Virus record (IMG/VR): IMGVR_UViG_2568526230_000010 | Length of the DNA: 44,797 nt | Reading direction: 5' to 3' (one strand) | Origin: a virus | Lineage: Duplodnaviria; Heunggongvirae; Uroviricota; Caudoviricetes | Shown here: positions 1 through 44,797 of the stretch, piece by piece | Numbering within the stretch: the first letter of the stretch is position 1 | Layout: each line of letters opens with the position of its first letter | Made by a program: the position numbers and the translations under genes | The notes under the pieces: generated by a model | Seen by the model: the letters and a program-made list of their open reading frames with translations, nothing else | Databases searched by the model: none | Told to the model about the DNA's origin: nothing

Positions 1-516
1 ATGAAATTTAAAAAATGTCTTCTGCCTGTGGCAATGTTAGCGTCATTCACTCTGGCAGGATGCCAGTCAAATGCTGATGATCATGCCGCCGATGTTTATC
101 AAACCGATCAACTGAATACCAAACAAGAAACTAAAACCGTTAATATTATTTCCATTCTTCCCGCAAAAGTTGCCGTAGACAACGCCCAAAATAAACGGAA
201 CGCACAAGCCTTCGGCGCGCTTATTGGCGCTGTCGCTGGCGGTGTTATCGGCCACAACGTCGGGTCTGGCAGCAATTCCGGAACGACGGCAGGTGCAGTT
301 GGCGGCGGAGCTGTAGGCGCGGCAGCGGGTTCTATGGTGAATGATAAAACCTTAGTGGAAGGTGTTTCTTTAACATATAAGGAAGGCACCAAAGTGTATA
401 CCTCCACCCAAGTGGGTAAAGAGTGCCAGTTTACGACAGGTTTAGCCGTTGTTATTACCACGACGTATAACGAAACGCGTATTCAGCCAAATACCAAATG
501 TCCTGAAAAGAGCTAA
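1..516 (+). CDS. yfgH: Host-flank outer-membrane lipoprotein with glycine-zipper domain
   Basis: ATG at position 1; signal peptide ending in lipobox LAGC; Gly/Ala-rich glycine-zipper segment GALIGAVAGGVIGHNVG; 171 aa. Symbol inferred from product class, size and the adjacent 179-aa secreted protein, not from a search. Confidence 0.6.
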   Translation: MKFKKCLLPVAMLASFTLAGCQSNADDHAADVYQTDQLNTKQETKTVNIISILPAKVAVDNAQNKRNAQAFGALIGAVAGGVIGHNVGSGSNSGTTAGAVGGGAVGAAAGSMVNDKTLVEGVSLTYKEGTKVYTSTQVGKECQFTTGLAVVITTTYNETRIQPNTKCPEKS

Positions 517-531
517 TAATCAGGAGGAGTC

Positions 532-1071
532 ATGAAGAAAGTTTTTCTTTGCGCCATCTTAGCCTCCTTAAGCTATCCGGCTATCGCCTCATCATTGCAG
601 GATCAACTCTCGGCTGTCGCAGAAGCGGAACAGCAAGGTAAAAATGAAGAGCAAAGGCAGCATGACGAATGGGTCGCGGAGCGCAACAGGGAAATCCAGC
701 AAGAGAAGCAACGTCGCGCAAACGCCCAGGCCGCGGCTAATAAAAGAGCGGCAACGGCAGCAGCGAATAAGAAAGCTCGTCAGGATAAACTGGACGCCGA
801 AGCCACTGCGGACAAAAAACGCGATCAAAGTTATGAAGATGAGCTACGTAGCTTAGAGATTCAGAAACAAAAACTGGCGCTGGCGAAAGAAGAAGCCCGC
901 GTTAAGCGCGAAAACGAATTTATCGATCAGGAACTGAAGCACAAAGCTGCGCAAACCGATGTGGTGCAATCTGAAGCTGACGCAAACAGAAATATGACTG
1001 AAGGCGGTCGCGATCTGATGAAAAGCGTGGGTAAAGCAGAAGAGAATAAATCAGATAGCTGGTTTAACTAA
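532..1071 (+). CDS. yfgI: Host-flank secreted K/E/Q/A-rich coiled-coil protein
   Basis: RBS AGGAGG 6 nt upstream; cleavable signal peptide (…AIASS); 179 aa, low-complexity charged helical sequence; followed by a strong terminator. Symbol inferred from size and neighbourhood only. Confidence 0.55.
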   Translation: MKKVFLCAILASLSYPAIASSLQDQLSAVAEAEQQGKNEEQRQHDEWVAERNREIQQEKQRRANAQAAANKRAATAAANKKARQDKLDAEATADKKRDQSYEDELRSLEIQKQKLALAKEEARVKRENEFIDQELKHKAAQTDVVQSEADANRNMTEGGRDLMKSVGKAEENKSDSWFN

Positions 1072-1110
1072 ACGATGTTAGTAACTTCAAACCTATAATT
1101 CTTTAGGATA

Positions 1111-1142
1111 AAAAACCCTCTGTAGTAACAGAGGGTTTTGTT
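1111..1142. terminator. Bidirectional rho-independent terminator
   Basis: 10-bp perfect stem AACCCTCTGT/ACAGAGGGTT with loop AGTA, A-tract 5' and T-tract 3', directly after the stop of the 532..1071 gene. Confidence 0.7.
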
Positions 1143-1161
1143 CATTCATAGTGCAGGGTCA

Positions 1162-1260
1162 AATCATTCCCACTCAATTATTTACGGACACCATAACTAA
1201 TTGAGTGATAACATTTTTCCAAAGATGAATTTTTCTCGTACCGTTTTATATACCGTCACC
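1162..1260. other. Candidate att core and P' arm (start of attL/attP identity)
   Basis: First bases shared by the left junction and the inter-copy junction; contains 10-bp inverted repeat CACTCAATTA (1171-1180) / TAATTGAGTG (1198-1207) and the 11-mer ATACCGTCACC (1250-1260) that recurs in the opposite arm at 40954-40964. Confidence 0.35.
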
Positions 1261-1288
1261 GGAAATCAGTACCATGAAAAATGCCATG

Positions 1289-1771
1289 CTATCTGGTCAG
1301 TGTGTCGTACTGTTTTTCGCAGACTCTTCCGGCTTCGGCTGCCCGGTCAGCATACTCTGCCAGTTGTCTGTTTCTCTCGAGAGATTTGCTGAGCACGTCG
1401 GCAAGCAAAACTCCGGTGTCTGCGGCTGACGTCCCAGCGCCGACAATGGCGTTATACTGCCTGAGCTGCTCACGGATGGCAAAGAGTTGTTGCTGCAACC
1501 TGCCAGCGCGAGCGGCAGCATCAAGAGCATCGCTGCGCGCCTGCTCGATCCTCTGCTGCGCTTCACGTTCATTGGTCGCTTTCTCCTGTTCGTAGTGCTG
1601 ACGAACTTTTTCTTCTTCGGCTTTGCGGTCTTCTTTCGCCTGCGCATACCCGGCGTCGTACTGACGACTGCCGTGTGCATTCCAGGCTACAACTCCTGAT
1701 ATGACCAGAACAGCAAGCATCGCCATGATAACCAACTGTTTCCAGTATGCTTTTACGAATGCCCAGATCAT
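1289..1771 (-). CDS. Rz-like inner-membrane spanin
   Basis: 160 aa; N-terminal TM helix then Q/E/R/A-rich coiled coil; last gene of the lysis cassette, overlaps the endolysin stop by 4 nt. Confidence 0.75.
1297..1530 (-). CDS. Rz1-like outer-membrane lipoprotein spanin, embedded in Rz in the +1 frame
   Basis: Internal start gives [12 protein letters not shown]… with lipobox LAGC and a Pro/Ser-rich 77-aa product lying entirely inside the Rz ORF, as in lambda Rz/Rz1. Confidence 0.6.
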   Translation of the reverse strand: MLLMLPLALAGCSNNSLPSVSSSGSITPLSALGRQPQTPEFCLPTCSANLSRETDNWQSMLTGQPKPEESAKNSTTH

Positions 1772-2397
1772 ACCGCTAGCGCCTTACTGGCAGTGATGTA
1801 CCGAGCGCGCCGGTCGTCGATGCCGTTCCTGCCACCATTGATAATCAGAGTTACACGTGCAATATCGCCGGTATACTTCATGCAGCCTTTGCTGGAGAAA
1901 AACCACGCCGCGCTACGAGCTGCATATTCGTCCTGCGCCAGCAGTTCAGGATTCTCCAGCAGGTCCACTTTCAGGCCGTTTCCGCAGTCACGATAGTTAT
2001 TCAAACCGGTAATCTGGATAAGTCCGCGCCCACGGTAATTCCATCCATCGCCTGGGGCATTGTTACCCATGCGTTTGCTGTACACCAGATTTGCGATCGC
2101 GCGCTGGCGCTCGAGTTGCAATGGTGGTTCACCAGCACGGCGACCCAGTGCGTTGGCCTGTCCCTGAGTGAGACGTCCTGCCCGAACAAAGTTAGCCAGT
2201 CCTGTGACACTGTAGTTGAAATTCTCCTGCAACCTGGTGAAGCCACCAGACTCATGCCCGACTTGAGCAATAAACATTGCCTGATCTTCTGCTTTGCTGA
2301 TACCAAACTCTTTCATTGCAGAAGTTATATGCGAGAACCAGCGTGCGGCCAGCGCCTCGCTAATACCAGCAGCTCGCTGGAATTGTTTAATCTCCAT
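1768..2397 (-). CDS. Endolysin, glycoside hydrolase family 19 (chitinase-like lysozyme)
   Basis: 209 aa; motifs [12 protein letters not shown] and [12 protein letters not shown] typical of GH19 phage endolysins; sits between holin-like genes and Rz. Confidence 0.8.
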
Positions 2398-2695
2398 GTT
2401 TAGACCTCGTTATCTTGAAAATCTGAACGACGTTACCGCGAGTTTTAAGAACCGCAGCAAGCATGACAGCGTTGATAATGACCTCAGATAAATCCACAGC
2501 CATTGGCGTGCGTAACCAGATTGCATAGGCGACTCGAACAGGAATACTGGCCGCAGCAACAATCAGGAAATAAGCAAGCCATCCTCCCCACCTTCGATGT
2601 TGAGAGCCGTTACGCCGGAATGTGACAACGCGAATTGCTATGCCAGTGCAAATAACTGCATTGGTGATAAGCAAAAAAAACTCATGCGTTACCAT
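2387..2695 (-). CDS. Holin-like small membrane protein
   Basis: 102 aa with hydrophobic TM segments and a charged C-terminus; overlaps the endolysin start. Confidence 0.5.
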
Positions 2696-3086
2696 CGTCT
2701 TTTCTCCCCGGAATTAACTCGCGTGGATTATCGGAACGGTGATAGAGCCATATACCAATACGCACAGCGACAATTGCTGACACAAATGCGCCTGCAGAGA
2801 AAACAATCCCTTTTTCAAAAGAGTCCTGCGTGATGGTAGGGATCAGGCTGGCTATGCCGATAAGAATTGATGCTGCTGGTTTGTAAAAGAGAAGGCCGCA
2901 AAGAAAGCTGAGCATCGACAGGAGCACCCGGCGACGGATGGGGTACTCTACTGCAGAGGTAACAAAAATTACCGCCCCAGCCAAAGCCCCTAAAGCAACC
3001 TCCGGAGGGACACCTGCAATAACCGCAGCAAGAGAACTAACACTAAGCCACTGATTTGAAGTTTCATTGGTTAGTTGGAATGACAT
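2682..3086 (-). CDS. Holin/antiholin-like multi-TM membrane protein
   Basis: 134 aa, three to four hydrophobic helices; first gene of the lysis cassette, downstream of the tailspike. Confidence 0.5.
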   Translation of the reverse strand: MSFQLTNETSNQWLSVSSLAAVIAGVPPEVALGALAGAVIFVTSAVEYPIRRRVLLSMLSFLCGLLFYKPAASILIGIASLIPTITQDSFEKGIVFSAGAFVSAIVAVRIGIWLYHRSDNPRELIPGRKDDGNA

Positions 3087-3158
3087 AACGAAACCCGTTT
3101 ATTTGCAAACACCCTGCTTCAGGAAAAGTATACCGCGCAACAACACACCATTTACGGT

Positions 3159-5621
3159 TCAATTCCCTGTTAATTGCAAAACTTGCTCTTCCAGCTTTTT
3201 AACCCTGCGTCTCATCATCGCAGATTCCAGAATCAGAGCCTCTTCATAACGGATACCGTAACATTCACCAGCCTCGACGGCTTCGCGTACCAGAACCTTT
3301 GTCTGTATAAGTGGGTAAACTCCTGCAGAATGCTCTTCTTCCGTCACATCCCTGTATTCTGCCGGGGTCTCATTCCACTTGTCATAACAGATAAATGCCA
3401 GTCGTGACACATCTATGCCTTCATTCTGAAATACACTGATAACATGCTGCGCAACTGCACCAAAGTGCCATCTTGCTCCGTCTTTACCTTTCACTTCGAT
3501 CCTGTCAAGGTACTGGTATGAAACCCATTCCACTCTTTCCCATGCGTCCAGTATTTTCTCATCAATAACCTCTGGAGCAGTCTTGAAACGCGCATCGGAC
3601 AGCACCGTAAACGCTGACTGGGTAAATCCCCCCGACCATGCACGACCAGCCAACCCAAGAGAATAAGTATTCGTTGTCGATGGTGTCATGGCTGAATCAG
3701 AAAACTGTATATATTCTGAATTTCCAGTAGATATTCGAATATTTCCATTTATTAGCGACATAGTGCCTTTAGTATTATCACTATTGAATAATTTCAATTG
3801 CGAACTTATACCGCCTCCCACAGCCAGAGATACATCGCCTTCAGCAAGCATTCTGAATTTATCTGCAGAAACAAGCGTCTGGTTAGCAAGGTTAAAATAT
3901 TTAACCCACCATTCAAAACGCCCTGACATAGTCCCAACGTACTGACCAAGCGCAGGGACGTGAACAACATTGCTATTTGTAGTGCCGTCTATACTGGAAA
4001 TACCAGTCACCGCTGATGCAGAACTCAGAATATTATTTCTGTCACCAGGATGTTTAATTTCAACAAAGTTCCTGATACACCCTTCCTCGAAGGTAACCAC
4101 GCCGGAAGAACTATACATGGGGAATATTGACGCATAATTACTGCGTGCAGCATCTAAGAAACGAATGGTTGTAGATGTCTGCAGATCTCCTGATTCATTT
4201 TTCCCATCACACCCAGTCATTAGAATATTACTGGCAATATTATTATTTCCCTGAACGGTGACGCCGTGCGCCTGCTTTGCGTCCGATTCAGAGTAATCAA
4301 CCAGCACATCCGAAATCAGGTTACCAGTCCCCTTGCCAACAACTACTGCGGCGTATTTTGGGTTGTTAGCCATTACACTGCTAATGATATTATTCGTTGG
4401 GGCAGTTTCCGTCTCAGTTCCATTGTAAACAACGTGCTGACACTCTTCACCAATAACATTGCTGACAATGTTATATTTTGCTGCTGTTTTAAGTTCCACT
4501 GCACCAAACTGAGGATAATTTCTGGCTATCACACCATCAATTAGCGTATTTTGCGATGAATCAAAAAGCACACAACCTGCTTTTTTATTATTTGCGAACC
4601 CTAAATACTCTCCTCTTATATCTCTAACAATGTAACCTGACGGAATACCATTATTCGGATAAGCGATCAAGCTAAATCCTGTTCCTCGCGTATTTGTAAA
4701 TCTGATATTTTTAACCGATACATCATGGCCACCTGAAAATGACACCTGGTGTCCCTGCACACTATCATCTGATTTATTTCCCATAATTGTTAGCGTACTA
4801 AGCATGCCACCATCGGGCATGTTAAAAACCAGATGATTACCATCTCTGTCATACTGTTTTATCGTTCCCCCACCTGTTCCGTACAAGCCACAACGTGAAA
4901 GAGAAACTAAAGATGTATTGAATACCCCTTCCGGAACAAAAACACTGCTAAACGAATGTAATGATTTTGTAAAAGCATCCTTGTTATCATTTAAGATTCC
5001 ATTTTGAGCTCCAAAATCCTTAATGCTGACACCATCACGCATCTTATCCTGGAACGTTCTGTATACCGCTCCAGAACCATACTGAATAAACCAACCAAAA
5101 CCACCAATAACTCCGGCGATTGCAGCATCGACATAATTACGCATTGAGCGATTATTTACAGCGTCCTGCTCAAGTGATGGATCGGCAAGGTTAGATATTC
5201 TGTTTTGCTTTGCATCGTAATATTTTGCAAGCAAAGATGGTTTCATCAATGCACGTCTGAACAACCCAAAACATCGCTGGATCAGCATCGTCAGGTAGTC
5301 AAATGCATCCTCATGAACTTCGGGGAAAAATTTTCCCTGATTGCGAAGATCAGTCTCCTGCACCACATCAAGCACACGCTCTATCGTGATTCGCCAGCCA
5401 GCAGCAAGCGGCGACGGAAGAACCACTGCACCGCCACTATAAGTTCCCGCCCCTGTTACCGTATAACCAGCATCCAGCACTAGTTTTGTAACGTTACCGT
5501 TAAGGTCAGACACCTGAACAACCAGGTCGGATTTTTTGAAAATACGGAAGGTATACGGAAATGATGTCGTAACGCCGTTACCTGTGTATTCGTTGTGGTC
5601 AACTTCGGTTGAGACCGTCAT
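3159..5621 (-). CDS. Tailspike with beta-helix and C-terminal intramolecular chaperone (S74-type autoproteolytic) domain
   Basis: 820 aa; conserved podovirus particle-binding N-terminus; long Gly/Asn/Ser/Thr-rich repetitive middle; C-terminal 150 aa ending in a coiled coil resembles endosialidase-type chaperone domains. Confidence 0.8.
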   Translation of the reverse strand: MTVSTEVDHNEYTGNGVTTSFPYTFRIFKKSDLVVQVSDLNGNVTKLVLDAGYTVTGAGTYSGGAVVLPSPLAAGWRITIERVLDVVQETDLRNQGKFFPEVHEDAFDYLTMLIQRCFGLFRRALMKPSLLAKYYDAKQNRISNLADPSLEQDAVNNRSMRNYVDAAIAGVIGGFGWFIQYGSGAVYRTFQDKMRDGVSIKDFGAQNGILNDNKDAFTKSLHSFSSVFVPEGVFNTSLVSLSRCGLYGTGGGTIKQYDRDGNHLVFNMPDGGMLSTLTIMGNKSDDSVQGHQVSFSGGHDVSVKNIRFTNTRGTGFSLIAYPNNGIPSGYIVRDIRGEYLGFANNKKAGCVLFDSSQNTLIDGVIARNYPQFGAVELKTAAKYNIVSNVIGEECQHVVYNGTETETAPTNNIISSVMANNPKYAAVVVGKGTGNLISDVLVDYSESDAKQAHGVTVQGNNNIASNILMTGCDGKNESGDLQTSTTIRFLDAARSNYASIFPMYSSSGVVTFEEGCIRNFVEIKHPGDRNNILSSASAVTGISSIDGTTNSNVVHVPALGQYVGTMSGRFEWWVKYFNLANQTLVSADKFRMLAEGDVSLAVGGGISSQLKLFNSDNTKGTMSLINGNIRISTGNSEYIQFSDSAMTPSTTNTYSLGLAGRAWSGGFTQSAFTVLSDARFKTAPEVIDEKILDAWERVEWVSYQYLDRIEVKGKDGARWHFGAVAQHVISVFQNEGIDVSRLAFICYDKWNETPAEYRDVTEEEHSAGVYPLIQTKVLVREAVEAGECYGIRYEEALILESAMMRRRVKKLEEQVLQLTGN

Positions 5622-5725
5622 GTTAAATCTCCAGATAGTCGCAGCACCCGTTGCGCCGCATATCTGGTTATTCTATTACCTGAAAAACCATATATGGATA
5701 AAAAGACTGTAAATACGAATAGATA

Positions 5726-5740
5726 TTACCTTTCAGGTAA
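5726..5740. promoter_or_regulatory. Operator-like palindrome TTACCTTTCAGGTAA (perfect 6-3-6)
   Basis: Perfect inverted repeat in the divergent region between the tailspike and the accessory island; one of 13 family members. Confidence 0.5.
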
Positions 5741-5777
5741 TTTGCAAAACGTGCTGGATAGCAAACAAATTATTTGC

Positions 5778-5797
5778 TACTGTATAAATATACAGTT
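5778..5797. promoter_or_regulatory. LexA (SOS) box TACTGTATAAATATACAGTT
   Basis: CTGT-N8-ACAG with an AT-rich spacer, matching the enterobacterial SOS-box consensus at 19 of 20 positions; 21 nt upstream of the ATG at 5818. Confidence 0.7.
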
Positions 5798-5817
5798 ATT
5801 GCATGGAGAAGATTAAG

Positions 5818-6075
5818 ATGCAGCAGTATCACTATCCACTGGAAGACGGATTTACCGAAAGGATTCACACGCCGGGAGGCGTCAGGTCACTGGTGGAGGG
5901 ATCGCACTTGATGAAATTACTCCGGGATCTCGATAAGGATGGATTTAATGTCGATGGCCCACTTGCCGAACTGACTGCACTGATTAACTACGTCACCAGC
6001 TCACAGATGTCTATGCAGGATCTGCAAACACATCTCGACTATTGTGCCGAACAATTACGAAAACAAACCAGATAA
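5818..6075 (+). CDS. Small protein homologous to the C-terminal domain of the downstream antirepressor-like protein
   Basis: 85 aa; RBS GGAG 9 nt upstream; IHTPGGVRSLVEGSHLMKLL…MQDLQTHLDY aligns with IHSPSGVLGLTENSLLMNLL…LRDIQTHAEY in the 6889..7608 product. Confidence 0.6.
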   Translation: MQQYHYPLEDGFTERIHTPGGVRSLVEGSHLMKLLRDLDKDGFNVDGPLAELTALINYVTSSQMSMQDLQTHLDYCAEQLRKQTR

Positions 6076-6106
6076 GGTTTGAAATTACCAAATGGAGTGC
6101 TTATAT

Positions 6107-6121
6107 TTACCTTTGCGGTAA
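6107..6121. promoter_or_regulatory. Operator-like palindrome TTACCTTTGCGGTAA inside a hairpin
   Basis: Family member with one mismatch, lying in the loop of the inverted repeat GGAGTGC (6094-6100) / GCACTCC (6131-6137) just after the small-gene stop. Confidence 0.4.
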
Positions 6122-6147
6122 ATTTACATCGCACTCCTCTTGTGCCA

Positions 6148-6240
6148 TAGTAATCGGGCACTGGCAAAATCCAGTGCCGGGATTGGCGTCCCGGATTACT
6201 AGTAGGCGCATACCACGCCAGACGTGGTTTTTTTATGCGT
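6148..6240 (+). ncRNA. Candidate structured small RNA: tRNA-like three-way junction plus intrinsic terminator
   Basis: 8-bp closing stem TAGTAATC/GATTACTA encloses hairpins GGCACTGG-CAAAAT-CCAGTGCC and GGGA-TTGGCG-TCCC, followed by terminator ACCACG-CCAGA-CGTGGT plus T7; no credible ORF on either strand. Confidence 0.4.
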
Positions 6241-6389
6241 ATAGCACAGTCATATCCGAATTATGGTGGGCTGGGCAGGGGCACCGAAAGGTGCGCCGGT
6301 ACCTACTAGGCCGGTACGCCAACCTTGTCCAGTTCACCACCAGCAATTGGCGTTGCGGTGGTGGGTAACTTACTAGTAGAGGTATCGCT

Positions 6390-6896
6390 ATGCCAGGCCA
6401 AAAAATCTCAAACGACGATCTGTATTGGTTAATTTCTAATTCTCCACTCCTTCTTATGCTAAGGCAAGAAAGTGCACCACTGGTCAGTGAATTGATTAGC
6501 TGTAGAAATAGAATGTGGGATGAAGGGGCAGATTTAGATACCAATTTGTTTGATCATCTTATGCAACTAGCAGTCGATAACAAGGCAAAACTACGCTCTG
6601 AATACAACGCTTATCCAGAAATAGCAAAATACCTTAACGCTGAAATACTTGGTGGACCAGGTCAACCAGACCTAAAAACAAAAGATGGTTACCCTGTTGA
6701 GGTGAAGGTAGATACTTTTTCTCCTTCAGCATTAAAACAATTATTAAGGTATATGGATGCTTCTGGCGCAGATTTTGGTTTTGCTTGTGCAAAAACTCTT
6801 TCTGTAAAACTCCCTGAAAACATAAAGTTCATCCAGTTAGATTATAAAGATAATTGCTATTTCGTCGTGAAAGATGGAGGCAATGAAAATGCGTAA
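6390..6896 (+). CDS. Hypothetical protein, AT-rich accessory gene coupled to the antirepressor-like gene
   Basis: 168 aa; RBS GAGGT 5 nt upstream; lower GC than flanking phage genes; its end overlaps the start of the next gene. Confidence 0.55.
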   Translation: MPGQKISNDDLYWLISNSPLLLMLRQESAPLVSELISCRNRMWDEGADLDTNLFDHLMQLAVDNKAKLRSEYNAYPEIAKYLNAEILGGPGQPDLKTKDGYPVEVKVDTFSPSALKQLLRYMDASGADFGFACAKTLSVKLPENIKFIQLDYKDNCYFVVKDGGNENA

Positions 6897-7608
6897 TATA
6901 GCTATTGATAAGTTGCCGATAACAACTCATTGCAACATCCCTGTAATGACTACAGAAATGCTTGCTGATTTGTATGACACAGAACCCAAACTGATTCGTC
7001 AAAACTATCAACGAAATGCAGATCGATTCATTGAGGGAAAACATTGTTTCAAGCTGATAGGCGAAGAATTACGAGCATTTAAGAACGAGTCCTCTCAAAG
7101 AGGTTTGCTTAATATTGCACCAAAAGTAAGTCATCTTTTCTTATGGACCGCTCGCGGTGCAGCACGACATGCGAAAATTCTTGAGACTGAAAAAGCGTGG
7201 GAGGTCTTCGAAAAACTGGAAGATTGCTACTTCGACAGAAAACCCGCAAATGTCAGTGGAGATGTTCGTCTCTCAGGTGGAGCTGATTTATCAAAGGCCA
7301 CTCAGGTAATTGAAAAATTCATGCCCGCCATTATGGAGGCGATCAAGCTGGAAGACAAAAAAGAATACAGTGCCCCACTGAAGCCCGGCTACCGCAGCCT
7401 GATTCATTCTCCGTCTGGTGTTCTCGGCCTGACGGAGAACTCACTGCTGATGAATCTGCTGAACCAGTTACAGGAAGACGGGCACGACGTATCGGGCGCG
7501 GCGGCGGAGCTGACCACCATGTTCTGCTACATCGTCGGTGTGAGCAAATGCCTGCGTGATATCCAGACCCACGCGGAGTACATCAACGACAAGGCAGGGT
7601 TCTTCTGA
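6889..7608 (+). CDS. Antirepressor-like protein with N-terminal ORF6N-type DNA-binding domain
   Basis: N-terminus fits the ORF6N pattern (VMTTEMLADLYDTEPKLIRQNYQRNADRFIEGKHCFKLIGEEL); C-terminal domain is a paralog of the 5818..6075 product. Start placed at the ATG 8 nt after GGAGG; the ORF track starts at 6874. Confidence 0.65.
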   Translation: MRNIAIDKLPITTHCNIPVMTTEMLADLYDTEPKLIRQNYQRNADRFIEGKHCFKLIGEELRAFKNESSQRGLLNIAPKVSHLFLWTARGAARHAKILETEKAWEVFEKLEDCYFDRKPANVSGDVRLSGGADLSKATQVIEKFMPAIMEAIKLEDKKEYSAPLKPGYRSLIHSPSGVLGLTENSLLMNLLNQLQEDGHDVSGAAAELTTMFCYIVGVSKCLRDIQTHAEYINDKAGFF

Positions 7609-7680
7609 CGGGCGGCGGCACATGGATGTGCCTTTAAATAATTCTGTACAGATTGCAGACTGTGGGTGAATAGCGTACTA

Positions 7681-7695
7681 TTACCTCAAGGGTAA
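7681..7695. promoter_or_regulatory. Operator-like palindrome TTACCTCAAGGGTAA
   Basis: Family member with one mismatch, between the antirepressor-like stop and the toxin module; followed by hairpin ACGGATT/AATCCGT. Confidence 0.4.
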
Positions 7696-7755
7696 ACGGA
7701 TTGGTTTCATTTTTATTAATCCGTGTAATGAACTTATGAGATATGAGGTAATGTC

Positions 7756-7935
7756 ATGCGAAACGAAAAATTGCAGATGCGTAGAGCGCAAGCTGCCGCA
7801 AGACGTTCTTTCAATGGAAGCGTAGAGTACGTAAAAGTTACTATGACAAAAGATCACGCAAGTCGCGTATCCCGCGCTTTCTTTGATTCTCGTAACAATA
7901 AGGAAAATTATGAGTTCGTCTGCGTCGCAGAATGA
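7756..7935 (+). CDS. Small basic protein, candidate antitoxin or regulator partner of the YafO-like toxin
   Basis: 59 aa, below the ORF-track cutoff; RBS GAGGT 6 nt upstream; Arg/Lys-rich; its 3' end overlaps the toxin start by 26 nt. No Phd/YefM/YafN-like signature recognised. Confidence 0.35.
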   Translation: MRNEKLQMRRAQAAARRSFNGSVEYVKVTMTKDHASRVSRAFFDSRNNKENYEFVCVAE

Positions 7936-8455
7936 TAAAAATCAAATTGTCAGATATAAGGGTCGAGTGTTGCATACGCAAAATTTCTCGGCCCTTTGTG
8001 CATCTGATCTTGAGCTGAAGAAAGTATCTGATGCCTTTACCCAGTATTGGAAAACGGGATACCATCCATCTCTTGGTAAAGATGCTGCATTTGCTCGTCC
8101 GACAGAAATGCTTAAACTAAATGTCAGGCATACTCATGTCGATAACCAAGACTATATTCCAGAAGATAGTGATAAAAAACACACTGGTAAAAAATCATCT
8201 TGGGATGCATGGAAAAATATAGCGTCTGTACAAGTAAAATGCATACCAACAAGTGATTGCTTTTTAGTTTATTCGGTAAATCACAATCGTGATGCGCTGG
8301 TTATGTTTTTTGTTGACGCAGATGCTCACAACATAACTGAGCAAGAAGAGTTTAAAGAGGAAGCAATCACTATCAGTTATCAATTCTTTGAGAAAACAAA
8401 AACAGAACCAATGCCTTTAGAAGAAGATCTTTTTTCTGATAAATGGAAGGAATAG
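7910..8455 (+). CDS. YafO-family toxin homolog (ribosome-dependent mRNA interferase family) with C-terminal extension
   Basis: Aligns by eye with E. coli YafO as recalled: FTQYWKTGYHPSLGKDAAFARP vs FISYKRDGVLPDIFGRDALYD, LNVRHTHV vs ERVAHIHL, CFLVYSV…ALVMFFV vs AHLVYCQ…AWLLIAI. Start at the ATG with RBS AAGGA; AT-rich; followed by a terminator. Confidence 0.65.
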   Translation: MSSSASQNDKNQIVRYKGRVLHTQNFSALCASDLELKKVSDAFTQYWKTGYHPSLGKDAAFARPTEMLKLNVRHTHVDNQDYIPEDSDKKHTGKKSSWDAWKNIASVQVKCIPTSDCFLVYSVNHNRDALVMFFVDADAHNITEQEEFKEEAITISYQFFEKTKTEPMPLEEDLFSDKWKE

Positions 8456-8475
8456 CCCGCAGCGCGGGCTTTTTT
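8455..8475 (+). terminator. Rho-independent terminator
   Basis: GCCCGC-AGC-GCGGGC followed by T6, at the stop of the toxin gene. Confidence 0.7.
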
Positions 8476-8547
8476 GTGGACGAAACACAAGTCAGTGCTA
8501 CACTCATTGACGCCACATTGAGGTGGCTTATAGATGGAAATTTCACA

Positions 8548-8709
8548 ATGAAAAAAGCATTTGCTGCACTGTTCGTTTTGTTGTCTCTGGTAGCTTCAAC
8601 TCAGGCCTTTGCCGGTCGTTGTCAGCACGACAGCGACACTGCTGCTGACGGCTCCCGCTGCGGTGGGCGTTCTGCGGATTCCCGCCCGGGCGGCGGTGGC
8701 ATTCGTTAA
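8548..8709 (+). CDS. Small exported peptide (signal peptide plus about 31-aa Cys/Gly/Arg-rich mature part)
   Basis: MKKAFAALFVLLSLVASTQAFA signal peptide; possible promoter TTGACG-N16-TATAGA upstream; GC-rich, so real coding is uncertain. Confidence 0.35.
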   Translation: MKKAFAALFVLLSLVASTQAFAGRCQHDSDTAADGSRCGGRSADSRPGGGGIR

Positions 8710-8731
8710 AAACAAGGCCGCGAAAGCGGCC
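8706..8731 (-). terminator. Terminator closing the minus-strand late operon
   Basis: GGCCGC-GAAA-GCGGCC (GNRA loop) followed on the minus strand by TTGTTTTT, 15 nt after the stop of the 8746..9306 gene. Confidence 0.6.
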
Positions 8732-8745
8732 TGTGACATGTCACA

Positions 8746-9306
8746 CTACATTGATATATGATTCATAAAGTAGCTTAAAGATTTACTTCCCAGAAAAGAA
8801 ATTTCTTTTCCTGGATATGTCGCAATAATTGAGCATGACTTATCCCCGTTAGAGGTAACAAATCCTGAATAACCTACTTGTTCTTTACCATTTTGTTGCT
8901 TGGCTAAAAAGTAGAGGTAGCTTATCTTTTTGCCCTCTGGGTAAAACTCTGCCAAACCAGTATCGGTGATTGAATATTTTATTCTCCCGCCTTGAGTAAC
9001 GTTTTCCATCTCAAGTTTAGCTATGTCTTTTCTGTTGTATTCAGCATTGATTTTCCTTTCGAAATCAATGTTGTTTTCAAATGAGTAGGAAGCAACAGTC
9101 TGAATAGATGGGAACACGTTTATCTGGATGCCTCCACAGTCGGCACAGGTATAAAGGTATGAATCAGATGGAATCCCCATAAAAGAAAACTGAGTTACCT
9201 TAAATTTATCGCTATCTCCAAAGTATTGAAGTTCGCATTTAACATTTTGCCCTGCAAAAGAAAATGCAGACATCAATATTGAAACAAAAAATATAATTGC
9301 CTTCAT
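8746..9306 (-). CDS. Exported protein of unknown function, AT-rich moron at the end of the late operon
   Basis: 186 aa; signal peptide MKAIIFFVSILMSAFSFA; markedly lower GC than the upstream ejection-protein gene; start 3 nt after the preceding stop. Confidence 0.6.
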   Translation of the reverse strand: MKAIIFFVSILMSAFSFAGQNVKCELQYFGDSDKFKVTQFSFMGIPSDSYLYTCADCGGIQINVFPSIQTVASYSFENNIDFERKINAEYNRKDIAKLEMENVTQGGRIKYSITDTGLAEFYPEGKKISYLYFLAKQQNGKEQVGYSGFVTSNGDKSCSIIATYPGKEISFLGSKSLSYFMNHISM

Positions 9307-9308
9307 TA

Positions 9309-11861
9309 TTATTTACCTAGCATGAACTGCGATGGTGGGATCAGAAAGTCGTTCCCCTGCTCACGCTCAACACGGCGCTGATAACGCTCAAGAGAGCCTG
9401 GGTCAAGGGCATCTTGTATCCGGTTCAATATTAAACCATTCATCGCCGTACGAAGCCAGAACACGTTGAGGAATGGCGTATTGTCAAGTGCCGTGCGATA
9501 CCAGTCACCCAAATCTGCATCCCCTCTCGTGGTCTGCTGGAGCAGCGTGATAATGCTGTCAGCGTTCGATGCTGCTGGCCCCATTAGCGACGTAACCGGC
9601 CCGGCCCCCATGCGGTTGACCTCACCAAACATGAAGTCACCCAAGATGCCAAGACCGCCCCCCTGAGATGCGGCTGCGAGAAACGTCTTGGCATCTGCCG
9701 GGCGTGGTGTTTGCCCTTTCAGCATGAGTTTTGACTGCATGGAGATATAACCAAACATAGTCGCCCAGACAAAGAGGTTTGCAGCACCAAGGAAAGCCCC
9801 CTTCCCGTTACGTAGCAGCGCATTCGTCAGCGATCCGGTTTTCGACTCACCAAGCCCAGCAGGAATATAACCACGCCCGAATACTTCGCGTCCTAGTACG
9901 TTCTGCATGAAGCTTGCAGTGAACGATTTGTACTGACCAGCGAATCGTATTGCTTCCCCAGCCACCGTTCCTGGCACCGTGCCCATCTTCATAAACGCCT
10001 GCGTGCGATCGCCAGGCTCTGACATGGCGATATTCAGGCGGTCAAGGATGTAGCCGCGCAACTGCCCTTCCAATTGATCGCGTGCGTCAGCGATAGCGCG
10101 CTGCGTTGGTTTGATCCCCTTACTCTCTACATAACCGGCAATCACTTCGTCAGGCACGCCGCGGATGCCGCTGGTCGTCATGAACTTACGACCTTCGCTA
10201 TCGGCCATGTCCATGTTGCGAAAAATTTCCCACTCACGTTCGCCAATACCGTGCAGATCCAGCACGCGTCGCAGGTCTTCCGGTAGCCGCGCATGAGACT
10301 GGTCAGCATTCTTTGCAAGCCAGTTGGTTATCATCATGGCGTTGCTGTTGCGACCGCTCTCGGTCCAGAAGTTCATGAGGTTGTACTTAAAGAAAAGCTG
10401 CTGCGCGCGACCAAGCTTTCCATTCAGCGTGTCATCACCAGATATGCGCCGGATGATTTCCTGCGTCATGGAGTCGGAATAAACTCCGATAGAGGAAAGG
10501 ATCTCTTTCTGCTCCGCGCTGTTGTAACGCGTGAAGCGGCCTCTCATAGCACCAAGCAACGCCTGCATAAAATTCTGCCCTTGGTAGCGCATCTCGGTAG
10601 CGGCGATAGGCACGTCGTTAAACGATGAGATTACCGCGCCACCAAGTTGGCTCATACGCAACCAGCCGCGTACAGCCGCCGACGCATTGGCCCAGCCTAC
10701 GCTGCCAGGAATATTTAGCGAGCCGTCAACCTGCGGCATTACGGTACGGTTAATGCGACGCACCTTCGTCATGTAGTCAGCCAACGCTGCCGGTCTTCCG
10801 GATTTGCTGATATCTTCAGCAATGGCGTCCGTCAGGTACTTAAACATGTTCTGTGGGTTAGTGCCCAGTACGCGCATCATGCCCGTTGTGCGGGCAGCGC
10901 TGTTTAAGCCACCAAACAGCGCTTCTCGCAGGCTGCCGGTGCCGAATTGCTGGTTGTACTCGTGCCACGAGATACCATCTTTGAAGTGCAAAATTCGCTC
11001 TTGGCTGGCGCGTTTAGCTGCGTTCGCCGATCCCTTAAAGCCATTCATCCAATCGGGCTTTTCAGATGTAAGATGCACGCCGGAAGCCAGCCCGTTATAA
11101 ATGTTACGCATGAACTGCTCGCGGTCAGCCACGCCGTCAAAAGTGCGCTCATCAAGGCGCGGGAGAATAGCATTTCGCCATGCTTCATAACCTGCGGCGC
11201 GGATCTTCATGATGTCGTGTGACTGGCGCACTATATAGCCCGGCTCTTTGCGTATCCATGCCCCGGCGCGGTTCTCATCAATGCGCGCAGTTTCCTGCCA
11301 TTTCATGATGATTTGTGCAGCGCTTACGGATTGCTTTGTCATACCGTCAGTTGACTGCCCGCGCCCTATGCGCCACATTGCATCGGCAATTTCCCGGTCA
11401 TTGCTGCCGCTGGCGATGAATTGCACCAGCCCGGCACGGTCAAAATCGTAGTTGATACCGGAATGATACTTGCCGCGCAGTTGCGCCACCTCCGAAGATA
11501 CCGACCGGCGGGCGCCGGTACGCGCATCGTTGCGGCCAACCAGCATTGCTTCAAGCCCGATATCCGGGCGGTCTTTCCAGATAGTACGAAGCTCTCTAAG
11601 TCGTTGTGCGGCAATACGGGCGTTGATTGCCTTATTGCGAGCCTCAATCTGTTTTGCCAGCATATCGGCATTGCTCAGTTCTTCCGCTGCGCGCATCGCG
11701 GCCTCTTCCAGAGACAGCGCCTCATTGGTCGCCAGAATTCGCCTAGTGGTGTCGTTCATGTCACGCACCAGCGACTCCATCTCATCGGAAGAAAGCTCGC
11801 GACCAGCGGCAGCATTTACACTGCGCTCGCACTGCGTCAAAAATTCGTTTGCTGCCATCAC
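9309..11861 (-). CDS. Large internal virion/ejection protein
   Basis: 850 aa; start overlaps the upstream stop by 4 nt; part of the coupled block of large proteins typical of podovirus ejection proteins. Confidence 0.6.
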   Translation of the reverse strand: MMAANEFLTQCERSVNAAAGRELSSDEMESLVRDMNDTTRRILATNEALSLEEAAMRAAEELSNADMLAKQIEARNKAINARIAAQRLRELRTIWKDRPDIGLEAMLVGRNDARTGARRSVSSEVAQLRGKYHSGINYDFDRAGLVQFIASGSNDREIADAMWRIGRGQSTDGMTKQSVSAAQIIMKWQETARIDENRAGAWIRKEPGYIVRQSHDIMKIRAAGYEAWRNAILPRLDERTFDGVADREQFMRNIYNGLASGVHLTSEKPDWMNGFKGSANAAKRASQERILHFKDGISWHEYNQQFGTGSLREALFGGLNSAARTTGMMRVLGTNPQNMFKYLTDAIAEDISKSGRPAALADYMTKVRRINRTVMPQVDGSLNIPGSVGWANASAAVRGWLRMSQLGGAVISSFNDVPIAATEMRYQGQNFMQALLGAMRGRFTRYNSAEQKEILSSIGVYSDSMTQEIIRRISGDDTLNGKLGRAQQLFFKYNLMNFWTESGRNSNAMMITNWLAKNADQSHARLPEDLRRVLDLHGIGEREWEIFRNMDMADSEGRKFMTTSGIRGVPDEVIAGYVESKGIKPTQRAIADARDQLEGQLRGYILDRLNIAMSEPGDRTQAFMKMGTVPGTVAGEAIRFAGQYKSFTASFMQNVLGREVFGRGYIPAGLGESKTGSLTNALLRNGKGAFLGAANLFVWATMFGYISMQSKLMLKGQTPRPADAKTFLAAASQGGGLGILGDFMFGEVNRMGAGPVTSLMGPAASNADSIITLLQQTTRGDADLGDWYRTALDNTPFLNVFWLRTAMNGLILNRIQDALDPGSLERYQRRVEREQGNDFLIPPSQFMLGK

Positions 11862-13555
11862 ATCCCCCGGTTAATCATACAGGCGGCAAATGCCCGGAAA
11901 GCGTTGCTCATACTATTGTCGCTGGCGTCGGCACGAATATCATTGAGTTTCTGGCGCAACGTGGTCGCAAGATCAGGGTTATCGACAGCGATATCGTCAA
12001 GCAGGGCGTTACTCAGGTTGAGCTCGTTATCAAGGTCTGCAGCGGCAGCGGTAATTTCATGATCTGCCTTTTGCGTTTCTTGATAAACCCGATCGGCTGT
12101 TTCGCTTGCTGGGCGAGCCGTTTCATCAACCTGCCGTGCCGGGTTCTGTATGCGATGGATGGCGCGTTCACGCAGTGCTGGTTTGTGCAGTTCATAGAAG
12201 GGCTCAACATCTGGGCTACGTCCTTCCATCATGTGTGCCAGCGCAGCGCGATACGCCTGCTGGTTCACGTTCCAGTCAGCATCCCTGATGGCGCTTGCGG
12301 CAGTGCGAACTGCGCCAGCGACCGGCGACATCTGCATGCCGTCCAGGATCTGCTGCGCACGCTCGGAAATGGTGACTTTCAGGTCGTCGGGGATCTCGCC
12401 GCGGGAAATCTGAGACTGGCGCCAGCGCGCCTGCTCTGCTGTCGCGTTCTGCTCCAGCGATGTGTTGATCTCCTGATTGCGTGCAGCGATGGCGTCTTTC
12501 TCGGCCTGAATCTCTTTCAGTGCCCTAGAGCGCGCATCCTTAAACTTCATCCGCTGCCCCTGATACTTTTTGGTGCGCTGCTGCAGCGTCGCATCAAGCG
12601 AGTCAGCATGACGTTGATTAGCCGCAAGCTCGGCACGCAGGTCGGCAACGTTACCGATCTGCCCGCTCTGTAACTCCTGCTGGCGCGCCATATAGTCAGG
12701 AACCACGTCGTCATAAGCCCGGCTGTATGCGTAGCTCTCCGCTTCACTGGAAATGGCCGCCGCCAGATCTGCGTTAGCGCCAACCTCAGGGATATTCACG
12801 CCCGCCGGAATGTTGTCAGGCGTTATCACCGGGGTTGGCTGCGCATCGCCAGAAAACGCCGGGGACTCTCCCGTTGCAGCATCGGGAACGCGACGCGGTC
12901 GCACGATATCGGCGATAAGGCCGCCGCCAGCATGTATTAGACCGCCAGCCATCGTGTTAAAGAAAGTACTTTCCAACGCGTTGCTATAGGTGAAGTCGTC
13001 ACCTTCCGCCGCCGCTGCCAGCCCGGTAAGCGGCACGGTCACCAACGCCTGCGCTGCCCCCATGCGTGCACCAGCAACAAATCGCTCGCCAAATCGGCCA
13101 AGCACAGAAGCCGCCTTTGCTTCTCCAGCGAACGGAACCAGCGCCAGCGCCACGTTACCAGGATCTGCCATTGAACCAGCTAGGCTGGCTGCGAAATTAA
13201 GCGGCGTGGCTACCCACCCGCTCGGTGCCGACATCGCGATCTGCTGGCGTGCCAGAGAATCTTTGCGTTCGGCAATAACATGATCGAGAAAAGCCTGCGT
13301 AACGCCAGAATCTGGCACGTTTATGCTCTTTACGCCGTACTGCTTCAGGAGCTCATCCGCTTCCTGCTTACTGATAACTGTAGAGTTTGGGTCATTCGCC
13401 AGCGAGTCGGCCTGCGCAAAGCGGTAGCCGGACATGACCGGCCCCTCTTCAAATCCCTGCTTAAGGGAAGAAAGCAGCGATTCGCCAAGCCCTGCTGGCG
13501 CGTTGCCAATTGGCTGGTTAATTCCCTGTCCCGGATCATCTGTGTAAATTGGCAT
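11858..13555 (-). CDS. Internal virion/ejection protein
   Basis: 565 aa, Ala/Gln-rich with coiled-coil segments; adjacent to the transglycosylase-domain protein. Confidence 0.6.
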   Translation of the reverse strand: MPIYTDDPGQGINQPIGNAPAGLGESLLSSLKQGFEEGPVMSGYRFAQADSLANDPNSTVISKQEADELLKQYGVKSINVPDSGVTQAFLDHVIAERKDSLARQQIAMSAPSGWVATPLNFAASLAGSMADPGNVALALVPFAGEAKAASVLGRFGERFVAGARMGAAQALVTVPLTGLAAAAEGDDFTYSNALESTFFNTMAGGLIHAGGGLIADIVRPRRVPDAATGESPAFSGDAQPTPVITPDNIPAGVNIPEVGANADLAAAISSEAESYAYSRAYDDVVPDYMARQQELQSGQIGNVADLRAELAANQRHADSLDATLQQRTKKYQGQRMKFKDARSRALKEIQAEKDAIAARNQEINTSLEQNATAEQARWRQSQISRGEIPDDLKVTISERAQQILDGMQMSPVAGAVRTAASAIRDADWNVNQQAYRAALAHMMEGRSPDVEPFYELHKPALRERAIHRIQNPARQVDETARPASETADRVYQETQKADHEITAAAADLDNELNLSNALLDDIAVDNPDLATTLRQKLNDIRADASDNSMSNAFRAFAACMINRGM

Positions 13556-13556
13556 G

Positions 13557-16178
13557 TTATCGTCCTGATTGCTGGCCGTTCTGGAAAATGTTAATCAGGT
13601 TGTCGCGCTGACTTTCTGCGCTGTATTCCTTAGACTGTCCGGGAGTATATTTCACCGGAGTATCAATGAACTTGGTAATGCTGTTCCATACTGATCGGTT
13701 GGTTGTTCCCAGTTTCGCCAGATCGTTGAACGGCACCGTAATCGGGTTGCCGTCGGCACCGTTGACGATCAGCCCGTTGAGCATCAGGGTAAGTCCTGTT
13801 TCGTCGCTGTTGGTAACCCACTGCGCATTATCACGAATGCGGGAGATACTCTGCTCACGGTTGACCTCATCAGGTAGCCTTGGGTCACCAATAAGCGGCA
13901 TAATCTGATCTGCTGACAGGTTTTTCAGATACGCATTGGCACCATCGTTAACGTCACGAATATCTATCCCTGCACGCTTAGGTAGCCGCCAAGTGCCATT
14001 GGTCTGGTACTGCTCGCCGAGGATGTCCTGATACGCCTGTTTTGCTGCATCAGACGCCGACATTCCGCGCTGCATGTTGATGTAAGTAAGTCGTTTTCCC
14101 TGCTCGTTGAAGTTATTCCACACGGCAGTGCCACCAGGCTGAACAACCATCGTGCCAGCAAAATCTTTCGATTGGTCATTCCATGACGAGTCGGCGCTAT
14201 CCGCGTCGGTTTTCTCAAGACTGCCGCGTAAGTCAGCAGTTTTAACGCTACGGTTTTGCCAGAGCGCATTTGCCGCGCGCGGGTTCTCGGTAGCCATGAC
14301 AACCTGCAACGCAGGATAAGCGCTCTTCTGAACCTGCTGCATCACCTGATCCGAGTATTTGCCGAACGACTGCGCCACCGACTGAATGGCCTTTACGCTA
14401 GATTCCTGCGTGTTGTCAATACGCTGCAGTACGTCGTTGACCATGGACTCCGGTAAAACTTTTTTGCTCATTATCCCCAGGCGGTCTTTTTCAGACTGTA
14501 TGCGGGAAACTAGGTATTCACCAGATGAAGGGTCATTCAGGTACTGCTGGAATGCAGCCTGCACAACCGGAGAGTTTTGTTGCAGCCATGCCCCCGGATC
14601 CGCTTCCCGCGCCTTCAGTACCTGCCCAAGCTTGACCTTTGCCGATGCATAAAGCTCTGCTTTGTATTTAAAGTCAGGGTCGTTTTCCTGCGGTGCCATT
14701 GCCTGCACGGCGGCGGTACCCTGCTGGACGTTGCCCTGCATAATGGTCTGATAAACAGGTTGTAGCGTCATTGCCTGCTGGTATTGCTGGAAGGTTTTTT
14801 CCATCTGCAGGCGCTCGGCAGGCGCTGCCTGAAGCGGCATAACGGCGGCCCATTCGTGCGCTGAAATAGGCGTCACCTGCTTACCGGCCTCAATTTTGGA
14901 TAGGTCGTCCTGCATTCGACTCTGTAGCGCAACGCGACCGGCTGAAGCCTGCATGTCGTACATGCCAGCAACCTTGCTCATCATCTGCGACTTTTTGTCC
15001 GGACTCATGGCGTTCCAGAATGGCTGTGCGATGAGGTTTTCCATCGTCGCAGATCCAGGAATAGCTCCAGCACTGCCAGTTACTTTTGCCACATAATTGC
15101 GCGTCTCGTCGTATGGGATAGCTGCGGCAAACTGGGCGTTACTGACTTCGCCTGTGCGCGGATCGCCAATCTGTTTAATCCAGCCGTCAACCTTTCCTGG
15201 GCCAGCGTTATAGGCAGCTACTGCCAGAACCGGGTTATTGTCGTATTTCTTCATCTGCGCGCCGAAATAAGCTTGCCCCAAGCGGGCATTATAGCGCGGG
15301 TCATTCAACCATTTATCTCGGTCCCACGGCACGCCAGCAAGGCGGGCAGCTTCGGGGCCAGTATCTTCCGTCACCTGCGCTACGCCAACAGCGCCTTTTG
15401 GCGACACCAGAGGTGTTCCGTCCTTTCCGTACTGATTTCCGCCACTCTCCTGCCAGATTATTGCAGAGAATAACTGCGCCTCACTCGGTGTATCGGTTAC
15501 CTCAATCTTGCCGTTCGGACCCATCATCTGTTGATACATCGGCACATACCACGCCTCCGCCGCACCGTTCGCGGCATTCTCGCGCCACGAAACCCAGTTC
15601 TGTTCGATCTCTTCCTGACTCTGGCCGTGGGCTTCGCCGTAAGCGATGATGCTATGATATGCCTTCAATCCTGCCTGGTTTGCCATTGTCGGGTTACGGA
15701 ACTGCATCGATAGGTTTTTTAGTGTCGCATCCTGCATATCCGCCTCATACTGGCGAACCTGTCCTATTTCGTACCTCCCGGCCTGCGTAGTGAACTGAAT
15801 GCGCTGCTGCTGCGCCTGCTGCATGAAAGCATTACGAGCCTGTTCATCCGGCAGCGACATAGCCAGTTGTTCGACCTGAGCATCAAACTGCTGCGTATAC
15901 TCATGGCCTTTTCCAATAGCATTTTTCCCTTTCAGGTTAAGCAATCCTGTTTCAGGATTATTCAGCAGATCGCTGCTTATCTGACTGAGGTTAAGAGATG
16001 CCTCCTGAGCCAGAGCGATATTGGCACGCTGTTTTGCCTGCCCCAAAACATCAATTGCCTCTGTCCCTGCCCGAACAAAAGCATCACCAATACCTGGCTG
16101 AGAAAACGTCTGCAAACCTGCTGACTGAACTCCACGACTCTCAACCTGACGTCCGGATACTGTTGGTACGACTGGCAT
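13557..16178 (-). CDS. Internal virion protein with lytic transglycosylase (SLT) domain
   Basis: Motif AIIWQESGGNQYG…AVGVAQV…AAYNAGPGKV is a soluble lytic transglycosylase signature. Start set at the ATG preceded by GGAGG, overlapping the upstream stop by 1 nt; the ORF track extends to 16253. Confidence 0.7.
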   Translation of the reverse strand: MPVVPTVSGRQVESRGVQSAGLQTFSQPGIGDAFVRAGTEAIDVLGQAKQRANIALAQEASLNLSQISSDLLNNPETGLLNLKGKNAIGKGHEYTQQFDAQVEQLAMSLPDEQARNAFMQQAQQQRIQFTTQAGRYEIGQVRQYEADMQDATLKNLSMQFRNPTMANQAGLKAYHSIIAYGEAHGQSQEEIEQNWVSWRENAANGAAEAWYVPMYQQMMGPNGKIEVTDTPSEAQLFSAIIWQESGGNQYGKDGTPLVSPKGAVGVAQVTEDTGPEAARLAGVPWDRDKWLNDPRYNARLGQAYFGAQMKKYDNNPVLAVAAYNAGPGKVDGWIKQIGDPRTGEVSNAQFAAAIPYDETRNYVAKVTGSAGAIPGSATMENLIAQPFWNAMSPDKKSQMMSKVAGMYDMQASAGRVALQSRMQDDLSKIEAGKQVTPISAHEWAAVMPLQAAPAERLQMEKTFQQYQQAMTLQPVYQTIMQGNVQQGTAAVQAMAPQENDPDFKYKAELYASAKVKLGQVLKAREADPGAWLQQNSPVVQAAFQQYLNDPSSGEYLVSRIQSEKDRLGIMSKKVLPESMVNDVLQRIDNTQESSVKAIQSVAQSFGKYSDQVMQQVQKSAYPALQVVMATENPRAANALWQNRSVKTADLRGSLEKTDADSADSSWNDQSKDFAGTMVVQPGGTAVWNNFNEQGKRLTYINMQRGMSASDAAKQAYQDILGEQYQTNGTWRLPKRAGIDIRDVNDGANAYLKNLSADQIMPLIGDPRLPDEVNREQSISRIRDNAQWVTNSDETGLTLMLNGLIVNGADGNPITVPFNDLAKLGTTNRSVWNSITKFIDTPVKYTPGQSKEYSAESQRDNLINIFQNGQQSGR

Positions 16179-16723
16179 TATAATCCTCCGGGTAATCTGG
16201 TTCCTGCCGCTGCCCCGATTGGCGCAGGAGTGCTTTGAGTAAACGGACTCCACGTCCCACCAAACATCTGGTACGCACCGTATGCCTTCAGAGGCGCGGT
16301 GAGCAATGTTGTTGCTGCTCCCACATTCCCCTGTTTACGGGCTGAACTGGCTTCTGCTTTATAGTTGGCAGCCTGAACCTGATAACCGTAAGCCTCGCGT
16401 TGCGCGTTATTCACCGTCGTCAGCGAATCAAGAGCGCCAAACTGGGCAGTGTCGCCAAATATATCCAGCGCGTTACCTGTAGATAAATCAGCGCCGGTAG
16501 CCCCCATTGTCGCCGCCTGTGTACCAAGCCGCTGTCGGGTCTCTCTGCGCCGTTTCTCAGCTTCAGCGTTACCTCTGTTTATTGCATCATTTGCCTGAGC
16601 TGTGGCTATATCTGCGTTCGCTTCTGCAACCTTCGAGGCATACTTTCCCTGTTGGTACTGGGTGTATGCCTGAATGCCACTCATGGCGAGCATTGCGCCA
16701 CCAGCAATAACCGGATCGCACAT
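16178..16723 (-). CDS. Internal virion protein
   Basis: 181 aa, Ala/Gly/Thr-rich; coupled to neighbours by 1-nt overlaps. Confidence 0.55.
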   Translation of the reverse strand: MCDPVIAGGAMLAMSGIQAYTQYQQGKYASKVAEANADIATAQANDAINRGNAEAEKRRRETRQRLGTQAATMGATGADLSTGNALDIFGDTAQFGALDSLTTVNNAQREAYGYQVQAANYKAEASSARKQGNVGAATTLLTAPLKAYGAYQMFGGTWSPFTQSTPAPIGAAAGTRLPGGL

Positions 16724-17187
16724 TATTTTCTCTCCATGTGAAATCTGTGGAAATTAAGACCAAGAGCACCATAAGGCGCGGCTTCTTCAAGCCTGAATCC
16801 AAGCCAGTGCAGCCATGCTTTGGCAACATGGTTTCGCTCGTCGACGTAGTTTTCCAGGCGCGGATAAACTGCCAACATCTGCTGCAATACAGGGCGGCAG
16901 TGGCGAAGAAATGCCTTCTGATATTTTTCAATACGGCTGGTCCCGACCAGCCAGGGCGTACCATTGCCACCGATCATTGACGCCGGAGATACGCCAAACA
17001 TGGTTACCAGTTCTCCGTTCGCGAACCCTGACCAGGCCATAGTCGCAGTGCGCAGACCAACACGCAGCGCATCTTCGGTAGTCATCAGCGATACCGCATA
17101 CAGTTCGTCAATATCAGCCTGACGAACATCCGGCAAAATCATCTGAAGATGCTCTTCGGTAGCGGGAATAATTTGAACGTAGATCAT
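16723..17187 (-). CDS. Hypothetical virion-associated protein
   Basis: 154 aa; coupled inside the tail/ejection block. Confidence 0.5.
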   Translation of the reverse strand: MIYVQIIPATEEHLQMILPDVRQADIDELYAVSLMTTEDALRVGLRTATMAWSGFANGELVTMFGVSPASMIGGNGTPWLVGTSRIEKYQKAFLRHCRPVLQQMLAVYPRLENYVDERNHVAKAWLHWLGFRLEEAAPYGALGLNFHRFHMERK

Positions 17188-19658
17188 CAGAATCCCCCAA
17201 CAGTAAGGCGAGGAATAACGGCAAGAACAGACAGCGGCAACGGATCAAGCTGACGGATTTTTACACGTCCGTTTTTGCCCCAGTTACTGTCCAGTTTCAC
17301 TTCTACTTTTCCGGTAGCATCATCAACAGGATCATCGTAGAACTCGAATTCACGCTGTGGATATTCGTACCATTTACCGCCGGGCGTAGTCGCCCAGATG
17401 CCGCGACTGGCATTCACAACCAGAGTAACGGATGGGATCACCTGTTTTTTGTCCAGCAGCGTTTCCTGTCCGTTAATGTTGATATCCAGTGTTTCGAATT
17501 CAGCAGTTATTGGCAGGCCGATGTGCACTACAGCCCCCGGAGATTCCAGCGTGACGGCACCTCCGGAAACTACTTTCTGTGGTTCCACGTTCGCATCAGA
17601 GAGGATGTTTACGGTCTGGCCTTCAAGATGAGACAAGCCGCCAAATGTCCGGCGCGCCATCTGCCAGTTCGTGGTGGCCACATTCCTGAGGGATGGCGGG
17701 ACGTTCCTGTTAGCACGAACCACTACAGCGGTATTGCTGGTTACAGAAATAATGTCGCAACGTAATTCTTTTGACACTTCATCGCCAGTATCAGGATCAG
17801 TTCCGGTATAAGGGAACTGTAGTTGCGCGCCGACATCACTACTGGTGAAGTACGCACCACCAGAAACACTGATTGTATATTCCGCATGGTAATCCCATTC
17901 ACCAGAACCACCAGTGATGGTCATCGTTCTGTCAGACGTATTTCTTCCATCATAGCTAAGGCCAGAATCAACAAAGAAAGCATCTTCATCGCTGGTAAAT
18001 AAACGGCTGGACAGTCGCTCGATGTATCTCACTGTTTGCCCGTTAACGGTTCGGTTAACGACGAAATACACCGCATCTTCATTGCCTTCGCTGATACTGC
18101 ATGTGCTTTCATATTTTCCGGTACTGGATTGTGGTGCCCATGCAAAAACCTGCTGATCACGCAAATAGGTCATCACCAGTAATTTACCGTCATCACGAAT
18201 GCAGAAGGCACTGGAGTAAGGGACAATCGAGAAGCACCAGTCAACAATGCTGTGCTTCTGAAAAAGATGATTGGCAAGGATGGTCAGGTCGTTCCCCTGA
18301 TAGCCGTCAACATCGAATGAGTAGGCCAGATCACGGACAACGCTGCCTTTCTCCTGGACGAACAGAGCAATATTCGCCACGGCAATTGGCGGGACGTTGC
18401 TTGAGCCATTTGATCCCTGAGAGCTGAATGCAAATGATGATGGGGTTAACACTTTGTTCTGGTCGCCGGTGATGACGTACTCACCTCCGGAAGTCAGCGC
18501 CACCAGAGAACCAACATCAATCAGGTGGCGGATCTCATTAACCTGACGTCCGGCATAGGTGTAGATAATTCTGTCGTCATCCTGCGTAGGATTGCTTTTG
18601 CCAAAATCCTTATAATCCCCGGTACGGCTGGCCCAGATAGTCTGAGGAAACGCAGTCGATGCGGCGAAGTAAAGACGTTGTTGATAATAAACAACAGTGC
18701 CAGGATAACCATTAACACTGTTCCAGGCATATTTAGCCCATTTATAGCTGGCATTATCCTCGCCAACGACCTGCGAAGGGATATAGGAAATCACCTCAGC
18801 AGTTGCAGTAGTGCCATTTGCAGCAGTGATACGGGCAATGCCAAAACCACTGTGCAGATACTCCCACTCAATGCCAGTATCATCATCACCGGATCCGCCC
18901 CAGCCATCCCATGATGTGCCTTCTGTATGCGAAGGGCGCAAAGTACCTGTTTTGCCTGCTGTAACGGCGCGATAGTAGTTACTGTCTGCACGGCGAATAT
19001 CGCCAATCGACGTACTCTTACTGGTTTCCCATACCGGCACAGAATCCACTGCAGGCTGTTCCAGATAGAACAATTTGCCTACCTGCTCCGCGCCAAAAAT
19101 AGAGGCGCTTGCCGTTAACGTAATTGTCCCGGTGCTGGCGCTGGCATAAACCGTCACTGACTCGTCAATATTGATATCTTCAAATGGCCCGTTCTTCGTT
19201 ACCACATCAACCAGTTGCCAGTTGTCATGCGCATAGCGGCGCAACTCTTTCGGCGGGTATGCCGGATGAACCAGCGTAAGCACGTCTGCGCTTTGCGTGA
19301 ATTTAATTCGGAACAGATCGGCTTCAGTATATGGCGTGGAAATTTCATAAATAACATTGCTGCTGTTCAGCACCAACGCACCATCTTTGATAACGCGCAT
19401 GTACTGGTGTCCGAACTCCAGAGCATAAGTCTGAACCGTCGAGAACTGGAACGGGATCAGGCGGCATTTCCGATTTGGGTATTTGGCGGCACCGACAAAA
19501 CGCGTACCAGGTCGATTCTCAACTCCGCCATACTGCCGCACGATAAAGTTATCGCACTTGCGCAATGCCACCTGGTACTTCGCCATGTCAATACGACCGT
19601 ACAACGACGGTCCAATCTCACCACCGGCAAAGCTGGGCTGGATCCAACTGATAGCCAT
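17187..19658 (-). CDS. Tail tubular (nozzle) protein B-like
   Basis: 823 aa; size and position match T7-gp12-type tail tube proteins; N-terminal pattern loosely resembles gp12. Confidence 0.55.
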   Translation of the reverse strand: MAISWIQPSFAGGEIGPSLYGRIDMAKYQVALRKCDNFIVRQYGGVENRPGTRFVGAAKYPNRKCRLIPFQFSTVQTYALEFGHQYMRVIKDGALVLNSSNVIYEISTPYTEADLFRIKFTQSADVLTLVHPAYPPKELRRYAHDNWQLVDVVTKNGPFEDINIDESVTVYASASTGTITLTASASIFGAEQVGKLFYLEQPAVDSVPVWETSKSTSIGDIRRADSNYYRAVTAGKTGTLRPSHTEGTSWDGWGGSGDDDTGIEWEYLHSGFGIARITAANGTTATAEVISYIPSQVVGEDNASYKWAKYAWNSVNGYPGTVVYYQQRLYFAASTAFPQTIWASRTGDYKDFGKSNPTQDDDRIIYTYAGRQVNEIRHLIDVGSLVALTSGGEYVITGDQNKVLTPSSFAFSSQGSNGSSNVPPIAVANIALFVQEKGSVVRDLAYSFDVDGYQGNDLTILANHLFQKHSIVDWCFSIVPYSSAFCIRDDGKLLVMTYLRDQQVFAWAPQSSTGKYESTCSISEGNEDAVYFVVNRTVNGQTVRYIERLSSRLFTSDEDAFFVDSGLSYDGRNTSDRTMTITGGSGEWDYHAEYTISVSGGAYFTSSDVGAQLQFPYTGTDPDTGDEVSKELRCDIISVTSNTAVVVRANRNVPPSLRNVATTNWQMARRTFGGLSHLEGQTVNILSDANVEPQKVVSGGAVTLESPGAVVHIGLPITAEFETLDININGQETLLDKKQVIPSVTLVVNASRGIWATTPGGKWYEYPQREFEFYDDPVDDATGKVEVKLDSNWGKNGRVKIRQLDPLPLSVLAVIPRLTVGGF

Positions 19659-20263
19659 CAGGACAACCTCGCAATGGTAAACTCGTCAACCGGTGGCAGT
19701 GGTTCCTGTGATTCATTCTGGCTATGCGAGCCAGCACTAAGAATCACGCGATTGTACATATTGAGGGCAAACGTACCGAGGTCTGCATTCCCAGTCAGCG
19801 CCATGTTAATAGCTGCCGCAAGACGCCAGGCCAACGCCTCCATAAAAATGGCATCAAACATGTTCACATCTGAAACGCGAGATACATACTTGAGCCATGC
19901 CTGCGGCTGGTCTGTGTAGATCAACTTTCCTGTTCCGTTGGTGTCTGCACCAACTTCGTACTGAACGCGCATTGCTGCTGTTGGATTGCGTACACCAGGA
20001 AGCATAATTTCAGTAATGCGCAGACAATCGGACGGGTACTGGTACGCATATTCCCAGTCAGGCGGTGGATTGCTCGTATCTGCAAGCGCCACGCGTTTGG
20101 TAGCAAAGTTCCAGTCAAAATCAGAAAGCACAGCATCACGGCAGGCCTCAAAGTGCAGCGAACATTCCCCCGCTTCCTTGCTGGCTTCCGTCAGGCTGTT
20201 AATACTGCGGCTGTTGCCAATATTGGACAGCGCACGATTGCAGATCTCTACTACAGAGGCCAT
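19658..20263 (-). CDS. Tail tubular/adaptor protein A-like
   Basis: 201 aa; immediately upstream of the nozzle-like gene with 1-nt overlap; size matches gp11-type adaptors. Confidence 0.5.
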   Translation of the reverse strand: MASVVEICNRALSNIGNSRSINSLTEASKEAGECSLHFEACRDAVLSDFDWNFATKRVALADTSNPPPDWEYAYQYPSDCLRITEIMLPGVRNPTAAMRVQYEVGADTNGTGKLIYTDQPQAWLKYVSRVSDVNMFDAIFMEALAWRLAAAINMALTGNADLGTFALNMYNRVILSAGSHSQNESQEPLPPVDEFTIARLS

Positions 20264-20319
20264 AAGTTTCTATACTCCTGCAATAAAGGGGCCGAAGCCC
20301 CTTGTCTGATTCGCGAGGC

Positions 20320-20664
20320 TTACACGCCCAGTTCTTTACGCTTATCTGCGATCTTCTCGCGTAGCGTTTCGGCTTTGGCGTTATGGTGTGGCTTCTCGTT
20401 AAAGAGCAATTCGTACTCTTCACGGAGCTTATCCAGTTCACCATCATCTGACACATCGTTGATGATTTTGGTGCTGGTTGCTGCCATTGACACCTTTCCT
20501 GCAACTTTTGCTTTTGCCTGTCTGGCTGCATCGTTAACAGGTTCCAGTGCGCTACCAGGCTCACCTTCGTATTCGATTTCTGCCCCCTCCGGCCACAGAG
20601 TGTTATGGATATGAGAGAGGCGCAAAACGCGGTATCTTGGTTTCTCACCTGACATCGATATCAC
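20320..20664 (-). CDS. Hypothetical head-tail region protein
   Basis: 114 aa ORF in the operon orientation between capsid-associated and tail genes. Confidence 0.45.
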   Translation of the reverse strand: MISMSGEKPRYRVLRLSHIHNTLWPEGAEIEYEGEPGSALEPVNDAARQAKAKVAGKVSMAATSTKIINDVSDDGELDKLREEYELLFNEKPHHNAKAETLREKIADKRKELGV

Positions 20665-20665
20665 C

Positions 20666-21103
20666 TTAACCAGTTACTTTTGAGCGGATCGGATACGGCG
20701 TATTGGCATCAACATCAAGACTGATACCAGCAGTGAATTCGCCAGCCGTTAGTGGGCCAGTTGCGACGGAGTAGTTAACACGCAGATATCGCTGAACACC
20801 GGCAGGCACCTTTGCAGAAACAACTCGTTTACCTGCTGTCAGGGCGGTCTTTGCCAGTGCGCCACTATCATAAATAGTGGTCCATGAGCTGTTATTCTCA
20901 CTCGTCTGCAACTGGATGTTTACAGTTGCATCACCGCTTGCCGCGGCGGCTGTGTTAACCAGCGCCCAAAACTCAAGCGGGTAACCCACGCCGATATCAC
21001 GACGTTTTCCGTCAATTGGACCGAGATCGATTACGTCAGTAGAAGCCGCGGTATTCGTAACCGCCTGAGCTTCGGAGAACATCAACAGTTTGTCGGTGAT
21101 CAT
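20666..21103 (-). CDS. Capsid decoration/auxiliary protein (candidate)
   Basis: 145 aa, Ala/Thr/Gly-rich, directly downstream of the major capsid gene. Confidence 0.5.
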   Translation of the reverse strand: MITDKLLMFSEAQAVTNTAASTDVIDLGPIDGKRRDIGVGYPLEFWALVNTAAAASGDATVNIQLQTSENNSSWTTIYDSGALAKTALTAGKRVVSAKVPAGVQRYLRVNYSVATGPLTAGEFTAGISLDVDANTPYPIRSKVTG

Positions 21104-21154
21104 CTTCTTTCTCCATTAGTGGGTCTGTTACGACCCACAGGTTAATAACAGGCG

Positions 21155-22147
21155 TTACACCACGCGGGCTTCTGTTTCCAGAAGCGCATCAGTTTCACGG
21201 ATTGGTACACCACGGAATGAAGTCCACCACTCGCCTTCTGTCTCTTTTACGCTGATCGCCAGAGATGTTTTCTCCAGAGATTGCAGATCAAGAGCCTGGC
21301 CTACAGTGCGGTTCATGTAGAACACCGGGCGACCCATGCCACGATTTGTAATGCGATGCAGTGCTTTAACCATCAACTTCGCAATATTTGCGGCAGAGGA
21401 AGGTTCTGAAAGATTGCTGACATCGATGTTTGCAATGCGAACAACATAACGCCAGTCACGCAGAGCAAGTCCGTTGTCCCATTTGTAATGGGTACGGTAG
21501 CCTTCGTACTTGCCGCCATTCGCATCTTCCAGTGTCACCTGGCCTTTATCTTCCATCTGGATGCCAGCCTTCTGCCCTTTCGGGAAGATGCCATGCACGG
21601 TGTTTTCGCCCCAAACCACTAACCAGATTGAGGTGTTATCTGTACCCGTGCCACCAGCATCAATGATGTTCTGAGCATTACCCGCAGACAGGCTGGAATA
21701 GCGGGAGGACAGTCCCATAAACTGCTGAGGGTTAACGCTGGAATCACCATAAAACAGTGTCTGCGCCATCTGCTGATTCATCGCTTCAATAAATGCGCGG
21801 TCTTCAGACAGGCGGAATTCGGCGGTATTACCGTTCAGATCAGCCAGTGACTTATCGACTTCAGCATAGGTTTCCAGCATGCCAACGGAATCGGTGACCT
21901 GCACTGTGGTTGATTTGCTTGGCTGTACACCATAGTTCAGCAAACGCCAGGTAGCTGAAGGTAAACCAGAACGAATGGTGGTTCGGTGTCCGGTAGGAAG
22001 GTTCCCTTCGACAAAAGGCATATCCTGAAGGATCGGGTTAGTTTGACCGAGAAGCTCGATAATCTTATCGACTTTCCCGTTTGGATCGACGCGCTTACCC
22101 CAGTCAGCCAGCGTTAGCGCAGTTAAGCCTTTAACAGCCATTGTCAT
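21155..22147 (-). CDS. Major capsid protein (HK97-fold, epsilon15 gp7-like size)
   Basis: 330 aa; lies between scaffold-like and decoration-like genes downstream of the portal. Confidence 0.75.
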   Translation of the reverse strand: MTMAVKGLTALTLADWGKRVDPNGKVDKIIELLGQTNPILQDMPFVEGNLPTGHRTTIRSGLPSATWRLLNYGVQPSKSTTVQVTDSVGMLETYAEVDKSLADLNGNTAEFRLSEDRAFIEAMNQQMAQTLFYGDSSVNPQQFMGLSSRYSSLSAGNAQNIIDAGGTGTDNTSIWLVVWGENTVHGIFPKGQKAGIQMEDKGQVTLEDANGGKYEGYRTHYKWDNGLALRDWRYVVRIANIDVSNLSEPSSAANIAKLMVKALHRITNRGMGRPVFYMNRTVGQALDLQSLEKTSLAISVKETEGEWWTSFRGVPIRETDALLETEARVV

Positions 22148-22155
22148 TTCCTCTC

Positions 22156-22857
22156 TTATTTGCCATAGAGCACTTCGGCCGCACTACGCTGGCCTTCATT
22201 ACCACCGGTGACCATGCCATCTTCAGACATCGCCTTTCCGATTTTCACGAACGTTTTGACCAGATCAGGGTGATTACCCAGCCCGGTGGTGTTCAGATAT
22301 TCTTTGAGCTCGGGTGTCCCGAACTGGTCAAGCGCACGCTGTGCGGCGCTAAGGTTAGAAATCAACTTGTCGCCACCAATTTCTTTGTCAGCTTTTACAT
22401 CAGCAGCCCACTGCTCGGTTGTTTTCTGCCAGGCTTCTGCCTGGCGCTGCTGCACACCTGCCAGAATCTTCGGATAAGCATCAACCAGCTTTTGCGCTTG
22501 CTCGTTGGTCAGGTTTAGTTCTCGCGCCACCGGCTCGAATTCCTTCAACGCTTCTGTATCCAGCTCTACGCCTTCGGCAGCCTGAAACTCGTACTTCTCA
22601 GGCGCACCCTCTGGTTTATCGCCGCCCTTTTTTTCATCCTGCTTATCGTTTTCAGGCTTTTTGTCATCAGCAGGTTTATCGCCATCAGAAACAGGTTGTG
22701 GCTTATCACCTTCCTGTTGTGATGGATCACCAACTGGAGCAGGGTTATCACCTGCAGGCGCTGACGGTTCTGACGCGGCCGGAGCTGCTCCACCATCGAC
22801 TGGTTGCTCATTGCAAAGACGGCGATACAGCAAACGCTCAAATAAATTCATGATCAC
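22156..22857 (-). CDS. Scaffolding protein (candidate)
   Basis: 233 aa; acidic Pro/Asp/Lys-rich low-complexity N-terminal half and helical C-terminal half; positioned between portal and capsid. Confidence 0.55.
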   Translation of the reverse strand: MIMNLFERLLYRRLCNEQPVDGGAAPAASEPSAPAGDNPAPVGDPSQQEGDKPQPVSDGDKPADDKKPENDKQDEKKGGDKPEGAPEKYEFQAAEGVELDTEALKEFEPVARELNLTNEQAQKLVDAYPKILAGVQQRQAEAWQKTTEQWAADVKADKEIGGDKLISNLSAAQRALDQFGTPELKEYLNTTGLGNHPDLVKTFVKIGKAMSEDGMVTGGNEGQRSAAEVLYGK

Positions 22858-23150
22858 TCCTGTTCACTGGCCTCTTTGGCCATCTTCAAATACTGTTCAG
22901 GGCAATGCGCCATAACGCGCTGAAACAGTTCCAGCGCCAGATTGCGTTGCCCCTCATTAAATGCCATTGCCATAGCATCCATCGGAGAGATAGCGGAAAA
23001 CACCCGGCCTTTCTCCAGCACCGACCAGACAACGCGACGCCCCTGTTCACTGCTCATGACAAAGCGAATGTCATCAATTTCACGCTGTGCCATGTCACGT
23101 TGCTTACGGGCGTTTTCTTCTTTCAGTTGATCGTCTTCGTAATCTGTCAT
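22854..23150 (-). CDS. Hypothetical small protein between portal and scaffold
   Basis: 98 aa; 4-nt overlaps with both neighbours. Confidence 0.5.
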   Translation of the reverse strand: MTDYEDDQLKEENARKQRDMAQREIDDIRFVMSSEQGRRVVWSVLEKGRVFSAISPMDAMAMAFNEGQRNLALELFQRVMAHCPEQYLKMAKEASEQE

Positions 23151-24826
23151 TGTGATTGCCCACCCTGACCACTAACTGCATTCGCCATAGCTGACAAAAC
23201 ACTCGGATCCGAAGTTTTAGCTTCGCTTAGCGTCTTGGCACCCTGTGCCGCCGCCATCCCCATCGCCATCATTTGTTGCTGCTGTTGTTGCTGTGCCCGT
23301 TGCTGGCGAGCCTGCTCAACCTGTTCCTGCGGAACAATGACGGTTGGAGACACTCCGGACATATCAGCGAATGCATCGATCGCCTGATCAACGTTGAGTT
23401 TGTCGAGAGCTTCTGGTTTCGCTTGCGCAAGTTGACCAATGAAGTTAACCGTGGACGCCAGACTGGACAGGCCGATAGACTTCTGCGCCTGAGCCATGAC
23501 GGAAATGTATTCGACCTTCAGGGGCATACCTTCCATCACGTCTGGCGGTGGCGGCAGCATGTTTTTACGCACCATCATCGAGAAAGAGCGGTCAATGAGA
23601 GGATTAAGACATTCGTCGTTCAGACGCTCCAGAACCGGCCCCAACATCAGAAGTTTTTCTTCTTTCATTTCGATCACCGCTTCAACAGGCATCGAGCGGG
23701 TATTGATGTTCTGCAACATCATGAACAGATCGACAAAGTAGGCGCTGTTAATGATTTGACGAGTGTCCTGAATGTCTGCCACCAAATCTGCTGTACTGGG
23801 GTTAACCAGATAAGCAGGCCTGAAACCATCCTGACCAGTAATCTGATCGATATACGTGATGTCGCCAGGAAGAAGGGAGGCGCGCTGATTCTTGAGGGAA
23901 GTCGGAGCAACCATCGGCGGATTGGTGGCTTTATCAATCAACTGCGACTTGCGCTTCTGGAGAAGCTGCAATGCCTTAACAGGTCCAAGCGCCAGCATAC
24001 CCGGGCATGATGATCCATAAACATCTTCGCCGTTAACTTCCCAGCGCGGAGCCATAATTGGAAACTCATCGAATCCGGACTCACGCAACAACTTGTCGTT
24101 ATCGCCACCAACCTCGTAATAAACCGATTTGAATGGCTTGTTCTTGCTATCCAGCTTCGATGTATCGCGGTCAATGTTCGGGTAAACCGAATGCATCACT
24201 TCAATCCACTTCTCGTAGGTGCCGCTTTCCCACATGCTTTTTACGGATTCGCTGACGTTATTTAGCCCGAACTCCTGAACAAGCTGACGAACAGTCATAG
24301 AGAACTTGCGAAAACAGGTGTCCACACTGCCACGAGGTGAGTTAGCCAGGTAGTAACTGCCTATCGGGAATGGCATTGTGCGAATGATGTCCTCGTCATC
24401 CTCCAGCACTGCCATTGCACCAGTGCTGTATGTGCCGAGGCTTCCGTATAACTGCGGAAGAGACTGGTAGAGATTCGACTTATTGAACATATCGTTCATG
24501 CGGTTCTGCACCACCTCAAGCCACAACTTAACAGGGCCATAATCCATCATTTCAGGATCTGGCGTAGCCAGGCGAAACCACGGACGCGCGGGGCTTGTGA
24601 TGCCTGACATCATGCCGCTGGCGAGAGTGCGCGCCGCCATAGTCCCGGTCGAATCAATAATACGTGTATTGCGTCGATCGTTACGGTTGACCTCAGAAGT
24701 CAGAAAGCGGGAACCACGCGGGTTGATGTAATCACTCAACTCGCGCCAGTGCGGCTCAAACGACTGACGCTCGCTTTCAAGTTGTGCGAACTGTTTGTTC
24801 AATCGCTCTTTAGTTGTTTCCGCCAT
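23147..24826 (-). CDS. Portal (T7-type head-to-tail connector)
   Basis: 559 aa; size and composition of T7-gp8-type connectors, including the Gln/Ala-rich tail; RBS GGAG 9 nt upstream. Confidence 0.75.
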   Translation of the reverse strand: MAETTKERLNKQFAQLESERQSFEPHWRELSDYINPRGSRFLTSEVNRNDRRNTRIIDSTGTMAARTLASGMMSGITSPARPWFRLATPDPEMMDYGPVKLWLEVVQNRMNDMFNKSNLYQSLPQLYGSLGTYSTGAMAVLEDDEDIIRTMPFPIGSYYLANSPRGSVDTCFRKFSMTVRQLVQEFGLNNVSESVKSMWESGTYEKWIEVMHSVYPNIDRDTSKLDSKNKPFKSVYYEVGGDNDKLLRESGFDEFPIMAPRWEVNGEDVYGSSCPGMLALGPVKALQLLQKRKSQLIDKATNPPMVAPTSLKNQRASLLPGDITYIDQITGQDGFRPAYLVNPSTADLVADIQDTRQIINSAYFVDLFMMLQNINTRSMPVEAVIEMKEEKLLMLGPVLERLNDECLNPLIDRSFSMMVRKNMLPPPPDVMEGMPLKVEYISVMAQAQKSIGLSSLASTVNFIGQLAQAKPEALDKLNVDQAIDAFADMSGVSPTVIVPQEQVEQARQQRAQQQQQQQMMAMGMAAAQGAKTLSEAKTSDPSVLSAMANAVSGQGGQSQ

Positions 24827-24840
24827 TTCAATGACTCCGG

Positions 24841-25047
24841 TTACTGACCAAGCAGCGTTTTACCGCTGGTATTAGCGGTTGATGTGTCGCCCTGAGAACC
24901 GGTAAGCAGCGTAGAACTACGACCAGCAGCAGCGCGACGGCGACGTGTTTCTTCGTCGCGGGCATCAACAACGGCGACATCCTGCTCCTGTGGTGCTGCC
25001 TGAACTTCTGGTGTTGCAGGCACTGATGGTGAGCTACCCATGCACAT
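24841..25047 (-). CDS. Small acidic protein upstream of portal
   Basis: 68 aa; shares the initiation context GGAGTCATTGAWATG with the portal gene; stop 12 nt before the portal RBS. Confidence 0.45.
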   Translation of the reverse strand: MCMGSSPSVPATPEVQAAPQEQDVAVVDARDEETRRRRAAAGRSSTLLTGSQGDTSTANTSGKTLLGQ

Positions 25048-25137
25048 ATCAATGACTCCGTACGCAATTAAATTATTACCAATTTAACCACATATGTTTT
25101 ATTTATCGTAGAAGGTTGACATTTAACGCGCTAATTA

Positions 25138-25152
25138 TTACCCTTCAGGTAA
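25138..25152. promoter_or_regulatory. Operator-like palindrome TTACCCTTCAGGTAA next to a TTGACA -35 element
   Basis: Family member with one mismatch; TTGACA at 25116-25121 lies 16 bp upstream, in the divergent region between the portal operon and the tRNA. Confidence 0.4.
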
Positions 25153-25474
25153 CTAAAGAGTTCATTCCGGTTACTAACCTGACTGGCTTGTCGTTAAATT
25201 GAACAGGTGGAGTGAGCTTTTATTTTGAGCAGTACGGCGTATGGCACATGCGCCGATAGCGGTCTGGATACGTTTAAGGGGCACCCTCCCTTGCTCGGGC
25301 AAACGAACCAGGTAGCCGGAATGTGCAAGTCGAGCGGTTTTATTCCGCGCACGGGGATTCACCATCCCGGCGATTCGGTGTGACGCCTCGGAAGAGACGA
25401 GGGTACAACGATGAGAGCATTTATGGAGCCGCGACAAAGTGTGGCGCCTTAACAGGCTAAGTGCTCTCAGCGTT

Positions 25475-25551
25475 GTGGCATTAGCTCAGTTGGACAGAGC
25501 AACCGCCTTCTAAGCGGTTGGTCGCAGGTTCGAATCCTGCATGCCACGCCA
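25475..25551 (+). tRNA. tRNA-Arg (anticodon UCU), phage-encoded
   Basis: Cloverleaf folded by hand: acceptor GTGGCAT/ATGCCAC, D-stem GCTC/GAGC, anticodon stem ACCGC/GCGGT with loop CTTCTAA, T-arm GCAGG-TTCGAAT-CCTGC, discriminator G and encoded CCA. Acceptor stem differs from host argU as recalled. Confidence 0.85.
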
Positions 25552-25594
25552 GAATCACGCCTAAGGACCGTGATGCCAGAAGTTCCAGGGGCTT

Positions 25595-25636
25595 GGCGGT
25601 GATGGTTTCCCTTGAAGGACTATCACCGCCCTTTTT
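25595..25636 (+). terminator. Terminator hairpin after the tRNA
   Basis: 9-bp stem GGCGGTGAT/ATCACCGCC followed by CTTTTT. Confidence 0.5.
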
Positions 25637-25714
25637 ACAGCAGGACGCCATTGCGATGACTTCATGCTGTAAACCAGTACAGCCACGGAAGGCATAACTC
25701 ATTGCTTCCAGTTC

Positions 25715-25738
25715 GCCCGGTTCGCCGGGCATTTTTTT
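25715..25738 (+). terminator. Rho-independent terminator with UUCG tetraloop
   Basis: GCCCGG-TTCG-CCGGGC followed by T7, ending 5 nt before the RBS of the 25750 gene. Confidence 0.65.
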
Positions 25739-25749
25739 AAGGTGAGATT

Positions 25750-26106
25750 ATGAACGACCAGCAAATCGAAAAAGAAATCGTTGAGAAAGGCAAAACCGCT
25801 CCGCGAGTTACGCCTCAATATATCGAAAGCATCATTCTTGAAGAGCATTTCTTTACTGCTTATGACGGCATTCGTGCTGCCAATATGGGCGTTGGCGATT
25901 CATGGACAGCGCATAAATCTACAGACCTCCTGACTTTCTGCGTATTGGTACTGAAGAATGGCTTCACCGTCACCGGAGAGAGTGCCTGTGCAAGTCCGGA
26001 AAATTTTGATGCAGAAATTGGTCGGAAGATTGCCCGGCAGAATGCTGTAAACAAAATCTGGATGCTCGAAGGTTACTTGCTGAAGCAGAAGTTAAGCGAG
26101 CAATAA
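25750..26106 (+). CDS. Gp49-like phage protein (N4 gp49 / Sf6 gp66 family), moron on the opposite strand
   Basis: 118 aa; RBS AGGTGAG; sequence resembles the Gp49-like family; transcribed against the surrounding structural operon. Confidence 0.6.
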   Translation: MNDQQIEKEIVEKGKTAPRVTPQYIESIILEEHFFTAYDGIRAANMGVGDSWTAHKSTDLLTFCVLVLKNGFTVTGESACASPENFDAEIGRKIARQNAVNKIWMLEGYLLKQKLSEQ

Positions 26107-26196
26107 CACCGTGGCATGTCACAAACAGCAAGCCTATGAACTGGCTTTGTTTTATCCTCACCAGAAGATATCAACGACATTATCCCCACCAGCGAA

Positions 26197-27672
26197 TTAA
26201 GCATAAGGGTCATAATCCGTTATGGCCCTTCCCTGCTGGCTTTGCTGTCCTGGTATATTTATGCGTTTCGAGACCGGGAAAGCAAACGTCAGCAGTAGCG
26301 CATCGCCTTTACCAGGAGAACGCCCAAGACGCTCTTTGATATCTTCCTTCGGTTCGATAACGATTTTACCGTCCACACGAACTTTGTACTCTGCCGCAGA
26401 CAGGTCGTCCGCTGTTTCCTGGTCATCCAGCATGCCGCCCAGCCTCAGCCATGTCTTGCATGAGTTGAACATCTCCCCACGCTTGTTGAGCATCTGCGGG
26501 TCAGTAGACGCGCCACCGAACGGAACAAGTTGCCATGTGCGCCCCCAACCATCACCGATTGACTTCAGACCGGTACCGTAACCGAAGTCGATGAACACCG
26601 CGTCAGCCTGATACTGGTCTTCAAAGTCAGCGATACGCTTCGCCATAATCAGATCGTCGGTAGTCTTGTTGCCAGTCCACAGCACCTTACTGTGTAGCCC
26701 CTGCCGCAGGTATATCACCGCGTCATCAACGCCTGAATATGCCGGGTCAACACCGATTATCACCGGAGCATGCGCCACCTGCGCAGCGGTTACCACCCGT
26801 TTCATTGCCTCATCAGTAAGACCGGTAGGGATAAACTGCAATTCAGATGCATCAGGGAATATGCCGCGCACACGGATTTTAACGAAGTCGCTGTCTTCCC
26901 CGTAGTCATCGACCCATTTCTGCAACTGCTGTTTGTTAGTGCCTTCCACCGTCCGGCTGTCAATCTGCGCAGTTTTCCAGCGGTGTTTATATTTGCGGAA
27001 ACATTCGCGGAAACGCCCGGTGTTACGTGTAGGGTTTCCGAACGCCACCCAGATAATCTCAGTGTCTTCGTCCGTAAGCGCACCCTCAGCAACTTCCCAC
27101 ACCAGATCCGCAATGTTCGACGCTTCATCGAATACCACGATGATGCGTTTGCGCTCGTTGTGTAGTCCGGCGAATGCCTCAGTGTTGTGCTCAGACCAGG
27201 GGATTGCGTCAGCTCGCCACCGCTTGTCGTGCCCAGGATCATTGCTGTACATCGCGGTAGCGGTACAGGTAAACCAGTCTTTCGTGATAGCAAGGTTCGA
27301 CCACTTGATAATTTCCGGCCAGGTCTTCGTTCGTAGCTGGTTGTCGGTGTTGGCGGTCACCACGACCTTACAATCCTCGCAAGTGGACATGCCCCAGTTG
27401 ATCAGCATTGAGATGAATGCGGATTTACCAATACCGTGACCAGAAGCACGTGCCAGCATAAGCGGCTGATATCGCGTCTCTGGATTCTGCAGGTGATCAC
27501 GTATCTCTCGGAACGCATCGGCCTGCCACTGACGTGGACCGGTGGCATGTGCCAGTTCAGTACCCTCTTCCCCCCACGGGAACGCATAGAGGGCATAGCC
27601 AAGCGGATCGTGAGTGAACCCTGCAATATCCTCGATTAACTGCTCTTCAGGAGATAACGCTGTATCTGTCAC
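26197..27672 (-). CDS. Terminase large subunit
   Basis: 491 aa; Walker-A-like GHGIGKSAF in the N-terminal ATPase part and acidic nuclease-domain motifs (VIIGVDPAYSGVDD); start overlaps the TerS stop by 4 nt. Confidence 0.85.
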   Translation of the reverse strand: MTDTALSPEEQLIEDIAGFTHDPLGYALYAFPWGEEGTELAHATGPRQWQADAFREIRDHLQNPETRYQPLMLARASGHGIGKSAFISMLINWGMSTCEDCKVVVTANTDNQLRTKTWPEIIKWSNLAITKDWFTCTATAMYSNDPGHDKRWRADAIPWSEHNTEAFAGLHNERKRIIVVFDEASNIADLVWEVAEGALTDEDTEIIWVAFGNPTRNTGRFRECFRKYKHRWKTAQIDSRTVEGTNKQQLQKWVDDYGEDSDFVKIRVRGIFPDASELQFIPTGLTDEAMKRVVTAAQVAHAPVIIGVDPAYSGVDDAVIYLRQGLHSKVLWTGNKTTDDLIMAKRIADFEDQYQADAVFIDFGYGTGLKSIGDGWGRTWQLVPFGGASTDPQMLNKRGEMFNSCKTWLRLGGMLDDQETADDLSAAEYKVRVDGKIVIEPKEDIKERLGRSPGKGDALLLTFAFPVSKRINIPGQQSQQGRAITDYDPYA

Positions 27673-28265
27673 TGATTACCATCCTGACGTTCTTTGAGTC
27701 GCTTCCTGGCTGCTGCTATGCGATCAGCAATTGTCACATTCACATTAACATCCAGGCGTTCTTTGAACGCATTGACGTCGACGTGCTTACCAATCAGTTC
27801 GAGGTTCTTCACCTTGTCAGGCCATTTAATTTTTTTGAGGATTGTCTCTATCGAATCCTCGTTCATGTTCATGATGGTCGATGACAGATCAAAGCCGCTA
27901 AGCGTAGTGCGCCAGATTTTCGGCCACTCGCGGATTGGCTTAAGGCTCCCATCGTCGTTGAGGATGTCGATCACGTCCATCTGGTCGATCTCCACCAGGC
28001 GCATGAGAACGTAATCAGCACTGACGCGCATTCGTTTGTTGCGCTCCTCCATCAACTCGGCAATCCGTTTTTGAATGCGTTCATCGCGCATCATGACACT
28101 GGCTTTAACTGCCGCTGTATTTGGGGAGAATCCTGCGTTAATCGCTGCCTGAGTCTGGTTTTCAGGCGTTTTGATGTATGACTGGCAATAAGCCTCCTGC
28201 ATTGCTGTTAGTGGCTTAAATTGCGTTGATTTGCGTTTATAGGCTTTAGGTTCAGCAGGCATCAT
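27669..28265 (-). CDS. Terminase small subunit
   Basis: Terminase_2-like N-terminus (LTAMQEAYCQSYIKTPENQTQAAINAGFS). The ORF track extends to a TTG at 28343 through a repeat-containing leader; the start is placed at the first ATG pair. Confidence 0.7.
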   Translation of the reverse strand: MMPAEPKAYKRKSTQFKPLTAMQEAYCQSYIKTPENQTQAAINAGFSPNTAAVKASVMMRDERIQKRIAELMEERNKRMRVSADYVLMRLVEIDQMDVIDILNDDGSLKPIREWPKIWRTTLSGFDLSSTIMNMNEDSIETILKKIKWPDKVKNLELIGKHVDVNAFKERLDVNVNVTIADRIAAARKRLKERQDGNQ

Positions 28266-28383
28266 AACCACCGTGGTAATAGTTACCGTTGTGGTAATAG
28301 TATCATGCAAAATAAAGCCGCCATAGTTGGCGGCAGTATTCAAACCCCATCAAATTCATCATGCATAATCTACTCGTGACATG

Positions 28384-28725
28384 TCACACTATTAATTTCG
28401 TTTCATGCCAGCCTTTAGTCACCCAGCATTGCGAGTCACCATCACACGGGCATGAATTCACAGGAACTCTCTCGCCGCACTTACCGCAACGTTTTCTGCT
28501 GATCGATTTTATACGCCCGTGCACGCGTGCATCATCCTGGCGGATCAGTAACGCTATATACTCACCAAATTCGTAAGGCGCACGCCCGGGGCGACGCGTG
28601 GCACAGTTACGCTCCAGCATTTCAATTTCCTGAGCATCAAGCACAATTTCCAGCTTACGCACACCAGATGCAGCTTGTCTGGCTCTCTGAGCGGCTTTGC
28701 GCTCTGCTGCTGATTTAGCCATCAA
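28384..28725 (-). CDS. Hypothetical protein with C-terminal zinc ribbon, upstream of terminase
   Basis: 113 aa; basic helical N-terminus; C-terminal CGKCG…CPC cysteine cluster. Confidence 0.5.
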   Translation of the reverse strand: MMAKSAAERKAAQRARQAASGVRKLEIVLDAQEIEMLERNCATRRPGRAPYEFGEYIALLIRQDDARVHGRIKSISRKRCGKCGERVPVNSCPCDGDSQCWVTKGWHETKLIV

Positions 28726-28996
28726 TATTCACCTTTATCGCGAACACCTTTACCGGTTTATCTCCGAAGTGCGGATGTGTGATTGTCTTGATTTCATACC
28801 CTTCATACGGGACGTCTATTCTGCGGCTGGAATCGTCGCGCTTCGGATATCCCTTTGTGATAATCAGGCGGTCATACTCGCGGAACATAATTCGCTTATT
28901 CCAGTAGTCATTACACAGGCGATACTCTTCCGTTTTCTCTCCGCGAATCATGGCATCGAAGTATTCACCTTTAACGGCAAGTTGCAGGTTAGCCAC
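28715..28996 (-). CDS. ASCH/PUA-like small protein (DUF3850-like)
   Basis: 93 aa; pattern LQLAVKGEYFDAMIRGEKTEEYR…IITKGYP resembles ASCH-fold DUF3850 proteins common in phages. Confidence 0.5.
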   Translation of the reverse strand: MANLQLAVKGEYFDAMIRGEKTEEYRLCNDYWNKRIMFREYDRLIITKGYPKRDDSSRRIDVPYEGYEIKTITHPHFGDKPVKVFAIKVNIDG

Positions 28997-29276
28997 GACC
29001 TTCCTCCTTTGGCTTGTGAATTTGTATCGTCATGCCGCTTTGAGTGGTGACTACAACGACAGAACCAGGCTGAAGACTGTTAAGATTGAATGCTTCGTAA
29101 AACGAAGCCAAGGCCAGCGCTTTTTTATTCTTTCGGTTCCACCAACGCCATCCATTGCTACAGGCTACACTGACAATCCACTGTCCACTCCTGTAAGCCA
29201 TATAAAACCAGATGAGCAAAACCTGAATGAATGCTATCCAGTCAATAATCGTATATTTCGCGAAGGAGACCATCAA
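28989..29276 (-). CDS. Small membrane protein
   Basis: 95 aa with an N-terminal hydrophobic helix; 4-nt overlap with the upstream gene. Confidence 0.45.
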   Translation of the reverse strand: MMVSFAKYTIIDWIAFIQVLLIWFYMAYRSGQWIVSVACSNGWRWWNRKNKKALALASFYEAFNLNSLQPGSVVVVTTQSGMTIQIHKPKEEGRG

Positions 29277-30088
29277 TTAACCTCCTGCGGCGGTTCCGGT
29301 AGAGGCATCCAGTACAAGGCGTTCCCTAACCACGATAAAGTGCCGTCGCTCAACTCCACGTATTCCCCTTGTACCTGTCCTGCCATATACTCGCCGTGCT
29401 TTGAATAAATTAAAATCCAATCATCTTGAGCGGGCATTCGCTCACTACAGCTTATCCAACCATCAGGAGTTACCGGAGTTGGTCCATCGAATTCGGGCAT
29501 GTCAGGACCTTTTCTGATAGCTTTAGCCAGCTCCAGCGGGTCATCGTAAAGCCAGTCGCCAGTTTGTGGGTGATTTGCTTCTGCAAGCTGCGCAGCCCAT
29601 TCAAGACCATCTTTTTGACCTTGGAGATAATCAAGCGGCAACTCTTCATGATTACTTACAGGTTCGGCACCATGAAGCATGGCGTCGCTCCGCTCTATGC
29701 CATCCAGCGCGATTCGCAGTGCCTGAATTGTGGTAGAGCTATCGTTTGGGGCTATTCCATATCGCTCGAATACAGCTAAATGGTTGCGCATAATCTCAGG
29801 CGTAAGCTCTTTGTAAGCATAAGCAAGAGGCTCTGATGCATTATCCGGCATAACCGACACAGGCGCGGCAGCATAAACAGGAATAACGTCCGCTTGCTCT
29901 TTATTGCTTTCATCCGTTAAAGCCCAGAATAATTTCCCGGCCGGATGTTTGAAAATATAAGCAACTGGTTCTGCTTCCAGCGATGCCAGAGCAATTCGTG
30001 CCAGTTCCATTTGTTCGCCACGAGTAAGCCCGTTTTCAAGCGGATTTTTAATGAACAATTCAATACGTTCTTTGGTAATAGTGGTCAT
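29273..30088 (-). CDS. DUF551-domain protein
   Basis: 271 aa; C-terminus DGWISCSERMPAQDDWILIY…LYWMPLPEPP matches the DUF551 signature of enterobacterial prophage nin-region proteins. Confidence 0.65.
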   Translation of the reverse strand: MTTITKERIELFIKNPLENGLTRGEQMELARIALASLEAEPVAYIFKHPAGKLFWALTDESNKEQADVIPVYAAAPVSVMPDNASEPLAYAYKELTPEIMRNHLAVFERYGIAPNDSSTTIQALRIALDGIERSDAMLHGAEPVSNHEELPLDYLQGQKDGLEWAAQLAEANHPQTGDWLYDDPLELAKAIRKGPDMPEFDGPTPVTPDGWISCSERMPAQDDWILIYSKHGEYMAGQVQGEYVELSDGTLSWLGNALYWMPLPEPPQEVN

Positions 30089-30098
30089 TTGTTAGTCC

Positions 30099-30854
30099 TT
30101 AAACTGCTAGTTGCAATTGCATTTCAAAGCGGTCGCGTTGTTCACAATACGCAAGAGAACCAGGGCTATTGTGTGCCTCAATCCGTTCTACCATTAATGC
30201 TGCGCGTGTCTCTTTACTTGCAGGTGCATAAGCCCCAGACCAGGCTTTATCAATACCGATGTTTCGAGCGACGTTCGTACTATCTGCGCTGGCTAAGGGT
30301 AATTTTGTGAATATCAGCGGATTTAACATGCGCAATCCATGTAGTTTCGTAACCGGCTGACCATGCCCATCAACAATGTGACGAATCAGGTCTTTCATTC
30401 TGGCTACCGCAAGAGTTGGGCGCTTTACGTCATAGTCGCCACAACTACCGATAGCCACTCGCGGAAACTCATTGCACAAATGAATAAATCGCGCGTCACT
30501 TTCATTCATGTGCCACACTGGAACGCCAGCTAGTTTTCCGTGAGGCCACTCATTCAGAAGCGCATCATTTTCCTCCTCTCCGCCATCAATAATATCCGGG
30601 ATAATGGCAAAATCGAATCCTGGGTGATTCTTCCAGCGAGCAACAAACTCGTAGTAATCGCTCCAGTCGATTTTGTTTTTGCCAGCTGCTTTCCAGGCGG
30701 TGAATGCACCGTTGTCCAGCGCGAACGACTGACAGTATTCAGCCGCGAGATTGATCTGGCCTGAATGCGCAAAACTGATAAACGCATGTCGCCCTTTCCA
30801 TGCTCTCATTGCGCACGTATCAGGAGTAATAGGCCCACCGTGGTAGTGAATCAT
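30099..30854 (-). CDS. Hypothetical protein (family not assigned)
   Basis: 251 aa; coupled in the nin-like block; weak, unverified motif resemblance to TGT-type enzymes (see findings). Confidence 0.55.
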   Translation of the reverse strand: MIHYHGGPITPDTCAMRAWKGRHAFISFAHSGQINLAAEYCQSFALDNGAFTAWKAAGKNKIDWSDYYEFVARWKNHPGFDFAIIPDIIDGGEEENDALLNEWPHGKLAGVPVWHMNESDARFIHLCNEFPRVAIGSCGDYDVKRPTLAVARMKDLIRHIVDGHGQPVTKLHGLRMLNPLIFTKLPLASADSTNVARNIGIDKAWSGAYAPASKETRAALMVERIEAHNSPGSLAYCEQRDRFEMQLQLAV

Positions 30855-30855
30855 C

Positions 30856-31512
30856 TCACTCTCCTTTGATGCGAATGCCAGCGGCGCGGATTGCAGCGAT
30901 GACTTCAGAAACTTTGTATGCCATTACCGTTTGGTAATCCTCGTGAAAATCTGTTCGATGAAGCATGCTGCTACGTTCCGGGAGCAGTATTTCCCGCTCC
31001 TCCAGTTCTGCTATGCGATTCTCTGCGGCTTCCAGCTTCTCGCGCATATCGTCAACGTACTCGACCAGAGATCCGCCAGCAGGAATTTCGCACTCCTCGA
31101 CCAGTTGGAAGTAGATATCAGCTGCGGCCCGTGTGTTGCTATGCCTAGCGTCGCCCATCTCACCTTCACGAAGAGCATCGCGTTCGGCGGTAAGATTGGC
31201 TATTTTGCTGTCTTTGCCTTCCAGCTCAACGCGAAGCCTCCCTACCGTTAGCGCAATTTCCTCGTTCTCCTGGTCACGGCGTTTGATGTATTGCTGGTTT
31301 CTTTCCCGTTCATCCAGCAGTGCCAGCACGGTTTCTGGTCCGGTCAGAAATTTGAAGGCGTTGAGCGCATCAATATCCACACCGTAATCTTTAAGTTCCT
31401 GTTCACTTATCAGATCATCATCAACTGGCAACATTAACAGGCGTTCCATTGCCGGAATTGCACGTTCTGCCGCCTCACGCAGCGCCAGTGTGTCGATGTC
31501 GATGTTGCTCAT
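30856..31512 (-). CDS. Ead/Ea22-like coiled-coil protein
   Basis: Acidic coiled-coil protein; start set at the ATG forming an ATGA overlap with the upstream stop (ORF track extends to 31536). Confidence 0.5.
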   Translation of the reverse strand: MSNIDIDTLALREAAERAIPAMERLLMLPVDDDLISEQELKDYGVDIDALNAFKFLTGPETVLALLDERERNQQYIKRRDQENEEIALTVGRLRVELEGKDSKIANLTAERDALREGEMGDARHSNTRAAADIYFQLVEECEIPAGGSLVEYVDDMREKLEAAENRIAELEEREILLPERSSMLHRTDFHEDYQTVMAYKVSEVIAAIRAAGIRIKGE

Positions 31513-31742
31513 TGTGCCTCCTCGATTTCGTCCCATTCCACCCAGGCATTCTCTCCATCAGCATCGATTTCACCTTTGTGACCGCATTTGGAACAAACGG
31601 CCTCATCACCCGCCCACAAAGAATCTTTGGTTACCGACCATCCTGTTACCCTGGCTTTGCCGTGCTGGCACCTAGGGCAATCATCAAGCCATTCGACTTC
31701 GACCGTTGAAGGACCAAATCCATGTTCAGTTCGGATGCTCAT
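31509..31742 (-). CDS. Small zinc-binding protein
   Basis: 77 aa with CPRC…CSKCGH motif; ATGA overlap with the upstream gene. Confidence 0.5.
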   Translation of the reverse strand: MSIRTEHGFGPSTVEVEWLDDCPRCQHGKARVTGWSVTKDSLWAGDEAVCSKCGHKGEIDADGENAWVEWDEIEEAQ

Positions 31743-32386
31743 GACTGAACTCCTTTGCGAATCTGTTCCGCCCATTCTTCAAGGGATTTCTCCGCATATT
31801 CACCGGACAGGCCATCAATCGGATGCGGTTCATTAGCCAACTCTTCTTTCGCTGACAAAATCATGCGTGTAACGTCGAAAACTTCACGCAAAGACTTATT
31901 GATAAATCCGTGATTGAACGCAGCAGCAAGACGGCTTGCGGTGTAGTTAATCCCCTCGTTGCGTGCCTCCGCACGTATTTCAGCCAGGAAAGCGTCGGTG
32001 GCTGACATATTTCCTGTTGCCTTCATGGCCTTCAAAATAACCAGAACGCCATCTTGCCCAACCAACTCGGAGATAATCTCAGTGTTGTCGCCAACAACCT
32101 CACAGAATGCCTGAACAGCTTTACGAGCCAGCTCATTCTCCGCCGCCAGCACCGAAAACTTCTCGTGCGCCAACTTAACAGCCGAATCAGCCTGCTTAAT
32201 TGACTCAGTCGCTCTCTGGTGGTCTTCGGCCAGCGCATTAGCACGCACCAGTTGCACTTCCAGTTGCGTTGCCAAATCGCTGATCAGCTTTGCCACACTG
32301 CGCATATCAACGGCACCACATTCTGCTTTCAGTTCCGAAGCCATCTCATGCCCGGCGGCAACTAACCCTTTGATATTACTTTCCAT
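31739..32386 (-). CDS. Hypothetical protein
   Basis: 215 aa, helical Ala/Glu-rich; first long ORF after the DUF1064-like gene. Confidence 0.5.
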   Translation of the reverse strand: MESNIKGLVAAGHEMASELKAECGAVDMRSVAKLISDLATQLEVQLVRANALAEDHQRATESIKQADSAVKLAHEKFSVLAAENELARKAVQAFCEVVGDNTEIISELVGQDGVLVILKAMKATGNMSATDAFLAEIRAEARNEGINYTASRLAAAFNHGFINKSLREVFDVTRMILSAKEELANEPHPIDGLSGEYAEKSLEEWAEQIRKGVQS

Positions 32387-32447
32387 CTTTACCCTCGCTT
32401 ATCCACATAACTTATTGATTACATTGATAACTAAAAAGATCGTCGAT

Positions 32448-32792
32448 TCAGAACTCTTCGATGTTCCAGCCGCCACCTGCTTTCTTTGGTTTAACCGTTA
32501 CCCCGATGATTCGGAACGGATACTGATCTGCGGCTACTTTGGTTTTCACTCTGGCGTCGTCGGTCCAGAAACCTTTCACTTCGTGCAGTTCCATCTCTCC
32601 GGTGGCGAGCATCACAGCGAAATCGGGCGTATAGAACGTGTTGTCAGCTAACCGCAGCTTAATACCCTCGAATCGATACCAGGCGATTTCCCCTGCACGT
32701 TTACGCTGCTCAAGGTGCTGGCAATACGCAGATTCTGTTTTGTTCATCTGGCCTGTTTTGAGTCGACCAAGAGCCTGTATCTGTTTTCTCAT
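32448..32792 (-). CDS. DUF1064-like phage protein
   Basis: 114 aa; pattern NKTESAYCQHLE…YTPDFAV…HEVKG resembles DUF1064; RBS GAGGT. Confidence 0.55.
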   Translation of the reverse strand: MRKQIQALGRLKTGQMNKTESAYCQHLEQRKRAGEIAWYRFEGIKLRLADNTFYTPDFAVMLATGEMELHEVKGFWTDDARVKTKVAADQYPFRIIGVTVKPKKAGGGWNIEEF

Positions 32793-32795
32793 GAT

Positions 32796-32872
32796 TTACC
32801 TCTAAGGTAATTAAAAACCACATAAGACACGAAATCAATAGATCTTAGAATATTTTGTTACCTTATAGGTAA
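32796..32872. promoter_or_regulatory. Pair of perfect operator-like palindromes, 62 bp apart
   Basis: TTACCTCTAAGGTAA (32796-32810) and TTACCTTATAGGTAA (32858-32872) in the gap between the P-like and DUF1064-like genes; the first overlaps the DUF1064 RBS. Confidence 0.5.
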
Positions 32873-32909
32873 TTATTGAGGCGTAAAAAAATGCGCTATC
32901 GCGCTGGTA

Positions 32910-33686
32910 TTACTTGATAAATCCTGCCGCCTTTCCCCGCCTGTATTCCTCCATCAGCCACTGCGCCGGTGTTATTCCCCCAAGGGTGGCGGCGTTAGGC
33001 ATGCACCCGAAACTTCGCCCTGGTGGATGGTAAACGTCTCTCCCTGTGTCCGGAGGTGTACTCATGGGCTCTGGCTTTGCCTGTATGCTGATCACCGGAT
33101 CGGGTATCTGCTGTCCGGAAGCCACCTTTTTCGCCCAATCATCGAGCAGCCTGCGCGCGTGTTTCTCAACCTCAATCTCGCTAAGCTGGCGCTGATACAT
33201 TGCACGGCGGGTATCACATACGACCCAGTACATAACCGGATGCCGCCACGGGAATCTTTCGGGACCACCAGGATATAAACTTTTTTCCTTGCTGTACCGG
33301 TGAAACTCCGCCATCACATCGTCAATGGTGACGCCAAGAACCATCTTGCTGTCTTTGCACCACTTGATGAATTGCCCAGGCGACGGCCAGAACGGAGATT
33401 CACTGGCGCGGGCGTGGCGCATACCAGCGTTAACCTGTTCCATTGTTGTGATCCCATTCTCCAGAAACGCAAGCATCCATTGCTTACGGAATTCATTAAG
33501 TTTGTTCTGCTCCCTTATGGTCGAAACGCTTGCAGGAAATGCAGCCTGTAACTGGACAAATAGTTCATTGAAAATTCTAGCAACCTGCTCCTTTTTGCCA
33601 TTGCTGTCACGCCGCTCTTCATGCACAGCAACACCATGCTCACGTAAGCGATCGTACTCATTGAGAAGTTCTGGAGTTGATTTCAT
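32910..33686 (-). CDS. Replication protein P-like (DnaB helicase loader)
   Basis: AAFPASVSTIREQNKLNEFRKQWMLAFLENGITTMEQVNAGMRHARASESPFWPSPGQFIKWC aligns closely with lambda P as recalled. Confidence 0.8.
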   Translation of the reverse strand: MKSTPELLNEYDRLREHGVAVHEERRDSNGKKEQVARIFNELFVQLQAAFPASVSTIREQNKLNEFRKQWMLAFLENGITTMEQVNAGMRHARASESPFWPSPGQFIKWCKDSKMVLGVTIDDVMAEFHRYSKEKSLYPGGPERFPWRHPVMYWVVCDTRRAMYQRQLSEIEVEKHARRLLDDWAKKVASGQQIPDPVISIQAKPEPMSTPPDTGRDVYHPPGRSFGCMPNAATLGGITPAQWLMEEYRRGKAAGFIK

Positions 33687-34506
33687 CCCACACCCCTTCT
33701 ATCCAGTCAGTGTTATTCCAGTCAAGCTCATCGCTTTTCCCGGCGTTTTTTGATTTTCCCCTGATATGATTTACGCGCCTGGCGAATTTTTGTTCCCACT
33801 GAACCTGCGTGAACACTTTGCCCTCAGCCATCCAGTAATCCCGGAATGCAGCAAGTTCAGCAGGTGTAAATTCCGGTTCCGGCAGGGCCGTTCCCCACAG
33901 CGCAGCACGCCGTCGAAAATCCGGCGACGGATGCCAGCCATCGGTCATCGGAAATTTCCCGATGGGTTCACTCAGGCCATCCAGAAATTCAGGTTCAGCC
34001 ACCTGCAACGGCATACCGTTCGCTTCACTGGTCGGAGCACCCTCGCGCACGTGCGCTATGTGTGGGGTTTTATATATATCTTCCTCTTCCTCTTCCTCTG
34101 GTAACTCCTTTTGTAACGCTGTTGGCGTTACTTTTTGCGTTACTCGTTTTCGATGCTCTGCCACTCTTCTATTCGTAAGTGCACGTTTTTTCGATGATTC
34201 TCCATTATGTCGCTCAAAGTTTGGAAGAATTAGTTTGCCGTCATGATAAGCAAGCCATCCGACGCTAATGAGGGCGTCAGCAAATCCTGTAATAAAAGCG
34301 AGTCTATCAAGTACTCCTTTTGTAACGCTGCCAGCGTTACCGTCTATTGTTTGCTGGTCAGCCCATGCCCATATACGAACCAGCTTTCCAAGAACAGCAT
34401 CTGGATCAATACCCAGAATTTCTGCTATCTGAAAAATTTCAGGTTTATCAGGAGTGATAACTTCAACCTTAATCCAGCTGCTTGCCATAGGTTTCCCCTC
34501 TTGCAC
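33658..34506 (-). CDS. Replication initiation protein (O-like position, DnaT-like C-terminal region)
   Basis: 282 aa directly upstream of the P-like gene; N-terminus resembles replisome-organiser domains, central acidic linker (EEEEEED), C-terminal aromatic region. Confidence 0.6.
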   Translation of the reverse strand: MQEGKPMASSWIKVEVITPDKPEIFQIAEILGIDPDAVLGKLVRIWAWADQQTIDGNAGSVTKGVLDRLAFITGFADALISVGWLAYHDGKLILPNFERHNGESSKKRALTNRRVAEHRKRVTQKVTPTALQKELPEEEEEEDIYKTPHIAHVREGAPTSEANGMPLQVAEPEFLDGLSEPIGKFPMTDGWHPSPDFRRRAALWGTALPEPEFTPAELAAFRDYWMAEGKVFTQVQWEQKFARRVNHIRGKSKNAGKSDELDWNNTDWIEGVWDEINSRTSQ

Positions 34507-34681
34507 TCTTTAGTGCACAAGCAAATTCATTACGATGGCGGTTGGCGCTATTCATTGCACATTCAACACATGTTCCGTTCAGAACATACCTTTCAGAGAG
34601 ATGGCCGTGACGGCACCGCTTTCCTGTGAAATAGCGATTTAACCCGGCTTTTGCGGCCTCCATTCTGGTTACTATCTTCAA
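34469..34681 (-). CDS. Small zinc-finger protein (cII-position regulator candidate)
   Basis: 70 aa with CRHGH…CVEC cysteine/histidine cluster; lies between a tR1-like terminator and the O-like gene. Confidence 0.45.
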   Translation of the reverse strand: MKIVTRMEAAKAGLNRYFTGKRCRHGHLSERYVLNGTCVECAMNSANRHRNEFACALKSARGETYGKQLD

Positions 34682-34759
34682 TTTTTCCGCCCCTTTTTGT
34701 TATTGATATTGGCTATTTTGCACAATTGGAAAATTTGATCAACCAGATTTGGTTTTTTA

Positions 34760-34774
34760 TTACCTTTGAGGTAC
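34760..34774. promoter_or_regulatory. Operator-like palindrome TTACCTTTGAGGTAC
   Basis: Family member with one mismatch, in the leader between the Cro-like and zinc-finger genes. Confidence 0.35.
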
Positions 34775-34775
34775 G

Positions 34776-34807
34776 AATAGATATGAAAAGACCGCCGGGT
34801 GGCGGTC
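34776..34807 (-). terminator. tR1-like terminator downstream of the Cro-like gene
   Basis: GACCGCC-GGGT-GGCGGTC hairpin followed on the minus strand by a U-rich tract. Confidence 0.5.
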
Positions 34808-34829
34808 TACAGAGGGTTGTAGCTGGATA

Positions 34830-35060
34830 TCATGAGTAGAAGAAGTATGCCAGTTCTGCTTTTGAGCGCAGCCATTGTCTTGTTTTACAGGCTTTAAAAA
34901 GCCCATTCATCAATACTTTACCTGGCATTTTGCGCTTACCTGTTAAGTGAGTCTGGATATAGTGACTCGTCGTTCCGGCTTCCTGTGCGAAGGCTTCACG
35001 CTCATCCGGAGTAAGTGCAAGCCAGTGCTTTTTGAAATCGAAATGTCCGTTATCGCTCAT
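34830..35060 (-). CDS. Cro-like small DNA-binding regulator
   Basis: 76 aa, basic, transcribed divergently from the repressor-like gene across an operator-rich 154-bp region. Confidence 0.6.
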   Translation of the reverse strand: MSDNGHFDFKKHWLALTPDEREAFAQEAGTTSHYIQTHLTGKRKMPGKVLMNGLFKACKTRQWLRSKAELAYFFYS

Positions 35061-35096
35061 AGCTATTGCCTGATATTTATTTCAGATAATAAATAT

Positions 35097-35159
35097 TCAC
35101 CCATAAGGTAACAAAAATCAAGGATAGTTACCCATGAGGTGCATTTACCTGTTGGGTAA
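35097..35159. promoter_or_regulatory. Switch-region operator cluster (three TTACCT-N3-AGGTAA-like sites)
   Basis: TCACCCATAAGGTAA (35097-35111), TTACCCATGAGGTGC (35128-35142) and TTACCTGTTGGGTAA (35145-35159) between the divergent Cro-like and repressor-like starts. Confidence 0.5.
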
Positions 35160-35214
35160 TATTGCTTTAAATTGAATCATCTACTGATTCATATATGAGG
35201 CGATTTTCCAGAAA

Positions 35215-35799
35215 ATGAAAAGTATCCAGGACGTCCGCAGGCAAAATCTCAACGACTTGATCGACCGTGAATTCAATGGTGTTCAGACGCGGATGGCAGA
35301 AAAACTTGGAACTCAGGCAAATCTGGTAAACCGCTGGGCTCTTGGCAAGAAGGTTATCGGCGACCAGGTTGCGCGAAAAATTGAAGCTGCCGCCAATAAA
35401 CCACGTAACTGGCTTGATATCGATCGCTCGCTTTCTCAGGAAGGTTTTCAGCCTGTCGGCCCAAGCGACATTGGTCAGCTGGCGGCTCACAACCTGGAAC
35501 GCTGGATGAGCGAAAGCCGCGACCTTTCAACTCAGGGAAAACTTCACCGCGCATCCGGCGTCGCCCAGGTGACAATCAGCCGCCTGTTAAACAATGAGGT
35601 CAGTGTTTCCATTTCCACCCTGGAGAATGTTGCATCAGCATTCGGGCGTCACGGCTATGAATTACTGATTCACCCGCACGACCCTGCGACCATCAACTAT
35701 GACCGCTCGCGCTACGCATTGTTACCCGAAACCGAGAAAGCAAAGATCGAAAGTTACATTGAATTTGTCATCAACCAGAACGAAAAAAACAAACAATAA
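35215..35799 (+). CDS. Prophage repressor candidate with two HTH (XRE-type) motifs and no S24 peptidase domain
   Basis: 194 aa; HTH-like segments near residues 20-45 and 105-135; no Ala-Gly cleavage site or Ser/Lys peptidase domain seen; own terminator downstream. Confidence 0.6.
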   Translation: MKSIQDVRRQNLNDLIDREFNGVQTRMAEKLGTQANLVNRWALGKKVIGDQVARKIEAAANKPRNWLDIDRSLSQEGFQPVGPSDIGQLAAHNLERWMSESRDLSTQGKLHRASGVAQVTISRLLNNEVSVSISTLENVASAFGRHGYELLIHPHDPATINYDRSRYALLPETEKAKIESYIEFVINQNEKNKQ

Positions 35800-35821
35800 A
35801 ATCATATTTTTCAGTAAGTAA

Positions 35822-35843
35822 GCCGCCTTCTGGCGGCTTTTTT
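35822..35843 (+). terminator. Rho-independent terminator
   Basis: GCCGCC-TTCT-GGCGGC followed by T6, after the repressor-like gene. Confidence 0.7.
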
Positions 35844-35856
35844 ATTGCCTATACTA

Positions 35857-35933
35857 TTACCTAATGGGTAATTTTTTTAACTCATATCTATTGACATCAA
35901 ACCAAATACGCATAATTATTACCTCAACGGTAA
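35857..35933. promoter_or_regulatory. Early promoter flanked by two operator-like palindromes
   Basis: TTACCTAATGGGTAA (35857-35871), -35 TTGACA (35891-35896), AT-rich -10 near 35912-35919, then TTACCTCAACGGTAA (35919-35933). Confidence 0.5.
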
Positions 35934-35952
35934 CAGACCGAGGTAACAAGTT

Positions 35953-36105
35953 ATGCAGTGGAAAATCATCAACGGTTGGTACTGCGTTACTGCATGCGGA
36001 TTCATGAGCTGGAAGTTCCGCACCTTACAGGAAGGCATTAAGTGGGCTTTCGTCAGCAAAGAAGCTCGCGATGTGGCCAACGATAACGAGATATGGGAGG
36101 GCTGA
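35953..36105 (+). CDS. Small hypothetical protein, first gene of the plus-strand early operon
   Basis: 50 aa, below the ORF-track cutoff; RBS GAGGTAA; Trp-rich. Confidence 0.35.
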   Translation: MQWKIINGWYCVTACGFMSWKFRTLQEGIKWAFVSKEARDVANDNEIWEG

Positions 36106-36107
36106 TA

Positions 36108-36407
36108 ATGAACGTTAATCAGCAGAAAAATCTTCAAAAAATCATGCTGGCATTCGACAAGGACTACCGCCTGTCAGAACAGCTATATGACCGACAAGTT
36201 GAACTGATCGAGAGCATCCGGCTTCATCAACTGGCCTCAACTTTCGACGCTGTAACAGGTAAAGGCGTTCGCCAGGAAGTACTGGAGGCCGCTAAAGACA
36301 GTCCAGAGTTCGAAGAACTGATGGATTCCTACCGGCGAGAGGCAATGGCAATTATCGCCCGCTGGGATCTGGCTGATCAGCTTGATGGGCAGAGGGACGC
36401 GGCATGA
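36108..36407 (+). CDS. Hypothetical early protein
   Basis: 99 aa from the ATG preceded by GGGAGGG (ORF track starts at 36093); 4-nt overlap with the next gene. Confidence 0.5.
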   Translation: MNVNQQKNLQKIMLAFDKDYRLSEQLYDRQVELIESIRLHQLASTFDAVTGKGVRQEVLEAAKDSPEFEELMDSYRREAMAIIARWDLADQLDGQRDAA

Positions 36408-37225
36408 AACCGGGAATTTATTTCGACATCAGCAACGAAGACTACCACGCCGGTGACGGCGTGAGTAAGTCGCAACTGGACATGGTTGCCAAGAATCCGG
36501 CGCTTCTTAAATGGGTTCAGGCAGCACCAGAAGACGAAGAGAAAAAGTCTGCACTGGATATGGGAACCGCATTGCACTGTCTGCTTCTGGAGCCTGGAGA
36601 GTTCGACAAACGCTTCATTGTTTCACCGAAATTCGAACGTCGGACGAAACAAGGTAAAGCTGACGAAGAGGCATTTCTTCGTGATATTGCGGATATGGGG
36701 ATTTCGGTACTTGATGCAGAGCAGTGGCGGAAACTGGAGCTGATGCGTGATAGCGCAATGGCTCACCCGGCGGCACGCTGGATGTTGGAAGCACCTGGTT
36801 ACTGCGAAGCATCAATGTACTGGAACGATGAAGAGACGGGGGAGTTGTGCCGAATTCGTCCAGACAAATGGCTGAACGAGCACAACGTGATCGTCGACGT
36901 GAAAAAGGTTGCAGATATGGACCGTTTTGCACGCCACATCGAGGAATTCCGCTACCACGTGCAGGACGCAATGTACCGCGAAGGCGCAATGAGGGTTACT
37001 GGTCAGCCGCATGGTTTTTTCTTTCTTGCCGTGAGCGAAAGCATTGATTGTGGTCGGTATCCGGTACGCGTGTTCGAGCTGGATGCGCCAGATGTCGATG
37101 CCGGGCACGCTCTGTTCCGCCGGGATCTGAATACCTATCACGAATGCCGCATCAACGATGAATGGGGCGGAGTGGAAATTATTAAACGCCCTGACTGGGC
37201 ACGTAAACAGGATATGTACGTATGA
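36404..37225 (+). CDS. RecE-like exonuclease, PD-(D/E)xK family
   Basis: N-terminus GIYFDISNEDYHAGDGVSKSQLD and the IVDVKKV motif are typical of exonuclease VIII-type nucleases; directly upstream of an annealase gene. Confidence 0.7.
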   Translation: MKPGIYFDISNEDYHAGDGVSKSQLDMVAKNPALLKWVQAAPEDEEKKSALDMGTALHCLLLEPGEFDKRFIVSPKFERRTKQGKADEEAFLRDIADMGISVLDAEQWRKLELMRDSAMAHPAARWMLEAPGYCEASMYWNDEETGELCRIRPDKWLNEHNVIVDVKKVADMDRFARHIEEFRYHVQDAMYREGAMRVTGQPHGFFFLAVSESIDCGRYPVRVFELDAPDVDAGHALFRRDLNTYHECRINDEWGGVEIIKRPDWARKQDMYV

Positions 37226-38103
37226 GCAATGATATCGCAATCACATCACAACCAGGCGCAACTGTAGGTACTGCTGCGGCAATCTTCAGCCCGGAGGGCA
37301 TGAATCAACTGGTGCGTTTCGCGGAGTTGATGTCACAAAGCAAAGCGACTGTACCGAAACATCTTGAAGGCAAACCTGCCGATTGCCTGGCGGTGACCAT
37401 GCAGGCGGCACAGTGGGGAATGAACCCTTTCGCCGTGGCGCAGAAAACGCATGTGGTAAACGGAACGTTAGGCTACGAAGCACAGTTGGTAAACGCGGTC
37501 GTATCCTCTTCCAGCCTGCTAGCGACACGCCTGAATTATCGCTGGAGCGGTGACTGGTCGAATGTTAACGGCAAAACAGATAAATCACCGAATCTGACGG
37601 TAACTGTGTCAGCAGTTCTTAAAGGAGAAGCAGAACCCCGTGAGCTTACCATCAGTATGGCGCAAGCCGGAGTGCGTAACTCTCCATTGTGGGAACAGGA
37701 TCCGCGCCAGCAGCTTGCCTATCTTTGCACGAAACGATGGGCTCGCCTGCACGCTCCTGATGTGCTTCTCGGTGTTTACACCCCTGACGAATTACAGGAA
37801 ACGGCACCGCGCGTTGAGCGAGACATTACTCCGCAAACGACTACTGCTGCGGGAATGAACAGTCTGATCAACGCTAAACCAGTGAAAAAGCATGATGAGC
37901 AAACGCGTAAAGCGGATAGCCGTGATCCAGAAGAAATGCTGATGGCCTTTACCAGCGCAGCGATGAATTACAGCACCGTCTCCGAACTGGATAAGGCTTA
38001 CAAATACATTGCACAAAAACTTTCAGATGATGACGAACTGCTGGCAAAAGCCACCGACGTTTACAGCGTTCGTCGGGAAGAATTAAACGAAACATCTATG
38101 TAA
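37222..38103 (+). CDS. Single-strand annealing protein (RecT/Red-beta family)
   Basis: Segments LAVTMQAAQWGMNPFA and SPLWEQDPRQQLAYLCTKRWARL parallel conserved Red-beta/RecT regions; coupled to the exonuclease. Confidence 0.7.
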   Translation: MSNDIAITSQPGATVGTAAAIFSPEGMNQLVRFAELMSQSKATVPKHLEGKPADCLAVTMQAAQWGMNPFAVAQKTHVVNGTLGYEAQLVNAVVSSSSLLATRLNYRWSGDWSNVNGKTDKSPNLTVTVSAVLKGEAEPRELTISMAQAGVRNSPLWEQDPRQQLAYLCTKRWARLHAPDVLLGVYTPDELQETAPRVERDITPQTTTAAGMNSLINAKPVKKHDEQTRKADSRDPEEMLMAFTSAAMNYSTVSELDKAYKYIAQKLSDDDELLAKATDVYSVRREELNETSM

Positions 38104-38152
38104 CCACCACCGCGGCGCCACGCGCGCCGCACTGCAACCAAGAGAGGTATTT

Positions 38153-38401
38153 ATGAAAGGTGCATTAGGTAAGAAGGAACTCCTGGCGGTGGTGCCACTG
38201 TCATGGAGCACTATCGACCGTATGGAGCGCGCAGGTGAATTTCCTAAACGCTGGTATATCACTGACAAACGCTGCGCATGGAACCGTGACGAAGTTGAGC
38301 GTTGGCTTGATGAACGTCAGGCAGCAAGCCCGGCAGAGTTCCAGGGTAAAAAACCTCCTGTTCAGCAACGTGTATATCGTCCCGTGAGCAACGCTGCATG
38401 A
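38153..38401 (+). CDS. AlpA-family DNA-binding protein (excisionase-like regulator)
   Basis: 82 aa; LSWSTIDRMERAGEFPKRWYITDKRCAWNRDEVERWL matches the AlpA/Xis-like family. Confidence 0.7.
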   Translation: MKGALGKKELLAVVPLSWSTIDRMERAGEFPKRWYITDKRCAWNRDEVERWLDERQAASPAEFQGKKPPVQQRVYRPVSNAA

Positions 38402-38510
38402 GTGCGCTGCTAAGGCACTGGATCAAATGGTCAGGATGGTACTTATTCCTGGCCTCTGTTTCAGCATGGCTTTATCTGCTGGCATTAATTTTCAGAGAGG
38501 GTTGGATTAA

Positions 38511-38783
38511 GTGAGAAAGTTAAGCCGACTTGAAAAATATCACATGAATAAGGTTTCAATGCGCAGTCCGTCAAAGATTGTCGCCGTTACTCCTGCGGCG
38601 ATAGAGATCGAAAAACGCGCGATTGAAAGAGAGAAAAAGGGCAGTTCCGCATTGCCGCTCACCTTTGGCTTCAGTGTATGGATGTTGCTTCTGGTGATGT
38701 TGAGCGTGCAAGGATCGCGGTTCGCAGGGACCAATGTATCACAAAAGGTAACGGCCTTCGCCGTGGAGACTATAGCGGTATAG
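38511..38783 (+). CDS. Hypothetical small protein with a C-terminal hydrophobic segment
   Basis: 90 aa; basic N-terminus then a hydrophobic stretch (FGFSVWMLLLVMLSV). Confidence 0.4.
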   Translation: MRKLSRLEKYHMNKVSMRSPSKIVAVTPAAIEIEKRAIEREKKGSSALPLTFGFSVWMLLLVMLSVQGSRFAGTNVSQKVTAFAVETIAV

Positions 38784-38801
38784 GATGTTGCGGGGTGGTT
38801 T

Positions 38802-39452
38802 ATGACTAAGAAATACACACTAATCTATGCAGATCCACCCTGGGTATACCGGGACAAAGCCGCAGATGGTAATCGCGGTGCCGGTTTTAAATATCCGGTT
38901 ATGAGTGTGCTGGATATCTGCCGCCTTCCTGTGTGGGATTTGGCCGATGAAAACTGTCTGTTGGCCATGTGGTGGGTGCCAACACAACCACTCGAAGCAC
39001 TAAAAGTTGTTGAAGCCTGGGGATTCCGTCTGATGACGATGAAGGGCTTCACGTGGATAAAATGTGGTAGTCGACAACCAGATAAACTGGTTATGGGTAT
39101 GGGACACATGACTCGCGCCAATAGTGAAGATTGCCTGTTTGCGGTAAAGGGAAAACTACCTACGCGCATTAATGCAGGGATCGTTCAGTCATTTACCGCA
39201 CCGCGGCTTGAGCATTCAAGAAAGCCAGATATCGTTCGTGAAAAACTTGTGCAATTATTAGGCGATGTTTCTCGCATTGAACTGTTCGCCCGCCAGACGT
39301 CTCATGGCTTCGATGTTTGGGGTAATCAGTGCGAAGACCCGGCAGTGCAACTACACCCTGGATACGCGTTGGATATTGGCGGATTAACAAATGCATTCAG
39401 CAATGCTCCGCTGTCACCAACAGACAACCAGGGGCGGGAGCGTGCTGCATGA
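38802..39452 (+). CDS. MT-A70-family DNA N6-adenine methyltransferase (orphan)
   Basis: 216 aa; catalytic DPPW motif in IYADPPWVY; no restriction endonuclease gene adjacent. Confidence 0.75.
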   Translation: MTKKYTLIYADPPWVYRDKAADGNRGAGFKYPVMSVLDICRLPVWDLADENCLLAMWWVPTQPLEALKVVEAWGFRLMTMKGFTWIKCGSRQPDKLVMGMGHMTRANSEDCLFAVKGKLPTRINAGIVQSFTAPRLEHSRKPDIVREKLVQLLGDVSRIELFARQTSHGFDVWGNQCEDPAVQLHPGYALDIGGLTNAFSNAPLSPTDNQGRERAA

Positions 39453-39643
39453 ACAGGGCATCACCAGCAGATTTAAGAAAATGCCTTGAAACTGCAAACA
39501 TGCTTGCACACAGCGGGATCAGGTTTGTTCCAATTCCCGCTGTCACTGATGCTGAATTTGCAACACTGTCAGCAATATTCGAAAACAAAATTGAATCACT
39601 GGCAGCAGAAGCAGAGATGGAAGAAAATCAGCAGAACTATTAA
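39449..39643 (+). CDS. Hypothetical small protein
   Basis: 64 aa; start forms an ATGA overlap with the methyltransferase stop. Confidence 0.45.
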   Translation: MNRASPADLRKCLETANMLAHSGIRFVPIPAVTDAEFATLSAIFENKIESLAAEAEMEENQQNY

Positions 39644-39646
39644 ACG

Positions 39647-40897
39647 TTATTCCCCCGCCATCCACTTCTCAAACTTCGACGGGGAGAACGGAATCAGATC
39701 CGTATGCTCCCCGTCAATCCATGAATCAATCATATCGGCCCACTGCTGCAACATGTAGGCGCGCTGTCTGGCGTATTCCGCTTTGTTATATACGGCGCGC
39801 ACACCTTTCTGCTCATGTGCCAGAGCCTTTTCAATCCAGTCTGAAGGATAACCAGCCTCATGCAACAACGTACTGGCTGTACGGCGCATATCATGTACAG
39901 TGAAGTCCTGAATATGCTCACCATCTTCATTTATTATTTTCACCGTTCTGTCGATCAGAGAGTTCAGCGCGGCATTAGATAATGGCTTCCGGAAATTGTA
40001 ACGACCAGGAACCAGATATTCACTTCCACCAGCGCACATCTGCAACCCGACCAATATATCCTGTGCCTGTTTAGGCAGGTAAATAACGTGCGCCCGGCTT
40101 CCCTTCATGCGGTCTGGAGGAATTGTCCATGTCCATTTTTTAAAATCTATTTCATCCCACGTTGCATTGGTGAATTCGCCCTTACGAACCATAGTGATAA
40201 GCACCAGTTTTAAAGCCATTTTCATAGTGCCCATAGCACCAATGGCATCCAGCGTGCGGAAGAACAGGCCAATTTCTTCTGGTGTCAGTGTTCGCTCTCG
40301 TGGTTTAAATATGGCGATAGACGAAGGTTTAATGTCAGCCGCAGGATTAAACAAACCATGACCACGGTCATTGGCGTGACGGTATACGCTACTGATGATC
40401 TCCCTGGCCTGCACTGCTGTTGCCCGGCCACCGCGTTCGACAATCCGGTCACACAAATCACGAACCATCGATGTGGTAATTTCAGCCATCATTTTATTGC
40501 CAAGAACCGGAAGTATGTCACGGTCGATCACCGCCTGTTTCATTGCGCGGGTACTGTCAGCCAGGATGACGTGTTTCATATAACTGTCGGTATGTACCGC
40601 AAACGTCTCGGCACCACGAATCTTTTTGATACCGTCACGTTTAGCCGCAGCCGGTGACTGGCCTGCTTTAAGCAGCTTCTTTGCAGCAATCAGTTCTTCT
40701 CGCGCTTCTGCCAGGCTGATACCGTCACGCCCATACTGCCCGATTACCAGTGTTTCGCGGCGACCGTTGATACGGTAGTCATAGCGAAACGAGACCGTGC
40801 CTGACGTAAGCACAGCTACATACAGCCCGTCACGATCGGAGACCTTGTACAGTTTGTCCTGCGGCTTGAGGTTTTTTAATTTTGTATCGGTAAGCAC
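39647..40897 (-). CDS. int: Tyrosine integrase (P4-type with N-terminal arm-binding domain)
   Basis: 416 aa; N-terminal DUF4102-like region (LYKVSDRDGLYVAVLTSGTVSFRYDYR) and C-terminal catalytic region with HDMRRT and a conserved Tyr; last gene before the inter-copy junction. Confidence 0.85.
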   Translation of the reverse strand: MLTDTKLKNLKPQDKLYKVSDRDGLYVAVLTSGTVSFRYDYRINGRRETLVIGQYGRDGISLAEAREELIAAKKLLKAGQSPAAAKRDGIKKIRGAETFAVHTDSYMKHVILADSTRAMKQAVIDRDILPVLGNKMMAEITTSMVRDLCDRIVERGGRATAVQAREIISSVYRHANDRGHGLFNPAADIKPSSIAIFKPRERTLTPEEIGLFFRTLDAIGAMGTMKMALKLVLITMVRKGEFTNATWDEIDFKKWTWTIPPDRMKGSRAHVIYLPKQAQDILVGLQMCAGGSEYLVPGRYNFRKPLSNAALNSLIDRTVKIINEDGEHIQDFTVHDMRRTASTLLHEAGYPSDWIEKALAHEQKGVRAVYNKAEYARQRAYMLQQWADMIDSWIDGEHTDLIPFSPSKFEKWMAGE

Positions 40898-41087
40898 AAT
40901 TCACCCGTATAGAAACCATTTTCATGACGGTATGAGAGTATACCTTTAAGGTAATACCGTCACCTGTACCGACGAAAAATATGGTGTAGAGTGAATAGAA
41001 ATGAATACATAAAAACAAAAACCCTCTGTAAAAACAGAGGGTTAAATTAGTATCTGAATAGGAATGAGTTGCTATGAGTTAGCTGTT
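40898..41087. other. attP-type P arm between the integrase and the second prophage copy
   Basis: Unique 190-bp segment carrying a terminator hairpin, an ATACCT-N3-AGGTAA site (40940-40954) and the ATACCGTCACC repeat (40954-40964); identity with the left junction resumes at 41088. Confidence 0.5.
41011..41043 (-). terminator. Terminator hairpin nearly identical to the host-flank terminator
   Basis: Stem AACCCTCTGT/ACAGAGGGTT identical to 1114-1137; loop AAAA instead of AGTA; U-tract only on the minus strand. Confidence 0.55.
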
Positions 41088-41214
41088 AATCATTCCCACT
41101 CAATTATTTACGGACACCATAACTAATTGAGTGATAACATTTTTCCAAAGATGAATTTTTCTCGTACCGTTTTATATACCGTCACCGGAAATCAGTACCA
41201 TGAAAAATGCCATG

Positions 41215-41697
41215 CTATCTGGTCAGTGTGTCGTACTGTTTTTCGCAGACTCTTCCGGCTTCGGCTGCCCGGTCAGCATACTCTGCCAGTTGTCTGTTTC
41301 TCTCGAGAGATTTGCTGAGCACGTCGGCAAGCAAAACTCCGGTGTCTGCGGCTGACGTCCCAGCGCCGACAATGGCGTTATACTGCCTGAGCTGCTCACG
41401 GATGGCAAAGAGTTGTTGCTGCAACCTGCCAGCGCGAGCGGCAGCATCAAGAGCATCGCTGCGCGCCTGCTCGATCCTCTGCTGCGCTTCACGTTCATTG
41501 GTCGCTTTCTCCTGTTCGTAGTGCTGACGAACTTTTTCTTCTTCGGCTTTGCGGTCTTCTTTCGCCTGCGCATACCCGGCGTCGTACTGACGACTGCCGT
41601 GTGCATTCCAGGCTACAACTCCTGATATGACCAGAACAGCAAGCATCGCCATGATAACCAACTGTTTCCAGTATGCTTTTACGAATGCCCAGATCAT
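41215..41697 (-). CDS. Rz-like spanin (copy 2)
   Basis: Protein identical to the 1289..1771 product. Confidence 0.75.
41223..41456 (-). CDS. Embedded Rz1-like lipoprotein spanin (copy 2)
   Basis: Identical to the 1297..1530 ORF. Confidence 0.55.
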   Translation of the reverse strand: MLLMLPLALAGCSNNSLPSVSSSGSITPLSALGRQPQTPEFCLPTCSANLSRETDNWQSMLTGQPKPEESAKNSTTH

Positions 41698-42323
41698 ACC
41701 GCTAGCGCCTTACTGGCAGTGATGTACCGAGCGCGCCGGTCGTCGATGCCGTTCCTGCCACCATTGATAATCAGAGTTACACGTGCAATATCGCCGGTAT
41801 ACTTCATGCAGCCTTTGCTGGAGAAAAACCACGCCGCGCTACGAGCTGCATATTCGTCCTGCGCCAGCAGTTCAGGATTCTCCAGCAGGTCCACTTTCAG
41901 GCCGTTTCCGCAGTCACGATAGTTATTCAAACCGGTAATCTGGATAAGTCCGCGCCCACGGTAATTCCATCCATCGCCTGGGGCATTGTTACCCATGCGT
42001 TTGCTGTACACCAGATTTGCGATCGCGCGCTGGCGCTCGAGTTGCAATGGTGGTTCACCAGCACGGCGACCCAGTGCGTTGGCCTGTCCCTGAGTGAGAC
42101 GTCCTGCCCGAACAAAGTTAGCCAGTCCTGTGACACTGTAGTTGAAATTCTCCTGCAACCTGGTGAAGCCACCAGACTCATGCCCGACTTGAGCAATAAA
42201 CATTGCCTGATCTTCTGCTTTGCTGATACCAAACTCTTTCATTGCAGAAGTTATATGCGAGAACCAGCGTGCGGCCAGCGCCTCGCTAATACCAGCAGCT
42301 CGCTGGAATTGTTTAATCTCCAT
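41694..42323 (-). CDS. GH19 endolysin (copy 2)
   Basis: Protein identical to the 1768..2397 product. Confidence 0.8.
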
Positions 42324-42621
42324 GTTTAGACCTCGTTATCTTGAAAATCTGAACGACGTTACCGCGAGTTTTAAGAACCGCAGCAAGCATGACAGCGTTG
42401 ATAATGACCTCAGATAAATCCACAGCCATTGGCGTGCGTAACCAGATTGCATAGGCGACTCGAACAGGAATACTGGCCGCAGCAACAATCAGGAAATAAG
42501 CAAGCCATCCTCCCCACCTTCGATGTTGAGAGCCGTTACGCCGGAATGTGACAACGCGAATTGCTATGCCAGTGCAAATAACTGCATTGGTGATAAGCAA
42601 AAAAAACTCATGCGTTACCAT
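42313..42621 (-). CDS. Holin-like membrane protein (copy 2)
   Basis: Identical to 2387..2695. Confidence 0.5.
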
Positions 42622-43012
42622 CGTCTTTTCTCCCCGGAATTAACTCGCGTGGATTATCGGAACGGTGATAGAGCCATATACCAATACGCACAGCGACAAT
42701 TGCTGACACAAATGCGCCTGCAGAGAAAACAATCCCTTTTTCAAAAGAGTCCTGCGTGATGGTAGGGATCAGGCTGGCTATGCCGATAAGAATTGATGCT
42801 GCTGGTTTGTAAAAGAGAAGGCCGCAAAGAAAGCTGAGCATCGACAGGAGCACCCGGCGACGGATGGGGTACTCTACTGCAGAGGTAACAAAAATTACCG
42901 CCCCAGCCAAAGCCCCTAAAGCAACCTCCGGAGGGACACCTGCAATAACCGCAGCAAGAGAACTAACACTAAGCCACTGATTTGAAGTTTCATTGGTTAG
43001 TTGGAATGACAT
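42608..43012 (-). CDS. Holin/antiholin-like membrane protein (copy 2)
   Basis: Identical to 2682..3086. Confidence 0.5.
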   Translation of the reverse strand: MSFQLTNETSNQWLSVSSLAAVIAGVPPEVALGALAGAVIFVTSAVEYPIRRRVLLSMLSFLCGLLFYKPAASILIGIASLIPTITQDSFEKGIVFSAGAFVSAIVAVRIGIWLYHRSDNPRELIPGRKDDGNA

Positions 43013-43084
43013 AACGAAACCCGTTTATTTGCAAACACCCTGCTTCAGGAAAAGTATACCGCGCAACAACACACCATTTACGGT

Positions 43085-44797
43085 TCAATTCCCTGTTAAT
43101 TGCAAAACTTGCTCTTCCAGCTTTTTAACCCTGCGTCTCATCATCGCAGATTCCAGAATCAGAGCCTCTTCATAACGGATACCGTAACATTCACCAGCCT
43201 CGACGGCTTCGCGTACCAGAACCTTTGTCTGTATAAGTGGGTAAACTCCTGCAGAATGCTCTTCTTCCGTCACATCCCTGTATTCTGCCGGGGTCTCATT
43301 CCACTTGTCATAACAGATAAATGCCAGTCGTGACACATCTATGCCTTCATTCTGAAATACACTGATAACATGCTGCGCAACTGCACCAAAGTGCCATCTT
43401 GCTCCGTCTTTACCTTTCACTTCGATCCTGTCAAGGTACTGGTATGAAACCCATTCCACTCTTTCCCATGCGTCCAGTATTTTCTCATCAATAACCTCTG
43501 GAGCAGTCTTGAAACGCGCATCGGACAGCACCGTAAACGCTGACTGGGTAAATCCCCCCGACCATGCACGACCAGCCAACCCAAGAGAATAAGTATTCGT
43601 TGTCGATGGTGTCATGGCTGAATCAGAAAACTGTATATATTCTGAATTTCCAGTAGATATTCGAATATTTCCATTTATTAGCGACATAGTGCCTTTAGTA
43701 TTATCACTATTGAATAATTTCAATTGCGAACTTATACCGCCTCCCACAGCCAGAGATACATCGCCTTCAGCAAGCATTCTGAATTTATCTGCAGAAACAA
43801 GCGTCTGGTTAGCAAGGTTAAAATATTTAACCCACCATTCAAAACGCCCTGACATAGTCCCAACGTACTGACCAAGCGCAGGGACGTGAACAACATTGCT
43901 ATTTGTAGTGCCGTCTATACTGGAAATACCAGTCACCGCTGATGCAGAACTCAGAATATTATTTCTGTCACCAGGATGTTTAATTTCAACAAAGTTCCTG
44001 ATACACCCTTCCTCGAAGGTAACCACGCCGGAAGAACTATACATGGGGAATATTGACGCATAATTACTGCGTGCAGCATCTAAGAAACGAATGGTTGTAG
44101 ATGTCTGCAGATCTCCTGATTCATTTTTCCCATCACACCCAGTCATTAGAATATTACTGGCAATATTATTATTTCCCTGAACGGTGACGCCGTGCGCCTG
44201 CTTTGCGTCCGATTCAGAGTAATCAACCAGCACATCCGAAATCAGGTTACCAGTCCCCTTGCCAACAACTACTGCGGCGTATTTTGGGTTGTTAGCCATT
44301 ACACTGCTAATGATATTATTCGTTGGGGCAGTTTCCGTCTCAGTTCCATTGTAAACAACGTGCTGACACTCTTCACCAATAACATTGCTGACAATGTTAT
44401 ATTTTGCTGCTGTTTTAAGTTCCACTGCACCAAACTGAGGATAATTTCTGGCTATCACACCATCAATTAGCGTATTTTGCGATGAATCAAAAAGCACACA
44501 ACCTGCTTTTTTATTATTTGCGAACCCTAAATACTCTCCTCTTATATCTCTAACAATGTAACCTGACGGAATACCATTATTCGGATAAGCGATCAAGCTA
44601 AATCCTGTTCCTCGCGTATTTGTAAATCTGATATTTTTAACCGATACATCATGGCCACCTGAAAATGACACCTGGTGTCCCTGCACACTATCATCTGATT
44701 TATTTCCCATAATTGTTAGCGTACTAAGCATGCCACCATCGGGCATGTTAAAAACCAGATGATTACCATCTCTGTCATACTGTTTTATCGTTCCCCC
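43085..44797 (-). CDS. Tailspike (copy 2), partial: N-terminal part lies beyond the window end
   Basis: Identical to the C-terminal 570 codons of 3159..5621; the reading frame stays open to the last base of the window. Confidence 0.75.
   Translation of the reverse strand, partial: GGTIKQYDRDGNHLVFNMPDGGMLSTLTIMGNKSDDSVQGHQVSFSGGHDVSVKNIRFTNTRGTGFSLIAYPNNGIPSGYIVRDIRGEYLGFANNKKAGCVLFDSSQNTLIDGVIARNYPQFGAVELKTAAKYNIVSNVIGEECQHVVYNGTETETAPTNNIISSVMANNPKYAAVVVGKGTGNLISDVLVDYSESDAKQAHGVTVQGNNNIASNILMTGCDGKNESGDLQTSTTIRFLDAARSNYASIFPMYSSSGVVTFEEGCIRNFVEIKHPGDRNNILSSASAVTGISSIDGTTNSNVVHVPALGQYVGTMSGRFEWWVKYFNLANQTLVSADKFRMLAEGDVSLAVGGGISSQLKLFNSDNTKGTMSLINGNIRISTGNSEYIQFSDSAMTPSTTNTYSLGLAGRAWSGGFTQSAFTVLSDARFKTAPEVIDEKILDAWERVEWVSYQYLDRIEVKGKDGARWHFGAVAQHVISVFQNEGIDVSRLAFICYDKWNETPAEYRDVTEEEHSAGVYPLIQTKVLVREAVEAGECYGIRYEEALILESAMMRRRVKKLEEQVLQLTGN

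Follow-up and report, generated by a model that had tools for sequence, protein, structure and literature searches.

Phage P22 has a second immunity region, immI, in which the antirepressor gene ant lies beside the tailspike gene and is under Mnt, Arc and sar RNA. The locus described here resembles it as a second immunity region with an antirepressor beside a tailspike gene and an antisense RNA involved, but differs in its proteins, in the family of its RNA and in having a LexA-controlled paralog, which P22 is not known to have. A match to sar RNA was seen in TL-2011b. The immI operon of P1 and P7 reportedly consists of the c4 antisense RNA, icd and ant1/ant2, as Citron & Schuster are said to have described in 1990, and the Ant-Rep system of SPC32H, to which PDB entries 5D50 and 5D4Z belong, was reportedly the subject of Kim & Ryu in 2013 (J Virol) and of Kim et al. 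in 2016 (PNAS). For the logic of P1 immI we relied on PMC8198154, and for the SPC32H mechanism on the available passages of three papers that cite it (PMC9638917, PMC9986798 and PMC7380047). According to those passages, the Ant of SPC32H works as a tetramer (PMC9638917), and repressors of the Rep family contain DNA-binding, dimerisation and C-terminal Ant-binding/tetramerisation domains (PMC9986798). Additionally, the Gifsy-1 prophage provides the isrK-orf45-anrP logic (PMC4825925; Hershko-Shalev 2016) and the LexA-controlled antirepressor GfoA (PMC3121763; Lemire 2011).

The whole stretch of DNA that was analysed (44,797 nt, hereafter the window) is an epsilon15-like E. coli prophage (Uetakevirus, phiV10-type). 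Its ends are repeated, which a simple wrap of a circular genome does not explain, since positions 1..1161 are host DNA. Judged from its sequence, the region at 5726..7608 is a two-tier antirepressor locus that combines SOS control with RNA control of the P1/P7 immI kind. We regard it as an anti-immunity locus of two modules, each ending in a paralogous copy of one repressor-binding domain, and consider this explanation as a whole, modules and mechanism together, to be probable. Each component is of a known kind; their combination, an SOS-controlled Ant with an RNA-switched second Ant domain, seems not to have been described before, no description of it having been found. The layout of tailspike gene (minus strand), small ant, IsrK, C4 and long gene is kept in phages of Escherichia, Enterobacter and Klebsiella, and it recurs in two distant loci with small proteins of only about 40% identity. 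Of 5426 complete E. coli genomes, 532 (about 1 in 10) have some or all of these 2 kb. In RefSeq, the small Ant and the product of orf168, a leader ORF of the second module, are annotated as hypothetical, and the IsrK and C4 RNAs carry no annotation at all.

The small ant gene, its repressor and its LexA box

A reading of this DNA made from the sequence alone (the sequence-only reading) had proposed that the 85-aa product of 5818..6075 aligns with the C-terminus of a downstream ORF6N antirepressor-like protein, and this likeness is far beyond that of shuffled controls. BLASTP aligned residues 2-75 of the small product with residues 163-236 of the 244-aa protein at 31/74 identities (42%) with no gaps (E 4e-16), and the Smith-Waterman score was 164, compared with 27.1 +/- 4.3 (maximum 61) in 2000 shuffles (z = 31.8). 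In a family alignment, the blocks that had been quoted, IH-P-GV--L-E-S-LM-LL and TH--Y, proved to be the conserved core of the family; the ORF coordinates were also correct, and the long protein does carry an ORF6N domain (PF10543). A tblastn search for a third copy of the Ant domain found none in the window.

By homology, the small gene (ant; 5818..6075, + strand) encodes a stand-alone antirepressor that is the ortholog of SPC32H Ant, a protein characterised structurally and experimentally and crystallised with its repressor (PDB 5D50). Chain E of that entry, named 'Anti-repressor protein', matched the 85-aa product over its full length (phmmer E 4e-47, residues 2-84 against 3-85), and the SPC32H ant product has the same length. 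SPC32H-type Ant corresponds to phrog_450 and is covered by no Pfam family. In a 90%-identity cluster database, 136 homologs of the 85-aa product were found with E <= 0.001, and those among the matches listed are mostly 85-86 aa long. The dN/dS of ant is 0.05-0.14, and its Shine-Dalgarno sequence (SD), LexA box and position are kept across genera. The small protein had earlier been seen as a free-standing repressor-contacting module, which stands, and as an accessory paralog, which does not: the roles are reversed, as it is the ortholog of Ant itself (88% identity to the SPC32H product). We consider the first module, made up of the LexA box and ant, to be established by this homology.

The candidate repressor named in the same reading, encoded at 35215..35799 (rep, + strand), was likewise confirmed as a Rep homolog, with a phmmer match to 5D50 chain A ('Repressor', the Rep of the Rep-Ant complex) at E 4e-42 over residues 1-190. 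This cognate repressor, which both Ant domains presumably target, is 100% identical in 13 records of the phage collection, including phiV10, phiv142-3 and ZX5. SPC32H and the prophage described here are alike in the position of ant beside a divergent tailspike gene, in the spacing between the LexA box and ant, and in having a homologous Rep; at 42% identity over the full length, the two Reps are different alleles. SPC32H and epsilon15 differ from it in having the small gene only, with no second module (IsrK, C4 and a long Ant-domain protein).

LexA control of the small gene, also part of the earlier proposal, is supported by a near-consensus LexA box TACTGTATAAATATACAGTT (5778..5797, + strand), whose core CTGTATAAATATACAG lies at 5780..5795, 22 nt 5' of the ant start codon. 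With 2 mismatches to the 20-nt LexA consensus, it is the sole such site in the window, where 0 are expected by chance. CTGT-N8-ACAG occurs at the matching position in SPC32H, TL-2011b, phiV10, phiv142-3 and Tyrion, with ATGT-N8-ACAG instead in three more distant loci. No second LexA box was found in the window 5' of the long gene, and the idea that LexA controls this gene directly was therefore rejected. A consensus promoter scan called no sigma-70 promoter for ant itself. Further upstream lies a palindrome, TTACCTTTCAGGTAA (5726..5740, no strand assigned), which is a candidate operator for the phage repressor. The window contains 10 exact copies of TTACC-N5-GGTAA, compared with 0.02 expected, one of them in the rep-cro intergenic region; SPC32H also has 10 copies, including those in the ant-tailspike and rep-cro intergenic regions, and the palindrome stands 5' of the small gene in 5/8 related loci.

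The IsrK and C4 RNAs and the orf168 leader

For the second module (IsrK, C4, orf168 and the long gene), the anatomy is evident, and the function given to it here is predicted. A promoter-like region of the RNA/long-antirepressor operon (6107..6151, + strand) emerged from a promoter scan: the palindrome TTACCTTTGCGGTAA at 6107..6121, centred near -44, abuts a -35 element, TTTACA (6123..6128), which is followed by a -10 element, CATAGT (6146..6151). The same order of palindrome, TTTACA, N17 and CATAGT, ending 7 nt before the 5' end of IsrK, was seen in 7/7 related loci examined. The promoters of the modules are consensus matches only and are treated as putative, and the conserved palindrome in front of each module suggests an additional role for Rep, or for a different phage regulator, at both of them.

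The IsrK-like sRNA (6158..6234, + strand) matches Rfam RF01394 isrK with 68.1 bits (gathering score 50) and is closed by an intrinsic terminator, with a stem at 6212..6228 and a T run. It holds a first set of C4 targets, TTGGCGT (6183..6189) and CTAGTAGG (6199..6206), and is overlapped by a match to RF03163 c4-a1b1 at 6145..6197, whose 45.1 bits are just below the gathering score of 46.7. The C4 antisense RNA (6259..6344, + strand) matches the full model of Rfam RF01695 with 76.7 bits (gathering score 45), and its MFE fold agrees with this model; the C4 family is recognised by a tRNA-like stem with two internal hairpins. Its recognition loop a' is CCTACTAG (6302..6309) and its single-stranded b' is ACGCCAA (6316..6322). 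The second target set (6347..6382, + strand) comprises TTGGCGT (6347..6353) and CTAGTAG (6373..6379), the latter running into the SD GAGG (6379..6382) of the ORF that begins at 6390. Exact complements of C4 span 8 nt at 6199 and 7 nt at 6373 for a', and 7 nt at both 6183 and 6347 for b'. A 108-aa ORF at 6042..6368, which has no match in Pfam, overlies IsrK/C4, and other records annotate an 'Ash family protein' across this DNA, which may be RNA that was mistranslated.

Six phages have between them five alleles of 'a' and two of 'b', and changes in the loop are matched by changes in targets 1 and 2. Cognate loop-target helices are 7-9 bp long in all but one cell of this comparison, while pairs of different alleles reach 3-6 bp; in the exceptional cell, the SD-proximal site of the Klebsiella phage reaches 9 bp only with one G-U wobble. 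The C4 alleles differ although the E. coli phages have identical Rep. No terminator was found between the ant stop (6075) and the IsrK terminator (6212..6228), and SOS-derepressed ant transcripts would therefore carry IsrK/target 1 at their 3' end. Since the IsrK-like RNA is a second copy of both targets, it could act as a decoy or as an activator.

The leader ORF, orf168 (6390..6896, + strand), occupies the position of P1 icd and Gifsy-1 orf45. Its product belongs to phrog_18738, a family of unknown function (E 6e-119), and had no match in searches of Pfam, NCBIfam, PADLOC or PDB sequences, nor a tblastn match in the phage collection. A 170-aa homolog (46% identity) precedes an ORF6N-type long gene in one distant locus (L008). 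As read from the sequence, the stop codon of orf168, TAA (6894..6896), overlaps the long gene that starts with ATG 6889, and from this arrangement we judge that the long gene is translationally coupled to orf168. In 5/6 phages compared, the long gene directly follows C4, and the first ORF there encodes the antirepressor; a leader such as orf168 is therefore no general feature of the system.

Similar to immI of P1 and P7, the C4-family RNA comes from the transcript of its own target, with target sets upstream and downstream of c4; the downstream one covers the RBS of a leader ORF overlapping the antirepressor gene. As between P1 and P7, C4 specificities are allelic among phages with a common primary repressor. 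The effector domain differs, being SPC32H-Ant-like here (P1 Ant1/2 are set apart by description), and the likeness of orf168 to P1 Icd is one of position, as the searches run related orf168 to no known family. Here, moreover, the phage is a chromosomally integrating podovirus, and the LexA-controlled paralog lies immediately upstream. Gifsy-1 shares an sRNA of the IsrK family whose terminator is leaky, a C4-like RNA region and a leader ORF coupled to an antirepressor-like gene, and it also has a small LexA-controlled antirepressor in the same prophage, making two tiers. The papers do not say that its two antirepressors are related (AnrP is known here by description), and they place them at different points of the prophage: gfoA lies near a dinI homologue on the downstream side of the replication genes (PMC3121763), and the isrK locus downstream of antQ (PMC4825925). 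The antirepressors described here share one domain and are adjacent, and ant is predicted to be transcribed straight into IsrK. The two tiers that the sequence-only reading had suggested are thus retained in part: the second tier is not simply the downstream full-length gene, but comes with a promoter-like region of its own and an IsrK/C4 switch, whose two RNAs that reading had missed.

The long antirepressor and the target of its C-terminal domain

The long antirepressor (6889..7608, + strand; 239 aa) matches phrog_1760 'anti-repressor' with E 1e-97. The longest ORF runs from 6874 (244 aa), but the start is most likely ATG 6889, which has GGAGG 8 nt upstream and is the start in all database gene calls and in RefSeq WP_001244090.1. 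Pfam and an AF2 model divide the protein (+ strand) into an ORF6N domain (about 6919..7179), a disordered linker and an Ant-like C-domain (about 7360..7581). The ORF6N match (PF10543) covers residues 16-102 of the 244-aa form with E 1e-18 and 67.8 bits, compared with a gathering score of 27.8, and the pLDDT is above 90 in the C-domain and below 50 in the linker. The C-domain matches 5D50_E with a phmmer E of 5.5e-14, and the best Foldseek matches of its AF2 model were 5d50_E/G/H (TM 0.83, rmsd 1.2 A, prob 1.00), the Foldseek E-value being weak (0.02) because the domain is short. The C-domain has the same predicted fold as SPC32H Ant and detectable homology to it, and is expected to bind Rep.

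Purifying selection acts on the long C-domain (dN/dS 0.10-0.26), and relatives keep it while swapping the N-domain among ORF6N, AntA, Bro-N and Rha. A word-indexed protein search with the C-domain only returned mostly fragments; full-length and exhaustive representative searches were more informative. By these comparisons, the long protein is an add-on, in which an Ant-like C-domain is fused to an exchangeable accessory N-domain (ORF6N here). The long gene of phiV10 is frameshifted within the C-domain, so the long gene is dispensable for a viable phage. The sister phage vB_EcoP_ZX5 has the same locus with identical Rep and identical small Ant, and its ORF4 'anti-repressor' is the long form, with a 92.5% identical C-domain; it differs in having Bro-N as N-domain and in being without orf168. 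In the ZX5 paper, lysogen titres fell about 1000-fold and rep transcripts by 75% when this Bro-N-type long form was overexpressed (PMC9782041). This paper, the one experimental study of a sister phage, deals with the long gene only and does not recognise the small Ant; a search of it for the term LexA found no mention, and the passages of it that were consulted do not discuss C4 or IsrK RNA (PMC9782041).

The small ORF matches the C-terminal third of the long protein only and is a 'hypothetical protein' in RefSeq, as a functionless fragment decaying after duplication of the long antirepressor gene might be. There is practically no chance that it is one, and we count this idea as refuted, since the ORF spans the full length of a crystallised, functional Ant, has a dN/dS of 0.05-0.14 and 136 homologs, and keeps its SD, LexA box and position across genera. 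A dominant-negative or hetero-oligomeric relationship, in which the free small domain would assemble with the long protein or compete against it and one would weaken the other's effect on Rep, is also very improbable. SPC32H Ant is a tetramer in the passages cited (PMC9638917), so paralogous domains could in principle mix, and the small and long genes are adjacent, a pairing kept across genera. However, epsilon15 and SPC32H carry the small gene alone, annotated and crystallised as the antirepressor itself, and nothing was found to support the dominant-negative role raised by the sequence-only reading. Within a genome, the two paralogs are only 37-42% identical, and in a seven-sequence comparison, in which small and long clades are not cleanly resolved, small/long-C identities within genomes (22-37%) are no higher than those between genomes; the paralogs look anciently diverged, which makes co-assembly less likely. 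LexA and C4 RNA, moreover, are different signals, which fits parallel inputs rather than mutual inhibition.

The long protein might not act on the Rep of this phage, its Ant-like domain being only an oligomerisation module for a DNA-binding regulator, or being directed at repressors of other prophages or at a host protein, which we consider unlikely. The four alternative N-domains are all phage regulatory domains of DNA-binding type, some Salmonella antirepressors are documented as acting on foreign repressors (PMC3121763), and the long C-domain has diverged to only 42% identity from Ant, so that it could have a different target. Yet every record of the phage collection that has the domain has a small Ant as well, nearly all of them with a Rep homolog, and the divergence of the domain tracks that of Rep (73% vs 78% in Tyrion; 54% vs 45% in Klebsiella). 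Among the E. coli phages with identical Rep, it is the C-domain, not the N-domain, that is constant, and overexpressing the ZX5 long form reduced the lysogeny of ZX5 itself (PMC9782041).

Proposed mechanism and its consequences

In the two-module explanation that we prefer, DNA damage would remove LexA, Ant would be made and would inactivate Rep (35215..35799), and the prophage would be induced. A separate promoter-like region would drive the IsrK-like sRNA with its leaky terminator, then C4, orf168 and the coupled long gene. Through two short elements, C4 would pair with the site over the RBS of the first ORF, as in P1/P7 immI, keeping orf168 untranslated and, via coupling, the long antirepressor too. 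The IsrK-like RNA may serve as a decoy or as an activator, the part that IsrK plays for anrP in Gifsy-1; by analogy, the switch could run through C4 repression as in P1 or through IsrK activation as in Gifsy-1. If C4 control failed, possibly through a superinfecting relative whose targets are unmatched to the resident C4 or through an excess of IsrK-bearing RNA, the long protein would be made, and its Ant-like domain would be expected to inactivate the same Rep.

We suggest only tentatively, as something that may well prove wrong, that the modules are wired together in a feed-forward manner and that C4/target alleles define immunity types. If so, IsrK on the ant transcript would titrate C4 or activate the mRNA, switching on the long antirepressor and providing a feed-forward lock on induction. 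E. coli Uetakevirus prophages with identical Rep would then be mutually heteroimmune via their C4/target alleles: a superinfecting relative with a non-matching allele would make long Ant, which would inactivate the Rep of the resident prophage; the relative would grow and the resident would be induced, a situation comparable to that of P1 and P7.

The natural combinations of ORF6N, AntA, Bro-N and Rha with one effector domain form a swap series for the role of the N-domains of phage 'antirepressors'. One repressor-binding domain deployed twice, once behind LexA and once behind an allelic antisense-RNA lock, makes a testable model, which would cover both prophage induction and the way in which relatives that share a repressor might still break through one another's immunity.

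A LexA-controlled antirepressor and its longer paralog

Both ORFs to which the sequence-only reading pointed, a small gene at 5818..6075 (85 aa) and a long gene at 6874..7608 (244 aa), are present in the window, and the paralogy proposed for them was borne out: their products align without gaps over 74 residues (42% identity, E 4e-16), with a Smith-Waterman score 31.8 sd above 2000 shuffles, and no third copy of the Ant domain was found within the window. The long gene likely starts at ATG 6889, giving 239 aa: a GGAGG sits 8 nt before this codon, which is also the start used by RefSeq and by every gene call in the databases.

The small protein had been taken for an accessory copy but is rather the known antirepressor. 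It was found by tblastn in 35 records of the phage collection, all epsilon15-like, and the gene that it matches in SPC32H and SPC32N, at 88% identity, is labelled 'ant: anti-repressor protein'. A PDB sequence search returned a whole-length match to 5D50 chain E, 'Anti-repressor protein' (E 4e-47), from the crystal structure of a Rep-Ant complex; by sequence similarity, the small gene belongs to a known, structurally solved antirepressor family. The repressor candidate at 35215..35799 was correctly chosen, as its product, Rep, matches 5D50 chain A, 'Repressor', at residues 1-190 (E 4e-42). According to papers that build on the original study of this pair, LexA cleavage is followed by Ant synthesis, and an Ant tetramer binds two Rep dimers and breaks the DNA-binding Rep tetramer (PMC9638917, PMC9986798, PMC7380047). 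The suggestion of a dominant-negative arrangement is unsupported, since SPC32H and epsilon15 carry the small gene only and this gene is the crystallised Ant.

The LexA box claimed for the small gene was confirmed: TACTGTATAAATATACAGTT (5778..5797) departs from the 20-nt consensus at two positions, and no other such site occurs in the 44.8 kb (0 expected by chance). CTGT-N8-ACAG keeps its spacing to the start codon in SPC32H, TL-2011b, phiV10, phiv142-3 and Tyrion, and is replaced by ATGT-N8-ACAG in three more distant loci. The small gene is under purifying selection (dN/dS 0.05-0.14).

The element that carries both genes is an E. coli prophage, epsilon15-like and of the genus Uetakevirus; phiv142-3, TL-2011b, ZX5, phiV10 and relatives match 5600..7700 at 91-96% DNA identity over about half its length. 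Of 5426 complete E. coli genomes, 532 carry the 2-kb antirepressor stretch at least in part, and 21 hold the exact variant with orf168 (a leader ORF, 6390..6896) and ORF6N. The window does not correspond to one phage genome alone. Positions 1..1161 belong to the E. coli chromosome (yfgH/yfgI side, close to guaA), copies of the att core ATTGAGTGGGAATGATT lie at 1162..1178 and 41088..41104, and 41088..44797 is 100% identical to 1162..4871. The window thus comprises one 39,926-bp prophage, and what follows it is not host DNA but the opening 3.7 kb of another copy in tandem, or else an attP-type junction. Past the long gene, and preceded by a copy of the palindrome TTACC-N5-GGTAA at 7681, are a 59-aa and a 190-aa ORF (7756..8455), the latter with a YafO-toxin Pfam match (E 9e-6) and the RefSeq name type II toxin-antitoxin YafO-family toxin; the pair is possibly a toxin-antitoxin moron.

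A probable IsrK/C4 RNA switch between the two genes

The sequence-only reading could not see the RNAs that lie between the small and long genes, where Rfam gives three matches: the Hfq-binding sRNA IsrK (6158..6234, 68.1 bits, gathering score 50), the antisense RNA C4 (6259..6344, 76.7 bits, gathering score 45) and, overlapping IsrK, the 'a1,b1 targets of C4' motif (6145..6197), which at 45.1 bits falls just below its gathering score of 46.7. The IsrK terminator (6212..6228 plus a T run) is the only plus-strand terminator in the gap. The recognition elements of C4 have exact complements on both sides of it: its hairpin loop CCTACTAG (6302..6309) complements CTAGTAGG at 6199, inside IsrK, and CTAGTAG at 6373, while its single-stranded ACGCCAA (6316..6322) complements TTGGCGT at 6183 and 6347. 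The 6373 site is contiguous with GAGG, a Shine-Dalgarno sequence 7 nt before ATG 6390 of orf168; the orf168 stop in turn overlaps the long-gene start (ATGCGTAA). In RefSeq, both small Ant and orf168 are called hypothetical, and no RNA is marked. Gene callers translate the IsrK/C4 DNA instead, as a 108-aa ORF in the window (6042..6368, lacking a Pfam match), as 'Ash family protein' CDSs in ZX5 and Hafnia phage yong2, and as an N-terminal extension through C4 in P0152; proteins annotated here are probably misannotated RNA genes.

IsrK and C4 stand directly upstream of the long gene in TL-2011b, phiV10, phiv142-3, Klebsiella phi3.2 and Enterobacter Tyrion, and SPC32H lacks the long gene and both RNAs. 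In two distant loci, reached via Rha-type and Yersinia-like ORF6N-type long proteins, the order tailspike (minus strand), small gene, IsrK, C4, long gene is kept even with small proteins only about 40% identical to that of the window. TL-2011b carries a 1.1-kb insertion between ant and IsrK/C4 (3497..4585 of its locus), which breaks any read-through from ant to IsrK, and further downstream (7440..7507) a P22-type sar RNA match (44.8 bits, gathering score 43).

An alignment of six phages showed that the C4 loop, target 1 and target 2 vary in concert. Where the window has CTAGTAGG, CCTACTAG and CTAGTAG as target 1, C4 'a' loop and target 2, phiv142-3 has CTAAGTGG, CCACTTAG and CTAAGTGG; phiV10 and TL-2011b CTAAAAGG, CCTTTTAG and CTAAAAGG; Klebsiella CTAAACGG, CCGTTTAG and CTAAGCGG (one G-U); and Tyrion CTACAGAGG, CCTTTGTAG and CTACAAAGG. 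The 'b' element likewise matches three ways in two alleles, TTGGCGT with ACGCCAA or TTGGTCT with AGACCAA. In a specificity matrix scored by the longest Watson-Crick helix, cognate pairs reached 7-9 bp in all cognate cells but one, compared to 3-6 bp for phages of different alleles; the exception, the Klebsiella SD-proximal site, needs one G-U wobble to reach 9 bp. Taken together, this comparative evidence argues for a functional RNA switch. C4 alleles vary even among E. coli phages with 100% identical Rep, the same situation as in P1/P7, where C4 specificity overrides shared primary immunity.

By its sequence matches, the module consists of members of known Rfam families in the P1 immI and Gifsy-1 isrK architecture. 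C4-orf168-long gene follows the same logic as the c4-icd-ant immI operon of P1/P7, as outlined in PMC8198154, and IsrK-orf168-long gene that of the Gifsy-1 isrK-orf45-anrP locus, in which read-through of the IsrK terminator yields an inactive mRNA activated in trans by short IsrK, and anrP is coupled to orf45 (PMC4825925). The leader ORF orf168 is phrog_18738; no family, defence-system or structural match was detected, and tblastn found no match in about 50,000 deposited phage genomes. Since a 170-aa homolog (46% identity) overlaps the ORF6N gene in the Yersinia-like locus, orf168 and the ORF6N-type long gene, as judged from these sequences, travel as a cassette.

An Ant-like domain with exchangeable N-domains

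The long protein carries ORF6N at residues 16-102 (Pfam, E 1e-18); PHROGs assigns it to phrog_1760 'anti-repressor', with a further C-terminal match to phrog_450, the family of the small protein. An AlphaFold2 model built on 41 sequences has three parts: an N-domain (1-114), a disordered linker (116-134, pLDDT <50) and a helical C-domain (pLDDT >90). Its only convincing PDB matches are Ant chains 5d50_E, G and H (target-normalised TM 0.83, rmsd 1.2 A).

Among relatives the C-domain is nearly constant (dN/dS 0.10-0.26, purifying selection) and the N-domain variable: phiv142-3 and many E. coli prophages have AntA, phiV10, TL-2011b and ZX5 have Bro-N, one distant locus has Phage_pRha, and the window shares ORF6N with prophages of Salmonella, Citrobacter, Klebsiella and Yersinia. 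Members of the Ant-domain family are few: HMMER, run exhaustively over 1.84 billion representatives, gave 45 matches, a mix of stand-alone 82-95-aa proteins and C-terminal fusions. The phiV10 long gene (3287..3966 of its locus) is frameshifted inside the Ant-like C-domain and split into p23 and p22; a working second antirepressor is therefore probably missing from phiV10, the type phage of the E. coli group. Escherichia phage HEMP4 has an extra AntA plus Ant-C-domain gene (2498..3285 of its locus) between methyltransferase and integrase genes, its third with an Ant domain. The C-domain is 100% identical to that of the window, and the gene is under another small RNA, being preceded by an Rfam sRNA-Xcc1 match (62.9 bits) and not by C4.

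Genes annotated as ORF6N, AntA or Bro-N 'antirepressors' are common. A full-text literature search did not find described the effector domain of the long proteins as a paralog of SPC32H Ant, the two paralogs side by side with one LexA- and the other C4-controlled, or C4 allele variation among one-Rep phages, although such absence is not proof of novelty.

Proposed control of Rep by two antirepressors

The palindrome TTACC-N5-GGTAA occurs in 10 exact 15-nt copies in the window (0.02 expected), and SPC32H has 10 at equivalent places. One lies upstream of ant (5726), one abuts the promoter-like -35 of IsrK (6107), one is upstream of the next operon (7681) and one is in the rep-cro intergenic region (35145); 32796/32858 and 35857/35919 form pairs 62 bp apart, and single copies lie at 28283 and at 25138, the latter near a tRNA gene (25475..25548, Rfam, 73.3 bits) at whose equivalent place SPC32H has tRNA-Arg. 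The arrangement palindrome, TTTACA, N17, CATAGT, 7 nt, IsrK 5' end is kept in 7 of 7 related loci, and the palindrome abuts the -35 in 8 of 8 loci. From its sequence and settings, the palindrome is probably the operator of Rep, in which case the promoters of both antirepressors may be under Rep control as well; centred near -44, the IsrK site could possibly serve repression or activation.

Several observations suggest that the long protein acts on Rep. Its C-domain matches Ant in fold and sequence, and in the phage collection this domain is confined to records that have small Ant too; for nearly all of these a Rep homolog was returned as well. Divergence of the long C-domain follows that of Rep: identities to the window for Rep, small Ant and long C-domain are 78, 85.5 and 73% in Tyrion and 45, 62 and 54% in Klebsiella. 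In ZX5, where Rep and small Ant are identical and the long C-domain is 92.5% identical, overexpression of ORF4, the Bro-N-type long form, lowered lysogens from about 10^9 to 10^6 and rep transcripts by 75% (PMC9782041); a term search of that paper returned no mention of LexA, and the passages returned do not discuss the small gene or the RNAs. A main caveat is that the paralogs are only 42% identical.

By homology and anatomy, the LexA-gated Ant matches a structurally characterised Rep antagonist, and the C4/IsrK switch has its second target set over the RBS of a leader ORF, to which a second Ant-domain protein is coupled. C4 would hold the long protein off in lysogens; once C4 control is escaped, through a non-cognate superinfecting relative or an excess of IsrK-bearing RNA, the long protein would be made and would inactivate Rep via its Ant-like domain. 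No terminator was found between ant and IsrK, so SOS-induced ant mRNA would carry target set 1; speculatively, this mRNA could relieve C4 control and thereby couple the second antirepressor tier to the first.

Follow-up and report, generated by a model that had tools for sequence, protein, structure and literature searches.

The question raised by this locus is whether a compact, strongly folded RNA located upstream of an antirepressor operon is a regulatory element of its own kind or an overlooked member of a known family. The window, by which we mean the whole stretch of 44,797 nucleotides that was analysed, is an epsilon15/phiV10-like (Uetakevirus-type) prophage of E. coli. A sequence-only reading had described the structure as a tRNA-like three-way junction, and had likened it to processed antisense RNAs of immI-type regions without recognizing it as one of them. 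Our analysis indicates that the region is an unannotated but ordinary copy of the known prophage C4/IsrK antirepressor RNA switch, first described in P1. Each of the two RNAs falls into a family already described, the parts are arranged as in P1, and the understanding of the mechanism is unchanged.

The region is embedded among the following genes:

3159-5621, minus strand: tailspike gene
5818-6075: small ORF of 85 amino acids, phrog_450
Between ORF 5818-6075 and orf168: gap of 314 nt that holds the C4/IsrK region
6390-6896, plus strand: orf168, the first cistron of the controlled operon (from the ORF list; phrog_18738, unknown function)
6889-7608, plus strand: antirepressor gene with an ORF6N domain (Pfam ORF6N E = 1e-18; PHROG anti-repressor families, best E = 1e-97)

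The C4/IsrK region shares 93% identity with phage HEMP4, and with TL-2011b and phiV10 the figure is 84-86%. Positions 6094-6900 are also carried by 22 complete E. coli chromosomes, most of which have exactly this sequence while the others match it at 99% or more, and these same chromosomes have no RNA gene annotation over that interval.

When the entire window was scanned with the Rfam covariance models, three matches exceeded the curated thresholds, and two of these are located in the region of interest. The isrK model (RF01394) matches the plus strand at 6158-6234 with 68.1 bits against a gathering score of 50 (E = 1.3e-12), and the C4 antisense RNA model (RF01695) matches the plus strand at 6259-6344 with 76.7 bits against a gathering score of 45 (E = 2.2e-13). 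The C4 match is full length, covering model positions 1-87. The third match is a tRNA, and nothing else in the window reaches an Rfam gathering score. The earlier comparison with immI-type regions, where antirepressor translation is under the control of a processed antisense RNA, had the right genre, but the statement that the sequence is not recognizably P1 C4 does not survive the Rfam check. The description as tRNA-like is not supported either: ARAGORN and the Rfam tRNA model find nothing at the locus; in the window they find only the tRNA-Arg at 25475. This tRNA-Arg gene (anticodon TCT, 25475-25551) is situated inside the prophage.

A third model, c4-a1b1 (RF03163, 'a1, b1 targets of C4 antisense RNA'), is matched at 6145-6197 in a permissive scan with 45.1 bits, which is below its gathering score of 46.7; on P1 itself the same model gives 51.0 bits. 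The layout that this model describes is present at the locus, wherein a1 occupies the loop of the second hairpin, b1 follows directly 3', and both are complementary to the adjacent C4. The structure flagged at 6148-6240 is an IsrK-type a1/b1 leader, which is a decoy or target and not an antisense RNA. The antisense RNA, C4, sits between the two sets of motifs. The RNA features are as follows:

6158-6235, plus strand: IsrK-type leader (Rfam isrK), which yields a short RNA of about 78 nt with a1 and b1 if terminated
6183-6189, plus strand: a1, UUGGCGU, in the loop of hairpin 2, at the position annotated a1 in P1
6199-6206, plus strand: b1, CUAGUAGG, single-stranded, between hairpin 2 and the terminator
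6206-6240, plus strand: intrinsic terminator with stem 6212-6228 and U7 to 6235, inside a lower stem GCGCAU/AUGCGU
6259-6344, plus strand: C4 antisense RNA (Rfam), with a mature form of 77 nt predicted at 6265-6341 by the register of P1 c4
6302-6309, plus strand: b', CCUACUAG, in the loop of C4 hairpin 2
6316-6322, plus strand: a', ACGCCAA, in the single-stranded joint of C4
6334-6364, plus strand: putative hairpin with a2 at its apex, in which the final 8 nt of mature C4, UCACCACC, form the 5' arm and GGUGGUG the 3' arm
6347-6353, plus strand: a2, UUGGCGU, at a position that matches P1 a2
6373-6379, plus strand: b2, CUAGUAG, which shares one base with the Shine-Dalgarno (SD) sequence GAGG at 6379-6382

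The comparison set comprised 16 phage loci and P1, together with three prophage loci of the orf168 type and five from Stx phages. A C4 match is found in every one of the 16 phage loci and in P1. An isrK match is located about 100 nt upstream of C4 in all 16 phage loci except that of Salmonella phage SW-37, and in P1 the c4-a1b1 model matches at this place. Phage SW-37 (locus L013) has a Gifsy-1-like layout, with C4 and isrJ matches at 1580-1662 and 2317-2391, and its leader falls below the isrK gathering score because of a different loop in hairpin 1. Some deposited phages carry CDS calls that lie over the isrK and C4 genes (L009 1288-1971, L010 1416-1961, L012 1131-2273, L014 1563-1736 and L011 1639-1926), under names that include 'Ash family protein', 'putative antirepressor', orf34 and hypothetical proteins. 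These CDS annotations across the RNA genes are probably over-extended or spurious.

Upstream of the leader there are two promoter-like sites with a palindrome between them:

6079-6107, plus strand: upstream promoter-like site TTGAAA-17-TATATT (10/12 matches in a consensus scan)
6107-6121, between the two promoters: operator-like palindrome TTACC-N5-GGTAA
6123-6151, plus strand: main promoter of the leader/C4 transcript, with -35 TTTACA and a TG-extended -10 CATAGT at 6146-6151 (promoter scan)

Through the c4-a1b1 model, the -10 element CATAGT aligns with the annotated -10 of the P1 promoter P1c4/P51b. We infer that transcription starts near 6158. The +1 is put at this nucleotide, which is isrK model position 1, because the IsrK paper numbers G28 and G31 within UUGGCG. 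The upstream promoter-like site is a possible counterpart of P1 P2c4/P51a, a role that is putative; a -10-like element directly before the palindrome also occurs in three of the other loci (L019, L021 and L023).

The palindrome itself is kept at the same place in the orf168-type relatives, and it occupies the position of the C1 operator Oc4/Op51 of P1. There are 16 copies in the window against 0.66 expected, and they are often paired. Exact copies are found at 5726, 6107, 7681, 25138, 28283, 32796, 32858, 35145, 35857 and 35919, and six more have one mismatch. To judge from their sequence and distribution, these dispersed copies look like the operator set of a repressor in the style of P1 C1.

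When 6148-6240 is folded with RNAfold, the fold that had been described is obtained, comprising an 8-bp outer stem (6148-6155/6194-6201), hairpins of 8 bp and 5 bp, and a terminator. Its predicted energy is -41.8 kcal/mol (z = -4.57), and none of 200 shuffled sequences is as stable. Covariation was scored in 18 loci for motif and ORF statistics, a set that was extended to 25, and in 16 sequences for the outer stem. The two leader hairpins, 6158-6177 and 6178-6193, are conserved in relatives; hairpin 1 has four pairs with compensatory changes and 95.5% of its cells are paired, and hairpin 2 is paired in 97.5%. The outer stem, however, is equivocal. Of its cells 74% are paired, but against shuffles its pair counts (386/500) and type counts (244/500) are no better than chance. 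It is broken in more distant homologs and lies outside both Rfam consensus structures. In addition, the -10 hexamer CATAGT (6146-6151) and the stretch up to about 6158 are overlapped by the 5' arm of this stem (6148-6155).

The 8-bp closing stem, and with it the three-way junction, is therefore doubtful as an RNA structure. It is probably not transcribed from the main promoter, since the 5' arm precedes the inferred start and would be absent from main-promoter RNA, and it could form only in transcripts that start further upstream. A third stem is described as sporadic in this family and is missing from many members (Weinberg et al. 2010).

The intrinsic terminator proposed for 6206-6240 is found as a terminator-like site at 6212-6228 followed by a T run. 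The lower stem that surrounds it (6206-6211/6235-6240) is predicted in 23 of 25 loci with differing sequences. This lower stem pairs across the U tract and therefore forms only in readthrough RNA.

The C4 region is likewise strongly folded (z = -4.29). Its form, a long closing stem around two hairpins, is supported by covariation: over 17 + 5 pairs, 98.9% of cells are paired and 11 of 22 pairs have compensatory changes, and on no measure does any of 500 shuffles do as well. An ACC tail after the C4 stem can be read in the sequence. The hairpin with a2 at its apex is predicted in 17 of 18 loci and its inner stems covary. According to the fold predictions, this hairpin would compete with the C4 stem and would be lost after C4 excision.

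The two motif pairs that had been spotted in the sequence alone are the functional a and b sites of a C4 system, as is indicated by their P1 positions and by co-variation. Across the 44.8 kb of the window there are just two copies of the octamer TACTAGTA, at 6197 and 6371, against 0.15 expected, and none of 100 shuffles reaches this number. The second copy adjoins the SD sequence, GAGG at 6379-6382, which is 7 nt ahead of the ATG at 6390. Similarly, TTGGCG at 6183 is complementary to CGCCAA at 6317. Three parts of the system had been missed, namely a2, the third copy of the hexamer (6347-6353); CCTACTAG at 6302-6309, the reverse complement of the b motif; and the large hairpin structure in which the latter is carried. 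TACTAGTA recurs because both copies are targets of the same C4 loop, and the copies are not mutual partners. Counts of the core motifs over the whole window are not enriched (CTAGTAG 3 against 1.99 expected, TTGGCGT 11 against 7.45), and the evidence for the sites is their position and co-variation, not motif counts.

For this comparison, intermolecular pairs were taken by anchor-based extraction, as MAFFT misaligned a2 in APSE-1 and P1, and duplex energies were computed from short segments, as RNAduplex on whole RNAs gave meaningless long duplexes. In 18 of 18 loci a1 is the reverse complement of a' and is identical to a2. Over 25 loci the a site complements a' in every case across seven alleles, with two loci matching at only 6 of 7 nt at a1. 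The b' loop has 19 sequences in the 25 loci, and each is matched by its own b1 and b2. Cognate complementarity averages 6.9 nt for b'-b1 and 7.9 nt for b'-b2 compared with 3.7 and 4.3 nt for non-cognate combinations, and none of 20000 permutations does as well. Other alleles are seen in the relatives with orf168, one combination being a = UUGGAAC and b = CUACAAAGG, and b2 adjoins the SD sequence in all of these relatives. Palindromy of the b site is allele-specific, being found in 2 of 25 loci; the b specificity allele present here is new and happens to be palindromic. At this locus a':a2 comprises 7 nt, and b':b2 has 7 contiguous bases compared with 8 for b':b1. Since b' pairs over 8 nt with b1 and 7 nt with b2, the decoy b1 may bind C4 better than the target b2 does.

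The controlled operon begins with orf168, whose product has no match in Pfam, NCBIfam or PADLOC and no tblastn match in deposited phages. It is without similarity to P1 Icd, and so is not Icd. It represents a small family limited to enterobacterial prophages, always in the same context. The invariant residues are D94, E104-x-K106 and Q117-x-x-x-Y121, and in a profile search they align, weakly (E = 0.038), with the RecB/Cas4 nuclease motifs of PDB 4r5q. On this sequence comparison, orf168 may encode a protein of the PD-(D/E)xK nuclease fold; its AlphaFold model has a pLDDT of 44, too poor for a structure search.

The antirepressor gene begins, with the ATG at 6889, before orf168 has come to its end, since the last base of the orf168 stop codon is 6896. 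This 8-nt overlap is the same in relatives, and the start agrees with the PGAP start in an identical E. coli prophage. The protein is unrelated to P1 Ant. Translational coupling, or polarity, between orf168 and the antirepressor gene is assumed from the overlap.

Two further observations concern the surroundings of this operon. A LexA-box-like perfect palindrome, CTGTATAAATATACAG at 5780-5795, is located just upstream of the 85-amino acid ORF at 5818-6075, whose product is 42% identical to the C-terminal 75 residues of Ant (6889-7608). This sequence relationship suggests a second, SOS-controlled mini-antirepressor beside the C4-controlled one. Downstream of the antirepressor gene there is a gene for a YafO-family toxin (7883-8455, Pfam E = 9e-6), and TL-2011b has the same gene in the same place.

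Given the observed family membership, folds, complementarities and co-variation, the region is quite probably a P1-type immunity-I RNA switch, in which C4 masks the ribosome binding site of the orf168-ant operon and the terminated leader serves as a C4 decoy. Transcription from the main promoter (-10 at 6146-6151) would start near 6158, and the first 78 or so nucleotides would form two hairpins, with a1 in the second loop, followed by b1 and then by the intrinsic terminator. Transcripts that stop there would constitute the short IsrK-type RNA. Those that read through would contain the C4 RNA, whose mature form is predicted at 6265-6341 and is presumably released by RNase P as in P1. By analogy with P1 and Gifsy-1, the loop b' and the joint a' of C4 would pair with b2 and a2, ahead of and touching the SD sequence of orf168, and would thereby block ribosome entry. 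If translation of the antirepressor hangs on that of orf168 through the overlap, the antirepressor would be off and lysogeny would be kept. The short leader could titrate C4 because its a1 and b1 are the same as the mRNA sites, and drawing C4 away from the mRNA would switch the antirepressor on, an action for which IsrK of Gifsy-1 gives the genetic precedent.

For P1, a decoy role of a1 and b1 was put forward by Citron and Schuster in 1990, according to the summary given in Additional file 1 of Weinberg 2010. The action of IsrK as a short, Hfq-associated RNA that activates downstream translation in trans has been described only for Gifsy-1, where translation of anrP rises by a factor of more than 100 when the short IsrK is provided in trans (PMC4825925). 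A processed RNA, STnc1160, arises there from readthrough (PMC4825925), and IsrK and STnc1160 are strongly expressed in Gifsy-1 lysogens in every condition tested. Mutations G28A and G31A in the a1 loop of Gifsy-1 IsrK, and C162U and C159U in a', derepress, and repression is restored when they are combined (PMC4825925). The Gifsy-1 authors themselves favour alternative structures in cis and an ORF in the C4 region over a free C4, and action in cis and in trans may both have a share.

The palindromic b site of this prophage also admits the reading from which the analysis set out, namely that 6148-6240 is itself a regulatory RNA of about 90 nt that acts on the mRNA through the octamer (b1:b2) and the TTGGCG loop. 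With TACTAGTA self-complementary at both b1 and b2, a 10-bp b1:b2 duplex is predicted at -12.7 kcal/mol, and when the full leader is folded, its minimum-energy structure includes b1:b2 as a long-range helix. Yet complementarity of at least 8 nt between b1 and b2 is found in only 2 of 25 loci, and elsewhere the two sites are same-sense and unpairable. The CGCCAA partner lies inside the conserved C4 and not in the leader adjacent to the ribosome binding site, the mRNA has a third same-sense copy of the hexamer, and the signal that runs through the whole family is a three-way co-variation centred on C4. We therefore consider this reading very unlikely. There is a slim chance that, with the palindromic allele, b1 pairs with b2 at the SD sequence, either as a cis clamp around the terminator and C4 or in trans, in which case the IsrK-type RNA would not only be a decoy but would also repress independently of C4. 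If direct b1:b2 repression of this kind were true, one short RNA would have two opposite activities, and the switch would be unlike those of P1 and Gifsy-1.

The remaining readings come from the work on Gifsy-1. Under the model published for 'orf45', control is exerted in cis by alternative folds of the mRNA and by a small ORF whose translation carries over to the following gene, and no free C4 is needed. An ORF from an AUG in the 5' arm of C4 exists here (6263-6376, 37 codons) and stops inside b2, 13 nt ahead of the ATG at 6390; tagged orf45 is translated in Salmonella, where mutation of its start codon lowers anrP activation (PMC4825925), and hairpins that would form in place of the C4 stem are conserved. 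The ORF that begins at the conserved AUG, however, spans anything from 8 to 271 codons and so is not conserved, and its stop codon already falls within C4 in 8 of the 18 loci, P1 among them, mostly in the b' loop. Even in the IsrK paper it is the nucleotide sequence and not the amino acid sequence that is conserved (PMC4825925). A P1-like RNase P cut between U6264 and G6265 would destroy the AUG, and the pattern of covariation is that of a structured RNA, all of which makes this model a poor prospect for the locus. Perhaps, instead, the chief role of a1 and b1 is not decoy titration but to allow C4 (or Hfq) binding to modulate termination at 6212-6235, as a form of readthrough autoregulation like that of P4 CI RNA at seqA and seqC. 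The end of b1 is also the start of the lower stem of the terminator (G6206), the terminator resides within an extended helix that is conserved and for which readthrough is a precondition, and the idea was raised by the IsrK authors for STnc1160 (PMC4825925). Their co-expression of STnc1160 nevertheless enhanced the IsrK effect and did not relieve it (PMC4825925), and attenuation leaves a2 and b2 on the ribosome binding site in every locus unexplained. We regard it as unlikely, and it fits the P1-type switch as an added layer, not as an alternative.

Among known systems, the P1-type switch proposed here is close to immI of P1 and P7 (c4-icd-ant; Citron and Schuster 1990). The P1 record (NC_005856) gives the order operator Oc4, promoters P2c4 and P1c4, a1, b1, the 77-nt c4 RNA, a2, b2, icd and the overlapping ant1, and it annotates b2 as a target of translation repression. 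The window shares this order of parts, with an operator-like palindrome at the place of Oc4, including the terminator-like hairpin and the overlapping antirepressor gene, as well as the C4 fold and, by register, the predicted length of 77 nt. In both, specificity resides in short a and b motifs that differ between phages. These motifs are CUGUCAA and CACUAAC in P1 and ACGCCAA and CCUACUAG in the window. The first cistron in the window encodes an unrelated 168-amino acid protein whereas that of P1 encodes the 73-amino acid Icd, the antirepressor is an ORF6N protein and not a relative of P1 Ant, and the module lies beside the tailspike gene of a podovirus-type, epsilon15-like prophage.

The IsrK-orf45-anrP-isrJ region of Gifsy-1 (Hershko-Shalev et al. 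2016, PMC4825925) has a leader of the same family, Rfam isrK. There also, a terminator divides a short RNA from a readthrough mRNA that holds a C4-type structure, the mutations that defined IsrK are at the a1 and a' positions, and the output is an antirepressor. In Gifsy-1, however, the antirepressor gene follows directly, with b2 over its start codon and no orf168-type cistron, and translation of orf45, an ORF conserved neither in the window nor in other loci, is part of the published model. No isrJ is found after the antirepressor gene by the Rfam scan of the window. The IsrK paper sets the Gifsy-1 system beside P4 and not beside P1 c4 (PMC4825925).

With the CI RNA of P4 (seqA, seqC) the window shares a small RNA processed from the leader of the operon that it controls, with complementary sites on both sides. 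P4 CI RNA acts by premature transcription termination, not by masking a ribosome binding site. No P4-type model is matched in the window by the Rfam scan. P22 sar likewise belongs to a podovirus immI region beside the tailspike gene, where this small RNA reduces translation of the antirepressor. It is transcribed from the opposite strand over the ribosome binding site of ant, whereas all elements in the window are on one strand. A sar-type RNA was considered as a candidate and rejected, as the Rfam scan gives no sar match and 6094-6389 contains no promoter-like site on the minus strand.

The points in which the locus differs from known systems are its b specificity sequence, its unrelated antirepressor and its non-Icd first cistron. 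Recognition of a C4/IsrK switch that is missing from the annotation of identical E. coli prophages is mainly of value as a clean-up. The comparison also makes explicit that, in terms of the P1-type system, IsrK of Salmonella is an a1/b1 leader and 'orf45'/STnc1160 corresponds to C4 RNA; in the open-access literature searched, IsrK and C4 are treated separately, and their equivalence is already implicit in Rfam. The many alleles of the a and b sites (7 and 19 in 25 loci) show the RNA module to be an immunity cassette that is both portable and addressable. This cassette is joined to unrelated antirepressors and, in the present prophage, also to a nuclease-like first cistron of unknown function.

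Follow-up and report, generated by a model that had tools for sequence, protein, structure and literature searches.

The operon described here is probably an antirepressor operon under the control of an isrK-like leader RNA and a C4-type antisense RNA, in which this control runs by translational coupling and/or polarity through an upstream gene for a 168-aa protein, ORF168, and in which ORF168 is itself an accessory effector with a nuclease fold. It lies in a 44,797-nucleotide stretch of DNA from a tailed phage (IMG/VR record IMGVR_UViG_2568526230_000010), and "the window" denotes this whole stretch. The region is best explained as an antirepressor operon for secondary immunity (immI-type) in an epsilon15/phiV10-like (Uetakevirus-type) prophage, in which, as in phage P1, a small antisense RNA seems to act as the switch. 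The features that enter into this reading are the following.

6123-6151, plus strand: sigma-70-like promoter candidate (TTTACA-17-CATAGT with TG before the -10 hexamer; 9/12 matches in a consensus scan, a consensus match only)
6158-6234, plus strand: isrK-like leader RNA (Rfam isrK RF01394, 68.1 bits)
6259-6344, plus strand: C4-type antisense RNA (Rfam RF01695, 76.7 bits, full-length match)
6347-6382, plus strand: C4 target region on the mRNA, with a2 (TTGGCGT, 6347-6353) and b2 (CTAGTAG(A)GG, 6373-6382)
6365-7332, no strand assigned: AT-rich mosaic cassette of 968 bp, comprising ORF168 and the ORF6N domain (blastn boundaries and GC profile)
6390-6896, plus strand: ORF168, the first cistron (ATG 6390, TAA 6894-6896, 168 aa; from the sequence and the ORF list)
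6876-6896, plus strand: proposed coupling junction (GGAGG 6876-6880 inside ORF168, ATG 6889, TAA 6894-6896)
6889-7608, plus strand: antirepressor-like gene with an N-terminal ORF6N domain (Pfam, phrog_1760)

A preliminary description of this DNA had stated that the 168-aa ORF ends 8 nt inside the likely start of an ORF6N gene and that a GGAGG lies within the upstream coding sequence. Both statements agree with the sequence, in which the stop/start overlap, ATGCGTAA, was read at 6889-6896 and GGAGG precedes ATG 6889 with a spacing of 8 nt. For the ORF6N gene there are three in-frame ATGs, at 6874, 6883 and 6889. The choice of ATG 6889 is supported because it is the sole start candidate kept in 7/7 aligned homologous loci; ATG 6874 is absent in L016 and ATG 6883 is absent in the Klebsiella and Enterobacter loci. 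None of the seven homologues departs from this ATG, the G-rich Shine-Dalgarno sequence or the TAA stop. The ATGNNTAA overlap and the G-rich Shine-Dalgarno sequence are kept in Escherichia, Salmonella, Citrobacter, Klebsiella (two species), Enterobacter and one metagenomic contig, at a synonymous divergence that extends up to saturation, and gene calls returned the identical overlap in every context retrieved for close ORF168 homologues. Single 8-nt stop/start overlaps are common in phage genomes and one alone is not beyond chance; it is the conservation across homologues that takes this overlap beyond chance. Conservation at third codon positions of the junction was not clearly above that in the rest of the gene (0.22 vs 0.12, few codons). 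The Shine-Dalgarno sequence of the antirepressor gene (GGAGG, 8-nt spacing) is strong, so any transcript extending into the gene could support its independent initiation. A weak hairpin was predicted over this sequence in the window (-19.5 kcal/mol, z -1.7); as a sequestering structure it was rejected, with no recovery by RNAalifold across the homologues and no co-variation. A consensus scan found no plus-strand promoter-like site inside ORF168.

The downstream gene had been assigned to the ORF6N type, and this identity was confirmed at its N-terminus (Pfam ORF6N PF10543, 67.8 bits against a cut-off of 27.8, E 1e-18). The protein also matches phrog_1760, "anti-repressor" (E 2e-97), and on this annotation it is a putative antirepressor. 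The C-terminal part of the protein, from about 7333 onwards, is a domain of the phrog_450 type, common to the Bro-N-type antirepressors of phiV10, ZX5 and TL-2011b; a Pfam search for a C-terminal KilAC/ANT domain (PF03374) gave no match. PADLOC returned weak matches of the antirepressor to the defence-candidate family PDC-S05 (E 2e-8). The low GC content reported for the upstream ORF was reproduced (37.7% in ORF168 vs 49.4% in the whole window). The mosaic cassette stands in place of the Bro-N domain (about 450 bp) found directly after C4 in phiV10, ZX5 and TL-2011b, and it is present at >=99.8% identity in 22 of 5,426 complete E. coli genomes. In close relatives such as phiV10 and the Stx phages the antirepressor gene comes directly after C4, and therefore ORF168 and the ORF6N domain are regarded as a swapped-in cassette. 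Because phiV10, ZX5, TL-2011b and the Stx phages have this order without ORF168, the gene is dispensable for the circuit as such.

The arrangement had been described as icd-ant-like, a view strengthened by what lies upstream, namely C4 and isrK, a P1-like set of six co-varying sites, and a b2 site placed on the ORF168 Shine-Dalgarno sequence. The Rfam gathering thresholds are 50 bits for isrK, 45 bits for C4 and 46.7 bits for c4-a1b1; a c4-a1b1 match at 6145-6197 scored 45.1 bits, just under the last of these. From the promoter candidate, transcription is predicted to begin on or close to the first base of the isrK-like RNA. Within this RNA are an intrinsic terminator (stem 6212-6228, then a T run) and decoy copies of the C4 targets, a1 (TTGGCGT, 6183-6189) and b1 (CTAGTAGG, 6199-6206). 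The hairpin-2 loop of C4 carries the element b' (CCTACTAG, 6302-6309), and a' is ACGCCAA (6316-6322). The b2 site contains the ORF168 Shine-Dalgarno sequence GAGG (6379-6382), 7 nt before ATG 6390. The heptamer CTAGTAG occurs only three times in the 44.8 kb, in b1, in b' (as complement) and in b2. An exact-complement scan that recovers the annotated a1, b1, a2 and b2 sites of P1 returned the full set a1, b1, b', a', a2 and b2 in the window (b2 core 6373-6379). The duplex energy between the C4 loop and the ORF168 ribosome-binding site was -16.3 kcal/mol (background -7.9 +/- 2.8), and that with the antirepressor ribosome-binding site was -4.5 kcal/mol, with no comparable complementarity.

Scanning of the relatives' loci found isrK and C4 above the gathering thresholds also in L001-L004, L006, L008, L010, L012, L016 and L022. 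The b sites co-vary as sets: CTACTAG/CTAGTAG in the window, and CGTTTAG/CTAAACG, CCTTTTAG/CTAAAAGG, CCTTTGTAG/CTACAAAGG and TCCTTTTTC/GAAAAAGGA elsewhere. The a sites also co-vary (ACGCCAA, AGACCAA and GTTCCAA). At 10/11 loci, L016 being the exception, C4 pairs best with its own target or comes within 0.7 kcal/mol of the best. The b-site sequence of the window, CTAGTAG, was not seen in the other loci examined. The b site of the phiV10 type is CTAAAAGG.

These elements can be assembled into a switch. Transcription would start just upstream of the isrK-like RNA and part of the transcripts would pass its terminator. C4 would be contained in the read-through transcript and then be processed out; its processing and its repressing action are both proposed by analogy with P1. 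Pairing of a' and b' with a2 and b2 would block translation of ORF168, as b2 covers its Shine-Dalgarno sequence. Since the antirepressor start falls within the final 8 nt of ORF168 and the antirepressor's own ribosome-binding site has no C4 site, antirepressor synthesis would follow the translation of ORF168, through termination-reinitiation coupling, through relief of polarity along some 500 nt of RNA that would otherwise be untranslated, or through both. We infer that C4 control reaches the antirepressor through ORF168, by translational coupling and/or polarity. That it would do so only by this route is suggested by isrK and C4 upstream, b2 on the ORF168 Shine-Dalgarno sequence, the co-variation, the weak pairing at the antirepressor gene and the lack of an internal promoter. 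Most of ORF168 has more G than C and so does not readily look like a Rho-loading region; only the stretch 6384-6461 is C-rich (C/G ratio 2.0), and Rho could possibly load there. The a1 and b1 copies in the isrK-like RNA could draw C4 away from its targets, or could change the leader structure in the manner of IsrK in Gifsy-1, and would in this way set the switch. Once derepressed, the operon would make the ORF168 protein together with the antirepressor. ORF168 would then most likely be an accessory effector of the lytic switch, in the position held in P1 by the cell-division inhibitor Icd.

The possibility that ORF168 is not a real gene was ruled out by its dN/dS of 0.05-0.27 and its conservation across genera. 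The preliminary description had found no recognisable family for the protein and had recommended a homology and structure check. At the Pfam and PADLOC level its view stands: Pfam gave no match at E up to 0.1 and no curated nuclease model above cut-off, and PADLOC gave none. It does not stand at the PHROG level, where ORF168 is a full-length match to phrog_18738, a function-unknown PHROG with phrog_25037 as a distant relative, or at the fold level, where a PD-(D/E)xK nuclease fold was predicted. The predicted layout is an N-terminal helical region followed by a C-terminal PD-(D/E)xK nuclease-like domain with a restriction-endonuclease-like alpha/beta core (AlphaFold2 pLDDT 93.8 with 150 diverse homologues and 43 with 10 close sequences). 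The conserved residues are E71, P93-D94, E104-x-K106 and Q117-x-x-x-Y121, of which E71, D94, E104, K106, Q117 and Y121 do not vary among 24 homologues and reach a conservation of 90% or more among 150. The ORF168 profile matches Cas4 (4r5q) with an E of 0.0027, aligned on the D/ExK/QxxxY motifs, and the motif set E...PD...ExK...QxxxY aligns between the two. Cas4 carries a four-cysteine Fe-S cluster motif, which ORF168 lacks; its alignment has two invariant cysteines only. The N-terminal helical region is distinct from NucS/EndoMS and from the Cas4/RecB type, and ORF168 is much smaller than NucS. Distant homologues gave weak matches to the NucS_C, cas4 and NucS families. Foldseek found nothing significant for the model in the PDB (best E 0.058) and two weak restriction-endonuclease-like matches only in BFVD. 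ORF168 is thus a conserved protein with a predicted PD-(D/E)xK nuclease fold, in whose model the catalytic motif is intact. We infer that it acts as a nuclease in the biological role outlined above.

A tblastn search with ORF168 and its distant homologues P0031 and P0015 found no match in 50,697 phage records, and the family is known only from prophages and metagenomes. In a set of 5.8 billion, the rare cassette accounts for 11 protein clusters. The neighbourhoods were inspected for about 15 contexts of the 304 family members. One full-length homologue (L015) overlaps a P22_AR_N antirepressor gene by 4 nt, with no C4 RNA at the locus and the homologue placed under a divergent HTH repressor; another (L021) overlaps an AntA gene by 4 nt. 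A homologue consisting of the core only (L033) is followed after 24 nt by an ORF6N+ANT gene. Fusion to Bro-N or Rha domains is seen in some distant homologues, and in one locus a Rha-domain gene is found about 500 nt upstream. Distant homologues with only the core also occur in unrelated contexts, without antirepressor neighbours. These observations indicate that ORF168-type genes repeatedly adjoin antirepressor genes and that the full-length members do so with at least three unrelated domain types.

Other readings of the operon must be weighed against the one preferred here. ORF168 could be an independent cargo gene (moron), such as a defence or anti-defence nuclease, inserted along with the ORF6N domain between C4 and the antirepressor gene; the overlap would then be ordinary packing, the antirepressor would use its own ribosome-binding site, and C4 would act through transcription or not at all. 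Such an origin fits an AT-rich mosaic cassette with sharp boundaries at 6365 and 7332, the strong Shine-Dalgarno sequence of the antirepressor gene with no conserved hairpin to hide it, the relatives that work without ORF168, and the rarity of the cassette in E. coli genomes and protein clusters. However, the co-varying pairing of C4 and b2 would then govern the cargo gene alone and the antirepressor would escape the immunity RNA, although the a/b site sets are maintained with ORF168 as the first cistron across lineages of several genera. The stop/start overlap and Shine-Dalgarno sequence are invariant despite saturated synonymous divergence, the overlaps of full-length homologues with antirepressor genes extend over different families and include loci that lack C4, such as L015, and PADLOC did not match ORF168. 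We consider the cargo explanation rather unlikely. A second departure would make ORF168 and the "antirepressor" a two-protein effector, with a nuclease and a DNA-binding or adaptor subunit, and the operon an RNA-guarded toxic or DNA-targeting module, in place of a classical antirepressor directed at a repressor protein. The full-length homologues directly upstream of, and overlapping, ORF6N, P22_AR_N or AntA genes are compatible with it, as are the upstream Rha-domain gene in one locus, the fusions to Bro-N or Rha, the family-wide conservation of the catalytic residues and the weak PDC-S05 matches. Nonetheless, the C-terminal domain of the antirepressor is shared with phiV10-type Bro-N antirepressors that have no ORF168, the operon position and RNA control match those of bona fide antirepressor operons (P1, Gifsy-1), and core-only distant homologues are found away from antirepressor genes. 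A two-protein effector therefore seems quite improbable.

Position and the stop/start overlap with the antirepressor gene, as for icd in P1, would also suit a functional analogue of Icd, that is, a host cell-division or growth inhibitor made with the antirepressor. Icd acts on FtsZ (PMC11897509). There is no similarity between ORF168 and Icd (E 17), a 168-aa protein with a nuclease fold differs from the 73-aa Icd, and the ORF168 sequence contains no pointer to FtsZ, all of which makes such an analogue highly improbable. A broader proposal is that the ORF168 family is an unrecognised nuclease that is an obligate partner of antirepressor-type proteins (ORF6N, P22_AR_N, AntA, Bro-N and Rha). We regard it as unlikely. 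Were it true, escape from the immunity RNA would release a repressor antagonist together with a DNA-cutting enzyme, which might attack the DNA of the host or of a rival or might make induction irreversible by setting off an SOS response, and many "antirepressor" operons would be two-component nuclease switches.

Under the preferred reading, an RNA-controlled antirepressor operon coupled through ORF168, the regulatory logic is not new, since P1 and Gifsy-1 already provide examples of isrK/C4 acting on an antirepressor by way of an upstream cistron. What would be new is that this control can run through a full-size, selectively maintained, enzyme-like gene, and not through a short leader or Icd. 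Also new are the placing of ORF168 in an uncharacterised family with a predicted PD-(D/E)xK fold (phrog_18738), whose full-length members lie directly upstream of antirepressor genes, and the three-way co-variation of the a and b sites in loci from Escherichia, Salmonella, Citrobacter, Klebsiella, Enterobacter and a metagenomic contig. The co-varying sites offer ready natural specificity variants for recognition by C4-type RNAs, comparable to P1/P7 heteroimmunity. If the nuclease is active and needed for induction or for exclusion of other phages, the lysis-lysogeny switch would gain a further class of effector, and it would become clear why antirepressor-like genes often travel with unknown partners.

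A close parallel in gene order is the immI operon of P1 and P7, for which the annotated GenBank record of P1 and secondary papers were used. The order promoter, a1/b1, C4, a2/b2, first cistron and antirepressor is the same, and in both cases b2 covers the Shine-Dalgarno sequence of the first cistron. The stop of the first cistron and the start of the antirepressor overlap in both, as ATGA in P1 and as ATGCGTAA here, and the upstream gene contains a G-rich Shine-Dalgarno sequence; in the P1 record icd extends over 471-692 and ant1 starts at 689, a 4-nt overlap, and the entry for icd reads "apparently required for expression of ant". Variation in the b sites would represent different specificities, as between P1 and P7. 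The proteins are not the same. The first cistron has 168 aa and a predicted nuclease fold here and 73 aa in P1, and ORF168 was rejected as an Icd homologue (BLASTP E 17; lengths and folds differ). The antirepressor of the window is of the ORF6N type and unrelated to Ant1; its homology to Ant1/Ant2 was rejected as well (BLASTP E 0.30). The a1/b1 region of the window has the isrK form with its own terminator, and its phage is an integrated epsilon15/phiV10-like podovirus, whereas P1 is a plasmid prophage. In the phage-plasmid N15 the RNA acts mainly through premature transcription termination. In N15 and P4, too, small processed RNAs of the C4/CI structural class control an antirepressor or replication operon, and the N15 anti-immunity locus and P4 seqA-CI are structurally similar systems (PMC3632133). 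The P4 RNA acts mainly through premature transcription termination (PMC4825925).

The isrK-orf45-anrP operon of Gifsy-1 in Salmonella resembles the window in three respects: its isrK RNA has a terminator that allows read-through, isrK is followed by a C4-like region (STnc1160), and the stop of an upstream ORF overlaps the antirepressor start. Translation of orf45 is needed for AnrP synthesis, as shown by mutagenesis (Hershko-Shalev et al. 2016, PMC4825925). The coupled orf45 lies in the C4-like RNA and its amino acid sequence is not conserved, while the overlapping ORF of the window is a separate 507-nt gene under purifying selection. A short ORF in C4 that overlaps the antirepressor start (AUGA), as in Gifsy-1, was not found in the window; its orf45-like ORF in C4 (6264-6368) stops short of ORF168 by 21 nt and of the antirepressor gene by 520 nt.

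The modules of phiV10, ZX5, TL-2011b and the Stx lambdoid phages follow the same a/b site logic, and an isrK-C4-antirepressor module was found in 275 phage records. The isrK-C4 DNA of the Uetakevirus-type relatives is 86-95% identical to that of the window, and the ORF6N domain of the antirepressor is 52% identical in the Stx1 phage AU5Stx1. In the phiV10/Stx-type modules b2 lies on the Shine-Dalgarno sequence of the antirepressor gene itself, with no gene between, whereas in the window ORF168 stands between the controlled ribosome-binding site and the antirepressor.

An Rfam scan of the window returned three matches above gathering thresholds, and two of them, isrK and the C4 antisense RNA, lie directly upstream of ORF168, the AT-rich 168-aa ORF that precedes the antirepressor gene, and on the same strand. 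C4 target sites (a1/b1 upstream and a2/b2 downstream of the C4 gene) complementary to elements inside C4 (a' and b') were located by a scan, locus by locus, in which words of the C4 gene were matched to exact complements in the flanking sequence.

Features of the isrK-C4-ORF168-antirepressor region
6123-6151, sigma-70-like promoter candidate, ending 7 nt before isrK
6145-6197, 'a1, b1 targets of C4' family (permissive Rfam scan, 45.1 bits, slightly below threshold)
6158-6234, plus strand, isrK (Rfam, 68.1 bits)
6183-6189, a1 in isrK, TTGGCGT
6199-6206, b1 in isrK, CTAGTAGG
6212-6228, stem of the intrinsic terminator at the isrK end, with a T run
6259-6344, plus strand, C4 antisense RNA (Rfam, 76.7 bits)
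6302-6309, b' in C4, CCTACTAG
6316-6322, a' in C4, ACGCCAA
6347-6353, a2 downstream of C4, TTGGCGT
6373-6379, b2 downstream of C4, CTAGTAG
6390-6896, plus strand, ORF168, ATG 6390 to TAA 6894-6896 (sequence and ORF list)
6874, 6883 and 6889, plus strand, in-frame ATGs of the antirepressor gene
6876-6880, plus strand, GGAGG, 8 nt before ATG 6889
6889-6896, plus strand, stop/start overlap, ATGCGTAA

When applied to P1, the scan returned exactly the annotated sites (a1 256-262, b1 270-276, a2 424-430 and b2 453-460, locus coordinates), and the window gave the same six-site set. The three b positions are the only places in the 44.8 kb where the heptamer CTAGTAG is present, and b2 extends into GAGG (6379-6382), the Shine-Dalgarno sequence of ORF168, 7 nt before its ATG. 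From one related phage to another, the a and b sites change together as sets. The b sites are CGTTTAG/CTAAACG in Salmonella, Citrobacter and Enterobacter, CCTTTTAG/CTAAAAGG in K. aerogenes, phiV10, ZX5 and TL-2011b, CCTTTGTAG/CTACAAAGG in K. pneumoniae, and TCCTTTTTC/GAAAAAGGA in the Stx1 phage AU5Stx1, while the a-site variants ACGCCAA, AGACCAA and GTTCCAA are each accompanied by matching a1 and a2. A locus's own target was the best C4 partner, or no more than 0.7 kcal/mol off the best, in 10 of 11 loci, the exception being L016. In the window, the pairing energy of the C4 loop segment was -16.3 kcal/mol at the ORF168 ribosome-binding site and -16.1 kcal/mol at the isrK site, but only -4.5 kcal/mol at the antirepressor ribosome-binding site (whole-window background, -7.9 +/- 2.8). 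Therefore, the RNA switch addresses ORF168, not the antirepressor.

Two other features of the C4 region were observed. The C4 3' end, CACCACC (6335-6341), is complementary to GGTGGTG (6357-6363) just downstream, which duplicates the 5' strand of the closing stem of C4; this third conserved complementarity, seen in all isrK-C4 loci examined except P1, could permit an alternative fold or guide processing. An ORF placed like orf45 of Gifsy-1 (6264-6368, plus strand) sits inside C4, with 21 nt between its end and ORF168. Over the equivalent stretch, ZX5 has a CDS named 'ash family protein' and phiV10 the annotation 'similar to hypothetical protein SF0880', labels that are probably protein annotations over an RNA gene.

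The window is an epsilon15/phiV10-like (Uetakevirus-type) E. coli prophage, and its isrK-C4 module is widespread (275 phage records). The DNA of phiV10, ZX5 and TL-2011b matches the window as far as 6353-6364, and the match resumes at 7333. Between those borders these phages have a Bro-N domain beginning right after C4, whereas the window has 968 AT-rich bp comprising ORF168 and the ORF6N domain. In the same three phages, and in certain Stx phages (antirepressor ORF6N domain 52% identical to that of the window), b2 falls on the Shine-Dalgarno sequence of the antirepressor itself. Thus, ORF168 is an optional insertion that separates the controlled ribosome-binding site from the antirepressor gene, and antirepressor expression would have to follow ORF168 translation if it stays under C4 control. 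Homologues of ORF168 are rare: a set of 5.8 billion proteins contains 11 clusters, every one from Enterobacteriaceae, and 22 of 5,426 complete E. coli genomes carry one. Contexts were retrieved from Salmonella, Citrobacter, K. aerogenes, K. pneumoniae, Enterobacter and a metagenomic contig (51% identity), and the order in every one is tailspike, 86-aa ORF, isrK, C4, ORF168, ORF6N antirepressor. Beside its C4 module, TL-2011b (L001) carries a second, P22-type immI module (4994-6178 and 5940-6007; Arc-like repressor, sar RNA and Ant). The C-terminal domain of this second Ant shares 97% DNA identity with window positions 7375-7631, and a different gene (8746-9306, minus strand) occupies the position of the module in the window.

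The preliminary description had placed the ORF168 stop codon within the start of an ORF6N antirepressor gene. The overlap was correct as written, the gene (6889-7608, plus strand) matches Pfam ORF6N (E 1e-18), and the low GC content attributed to ORF168 was confirmed (37.7% versus 49.4% for the whole window); the ORF6N half of the antirepressor has 41% and its C-terminal third 56%. Across the aligned junctions, ATG 6889 never varies, nor do the G-rich Shine-Dalgarno sequence and the TAA stop, and ATGs 6874 and 6883 are not always kept. The same overlap was found in every ORF168-homologue context retrieved, a retention that is meaningful because synonymous divergence among ORF168-type genes ranges from 0.3 to above 2. 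For the window, a hairpin that would hide the antirepressor Shine-Dalgarno sequence was predicted at -19.5 kcal/mol (z -1.7); RNAalifold did not recover it across homologues, and third-position conservation showed no clear rise at the junction. No plus-strand promoter-like site was found inside ORF168, and only one C-rich stretch (6384-6461) resembles a possible Rho entry site. The antirepressor may depend on ORF168 through reinitiation coupling, polarity, or both.

ORF168 is a real protein gene (dN/dS 0.05-0.27). The earlier statement that it belongs to no recognisable family held for Pfam, where the scan gave no match, but not for phrog_18738 (unknown function), matched over the full length, nor in view of a nuclease-type signature. 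A profile search of 1.84 billion representatives found 304 relatives, about 20 of them full length and the rest covering roughly positions 92-155. No variation occurs among 24 sequences at E71, Y75, D94, P102, E104, K106, Q117, R120, Y121 or G130, and across 150 sequences the core residues reach at least 90% conservation. The conserved residues form the E...PD...ExK...QxxxY signature of RecB/Cas4-type PD-(D/E)xK nucleases, and within the PDB sequence set the profile matches Cas4 (4r5q, E 0.0027) on exactly those motifs. Distant relatives gave weak matches to the NucS_C, cas4 and NucS models, and Foldseek comparisons with PDB and BFVD were weak. The homology and structure check proposed for the 168-aa protein led to a nuclease fold; a PD-(D/E)xK fold is very likely, and the active site within this predicted fold is apparently intact.

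Linkage to antirepressor genes extends beyond the close clade. In L015, a 44%-identical homologue overlaps a P22_AR_N antirepressor gene by 4 nt and a KilA-N gene follows, in an operon that is under a divergent HTH repressor and has no C4 RNA; in L021, the homologue overlaps an AntA-domain antirepressor gene by 4 nt. A core-only homologue in L033 has an ORF6N+ANT gene 24 nt downstream, the L014 homologue comes after a Rha gene, a few distant relatives are fused to Bro-N or Rha domains, and other core-only relatives lie in unrelated contexts. The full-length family thus recurs as the upstream overlapping partner of antirepressors with varied N-terminal domains and regulatory regimes, which suggests a functional partnership, more than a leader role. 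Rfam sRNA-Xcc1 matches (about 70 bits) adjoin distant homologues in L026 (3629-3712) and L014 (3880-3962); the L014 match is immediately upstream of the homologue, and a different structured RNA may take the C4 role there.

Other features of the window were noted. Just upstream of the isrK promoter, a 90-aa ORF (5803-6075, plus strand; epsilon15 gp19-like, phrog_450) resembles the antirepressor C-terminal domain (42% identity to residues 149-231, E 3e-17), of which it is a free-standing paralogue; it could serve as a decoy or modulator of the antirepressor. Immediately downstream of the antirepressor, a 59-aa ORF (7756-7935, plus strand; phrog_6685) overlaps a 190-aa ORF (7883-8455, plus strand) that matches the Pfam YafO-toxin model at 26.1 bits (cut-off 25); the pair, also found in TL-2011b, looks like a toxin-antitoxin system. 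A tRNA gene lies within the prophage (25475-25548, plus strand; Rfam tRNA, 73.3 bits). Positions 1162-4871 and 41088-44797 are identical base for base (3,710 bp; lysis genes and part of the tailspike gene), and 1-1161 is unrelated to 39927-41087. The repeat looks like two tandem prophage copies, or a prophage followed by a duplicated end, which would make the unit 39,926 bp long.

We propose that the isrK promoter fires and the isrK terminator stops most transcripts, and that C4, ORF168 and the antirepressor all lie on read-through RNA. C4, if processed as in P1, would bind a2/b2 and occlude the ORF168 ribosome-binding site. These steps are proposed because of the Rfam matches and the co-varying complementarity. 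Without ORF168 translation no antirepressor would be made; isrK, with its a1/b1 sites, could act as a competitor for C4 or could remodel the leader in the way IsrK does in Gifsy-1, and release from the block would let both ORF168 and the antirepressor be produced. This second part is proposed because of analogy and because no alternative route was found, neither an internal promoter-like site nor a C4 site at the antirepressor. On balance, we favor the architecture as a whole.

All three b sites of the window (CTAGTAG type; 6199-6206, 6302-6309 and 6373-6379) differ from the CTAAAAGG type of phiV10, ZX5 and TL-2011b, within isrK-C4 DNA that is 86-95% identical, a difference that resembles P1/P7 heteroimmunity. 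The relation of the isrK-C4 module to the P4, P1, P7 and N15 systems was noted previously (PMC3632133). The annotated P1 record has the order promoters, a1, b1, c4 RNA, a2, b2, icd, ant1, with a 4-nt icd/ant1 overlap, and describes icd as 'apparently required for expression of ant'. P1 Icd and ORF168 show no similarity. In Gifsy-1, the stop codon of orf45 overlaps the start of anrP, and mutating the start codon or introducing premature stops showed that AnrP synthesis needs orf45 translation (PMC4825925). The isrK-C4-ORF168-antirepressor region has the same layout as the P1 immI operon and also matches isrK-orf45-anrP of Gifsy-1. The icd-ant-like reading of the preliminary description is supported and sharpened: the region is a P1/Gifsy-type RNA-controlled antirepressor operon in which the leader cistron is an uncharacterised nuclease-fold gene.

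Follow-up and report, generated by a model that had tools for sequence, protein, structure and literature searches.

A long-form YafO toxin gene and its small upstream partner form a probable toxin-antitoxin cassette at a phage operator in an Escherichia coli prophage

A two-gene cassette, in which the gene of a 59-residue protein comes first and that of a RelE/YafO-type toxin second, was located in an E. coli prophage on a 44,797-nt stretch of DNA (hereafter, the window). We consider it probable that the cassette is a type II toxin-antitoxin (TA) pair whose mini-antitoxin is undescribed and whose transcription is linked to the phage repressor. The cassette follows a familiar toxin-antitoxin design and is not a new kind of system. 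Its features are as follows.

7617..7632, + strand: hairpin GGCACAtggaTGTGCC, just 3' of the stop codon of the upstream ORF6N antirepressor gene, weakly terminator-like, read from the sequence
7620..8686, no strand assigned: accessory segment of about 1 kb, present in the window and in phage TL-2011b, absent from phiV10
7653..7681, + strand: putative sigma-70 promoter (-35 TTGCAG, 7653-7658; 17-nt spacer; -10 TACTAT, 7676-7681), read from the sequence
7681..7695, no strand assigned: palindrome TTACCTCAAGGGTAA over the -10/+1 region, a copy of the dispersed phage operator TTACC-N5-GGTAA
7745..7748, + strand: Shine-Dalgarno sequence GAGG of the small ORF, 7 nt 5' of its ATG, read from the sequence
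7756..7935, + strand: small ORF with an ATG start, 59 aa, pI 10.0, candidate antitoxin gene
7900..7904, + strand: Shine-Dalgarno sequence AAGGA of the toxin gene, inside the small ORF, 5 nt 5' of the ATG at 7910
7910..8455, + strand: toxin ORF (ATG at 7910, stop at 8455), 181 aa, long-form YafO superfamily, RelE/HigB-like (BECR) fold
8454..8477, + strand: intrinsic terminator AGCCCGCAGCGCGGGCT followed by TTTTTTG, over the toxin stop codon, from a terminator scan

Both ORFs were found exactly where the earlier note had placed them, in different frames of the + strand and with a 26-nt overlap (7910-7935), and its description of the small ORF as the only candidate partner of the toxin gene holds for that strand. 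The hairpin after the upstream gene and the intrinsic terminator over the toxin stop codon bound the cassette as an operon. The position of the toxin's Shine-Dalgarno sequence, inside the small ORF and 5 nt before the ATG, fits translational coupling, and the sequence GATAAGG(A/G) at this ribosome-binding site is conserved among homologues. In 45 of 46 related loci the small ORF stands directly 5' of the toxin gene, and the two genes remain linked across three unrelated genomic contexts. Co-oriented neighbours with the small gene first, apparent co-transcription and translational coupling, and inheritance as a unit together give the gene layout of a type II TA module. Two secondary structures were dismissed: a long-range inverted repeat (7705-7721 / 7930-7946), which is AT-rich and whose 5'-UTR segment is missing in homologues, and a minus-strand terminator-like hairpin within the small ORF, which is not conserved in homologues. 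An Rfam scan found no RNA family inside the cassette.

The toxin is a member of the YafO superfamily. The 181-aa protein had been noted as YafO-like, and the search with a YafO profile that had been proposed as a check confirmed this: the Pfam profile YafO_toxin (PF13957) matched with E=8.1e-6 and 26.3 bits, a small margin over the gathering score of 25, aligning toxin residues 46-152 with profile positions 3-92 of 101. Diverged relatives scored similarly against the same profile (26.5 bits for L046, 23.4 bits for the L041 paralogue). A profile made from 23 relatives retrieved only 70 clusters from 1.84 billion representatives, and these grade from long forms of 160-200 aa to proteins of canonical YafO length (130-150 aa). 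PF13957 matched 39 of the 60 aligned members, with K-12 YafO giving the best E-value (1e-39), and the single match to any other family was at chance level (E=0.0046). Direct profile comparison with E. coli YafO was weak (hhalign probability 6%). A profile scan of genome contigs with the close-family alignment gave no matches, and sequence searches of the PDB returned no relative of either cassette protein. The assignment itself is not new, because PGAP already labels the exact 181-aa protein "type II toxin-antitoxin system YafO family toxin".

The toxin carries the motifs GKD (residues 56-58), RHTH (73-76), PTSD (113-116) and AH (139-140), together with Y121 and R127. Across 95 sequences, 130-aa forms included, G56, H76 and H140 never vary, and conservation at F43, P64 and Y121 is at least 90%; D58 and S115 reach at least 90% in a 60-sequence set to which K-12 YafO belongs. 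An internal insertion at about residues 78-112 sets the toxin apart from 130-aa YafO proteins, and its last 18-20 residues, PMPLEEDLFSDKW, are a conserved extension of the 160-200-aa long-form subfamily. The AF2 model (from the run with 95 sequences; a run with 23 sequences, pLDDT 57, was set aside) predicts a RelE-like fold with pLDDT 91.3 and pTM 0.86. In this model residues 17-50 make up, with high confidence, the pair of helices with which the RelE-type fold begins, and pLDDT drops below 50 only in residues 1-9 (residues 1-10 average 42). A search of the fold against the BFVD viral collection returned nothing meaningful. Of the N- and C-terminal extensions that had been proposed, the C-terminal one stands as a conserved long-form feature, and the N-terminal one mostly dissolves into helices of the fold.

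It is very unlikely that the 181-aa protein, although of RelE fold, has lost its catalytic activity or been repurposed and that the pair is non-toxic. The marginal Pfam score would agree with such a loss, the catalytic residues of YafO are not established, so that conservation cannot be mapped onto function, and E. coli YafO was among the weakest cleavers in the work of Culviner and Laub (PMC8546651). Yet His76 and His140 never change, Tyr121 hardly ever does, and Arg73 and Ser115 are highly conserved all the way from the long forms to canonical YafO; a tightly coupled upstream partner is kept in every lineage; and at one locus (L044) a disrupted toxin gene lies beside an intact partner, which is the decay expected for a toxic gene.

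The small ORF is a real gene, under selection and tightly linked to the toxin gene. Its dN/dS is about 0.25 (range 0.15-0.5) over the 50 non-overlapping codons, with dS near saturation. The sequence TATGAGGTGATGTCATG is kept in the aligned loci of Uetakevirus context and deviates in L046, whose upstream region is different. Homologues of the small protein fall into 13 protein clusters of 75-97% identity across Enterobacterales, and the protein matches phrog_6685 with E=3e-45. No gene is annotated at the small ORF in identical E. coli loci in RefSeq; the record of phage TL-2011b annotates it as a hypothetical protein. The invariant linkage and the purifying selection on the small ORF make it unlikely that the toxin is a solo toxin held in check in some other way, an alternative that the earlier note had raised. 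A frameshifted fusion protein (P0040) looks like a homopolymer sequencing error and was discarded as evidence.

The product of this gene is, as had been described, small, basic and unlike Phd/YefM antitoxins, with 12 Lys and Arg residues and a pI of 10.0, rising to 12 in the N-terminal 22 residues, where the Arg-rich stretch RNEKLQMRRAQAAARR is found. A conserved core, VTMTKxHAxRVSRAF(Y/F), is followed by the tail NYEFVCVAE. Searches of Pfam, NCBIfam, PADLOC and PDB gave no match to the small protein, Phd/YefM included, and by its sequence the protein lies outside every described antitoxin family. It is most likely the antidote of the toxin; the indirect evidence for neutralisation is the purifying selection on its gene and a C-terminal motif that it shares with partners of diverged toxins.

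The partner had also been called non-canonical. This is apt in that no Phd/YefM domain is present, and overstated in that an upstream partner that is small or lacks a recognisable domain is the norm among the sampled YafO-family loci, where the Phd/YefM-type K-12 YafN provides the only recognisable antitoxin domain. In a survey of E. coli, known antitoxins made up only 8% of the YafO_toxin partner clusters (PMC10790755). Across subfamilies whose toxins are as little as 25-30% identical, partner and toxin still co-vary. Several partners share with the 59-aa protein a C-terminal helix motif and an acidic/aromatic tail, and hhalign places the C-terminal motif of partners from diverged YafO subfamilies in register (P=0.004, 0.003 and 2e-6). 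When a partner HMM was run against a background of 5,370 ORFs, the next-best matches after the first iteration were mostly partners of other YafO-like toxins, with matches to the toxin's own ORF interspersed in the ranking. An HMM made from partners of the other subfamilies only did not retrieve the small ORF of the window, and for this reason its family link is drawn from profile-profile P-values only (about 0.003-0.004). That the small ORF and the YafN C-terminus are homologous was suspected and is not claimed: the partner alignment did not match K-12 YafN (hhalign probability 0.1%), the small ORF gave E=0.04 with the last 25 or so residues of YafN for one target, the YafN C-terminus ranked about sixth among non-training matches of the 5,370 ORFs (E=2.6), and the hhalign and HMM scores are at best suggestive.

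A broader view can be put forward tentatively, as one that we think rather improbable. The 59-aa protein would represent a general, undescribed antitoxin family of the YafO superfamily, defined by a module of about 35 residues, with the Phd/YefM domain of YafN acquired secondarily, and in Uetakevirus prophages the cassettes would sit on a repressor-guarded backbone promoter and be expressed only when derepressed. The module would consist of the helix M-[ST]-x-E-x-[SA]-x-x-[IV]-S-R-x-[MF] and the acidic/aromatic tail, would be common to partners of 50-150 aa that accompany long and intermediate YafO toxins on chromosomes, ICEs and phages, and would perhaps be carried by the C-terminus of K-12 YafN as well. 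If this view were true, a TA module would be subordinate to the lysis-lysogeny switch, for induction-coupled host shut-off or competitor exclusion.

The basic N-terminus of the small protein also brings up a role primarily as a DNA-binding regulator (a minimal ribbon-helix-helix, RHH, or an Arg-rich helix), with the toxin held in check mainly at the level of transcription. We regard this as decidedly improbable. The strand-like VKVTMT and the helix after it may resemble the start of an RHH domain, the 152-aa partner of a paralogous toxin gave a weak match to RHH_8 (E=0.03), the only RHH trace in the data, and a unique private palindrome, TGACG-N4-CGTCA, lies just 5' of the partner gene in each of 10 loci from three contexts. 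However, this palindrome was not found at the window's own cassette, neither the 59-aa protein nor nine other partners matched an RHH profile or any other DNA-binding family, and the helix is followed by 16 residues, not enough for a normal second helix of an RHH domain. The two activities, DNA binding and toxin neutralisation, are not mutually exclusive.

The element that hosts the cassette is a phiV10/epsilon15-like (Uetakevirus) prophage integrated at guaA. The cassette adjoins the downstream side of the antirepressor operon, which, together with a C4 antisense RNA (Rfam RF01695, 76.7 bits), lies immediately 5' of it. By blastn, positions 7333-7619 and 8687-8747 of the window are contiguous in phiV10, with the left boundary of the missing segment at about 7620 and the hairpin GGCACAtggaTGTGCC at its left edge; a microhomology, GGGCGGCGG, is common to both junctions. 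In TL-2011b, which was compared over window positions 7333-8744, identity is 98.3%. The segment comprises the promoter and operator, the small ORF, the toxin gene, the terminator and the larger part of a 53-aa signal-peptide ORF (8548..8709). It occupies an accessory slot between the tail fibre and virion-core genes that is hypervariable in related prophages, being empty (phiV10) or filled with a cassette of the window type, with a paralogous YafO-like cassette whose partner has 108-152 aa, or with both. The gene pair was found as a moron in the tail-gene region of a siphovirus as well, where the toxin is 45% identical and the partner is retained. A "Gp49 family protein" of the prophage was rejected as a HigB-like toxin, since it belongs to PF13876 (N4 gp49/Sf6 gp66).

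Cassette exchange in a hypervariable slot of this sort is typical of defence hotspots. The cassette may be an anti-phage module, acting by abortive infection or exclusion, that defends the lysogen or the induced cell against competing phages, with the small protein as an infection-sensitive inhibitor that is, for example, degraded or titrated upon infection; we take this to be a serious possibility, if on balance an unlikely one. The moron within siphovirus tail operons and the documented defence roles of RelE/ParE-superfamily TA modules (PMC11980606) point in the same direction. Direct support was not found: the PADLOC-DB v2 defence-system models gave no match for either cassette protein at E up to 1, and a literature search on the two proteins returned nothing. 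The operator is, in addition, in a repressing position, so that expression in an uninduced lysogen may be low. A defensive function concerns the role of the cassette and not its mechanism, and it overlaps with the TA reading that we prefer.

The promoter of the cassette remains putative because a consensus scan passed it over, its 7 of 12 matches falling short of the cut-off; a TA-rich, -10-like hexamer is present at the same place in homologous loci. The sole palindrome at this promoter is the phage-wide operator. At no more than one mismatch, TTACC-N5-GGTAA occurs 16 times in the window (10 perfect copies) against 0.66 expected, at places that include the cI/cro divergent region (OR), the early-left promoter downstream of cI (OL), terS, the portal operon, the c4/ant promoter and int, and phiV10 has 14 matches at equivalent places. 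These copy numbers led us to reject the palindrome as a private TA operator. The operator 5' of the cassette is conserved in related prophages. At locus L089 the paralogous cassette is likewise preceded by the GGCACAtggaTGTGCC hairpin, its promoter and operator are identical to those of the window, and the identity stops right after the operator. A prophage operator at the cassette promoter suggests that expression is tied to the regulatory state of the phage and is not constitutive in the lysogen. Such a promoter sits oddly with a classical module for addiction or lysogen protection, because a module of that type needs steady antitoxin synthesis.

The same arrangement could be read as that of a repressor-controlled effector of the lytic cycle that is no TA pair at all. 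The YafO-like RNase would then be an early phage function, turned on when the repressor is inactivated and serving, for example, host mRNA shut-off or timing, and the small protein, instead of an antidote, would be a co-factor, a modulator that binds nucleic acids or a leader for translational coupling. The operator over -10/+1 reproduces the geometry of the early-left promoter near cI (TAATTA abutting TTACC, 35913-35933), the promoter and operator are phage backbone common to two different cassettes, and the small protein is without any known antitoxin domain. We nevertheless judge this reading unlikely. In chromosomal, ICE-like and other phage settings the pair occurs without the TTACC-N5-GGTAA operator and always with the small gene first and the toxin gene second, as is characteristic of a self-contained TA unit; the co-variation of partner and toxin, and the TGACG-N4-CGTCA palindrome of other members, which suggests ancestrally autonomous regulation, also argue against it.

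Under the preferred reading, that of a TA pair, the product of the second gene, a long-form YafO with the RelE/HigB (BECR) fold, would by homology be expected to stop translation by cutting mRNA. The 59-residue basic protein would be made from the same transcript, in translational coupling with the toxin, and would most likely neutralise it through direct binding. The contacts are proposed to involve the C-terminal amphipathic helix M-T-K-x-H-A-x-R-V-S-R-A-F and the acidic/aromatic tail, in a manner that may resemble the wrapping of toxins by the disordered C-terminal segments of RelB, YefM and PaaA2. Transcription would proceed from a sigma-70-type promoter whose -10/+1 region lies under the palindrome that also marks the operators of the immunity region and a dozen other phage promoters. 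The small protein has no recognisable DNA-binding domain. With this phage-wide palindrome at the promoter, control of the operon appears to have passed to a regulator of the phage (probably Cro, the 194-aa CI-like repressor, or both) instead of being exerted by antitoxin autoregulation. The biological role may be prophage-linked growth arrest, exclusion or defence.

Partner promiscuity and mini-antitoxins that lack DNA-binding domains are already known, and the cassette opens no new system category. Should the small protein be confirmed as the antidote, an antitoxin family would be defined for a poorly studied clade of RelE-type toxins, and the RefSeq annotation, in which these toxins look orphan because the small gene is uncalled, would be corrected. 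The cassette would also offer a clearly bounded instance of a single toxin fold with swapped antitoxins, and a tractable TA pair with a promoter under the prophage repressor instead of the antitoxin, relevant to the way in which prophages use genes that arrest growth when they are induced or when the cell is superinfected.

Among known systems, the cassette can be compared first with yafN-yafO of E. coli K-12. The toxins belong to the same superfamily (Pfam match, reciprocal retrieval and the GxD, RHxH, TSD, Y and AH motifs), and in both systems the antitoxin-type gene precedes the toxin gene and is tightly coupled to it. E. coli YafO, a relative of RelE, inhibits translation and cleaves mRNA (PMC2814082); within the family, such activity is known for the K-12 protein only (PMC2814082, PMC8546651). 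K-12 YafO has 132 aa, whereas the cassette toxin, with about 20% identity, has 181 aa, an internal insertion and a C-terminal extension; the partner has 59 aa and no Phd/YefM domain, in contrast to YafN (97 aa, Phd/YefM-type). The yafNO operon is chromosomal, SOS-linked and autoregulated by YafN (PMC2814082), while the cassette is prophage-borne and has a phage operator. With PaaA2-ParE2 (with PaaR2) of E. coli O157 prophages no sequence similarity of the small proteins was detected, the partner profile having no sequence match in the PDB. The cassette toxin falls on the RNase (YafO/HigB-like) side of the superfamily and not on the gyrase-poisoning side of ParE2, and in place of PaaR2, a dedicated third gene, its regulator would be the prophage immunity repressor at a dispersed operator. 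The ribosome-dependent mRNases HigB2 of Vibrio cholerae and HigB1 of M. tuberculosis are 8-9% identical to the toxin, with Foldseek E-values that are not significant, and higBA, unlike the cassette, has the opposite gene order and HTH-type antitoxins. The regulatory setting recalls phage P1, whose C1 repressor acts at many dispersed operators, the immI promoter included: in both phages one palindromic operator is scattered over many prophage promoters, and the window, too, has a c4/ant-type operon, which lies immediately 5' of the cassette. The cassette phage is, however, a Uetakevirus podovirus with a lambda-like cI/cro/OL/OR layout, and the addiction module of P1, phd-doc, is autoregulated and not repressor-controlled.

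The window is E. coli chromosome (xseA-guaB-guaA) carrying a ~40-kb prophage integrated beside guaA, the 3' end of which is the integration site of Uetakevirus phages (PMC9782041). This prophage, of the genus Uetakevirus, is a podovirus like phiV10 and epsilon15. Ecol_AZ162 was 100% identical to the window over 7650-8500, and its annotation fits gene for gene; among isolated phages, TL-2011b was nearest over this region. In the assemblies of E. coli HL15 and SF10, the phage sequence is found in the chromosome record and also in a circular record of its own (41,027 bp), which suggests that excised or replicating phage DNA was present in the sequenced culture. Comparison with phiV10 shows window 7620-8686 to be an insertion 3' of the antirepressor gene; both junctions have GGGCGGCGG microhomology. 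It holds a promoter-like element, the two genes of a cassette, an intrinsic terminator and an ORF with a signal peptide:

within 7620-8686, promoter-like element TTGCAG-17-TACTAT
7756..7935, + strand, small ORF, 59 aa (candidate antitoxin)
7 nt 5' of the small ORF's ATG, GAGG
inside the small ORF coding sequence, AAGGA of the toxin gene
7910..8455, + strand, large ORF, 181 aa (toxin)
8454-8470, intrinsic terminator
8548-8709, + strand, 53-aa ORF, phrog_14503 ('membrane associated protein'); its product has a signal peptide and a tail rich in Gly/Arg

The 53-aa ORF comes after the toxin's terminator and is unlinked to the cassette in other loci. Elsewhere in the prophage, beside a tRNA-Arg, the product of 25750-26106 (+), a 'Gp49 family protein' in RefSeq, was rejected as a second toxin-antitoxin (TA) toxin: it belongs to PF13876 (N4 gp49/Sf6 gp66 family, E=1.7e-34) and not to the HigB-like Gp49 toxin family.

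The two cassette ORFs are exactly as the earlier note described them, lying in different frames of the + strand with a 26-nt overlap. The small ORF is a real gene. It was found directly 5' of the toxin gene in 45 of 46 loci (44 IMG/VR loci and two reference loci); in the remaining locus, L046, the version is more diverged (55 aa) and a second copy lies in tandem. Over the 50 codons outside the toxin overlap, dN/dS was 0.15-0.5, typically ~0.25, with dS up to saturation. The protein matches a PHROG of its own (6685, length 59 positions; E=3e-45). Thirteen protein clusters at 75-97% identity were found in Escherichia, Salmonella, Lelliottia and Hafnia, and loci of other genera, e.g. Serratia, hold more homologues. 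RefSeq annotation of E. coli genomes leaves the small ORF uncalled, and TL-2011b enters it as hypothetical. The protein is basic, its pI being 10 overall and 12 in the N-terminal third, which is rich in Arg. Searches of Pfam, NCBIfam, PADLOC and PDB returned no match, Phd/YefM included.

The large protein had been assigned to the YafO family, and the profile search agreed: Pfam YafO_toxin (PF13957) matched, just over threshold (26.3 vs 25 bits, E=8e-6). RefSeq/PGAP already names the identical protein, WP_001555612.1, 'type II toxin-antitoxin system YafO family toxin', and the toxin assignment is therefore not new. NCBIfam gave a chance-level match only, PADLOC gave none, and the protein's PHROG (1651) has no assigned function. 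Because the Pfam score was marginal and direct profile comparison with K-12 YafO alone was weak, membership was tested independently. Close relatives were confined to 27 clusters (45-99% identity, Enterobacterales). An exhaustive search of their profile against 1.84 billion representative proteins retrieved only 70 clusters, ranging continuously from 160-200-aa 'long forms' down to proteins of 130-150 aa. PF13957 was matched by 39 of 60 aligned relatives, K-12 YafO among them; other families accounted for a single stray weak match. In an alignment of 95 sequences, G56, H76 and H140 never vary, and F43, P64 and Y121 almost never do. The AlphaFold2 model built from this alignment was confident (pLDDT 91.3, pTM 0.86). 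Foldseek placed the same families on top, with E-values that were not significant, and a PDB sequence search found no YafO-family structure. From the profile retrieval, the conserved residues and the model, we conclude that the 181-aa protein is a long-form member of the YafO superfamily with a BECR fold. Of the two terminal extensions proposed earlier, the C-terminal one (PMPLEEDLFSDKW) is real and, together with an internal insertion, a true long-form feature; the N-terminal one largely corresponds to the two helices that begin the fold itself, and only residues 1-9 are below pLDDT 50 (residues 1-10 average 42).

The partner had also been called non-canonical, a description that goes too far. 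Genes 5' of YafO-like toxins encode 62-66 aa in siphovirus tail-gene regions and 55-62 aa on Vibrio and Psychromonas chromosomes; in ICE-like/chromosomal loci, partners of 50, 51 and 67 aa accompany toxins of 149-154 aa with a clear PF13957 match. On small Rep3/MobA plasmids (L051-L053), a 73-aa ORF lies 5' of a 170-aa toxin; ~100 nt upstream of its start is a perfect inverted repeat with 23-bp arms (TATTCCCTAAATAGAAATTATTC...), a strong candidate for an operator. On Klebsiella, Enterobacter and Pseudomonas plasmids (L111-L114), the partners are 'hypothetical proteins' of 165-205 aa without a Pfam domain, located 5' of YafO-family toxins of 136-152 aa with a gap of 8-10 bp or an overlap; they have a ...GLRxLADH... 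C-terminal motif in common and represent an unannotated partner type. A second, paralogous cassette occupies the same Uetakevirus accessory slot, with a partner of 108-152 aa:

L022, 3680-4631, - strand
L041, 3588-4542, - strand
L087-L103, ~2690-3520, + strand

Its toxin (~170 aa) is 28-35% identical and its partner ends in ...ELFDVFE or ...MYDDAE. Many E. coli Uetakevirus prophages have it in this accessory region, and some have both cassettes; it lies directly 3' of the antirepressor gene in L087-L103 and 5' of it, on the opposite strand, in L022 and L041. None of ten partners scanned had a Pfam domain, and K-12 yafN was the only Phd/YefM-like partner sampled. A published E. coli survey lists six YafO_toxin clusters with 13 partner clusters, 8% of them known antitoxins (PMC10790755). 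A small partner without a domain is thus the common state in the YafO family and no exception.

In many of the partners the C-termini fall into register: a hydrophobic position, M/L-[ST]-x-E-x-[SA]-x-x-[IVL]-S-R-x-[MF], ~10 residues, and an acidic/aromatic end (e.g. EFVCVAE, ELFDVFE, EMYDDAE, KFELA). In profile-profile comparison, the window's partner group matched the siphovirus partners at P=0.004 and the paralogue partners at P=0.003; the siphovirus and paralogue partners matched each other at P=2e-6. Against a background of 5,370 ORFs, partners of other subfamilies were prominent among the next-best matches, after its own members, of an HMM of the window's group. The reverse HMM search did not retrieve the window's group, and the family link, drawn from sequence comparison, is therefore graded as likely, not proven. 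The 165-205-aa plasmid partners do not have the motif, and no more than a suggestive likeness links it to the final ~25 residues of YafN (EEITRRAEQYLNDMTDDDFNDFKE). In L046 (1630-1845) and L057 (2590-2805), a 71-aa ORF 5' of the partner gene ends in the same motif (IMTKEQSKSFSDA...NHEFVL; hhalign P=8.7e-5, L046 ORF). The 55-aa partner of the L046 toxin is a diverged version of the same family, and an antitoxin-like gene is therefore tandemly duplicated there. The 67-aa partner in L057 is only loosely similar.

Directly 3' of the cassette's -10 is TTACCTCAAGGGTAA, first taken for a TA operator because it is conserved in homologous loci. This was rejected, as the 15-bp palindrome TTACC-N5-GGTAA recurs across the window (16 sites, 10 of them perfect, vs 0.66 expected) and phiV10 (14 sites, same pattern). 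Its positions in the window are:

perfect: 5726, 6107, 7681, 25138, 28283, 32796, 32858, 35145, 35857, 35919
one mismatch: 5494, 8930, 28265, 34760, 35097, 40940

The sites usually abut a -10-like hexamer. They are found where the genes of the 194-aa HTH repressor and a Cro-like protein diverge (cI/cro), twice past the repressor's terminator at a TTGACA-16-TAATTA (early-left) promoter, at the terS start, 5' of the portal operon, 5' of int, and at the promoter of the C4 antisense RNA/antirepressor operon. Given this recurrence at many phage promoters, the palindrome looks like the dispersed repressor operator of this phage genus; at the cassette it occupies a repressing position. In other prophages, the paralogous cassette has the same promoter and operator 5' of it, identity stopping right after the operator; thus, the slot is phage-owned and the cassettes are exchangeable.

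Rfam placed C4 antisense RNA (RF01695, 76.7 bits), isrK (RF01394, 68.1 bits) and the c4 a1/b1 target element (45.1 bits) at 6145-6344 (+), just 5' of a 168-aa ORF (6390..6896) and the ORF6N antirepressor gene (6874..7608). Together they form an immI antirepressor operon, here in a Uetakevirus and directly 5' of the toxin cassette.

A different palindrome, TGACG-N4-CGTCA, occurs in cassette relatives of other contexts and in two Uetakevirus ones (L037, L043); across three genomic contexts it is present exactly once per locus, always just 5' of the gene encoding the small partner:

L048, 4779
L071, 2757
L072-74, 2758
L075, 2765
L083/L085, 2722
L037, 5759
L043, 5735

It was absent from the window and phiV10. 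In the cassette family it is a candidate for a private, autoregulatory operator, one missing from the window's copy.

The cassette is most economically read as a type II TA pair, whose transcription appears to be under a phage regulator's control. A YafO/RelE-fold toxin would target mRNA, and the mini-antitoxin would bind it via the conserved C-terminal helix and tail; K-12 YafO inhibits translation through mRNA cleavage, its ribosome dependence being debated (PMC2814082, PMC8546651, PMC11980606). We infer the toxicity, its neutralisation, the repressor binding and the biological role of the cassette. The hotspot-like slot and the exchange of cassettes make a defence function possible, but PADLOC lends it no support and a repressor-controlled promoter is in some tension with it. 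The observation made in the earlier note is confirmed and its interpretation partly supported. A literature search found no mention of either cassette protein. What is new is the wiring of the cassette to a prophage operator and an undescribed small partner of YafO toxins, probably family-wide.

Compared with yafN-yafO of K-12, where YafN is Phd/YefM-like, the window's putative TA pair has a 59-aa partner without a recognised domain. The TTACC-N5-GGTAA set resembles the dispersed operators of P1, and the adjacent antirepressor operon is of the P1/P7 type.

Follow-up and report, generated by a model that had tools for sequence, protein, structure and literature searches.

The distal end of the late operon of this prophage raises the question of what is achieved by two small, apparently exported proteins encoded next to the genes for the internal virion proteins. 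The window, that is, the whole stretch of DNA analysed (44,797 nt), is a Uetakevirus-like E. coli prophage of the phiV10/epsilon15/TL-2011b type, and the carriers of the two genes, here termed ORF-A and ORF-B, are prophages of clinical E. coli isolates. An initial annotation had described them as exported accessory proteins, the first in the position of the lambda genes lom and bor, with expression in the lysogen implied; its observation could be confirmed, and its interpretation is partly supported. The gene order is 850-aa gene, ORF-A, terminator, ORF-B, YafO-like gene, ORF6N antirepressor, and tail fibre, with the following features.

9309 to 11861, minus strand: gene of the last internal-virion (ejection-type) protein, 849-850 aa (phrog_684)
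8746 to 9306, minus strand: ORF-A, a 186-aa precursor, predicted to be periplasmic with a PsbP/Mog1-like fold (phrog_11983; RefSeq WP_000643933.1)
8706 to 8732, minus strand: intrinsic terminator of the late operon (hairpin 8715-8732), found by a terminator scan and conserved in the alignment
8548 to 8709, plus strand: ORF-B, a 53-aa precursor of a predicted 31-aa secreted peptide with a predicted disulfide C25-C38 (phrog_14503)
8454 to 8475, plus strand: intrinsic terminator closing the YafO-like toxin gene, also present in loci L014, L062, and L087

The 850-aa protein is labelled "virion structural protein" in PHROG. Its gene forms one block with those of a T7 gp14-family core protein and an SLT transglycosylase protein, the SLT-domain internal virion protein being encoded at 13557-16253, and from its sequence context it may reasonably be regarded as an ejection protein. 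A 565-aa protein is also encoded in the prophage, and a complete lysis cassette comprising two holin-like genes, a GH19 endolysin, and a DUF2514 spanin-like gene is located elsewhere. WP_000643933.1 is annotated as "hypothetical protein" in RefSeq and ORF-B is named "transmembrane anchored protein" by PGAP; a literature search using the accessions, the latter name, the DGSRCG motif, and phiV10/epsilon15 superinfection as terms retrieved no paper on either gene. An Rfam scan of 7500-9500 gave no real match.

Both ORFs were found at the positions that the initial annotation had given and, judged by their substitution patterns, are genuine genes under purifying selection. ORF-A differs from its Salmonella homologue at 33 third codon positions versus 7 first and 4 second positions, and the codon differences between homologues in the ORF-B core are 363 synonymous versus 82 non-synonymous ones. 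ORF-A evolves faster than its 850-aa neighbour, identities being 66% versus 87% in Hafnia and 34% versus 61% in locus L013. Frameshifted fragments of ORF-A occur in P0017 and P0079, and truncated remnants of ORF-B in L016 and L023.

ORF-A is attached directly to the structural genes. Its ATG is located 2 nt past the stop codon of the 850-aa gene (TAA-TA-ATG) and its GC content is 35.5%, compared with 55.2% for that gene, in agreement with the earlier description of an AT-rich 186-aa gene appended to the last ejection-type gene; such a composition gives ORF-A the appearance of foreign cargo. Homologues from Hafnia, Klebsiella, and Salmonella and one from a metagenome (34% identical) have this junction as well. 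With ORF-A as its last cistron, the late (internal-virion protein) operon ends at the terminator, the T-run of which overlaps the stop codon of the converging ORF-B; phiV10 has this element annotated as a terminator, too, and the Klebsiella homologue of ORF-A is likewise followed by a terminator. ORF-A is probably co-transcribed with the late structural genes and translationally coupled to them. Between its stop codon and the terminator, a sequence search revealed a palindrome:

8733 to 8744, no strand: perfect 12-bp palindrome GTGACATGTCAC

The head of the late operon has a second perfect copy (28376-28387), and TL-2011b, phiV10, and several IMG/VR loci also retain the element.

That ORF-A is expressed in the lysogen, as the initial annotation implied, has no support in the sequence. 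The gene follows its neighbour without an intergenic space, the 300 nt upstream contain no sigma-70-like site, and a conserved promoter within the 3'-terminal part of the 850-aa gene was rejected, as the synonymous diversity there (0.37-0.47 per codon pair) does not drop below that found further upstream. Since no promoter of its own was found, ORF-A is possibly made only late in lytic growth, and such a timing would be a poor fit to prophage-mediated exclusion. Of the moron criteria of Hendrix, ORF-A shows the terminator, the deviating base composition (35.5% versus 55% GC), and the replacement polymorphism described below; a promoter was not found.

Both products are predicted to be exported, as previously proposed, from signal-peptide patterns that are kept across the homologues and are consistent with Sec-dependent translocation.

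9253 to 9306, minus strand: ORF-A signal peptide, residues 1-18, with predicted SPase I cleavage SFA/G, from the n/h/c layout and the -3/-1 rule
8548 to 8613, plus strand: ORF-B signal peptide, residues 1-22, with predicted cleavage AFA/G, the AxA rule being followed in most of 26 aligned homologues

The N-terminus of ORF-A, MKAIIFFVSILMSAFSFA followed by G, combines a single basic residue with a hydrophobic core ~13 residues long and has small residues at -3/-1; it can be divided into MK-AIIFFVSILMSAF-SFA/G, which is the organisation of a Sec/SPase I secreted protein, and this pattern holds in ~17 of 19 family members, the sequence itself being variable. ORF-A is therefore predicted to be exported by Sec and cleaved after Ala18 to yield a mature periplasmic protein of 168 aa. 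The signal peptide of ORF-B, MKKAFAALFVLLSLVASTQAFA followed by G, is composed of MKK-AFAALFVLLSLVAS-TQAFA/G and varies in sequence with its hydrophobicity kept among the 26 homologues; it, too, corresponds to the pattern of proteins secreted via Sec and SPase I. Neither protein has a lipobox cysteine, and lipoproteins of the Bor/Iss, Llp, or Cor type were rejected as candidates.

The structure prediction that had been suggested as a check of ORF-A gave a confident fold: the AlphaFold (AF2) model of the mature protein has a pLDDT of 89.5 and a pTM of 0.86, compared with a poor pLDDT of 44 for a model that included the signal peptide (14 sequences). The model is an alpha/beta sandwich of four helices and a sheet of seven to eight strands, and the family contains four invariant cysteines including a CxxC pair. 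With its alpha-beta-alpha sandwich and central antiparallel sheet, mature ORF-A is predicted to belong to the PsbP/Mog1-type folds, which in the model comparison are common to DcrB and to the periplasmic T6SS immunity proteins Tsi3, TplEi, and PA3488; the matches are generic, with TM-scores of ~0.45-0.55 at 5-13% sequence identity. Photosystem II subunits, cytoplasmic chaperones, and lipid-binding proteins are built on this fold, too. A structural search of BFVD returned two marginal phage "lipoprotein" matches only. At the sequence level, ORF-A has no significant match in Pfam, NCBIfam, or PADLOC. Weak NCBIfam matches to NlpE and HxsA3 concern signal peptides or short strings only, and an NlpE N-terminal domain was rejected. 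A barrel of the Lom/Ail/OmpX type was discarded in view of the alpha/beta model, the four invariant cysteines, the C-terminus ...NHISM, and the absence of a barrel or Pfam match. The family is very small (8 clusters among 1.84 billion representatives) and almost confined to this phage position; a tblastn search against 50,697 phage records found nothing, yet the PHROG family, which is built from prophages, matches.

Among the related IMG/VR loci, 64 were readable, and in all of them (64/64) the slot behind the 850-aa gene was filled, with cargo from at least ten unrelated families, all of which are predicted to be exported or membrane-bound by a signal peptide, a lipobox, or transmembrane segments. 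Most of the genes in these 64 loci start 0-4 nt past the upstream stop codon, with three outliers from -11 to +16. phiV10 carries a 46-aa protein with two transmembrane segments, locus L035 a 160-aa protein with the lipobox LFGC, and Klebsiella and IMG/VR phages a Rap1a (T6SS immunity) protein scoring above the Pfam cut-off; most other cargos are small polytopic membrane proteins, and all alternative cargos are annotated "unknown" in PHROG. Behind one and the same C-terminus of the 850-aa protein (100% identical), some phages carry ORF-A and others an unrelated exported protein of 123 aa. Judged from the loci compared, the slot is a swap site for envelope-targeted accessory genes, which are exchanged between phages with nearly identical flanks. 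An accessory position for envelope cargo, as the initial annotation had it, is supported; ORF-A itself is predicted to be neither a Lom/Ail-type barrel nor a Bor-type lipoprotein. A role of ORF-A as cognate immunity protein against a polymorphic C-terminal toxin of the 850-aa protein was rejected: the C-termini are 95-100% identical when Rap1a or the 123-aa protein takes its place, and no covariation was seen between the cargo and the C-terminus encoded upstream, which leaves a cognate pair without support.

ORF-B has signals of its own, located between the terminator of the YafO-like gene and its start codon.

8496 to 8504, plus strand: extended -10 element TGcTACACT of the ORF-B promoter, from conservation in 19 upstream regions
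8512 to 8527, plus strand: stem-loop GCCAC-ATTGAG-GTGGC at the predicted 5' end of the ORF-B mRNA, from RNAalifold

In the 19 diverged upstream regions, which are otherwise only 50% identical, T8499, A8500, and T8504 are at least 90% conserved, so that the TAnnnT element at 8499-8504 is nearly invariant and the possible promoter noted in the initial annotation is corroborated. By our own reading of the sequence, TGGACG at 8477-8482 is -35-like. For the stem-loop, RNAalifold predicts four pairs from 17 sequences, with compensatory double changes in every pair, and a Shine-Dalgarno sequence precedes the ORF. Because the terminator at 8454-8475 ends the YafO-like gene, ORF-B forms a separate transcription unit; it is bracketed by hairpin terminators, the distal one having no T-run on the plus strand of this window. 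Its GC content is 58%, compared with 37% for the YafO-like neighbour. Among Uetakevirus genomes it is confined to some, and an unrelated Pectobacterium phage also carries it. With its own -10 element, 5' stem-loop, Shine-Dalgarno sequence, and 53-codon ORF, ORF-B has the attributes of a separate, self-contained moron in the sense of Hendrix, as far as these can be recognised from sequence. A longer ORF-B of 77-88 aa was rejected, as the upstream extension is unconserved and overlaps the terminator and the promoter.

The product is predicted to be a periplasmic peptide of 31 aa with one disulfide loop, containing 2 cysteines and 8 glycines. Its nearly invariant 25-residue disulfide core, Cx4D[TR]A[AS]DGSRCGxR[SA]xxxRPGG, is also found in Rhizobiales, cyanobacteria, and other diderm bacteria, in many cases outside phages. 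No significant match was obtained in Pfam, NCBIfam, or the PADLOC families, nor any by a sequence-profile search of the PDB, and matches of distant homologues to PhrK, EexN, and DcrB involve signal peptides or short strings only. The segment D[TR]A[AS]DGSRCG presumably resembles the DxDxDGxxCE loop of Excalibur domains, which we take as a lead; a calcium-binding motif of this type was rejected, as there was no Pfam match at E values up to 1. In non-phage genomes outside the Enterobacterales, no recurrent neighbour gene accompanies the core, and this presence without recurrent neighbours argues against a phage-specific role. A peptide of ~30 residues that is near-invariant from enterobacterial phages to rhizobia and cyanobacteria and has no family record is rare, and its function is likely to be general.

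Taken together, we tentatively favour, at somewhat below even probability, an explanation in which ORF-A is a Sec-exported periplasmic cargo of the ejection operon that provides envelope immunity or superinfection exclusion, ORF-B being a separate moron that acts on a ligand of the diderm envelope. For ORF-A this function is our best guess by analogy. The protein would neutralise its target by binding; this would be a component that must operate in the periplasm, most likely part of the ejection apparatus of an incoming related phage, such as the SLT transglycosylase protein, either in the manner of the entry block by T4 Spackle or P22 SieA or like the T6SS immunity proteins of the same fold, which act against effectors. 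ORF-B would act alone on a ligand common to diderm envelopes. No PADLOC defence model matches either protein.

The fold of Tsi3, TplEi, and PA3488, the predicted periplasmic location with conserved disulfide cysteines, and the true Rap1a-family protein in the same slot of Klebsiella and IMG/VR phages would also suit an orphan T6SS immunity protein that, like the Rap1a cargo of the sister phages, protects the lysogen from periplasmic effectors of competitors and has nothing to do with phage entry. We consider this unlikely: ORF-A has no sequence similarity to any immunity family, its family is nearly confined to this phage position, most slot cargos are polytopic membrane proteins, unlike T6SS immunity proteins, and protection of a lysogen requires expression there, for which the promoter was not found. 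The probable co-transcription and translational coupling with the structural genes, together with the missing promoter, instead suit a role in the lytic cycle, in which ORF-A would tune the timing of lysis from the periplasm or guard against lysis from without or secondary adsorption, rather than serve lysogenic conversion. T4 RI and Spackle are periplasmic precedents, and occupation of the slot in every readable locus is what a function needed by each phage predicts. Nevertheless, the complete lysis cassette lies elsewhere, and low GC content and replacement by unrelated families are typical of accessory cargo, so that this role appears rather unlikely.

Lysogenic-conversion virulence factors of the Lom/Bor type, acting in adhesion or serum resistance, were suggested for one or both proteins by their predicted export, the predicted promoter of ORF-B, and the clinical origin of the carrier strains. 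Such a role is very improbable given that ORF-A is neither a beta-barrel nor a lipoprotein, that homologues of ORF-B occur in soil rhizobia and cyanobacteria, and that similarity to known virulence families is lacking. The truncated and frameshifted copies mentioned above could be taken to mean that the ORFs are annotation noise or decaying, functionless remnants; purifying selection on both genes, which contradicts this on the level of substitution patterns, residues invariant across genera and phyla, and the confident fold prediction for ORF-A leave hardly any room for it.

A bolder extension of the preferred explanation, which we regard as distinctly doubtful, treats the slot after the last ejection gene as an obligatory "entry blocker" site for non-homologous envelope proteins, with ORF-A and Rap1a inhibiting, in the periplasm, those ejection proteins of incoming phages that cleave peptidoglycan or form channels and, separately, ORF-B as a universal periplasmic micropeptide of diderm bacteria captured by phages. 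If true, T6SS immunity and phage superinfection exclusion would be linked directly, both in evolution and in mechanism. Provided that ORF-A and the other slot cargos block entry, some ten unrelated compact envelope proteins at a single locus could be compared head-to-head, to learn how the ejection machines of podoviruses traverse the periplasm and by what means they can be stopped, and entry blockers of this kind would be relevant for host-range failures of phage therapy in lysogens of E. coli, Klebsiella, and Salmonella. Rap1a and a T6SS-immunity-like fold in one slot would, moreover, tie prophage carriage to inter-bacterial competition.

Among known systems, the closest positional analogue of ORF-A is sieA of P22, and not lom or bor of lambda. 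On the P22 map, sieA is located, as we take it, right after ejection-protein gene 16, beside the antirepressor region and upstream of the tailspike gene; this neighbourhood behind an ejection gene and on the antirepressor side is also that of ORF-A, and both products are envelope proteins, by prediction in the case of ORF-A. SieA is described as an envelope protein that blocks DNA entry, with escape mutations in the ejection proteins gp16 and gp20, and as occurring in several mutually unrelated sequence types (PMC10883804). SieA spans the inner membrane several times, and its gene has a promoter, PsieA, in the 85 bp that precede it, whereas ORF-A is predicted to be a soluble periplasmic protein with a single cleavable N-terminal hydrophobic segment, has no promoter that could be found, and shares no sequence similarity. 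Membership in the SieA family was thus rejected, the position being analogous.

A further comparable system is T4 Spackle, a small Sec-exported periplasmic phage protein that inhibits the peptidoglycan hydrolase of the incoming virion and thereby blocks superinfection, and the virion of the present phage carries an SLT-domain internal protein. Spackle, however, is helical, has ~97 aa, and is made early, in contrast to the 168-aa alpha/beta sandwich encoded in a late operon, and there is no homology. For T5 Llp, the lytic conversion lipoprotein, a phage envelope protein that blocks reinfection, the PDB sequence-profile search with ORF-A gave the top match (8a60_B), which like all others is not significant (E 0.3) and extends over the signal peptide and "KCE.Y..D..K.K"; Llp is a lipoprotein of 61 aa and is absent from the structural-search matches of ORF-A.

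Tsi3, TplEi, PA3488, and Rap1a differ from ORF-A in that it shows no sequence similarity to them and has neither an adjacent effector gene nor a T6SS context; an assignment to the Tsi3/TplEi/PA3488 immunity proteins was rejected, as the fold alone is shared and the neighbours are phage structural genes. Within the superfamily of PsbP, Mog1, DUF1795 (Eag, SciW), and DcrB, identities to ORF-A are 5-13%; the Eag proteins reside in the cytoplasm and DcrB is a lipoprotein, whereas ORF-A is predicted to be neither, and we know of no counterpart in the PsbP, Mog1, DUF1795, and DcrB families of its four invariant cysteines with CxxC. Lambda Lom and Bor and HK97 gp15, accessory envelope proteins whose genes deviate in base composition and lie within late clusters or at their ends, exemplify the moron concept. 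Lom is an 8-stranded outer-membrane barrel, Bor a lipoprotein, and HK97 gp15 a membrane protein with its own promoter, and ORF-A as predicted corresponds to none of the three.

Both exported proteins proposed in the initial annotation lie at the coordinates given there, and, judged from sequence, ORF-A (186 aa) and ORF-B (53 aa) very probably are both real exported accessory proteins. The elements concerned are as follows.

~28343 down to 8746, minus strand: late operon
9309-11861, minus strand: 849/850-aa gene, directly upstream of ORF-A
8746-9306, minus strand: ORF-A
8715-8732, 3' of ORF-A: intrinsic terminator with T-run, the terminator of the late operon
8548-8709, plus strand: ORF-B
8512-8527: stem-loop just downstream of the -10 element, at the predicted 5' end of the ORF-B mRNA
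7883-8455, plus strand: YafO-family toxin-like gene (phrog_1651; Pfam score 26.1 bits, cut-off 25)

The window is E. coli chromosome with a Uetakevirus-like prophage (phiV10/epsilon15/TL-2011b); strain Ecol_AZ162, in which the prophage adjoins yfgI, matches bases 1-21400 at 100% identity. Because an exact 3,710-bp direct repeat (1162-4871 = 41088-44797; spacing 39,926 bp), containing the lysis cassette and part of the tail-fibre gene, occurs together with host DNA at bases 1-1161, the window seems to comprise one complete prophage copy and the beginning of a second in tandem. The late operon codes for a capsid protein, a Bbp16-type cement protein, a T7 gp14-family core protein, an SLT transglycosylase protein, a 565-aa protein, and the 849/850-aa protein, which matches phrog_684 ('virion structural protein'); given this content and match, the last can reasonably be regarded as an ejection or internal-virion protein. 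Its ORF opens with GTG-ATG (11856-11861), and since the ATG (MANEF...) is the start used in every homologue and by PGAP, a gene of 849 codons (9309-11858) is more likely.

As claimed initially, ORF-A is AT-rich (35.5% GC vs 55.2% in the upstream gene) and directly follows the ejection-type gene, its ATG lying 2 nt past the stop codon (TAA-TA-ATG). The terminator behind it is marked as such in the phiV10 annotation. Homologues form 17 clusters of 66-92% identity in Salmonella, Cronobacter, Citrobacter, Enterobacter, Klebsiella, and Hafnia, and an exhaustive profile search of 1.84 billion representatives returned only 8 clusters in all, the lowest identity being 29%. The N-terminus fits the Sec/SPase I pattern throughout the family (predicted cleavage SFA|G19), and four cysteines are invariant (C24, C54, C57, C158), C54 and C57 forming a CxxC pair. 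The most distant homologue (P0080, 29% identity; locus L012, metagenome contig SRR10692002_176019) is preceded by a SymE-toxin gene instead of an ejection-protein gene; the family is thus not strictly tied to this position.

ORF-B converges on ORF-A. It is bounded by two terminators, that of the YafO-like gene (8454-8470) and the late one, and its stop codon lies inside the T-run of the latter. The promoter proposed for it is supported by 19 aligned, diverged upstream regions: T8499, A8500, and T8504, which match the TAnnnT pattern of a -10 hexamer (TGcTACACT in the window), are nearly invariant within a stretch of otherwise only 50% identity. Compensatory double changes occur in 4/4 predicted pairs of the stem-loop. 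Bracketing terminators, conserved -10 element, and covarying stem-loop together indicate, at the sequence level, that ORF-B is an autonomous moron. Its N-terminus fits the Sec/SPase I pattern family-wide (predicted cleavage AFA|G23); the signal peptide is variable and the mature core almost invariant (363 synonymous vs 82 non-synonymous codon differences). Only 12 phage records, mostly Uetakevirus, contain ORF-B. An unrelated Pectobacterium phage has one copy. Two ORF-A-carrying loci (L016 and L023) hold 5'-truncated ORF-B remnants (~5003-5144) that lack the signal peptide and first Cys and keep ...DTAADGSRCGGRSADSRPGGGGIR; this marks a recombination junction within the gene. The YafO-like gene, which PGAP starts at 7910, accompanies ORF-B in TL-2011b and several other loci, and no YafN-like antitoxin is evident beside it.

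A scan of one genome per species detected the ORF-B architecture, a signal peptide followed by Cx4D[TR]A[AS]DGSRCGxR[SA]xxxRPGG, in Mesorhizobium, Devosia, Methylobacterium, Rhizobium, Bradyrhizobium, Agrobacterium, Nostocales, Synechococcales, Bacteriovorax, Vibrio, Rhodoferax, and Polyangiaceae, with no recurrent neighbour gene in these non-phage genomes. Pfam, NCBIfam, and PDB gave no match, and no paper containing the motif was found. PGAP's label 'transmembrane anchored protein' misleads, as ORF-B has no hydrophobic segment other than its canonical, cleavable signal peptide. ORF-B may be a stand-alone periplasmic ligand-binding peptide; its core resembles the Excalibur loop (DxDxDGxxCE), a lead only.

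The ORF-A gene is directly 3' of a ~848-aa gene in Hafnia, Klebsiella, Salmonella, and a 34%-identical metagenomic homologue, and in Klebsiella a terminator likewise follows. We fetched 66 IMG/VR loci with the C-terminus of the 850-aa protein, and in 64 the next gene, here termed cargo, was readable. No empty slot occurred among these 64; the cargo starts mostly 0-4 nt past the upstream stop (three outliers, -11 to +16), belongs to at least 10 unrelated families, and is in every case predicted to be destined for the envelope.

Cargos of the slot behind the 850-aa gene
64-73-aa 2-TM proteins: 17 loci
ORF-A: 15-16 loci
123-aa signal-peptide protein: 15 loci
99-aa polytopic protein: 6 loci
51-aa 2-TM protein: 3 loci
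Rap1a (above Pfam cut-off): 3 loci
110-113-aa TM protein: 2 loci
160-aa lipoprotein: 1 locus
131-aa membrane protein: 1 locus
108-aa membrane protein: 1 locus

In phiV10 the slot holds a 46-aa 2-TM protein. In the sister phage of Klebsiella pneumoniae CP089325 (L014, 6238-7094), two exported proteins occupy the slot in tandem: one is a T6SS-immunity-like protein of the Rap1a family (127 aa), the other a Cys-rich signal-peptide protein of 135 aa, which belongs to phrog_8691, as does the 160-aa lipoprotein cargo of L035. Phages with 100% identical 850-aa C-termini carry different cargos, and a Rap1a-carrying Klebsiella phage is 95-100% identical over this region; covariation between cargo and upstream protein is thus lacking, which speaks against their being a cognate toxin-immunity pair. 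Divergence is faster in ORF-A than in the upstream protein (66% vs 87% identity in Hafnia, 34% vs 61% in L013, another comparison locus).

Sequence libraries gave no ORF-A match beyond the unannotated family phrog_11983. AlphaFold reached pLDDT 44 for the full precursor, and pLDDT 89.5 and pTM 0.86 for the mature protein modelled with 19 homologues, including distant ones. ORF-A, exported as predicted from its conserved signal-peptide features, would fold in the periplasm as a disulfide-stabilised PsbP-like binding module (a confident model). This fold rules out a Lom/Ail barrel, and the inspected N-termini of both ORFs contain no lipobox, which excludes a Bor-type lipoprotein. A Lom/Bor-like virulence factor is improbable. 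Further down the structural match list are the periplasmic T6SS immunity proteins Tsi3 (7.9), TplEi (7.5), and PA3488 (6.5), along with the envelope lipoprotein DcrB (7.6), and Foldseek concurs; at 5-13% sequence identity these matches assign a fold and do not prove homology. That ORF-A is an orphan T6SS immunity protein appears unlikely. We tentatively favour an envelope immunity or superinfection-exclusion factor, because the slot always holds an envelope-targeted protein with diverse occupants and mirrors the position of P22 sieA, the fold is common to periplasmic immunity proteins, and some phages carry a true Rap1a immunity protein as cargo instead. The target of ORF-A would be a component that has to operate in the periplasm; the most plausible candidate is the ejection apparatus of a related phage on its way in, and one specific version would be a Spackle-like inhibition of the SLT transglycosylase.

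We consider a late-cycle or lysis-related role quite unlikely. There is no intergenic room for an ORF-A promoter, no sigma-70-like site occurs on the minus strand in the 300 nt upstream, and over its last 100 nt the upstream gene shows no dip in synonymous variation such as a conserved embedded promoter would cause. Read from sequence, ORF-A is the final cistron of the late operon, probably translationally coupled, and the sequence speaks neither for nor against its expression in the lysogen. Non-functional ORFs are hardly credible; third codon positions hold most differences among ORF-A homologues.

The perfect palindrome GTGACATGTCAC (8733-8744 and 28376-28387; shared 16-mer GTGACATGTCACACTA) flanks the late operon, one copy just 5' of the first gene and one between the ORF-A stop and the terminator; positions 23086 and 26110 have weaker copies. 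By chance, ~0.003 occurrences of any given 12-mer are expected in 44.8 kb. Conservation of the palindrome extends to TL-2011b, phiV10, and several IMG/VR loci, and it may be a regulator binding site. A sigma-70-like site (GTGACA-18-TATGAT, 8733-8762, plus strand, 10/12 matches) overlaps it, directed antisense into ORF-A. As the plus-strand hairpin met by the ORF-B transcript has no T-run, antisense read-through across the ORF-A 3' end is conceivable.

New relative to the initial annotation are the predicted fold of ORF-A, a slot that is always filled by members of one of many families, the absence of an ORF-A promoter, the ORF-B transcription unit delineated by comparison, and the spread of the ORF-B core across phyla. 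Envelope accessory genes of prophages at the ends of structural operons are already known, and ORF-A and ORF-B are new uncharacterised members. In P22, sieA follows ejection gene 16, and here the ORF-A slot follows the last ejection-type gene. Escape mutations from P22 SieA map to gp16 and gp20 (PMC10883804).
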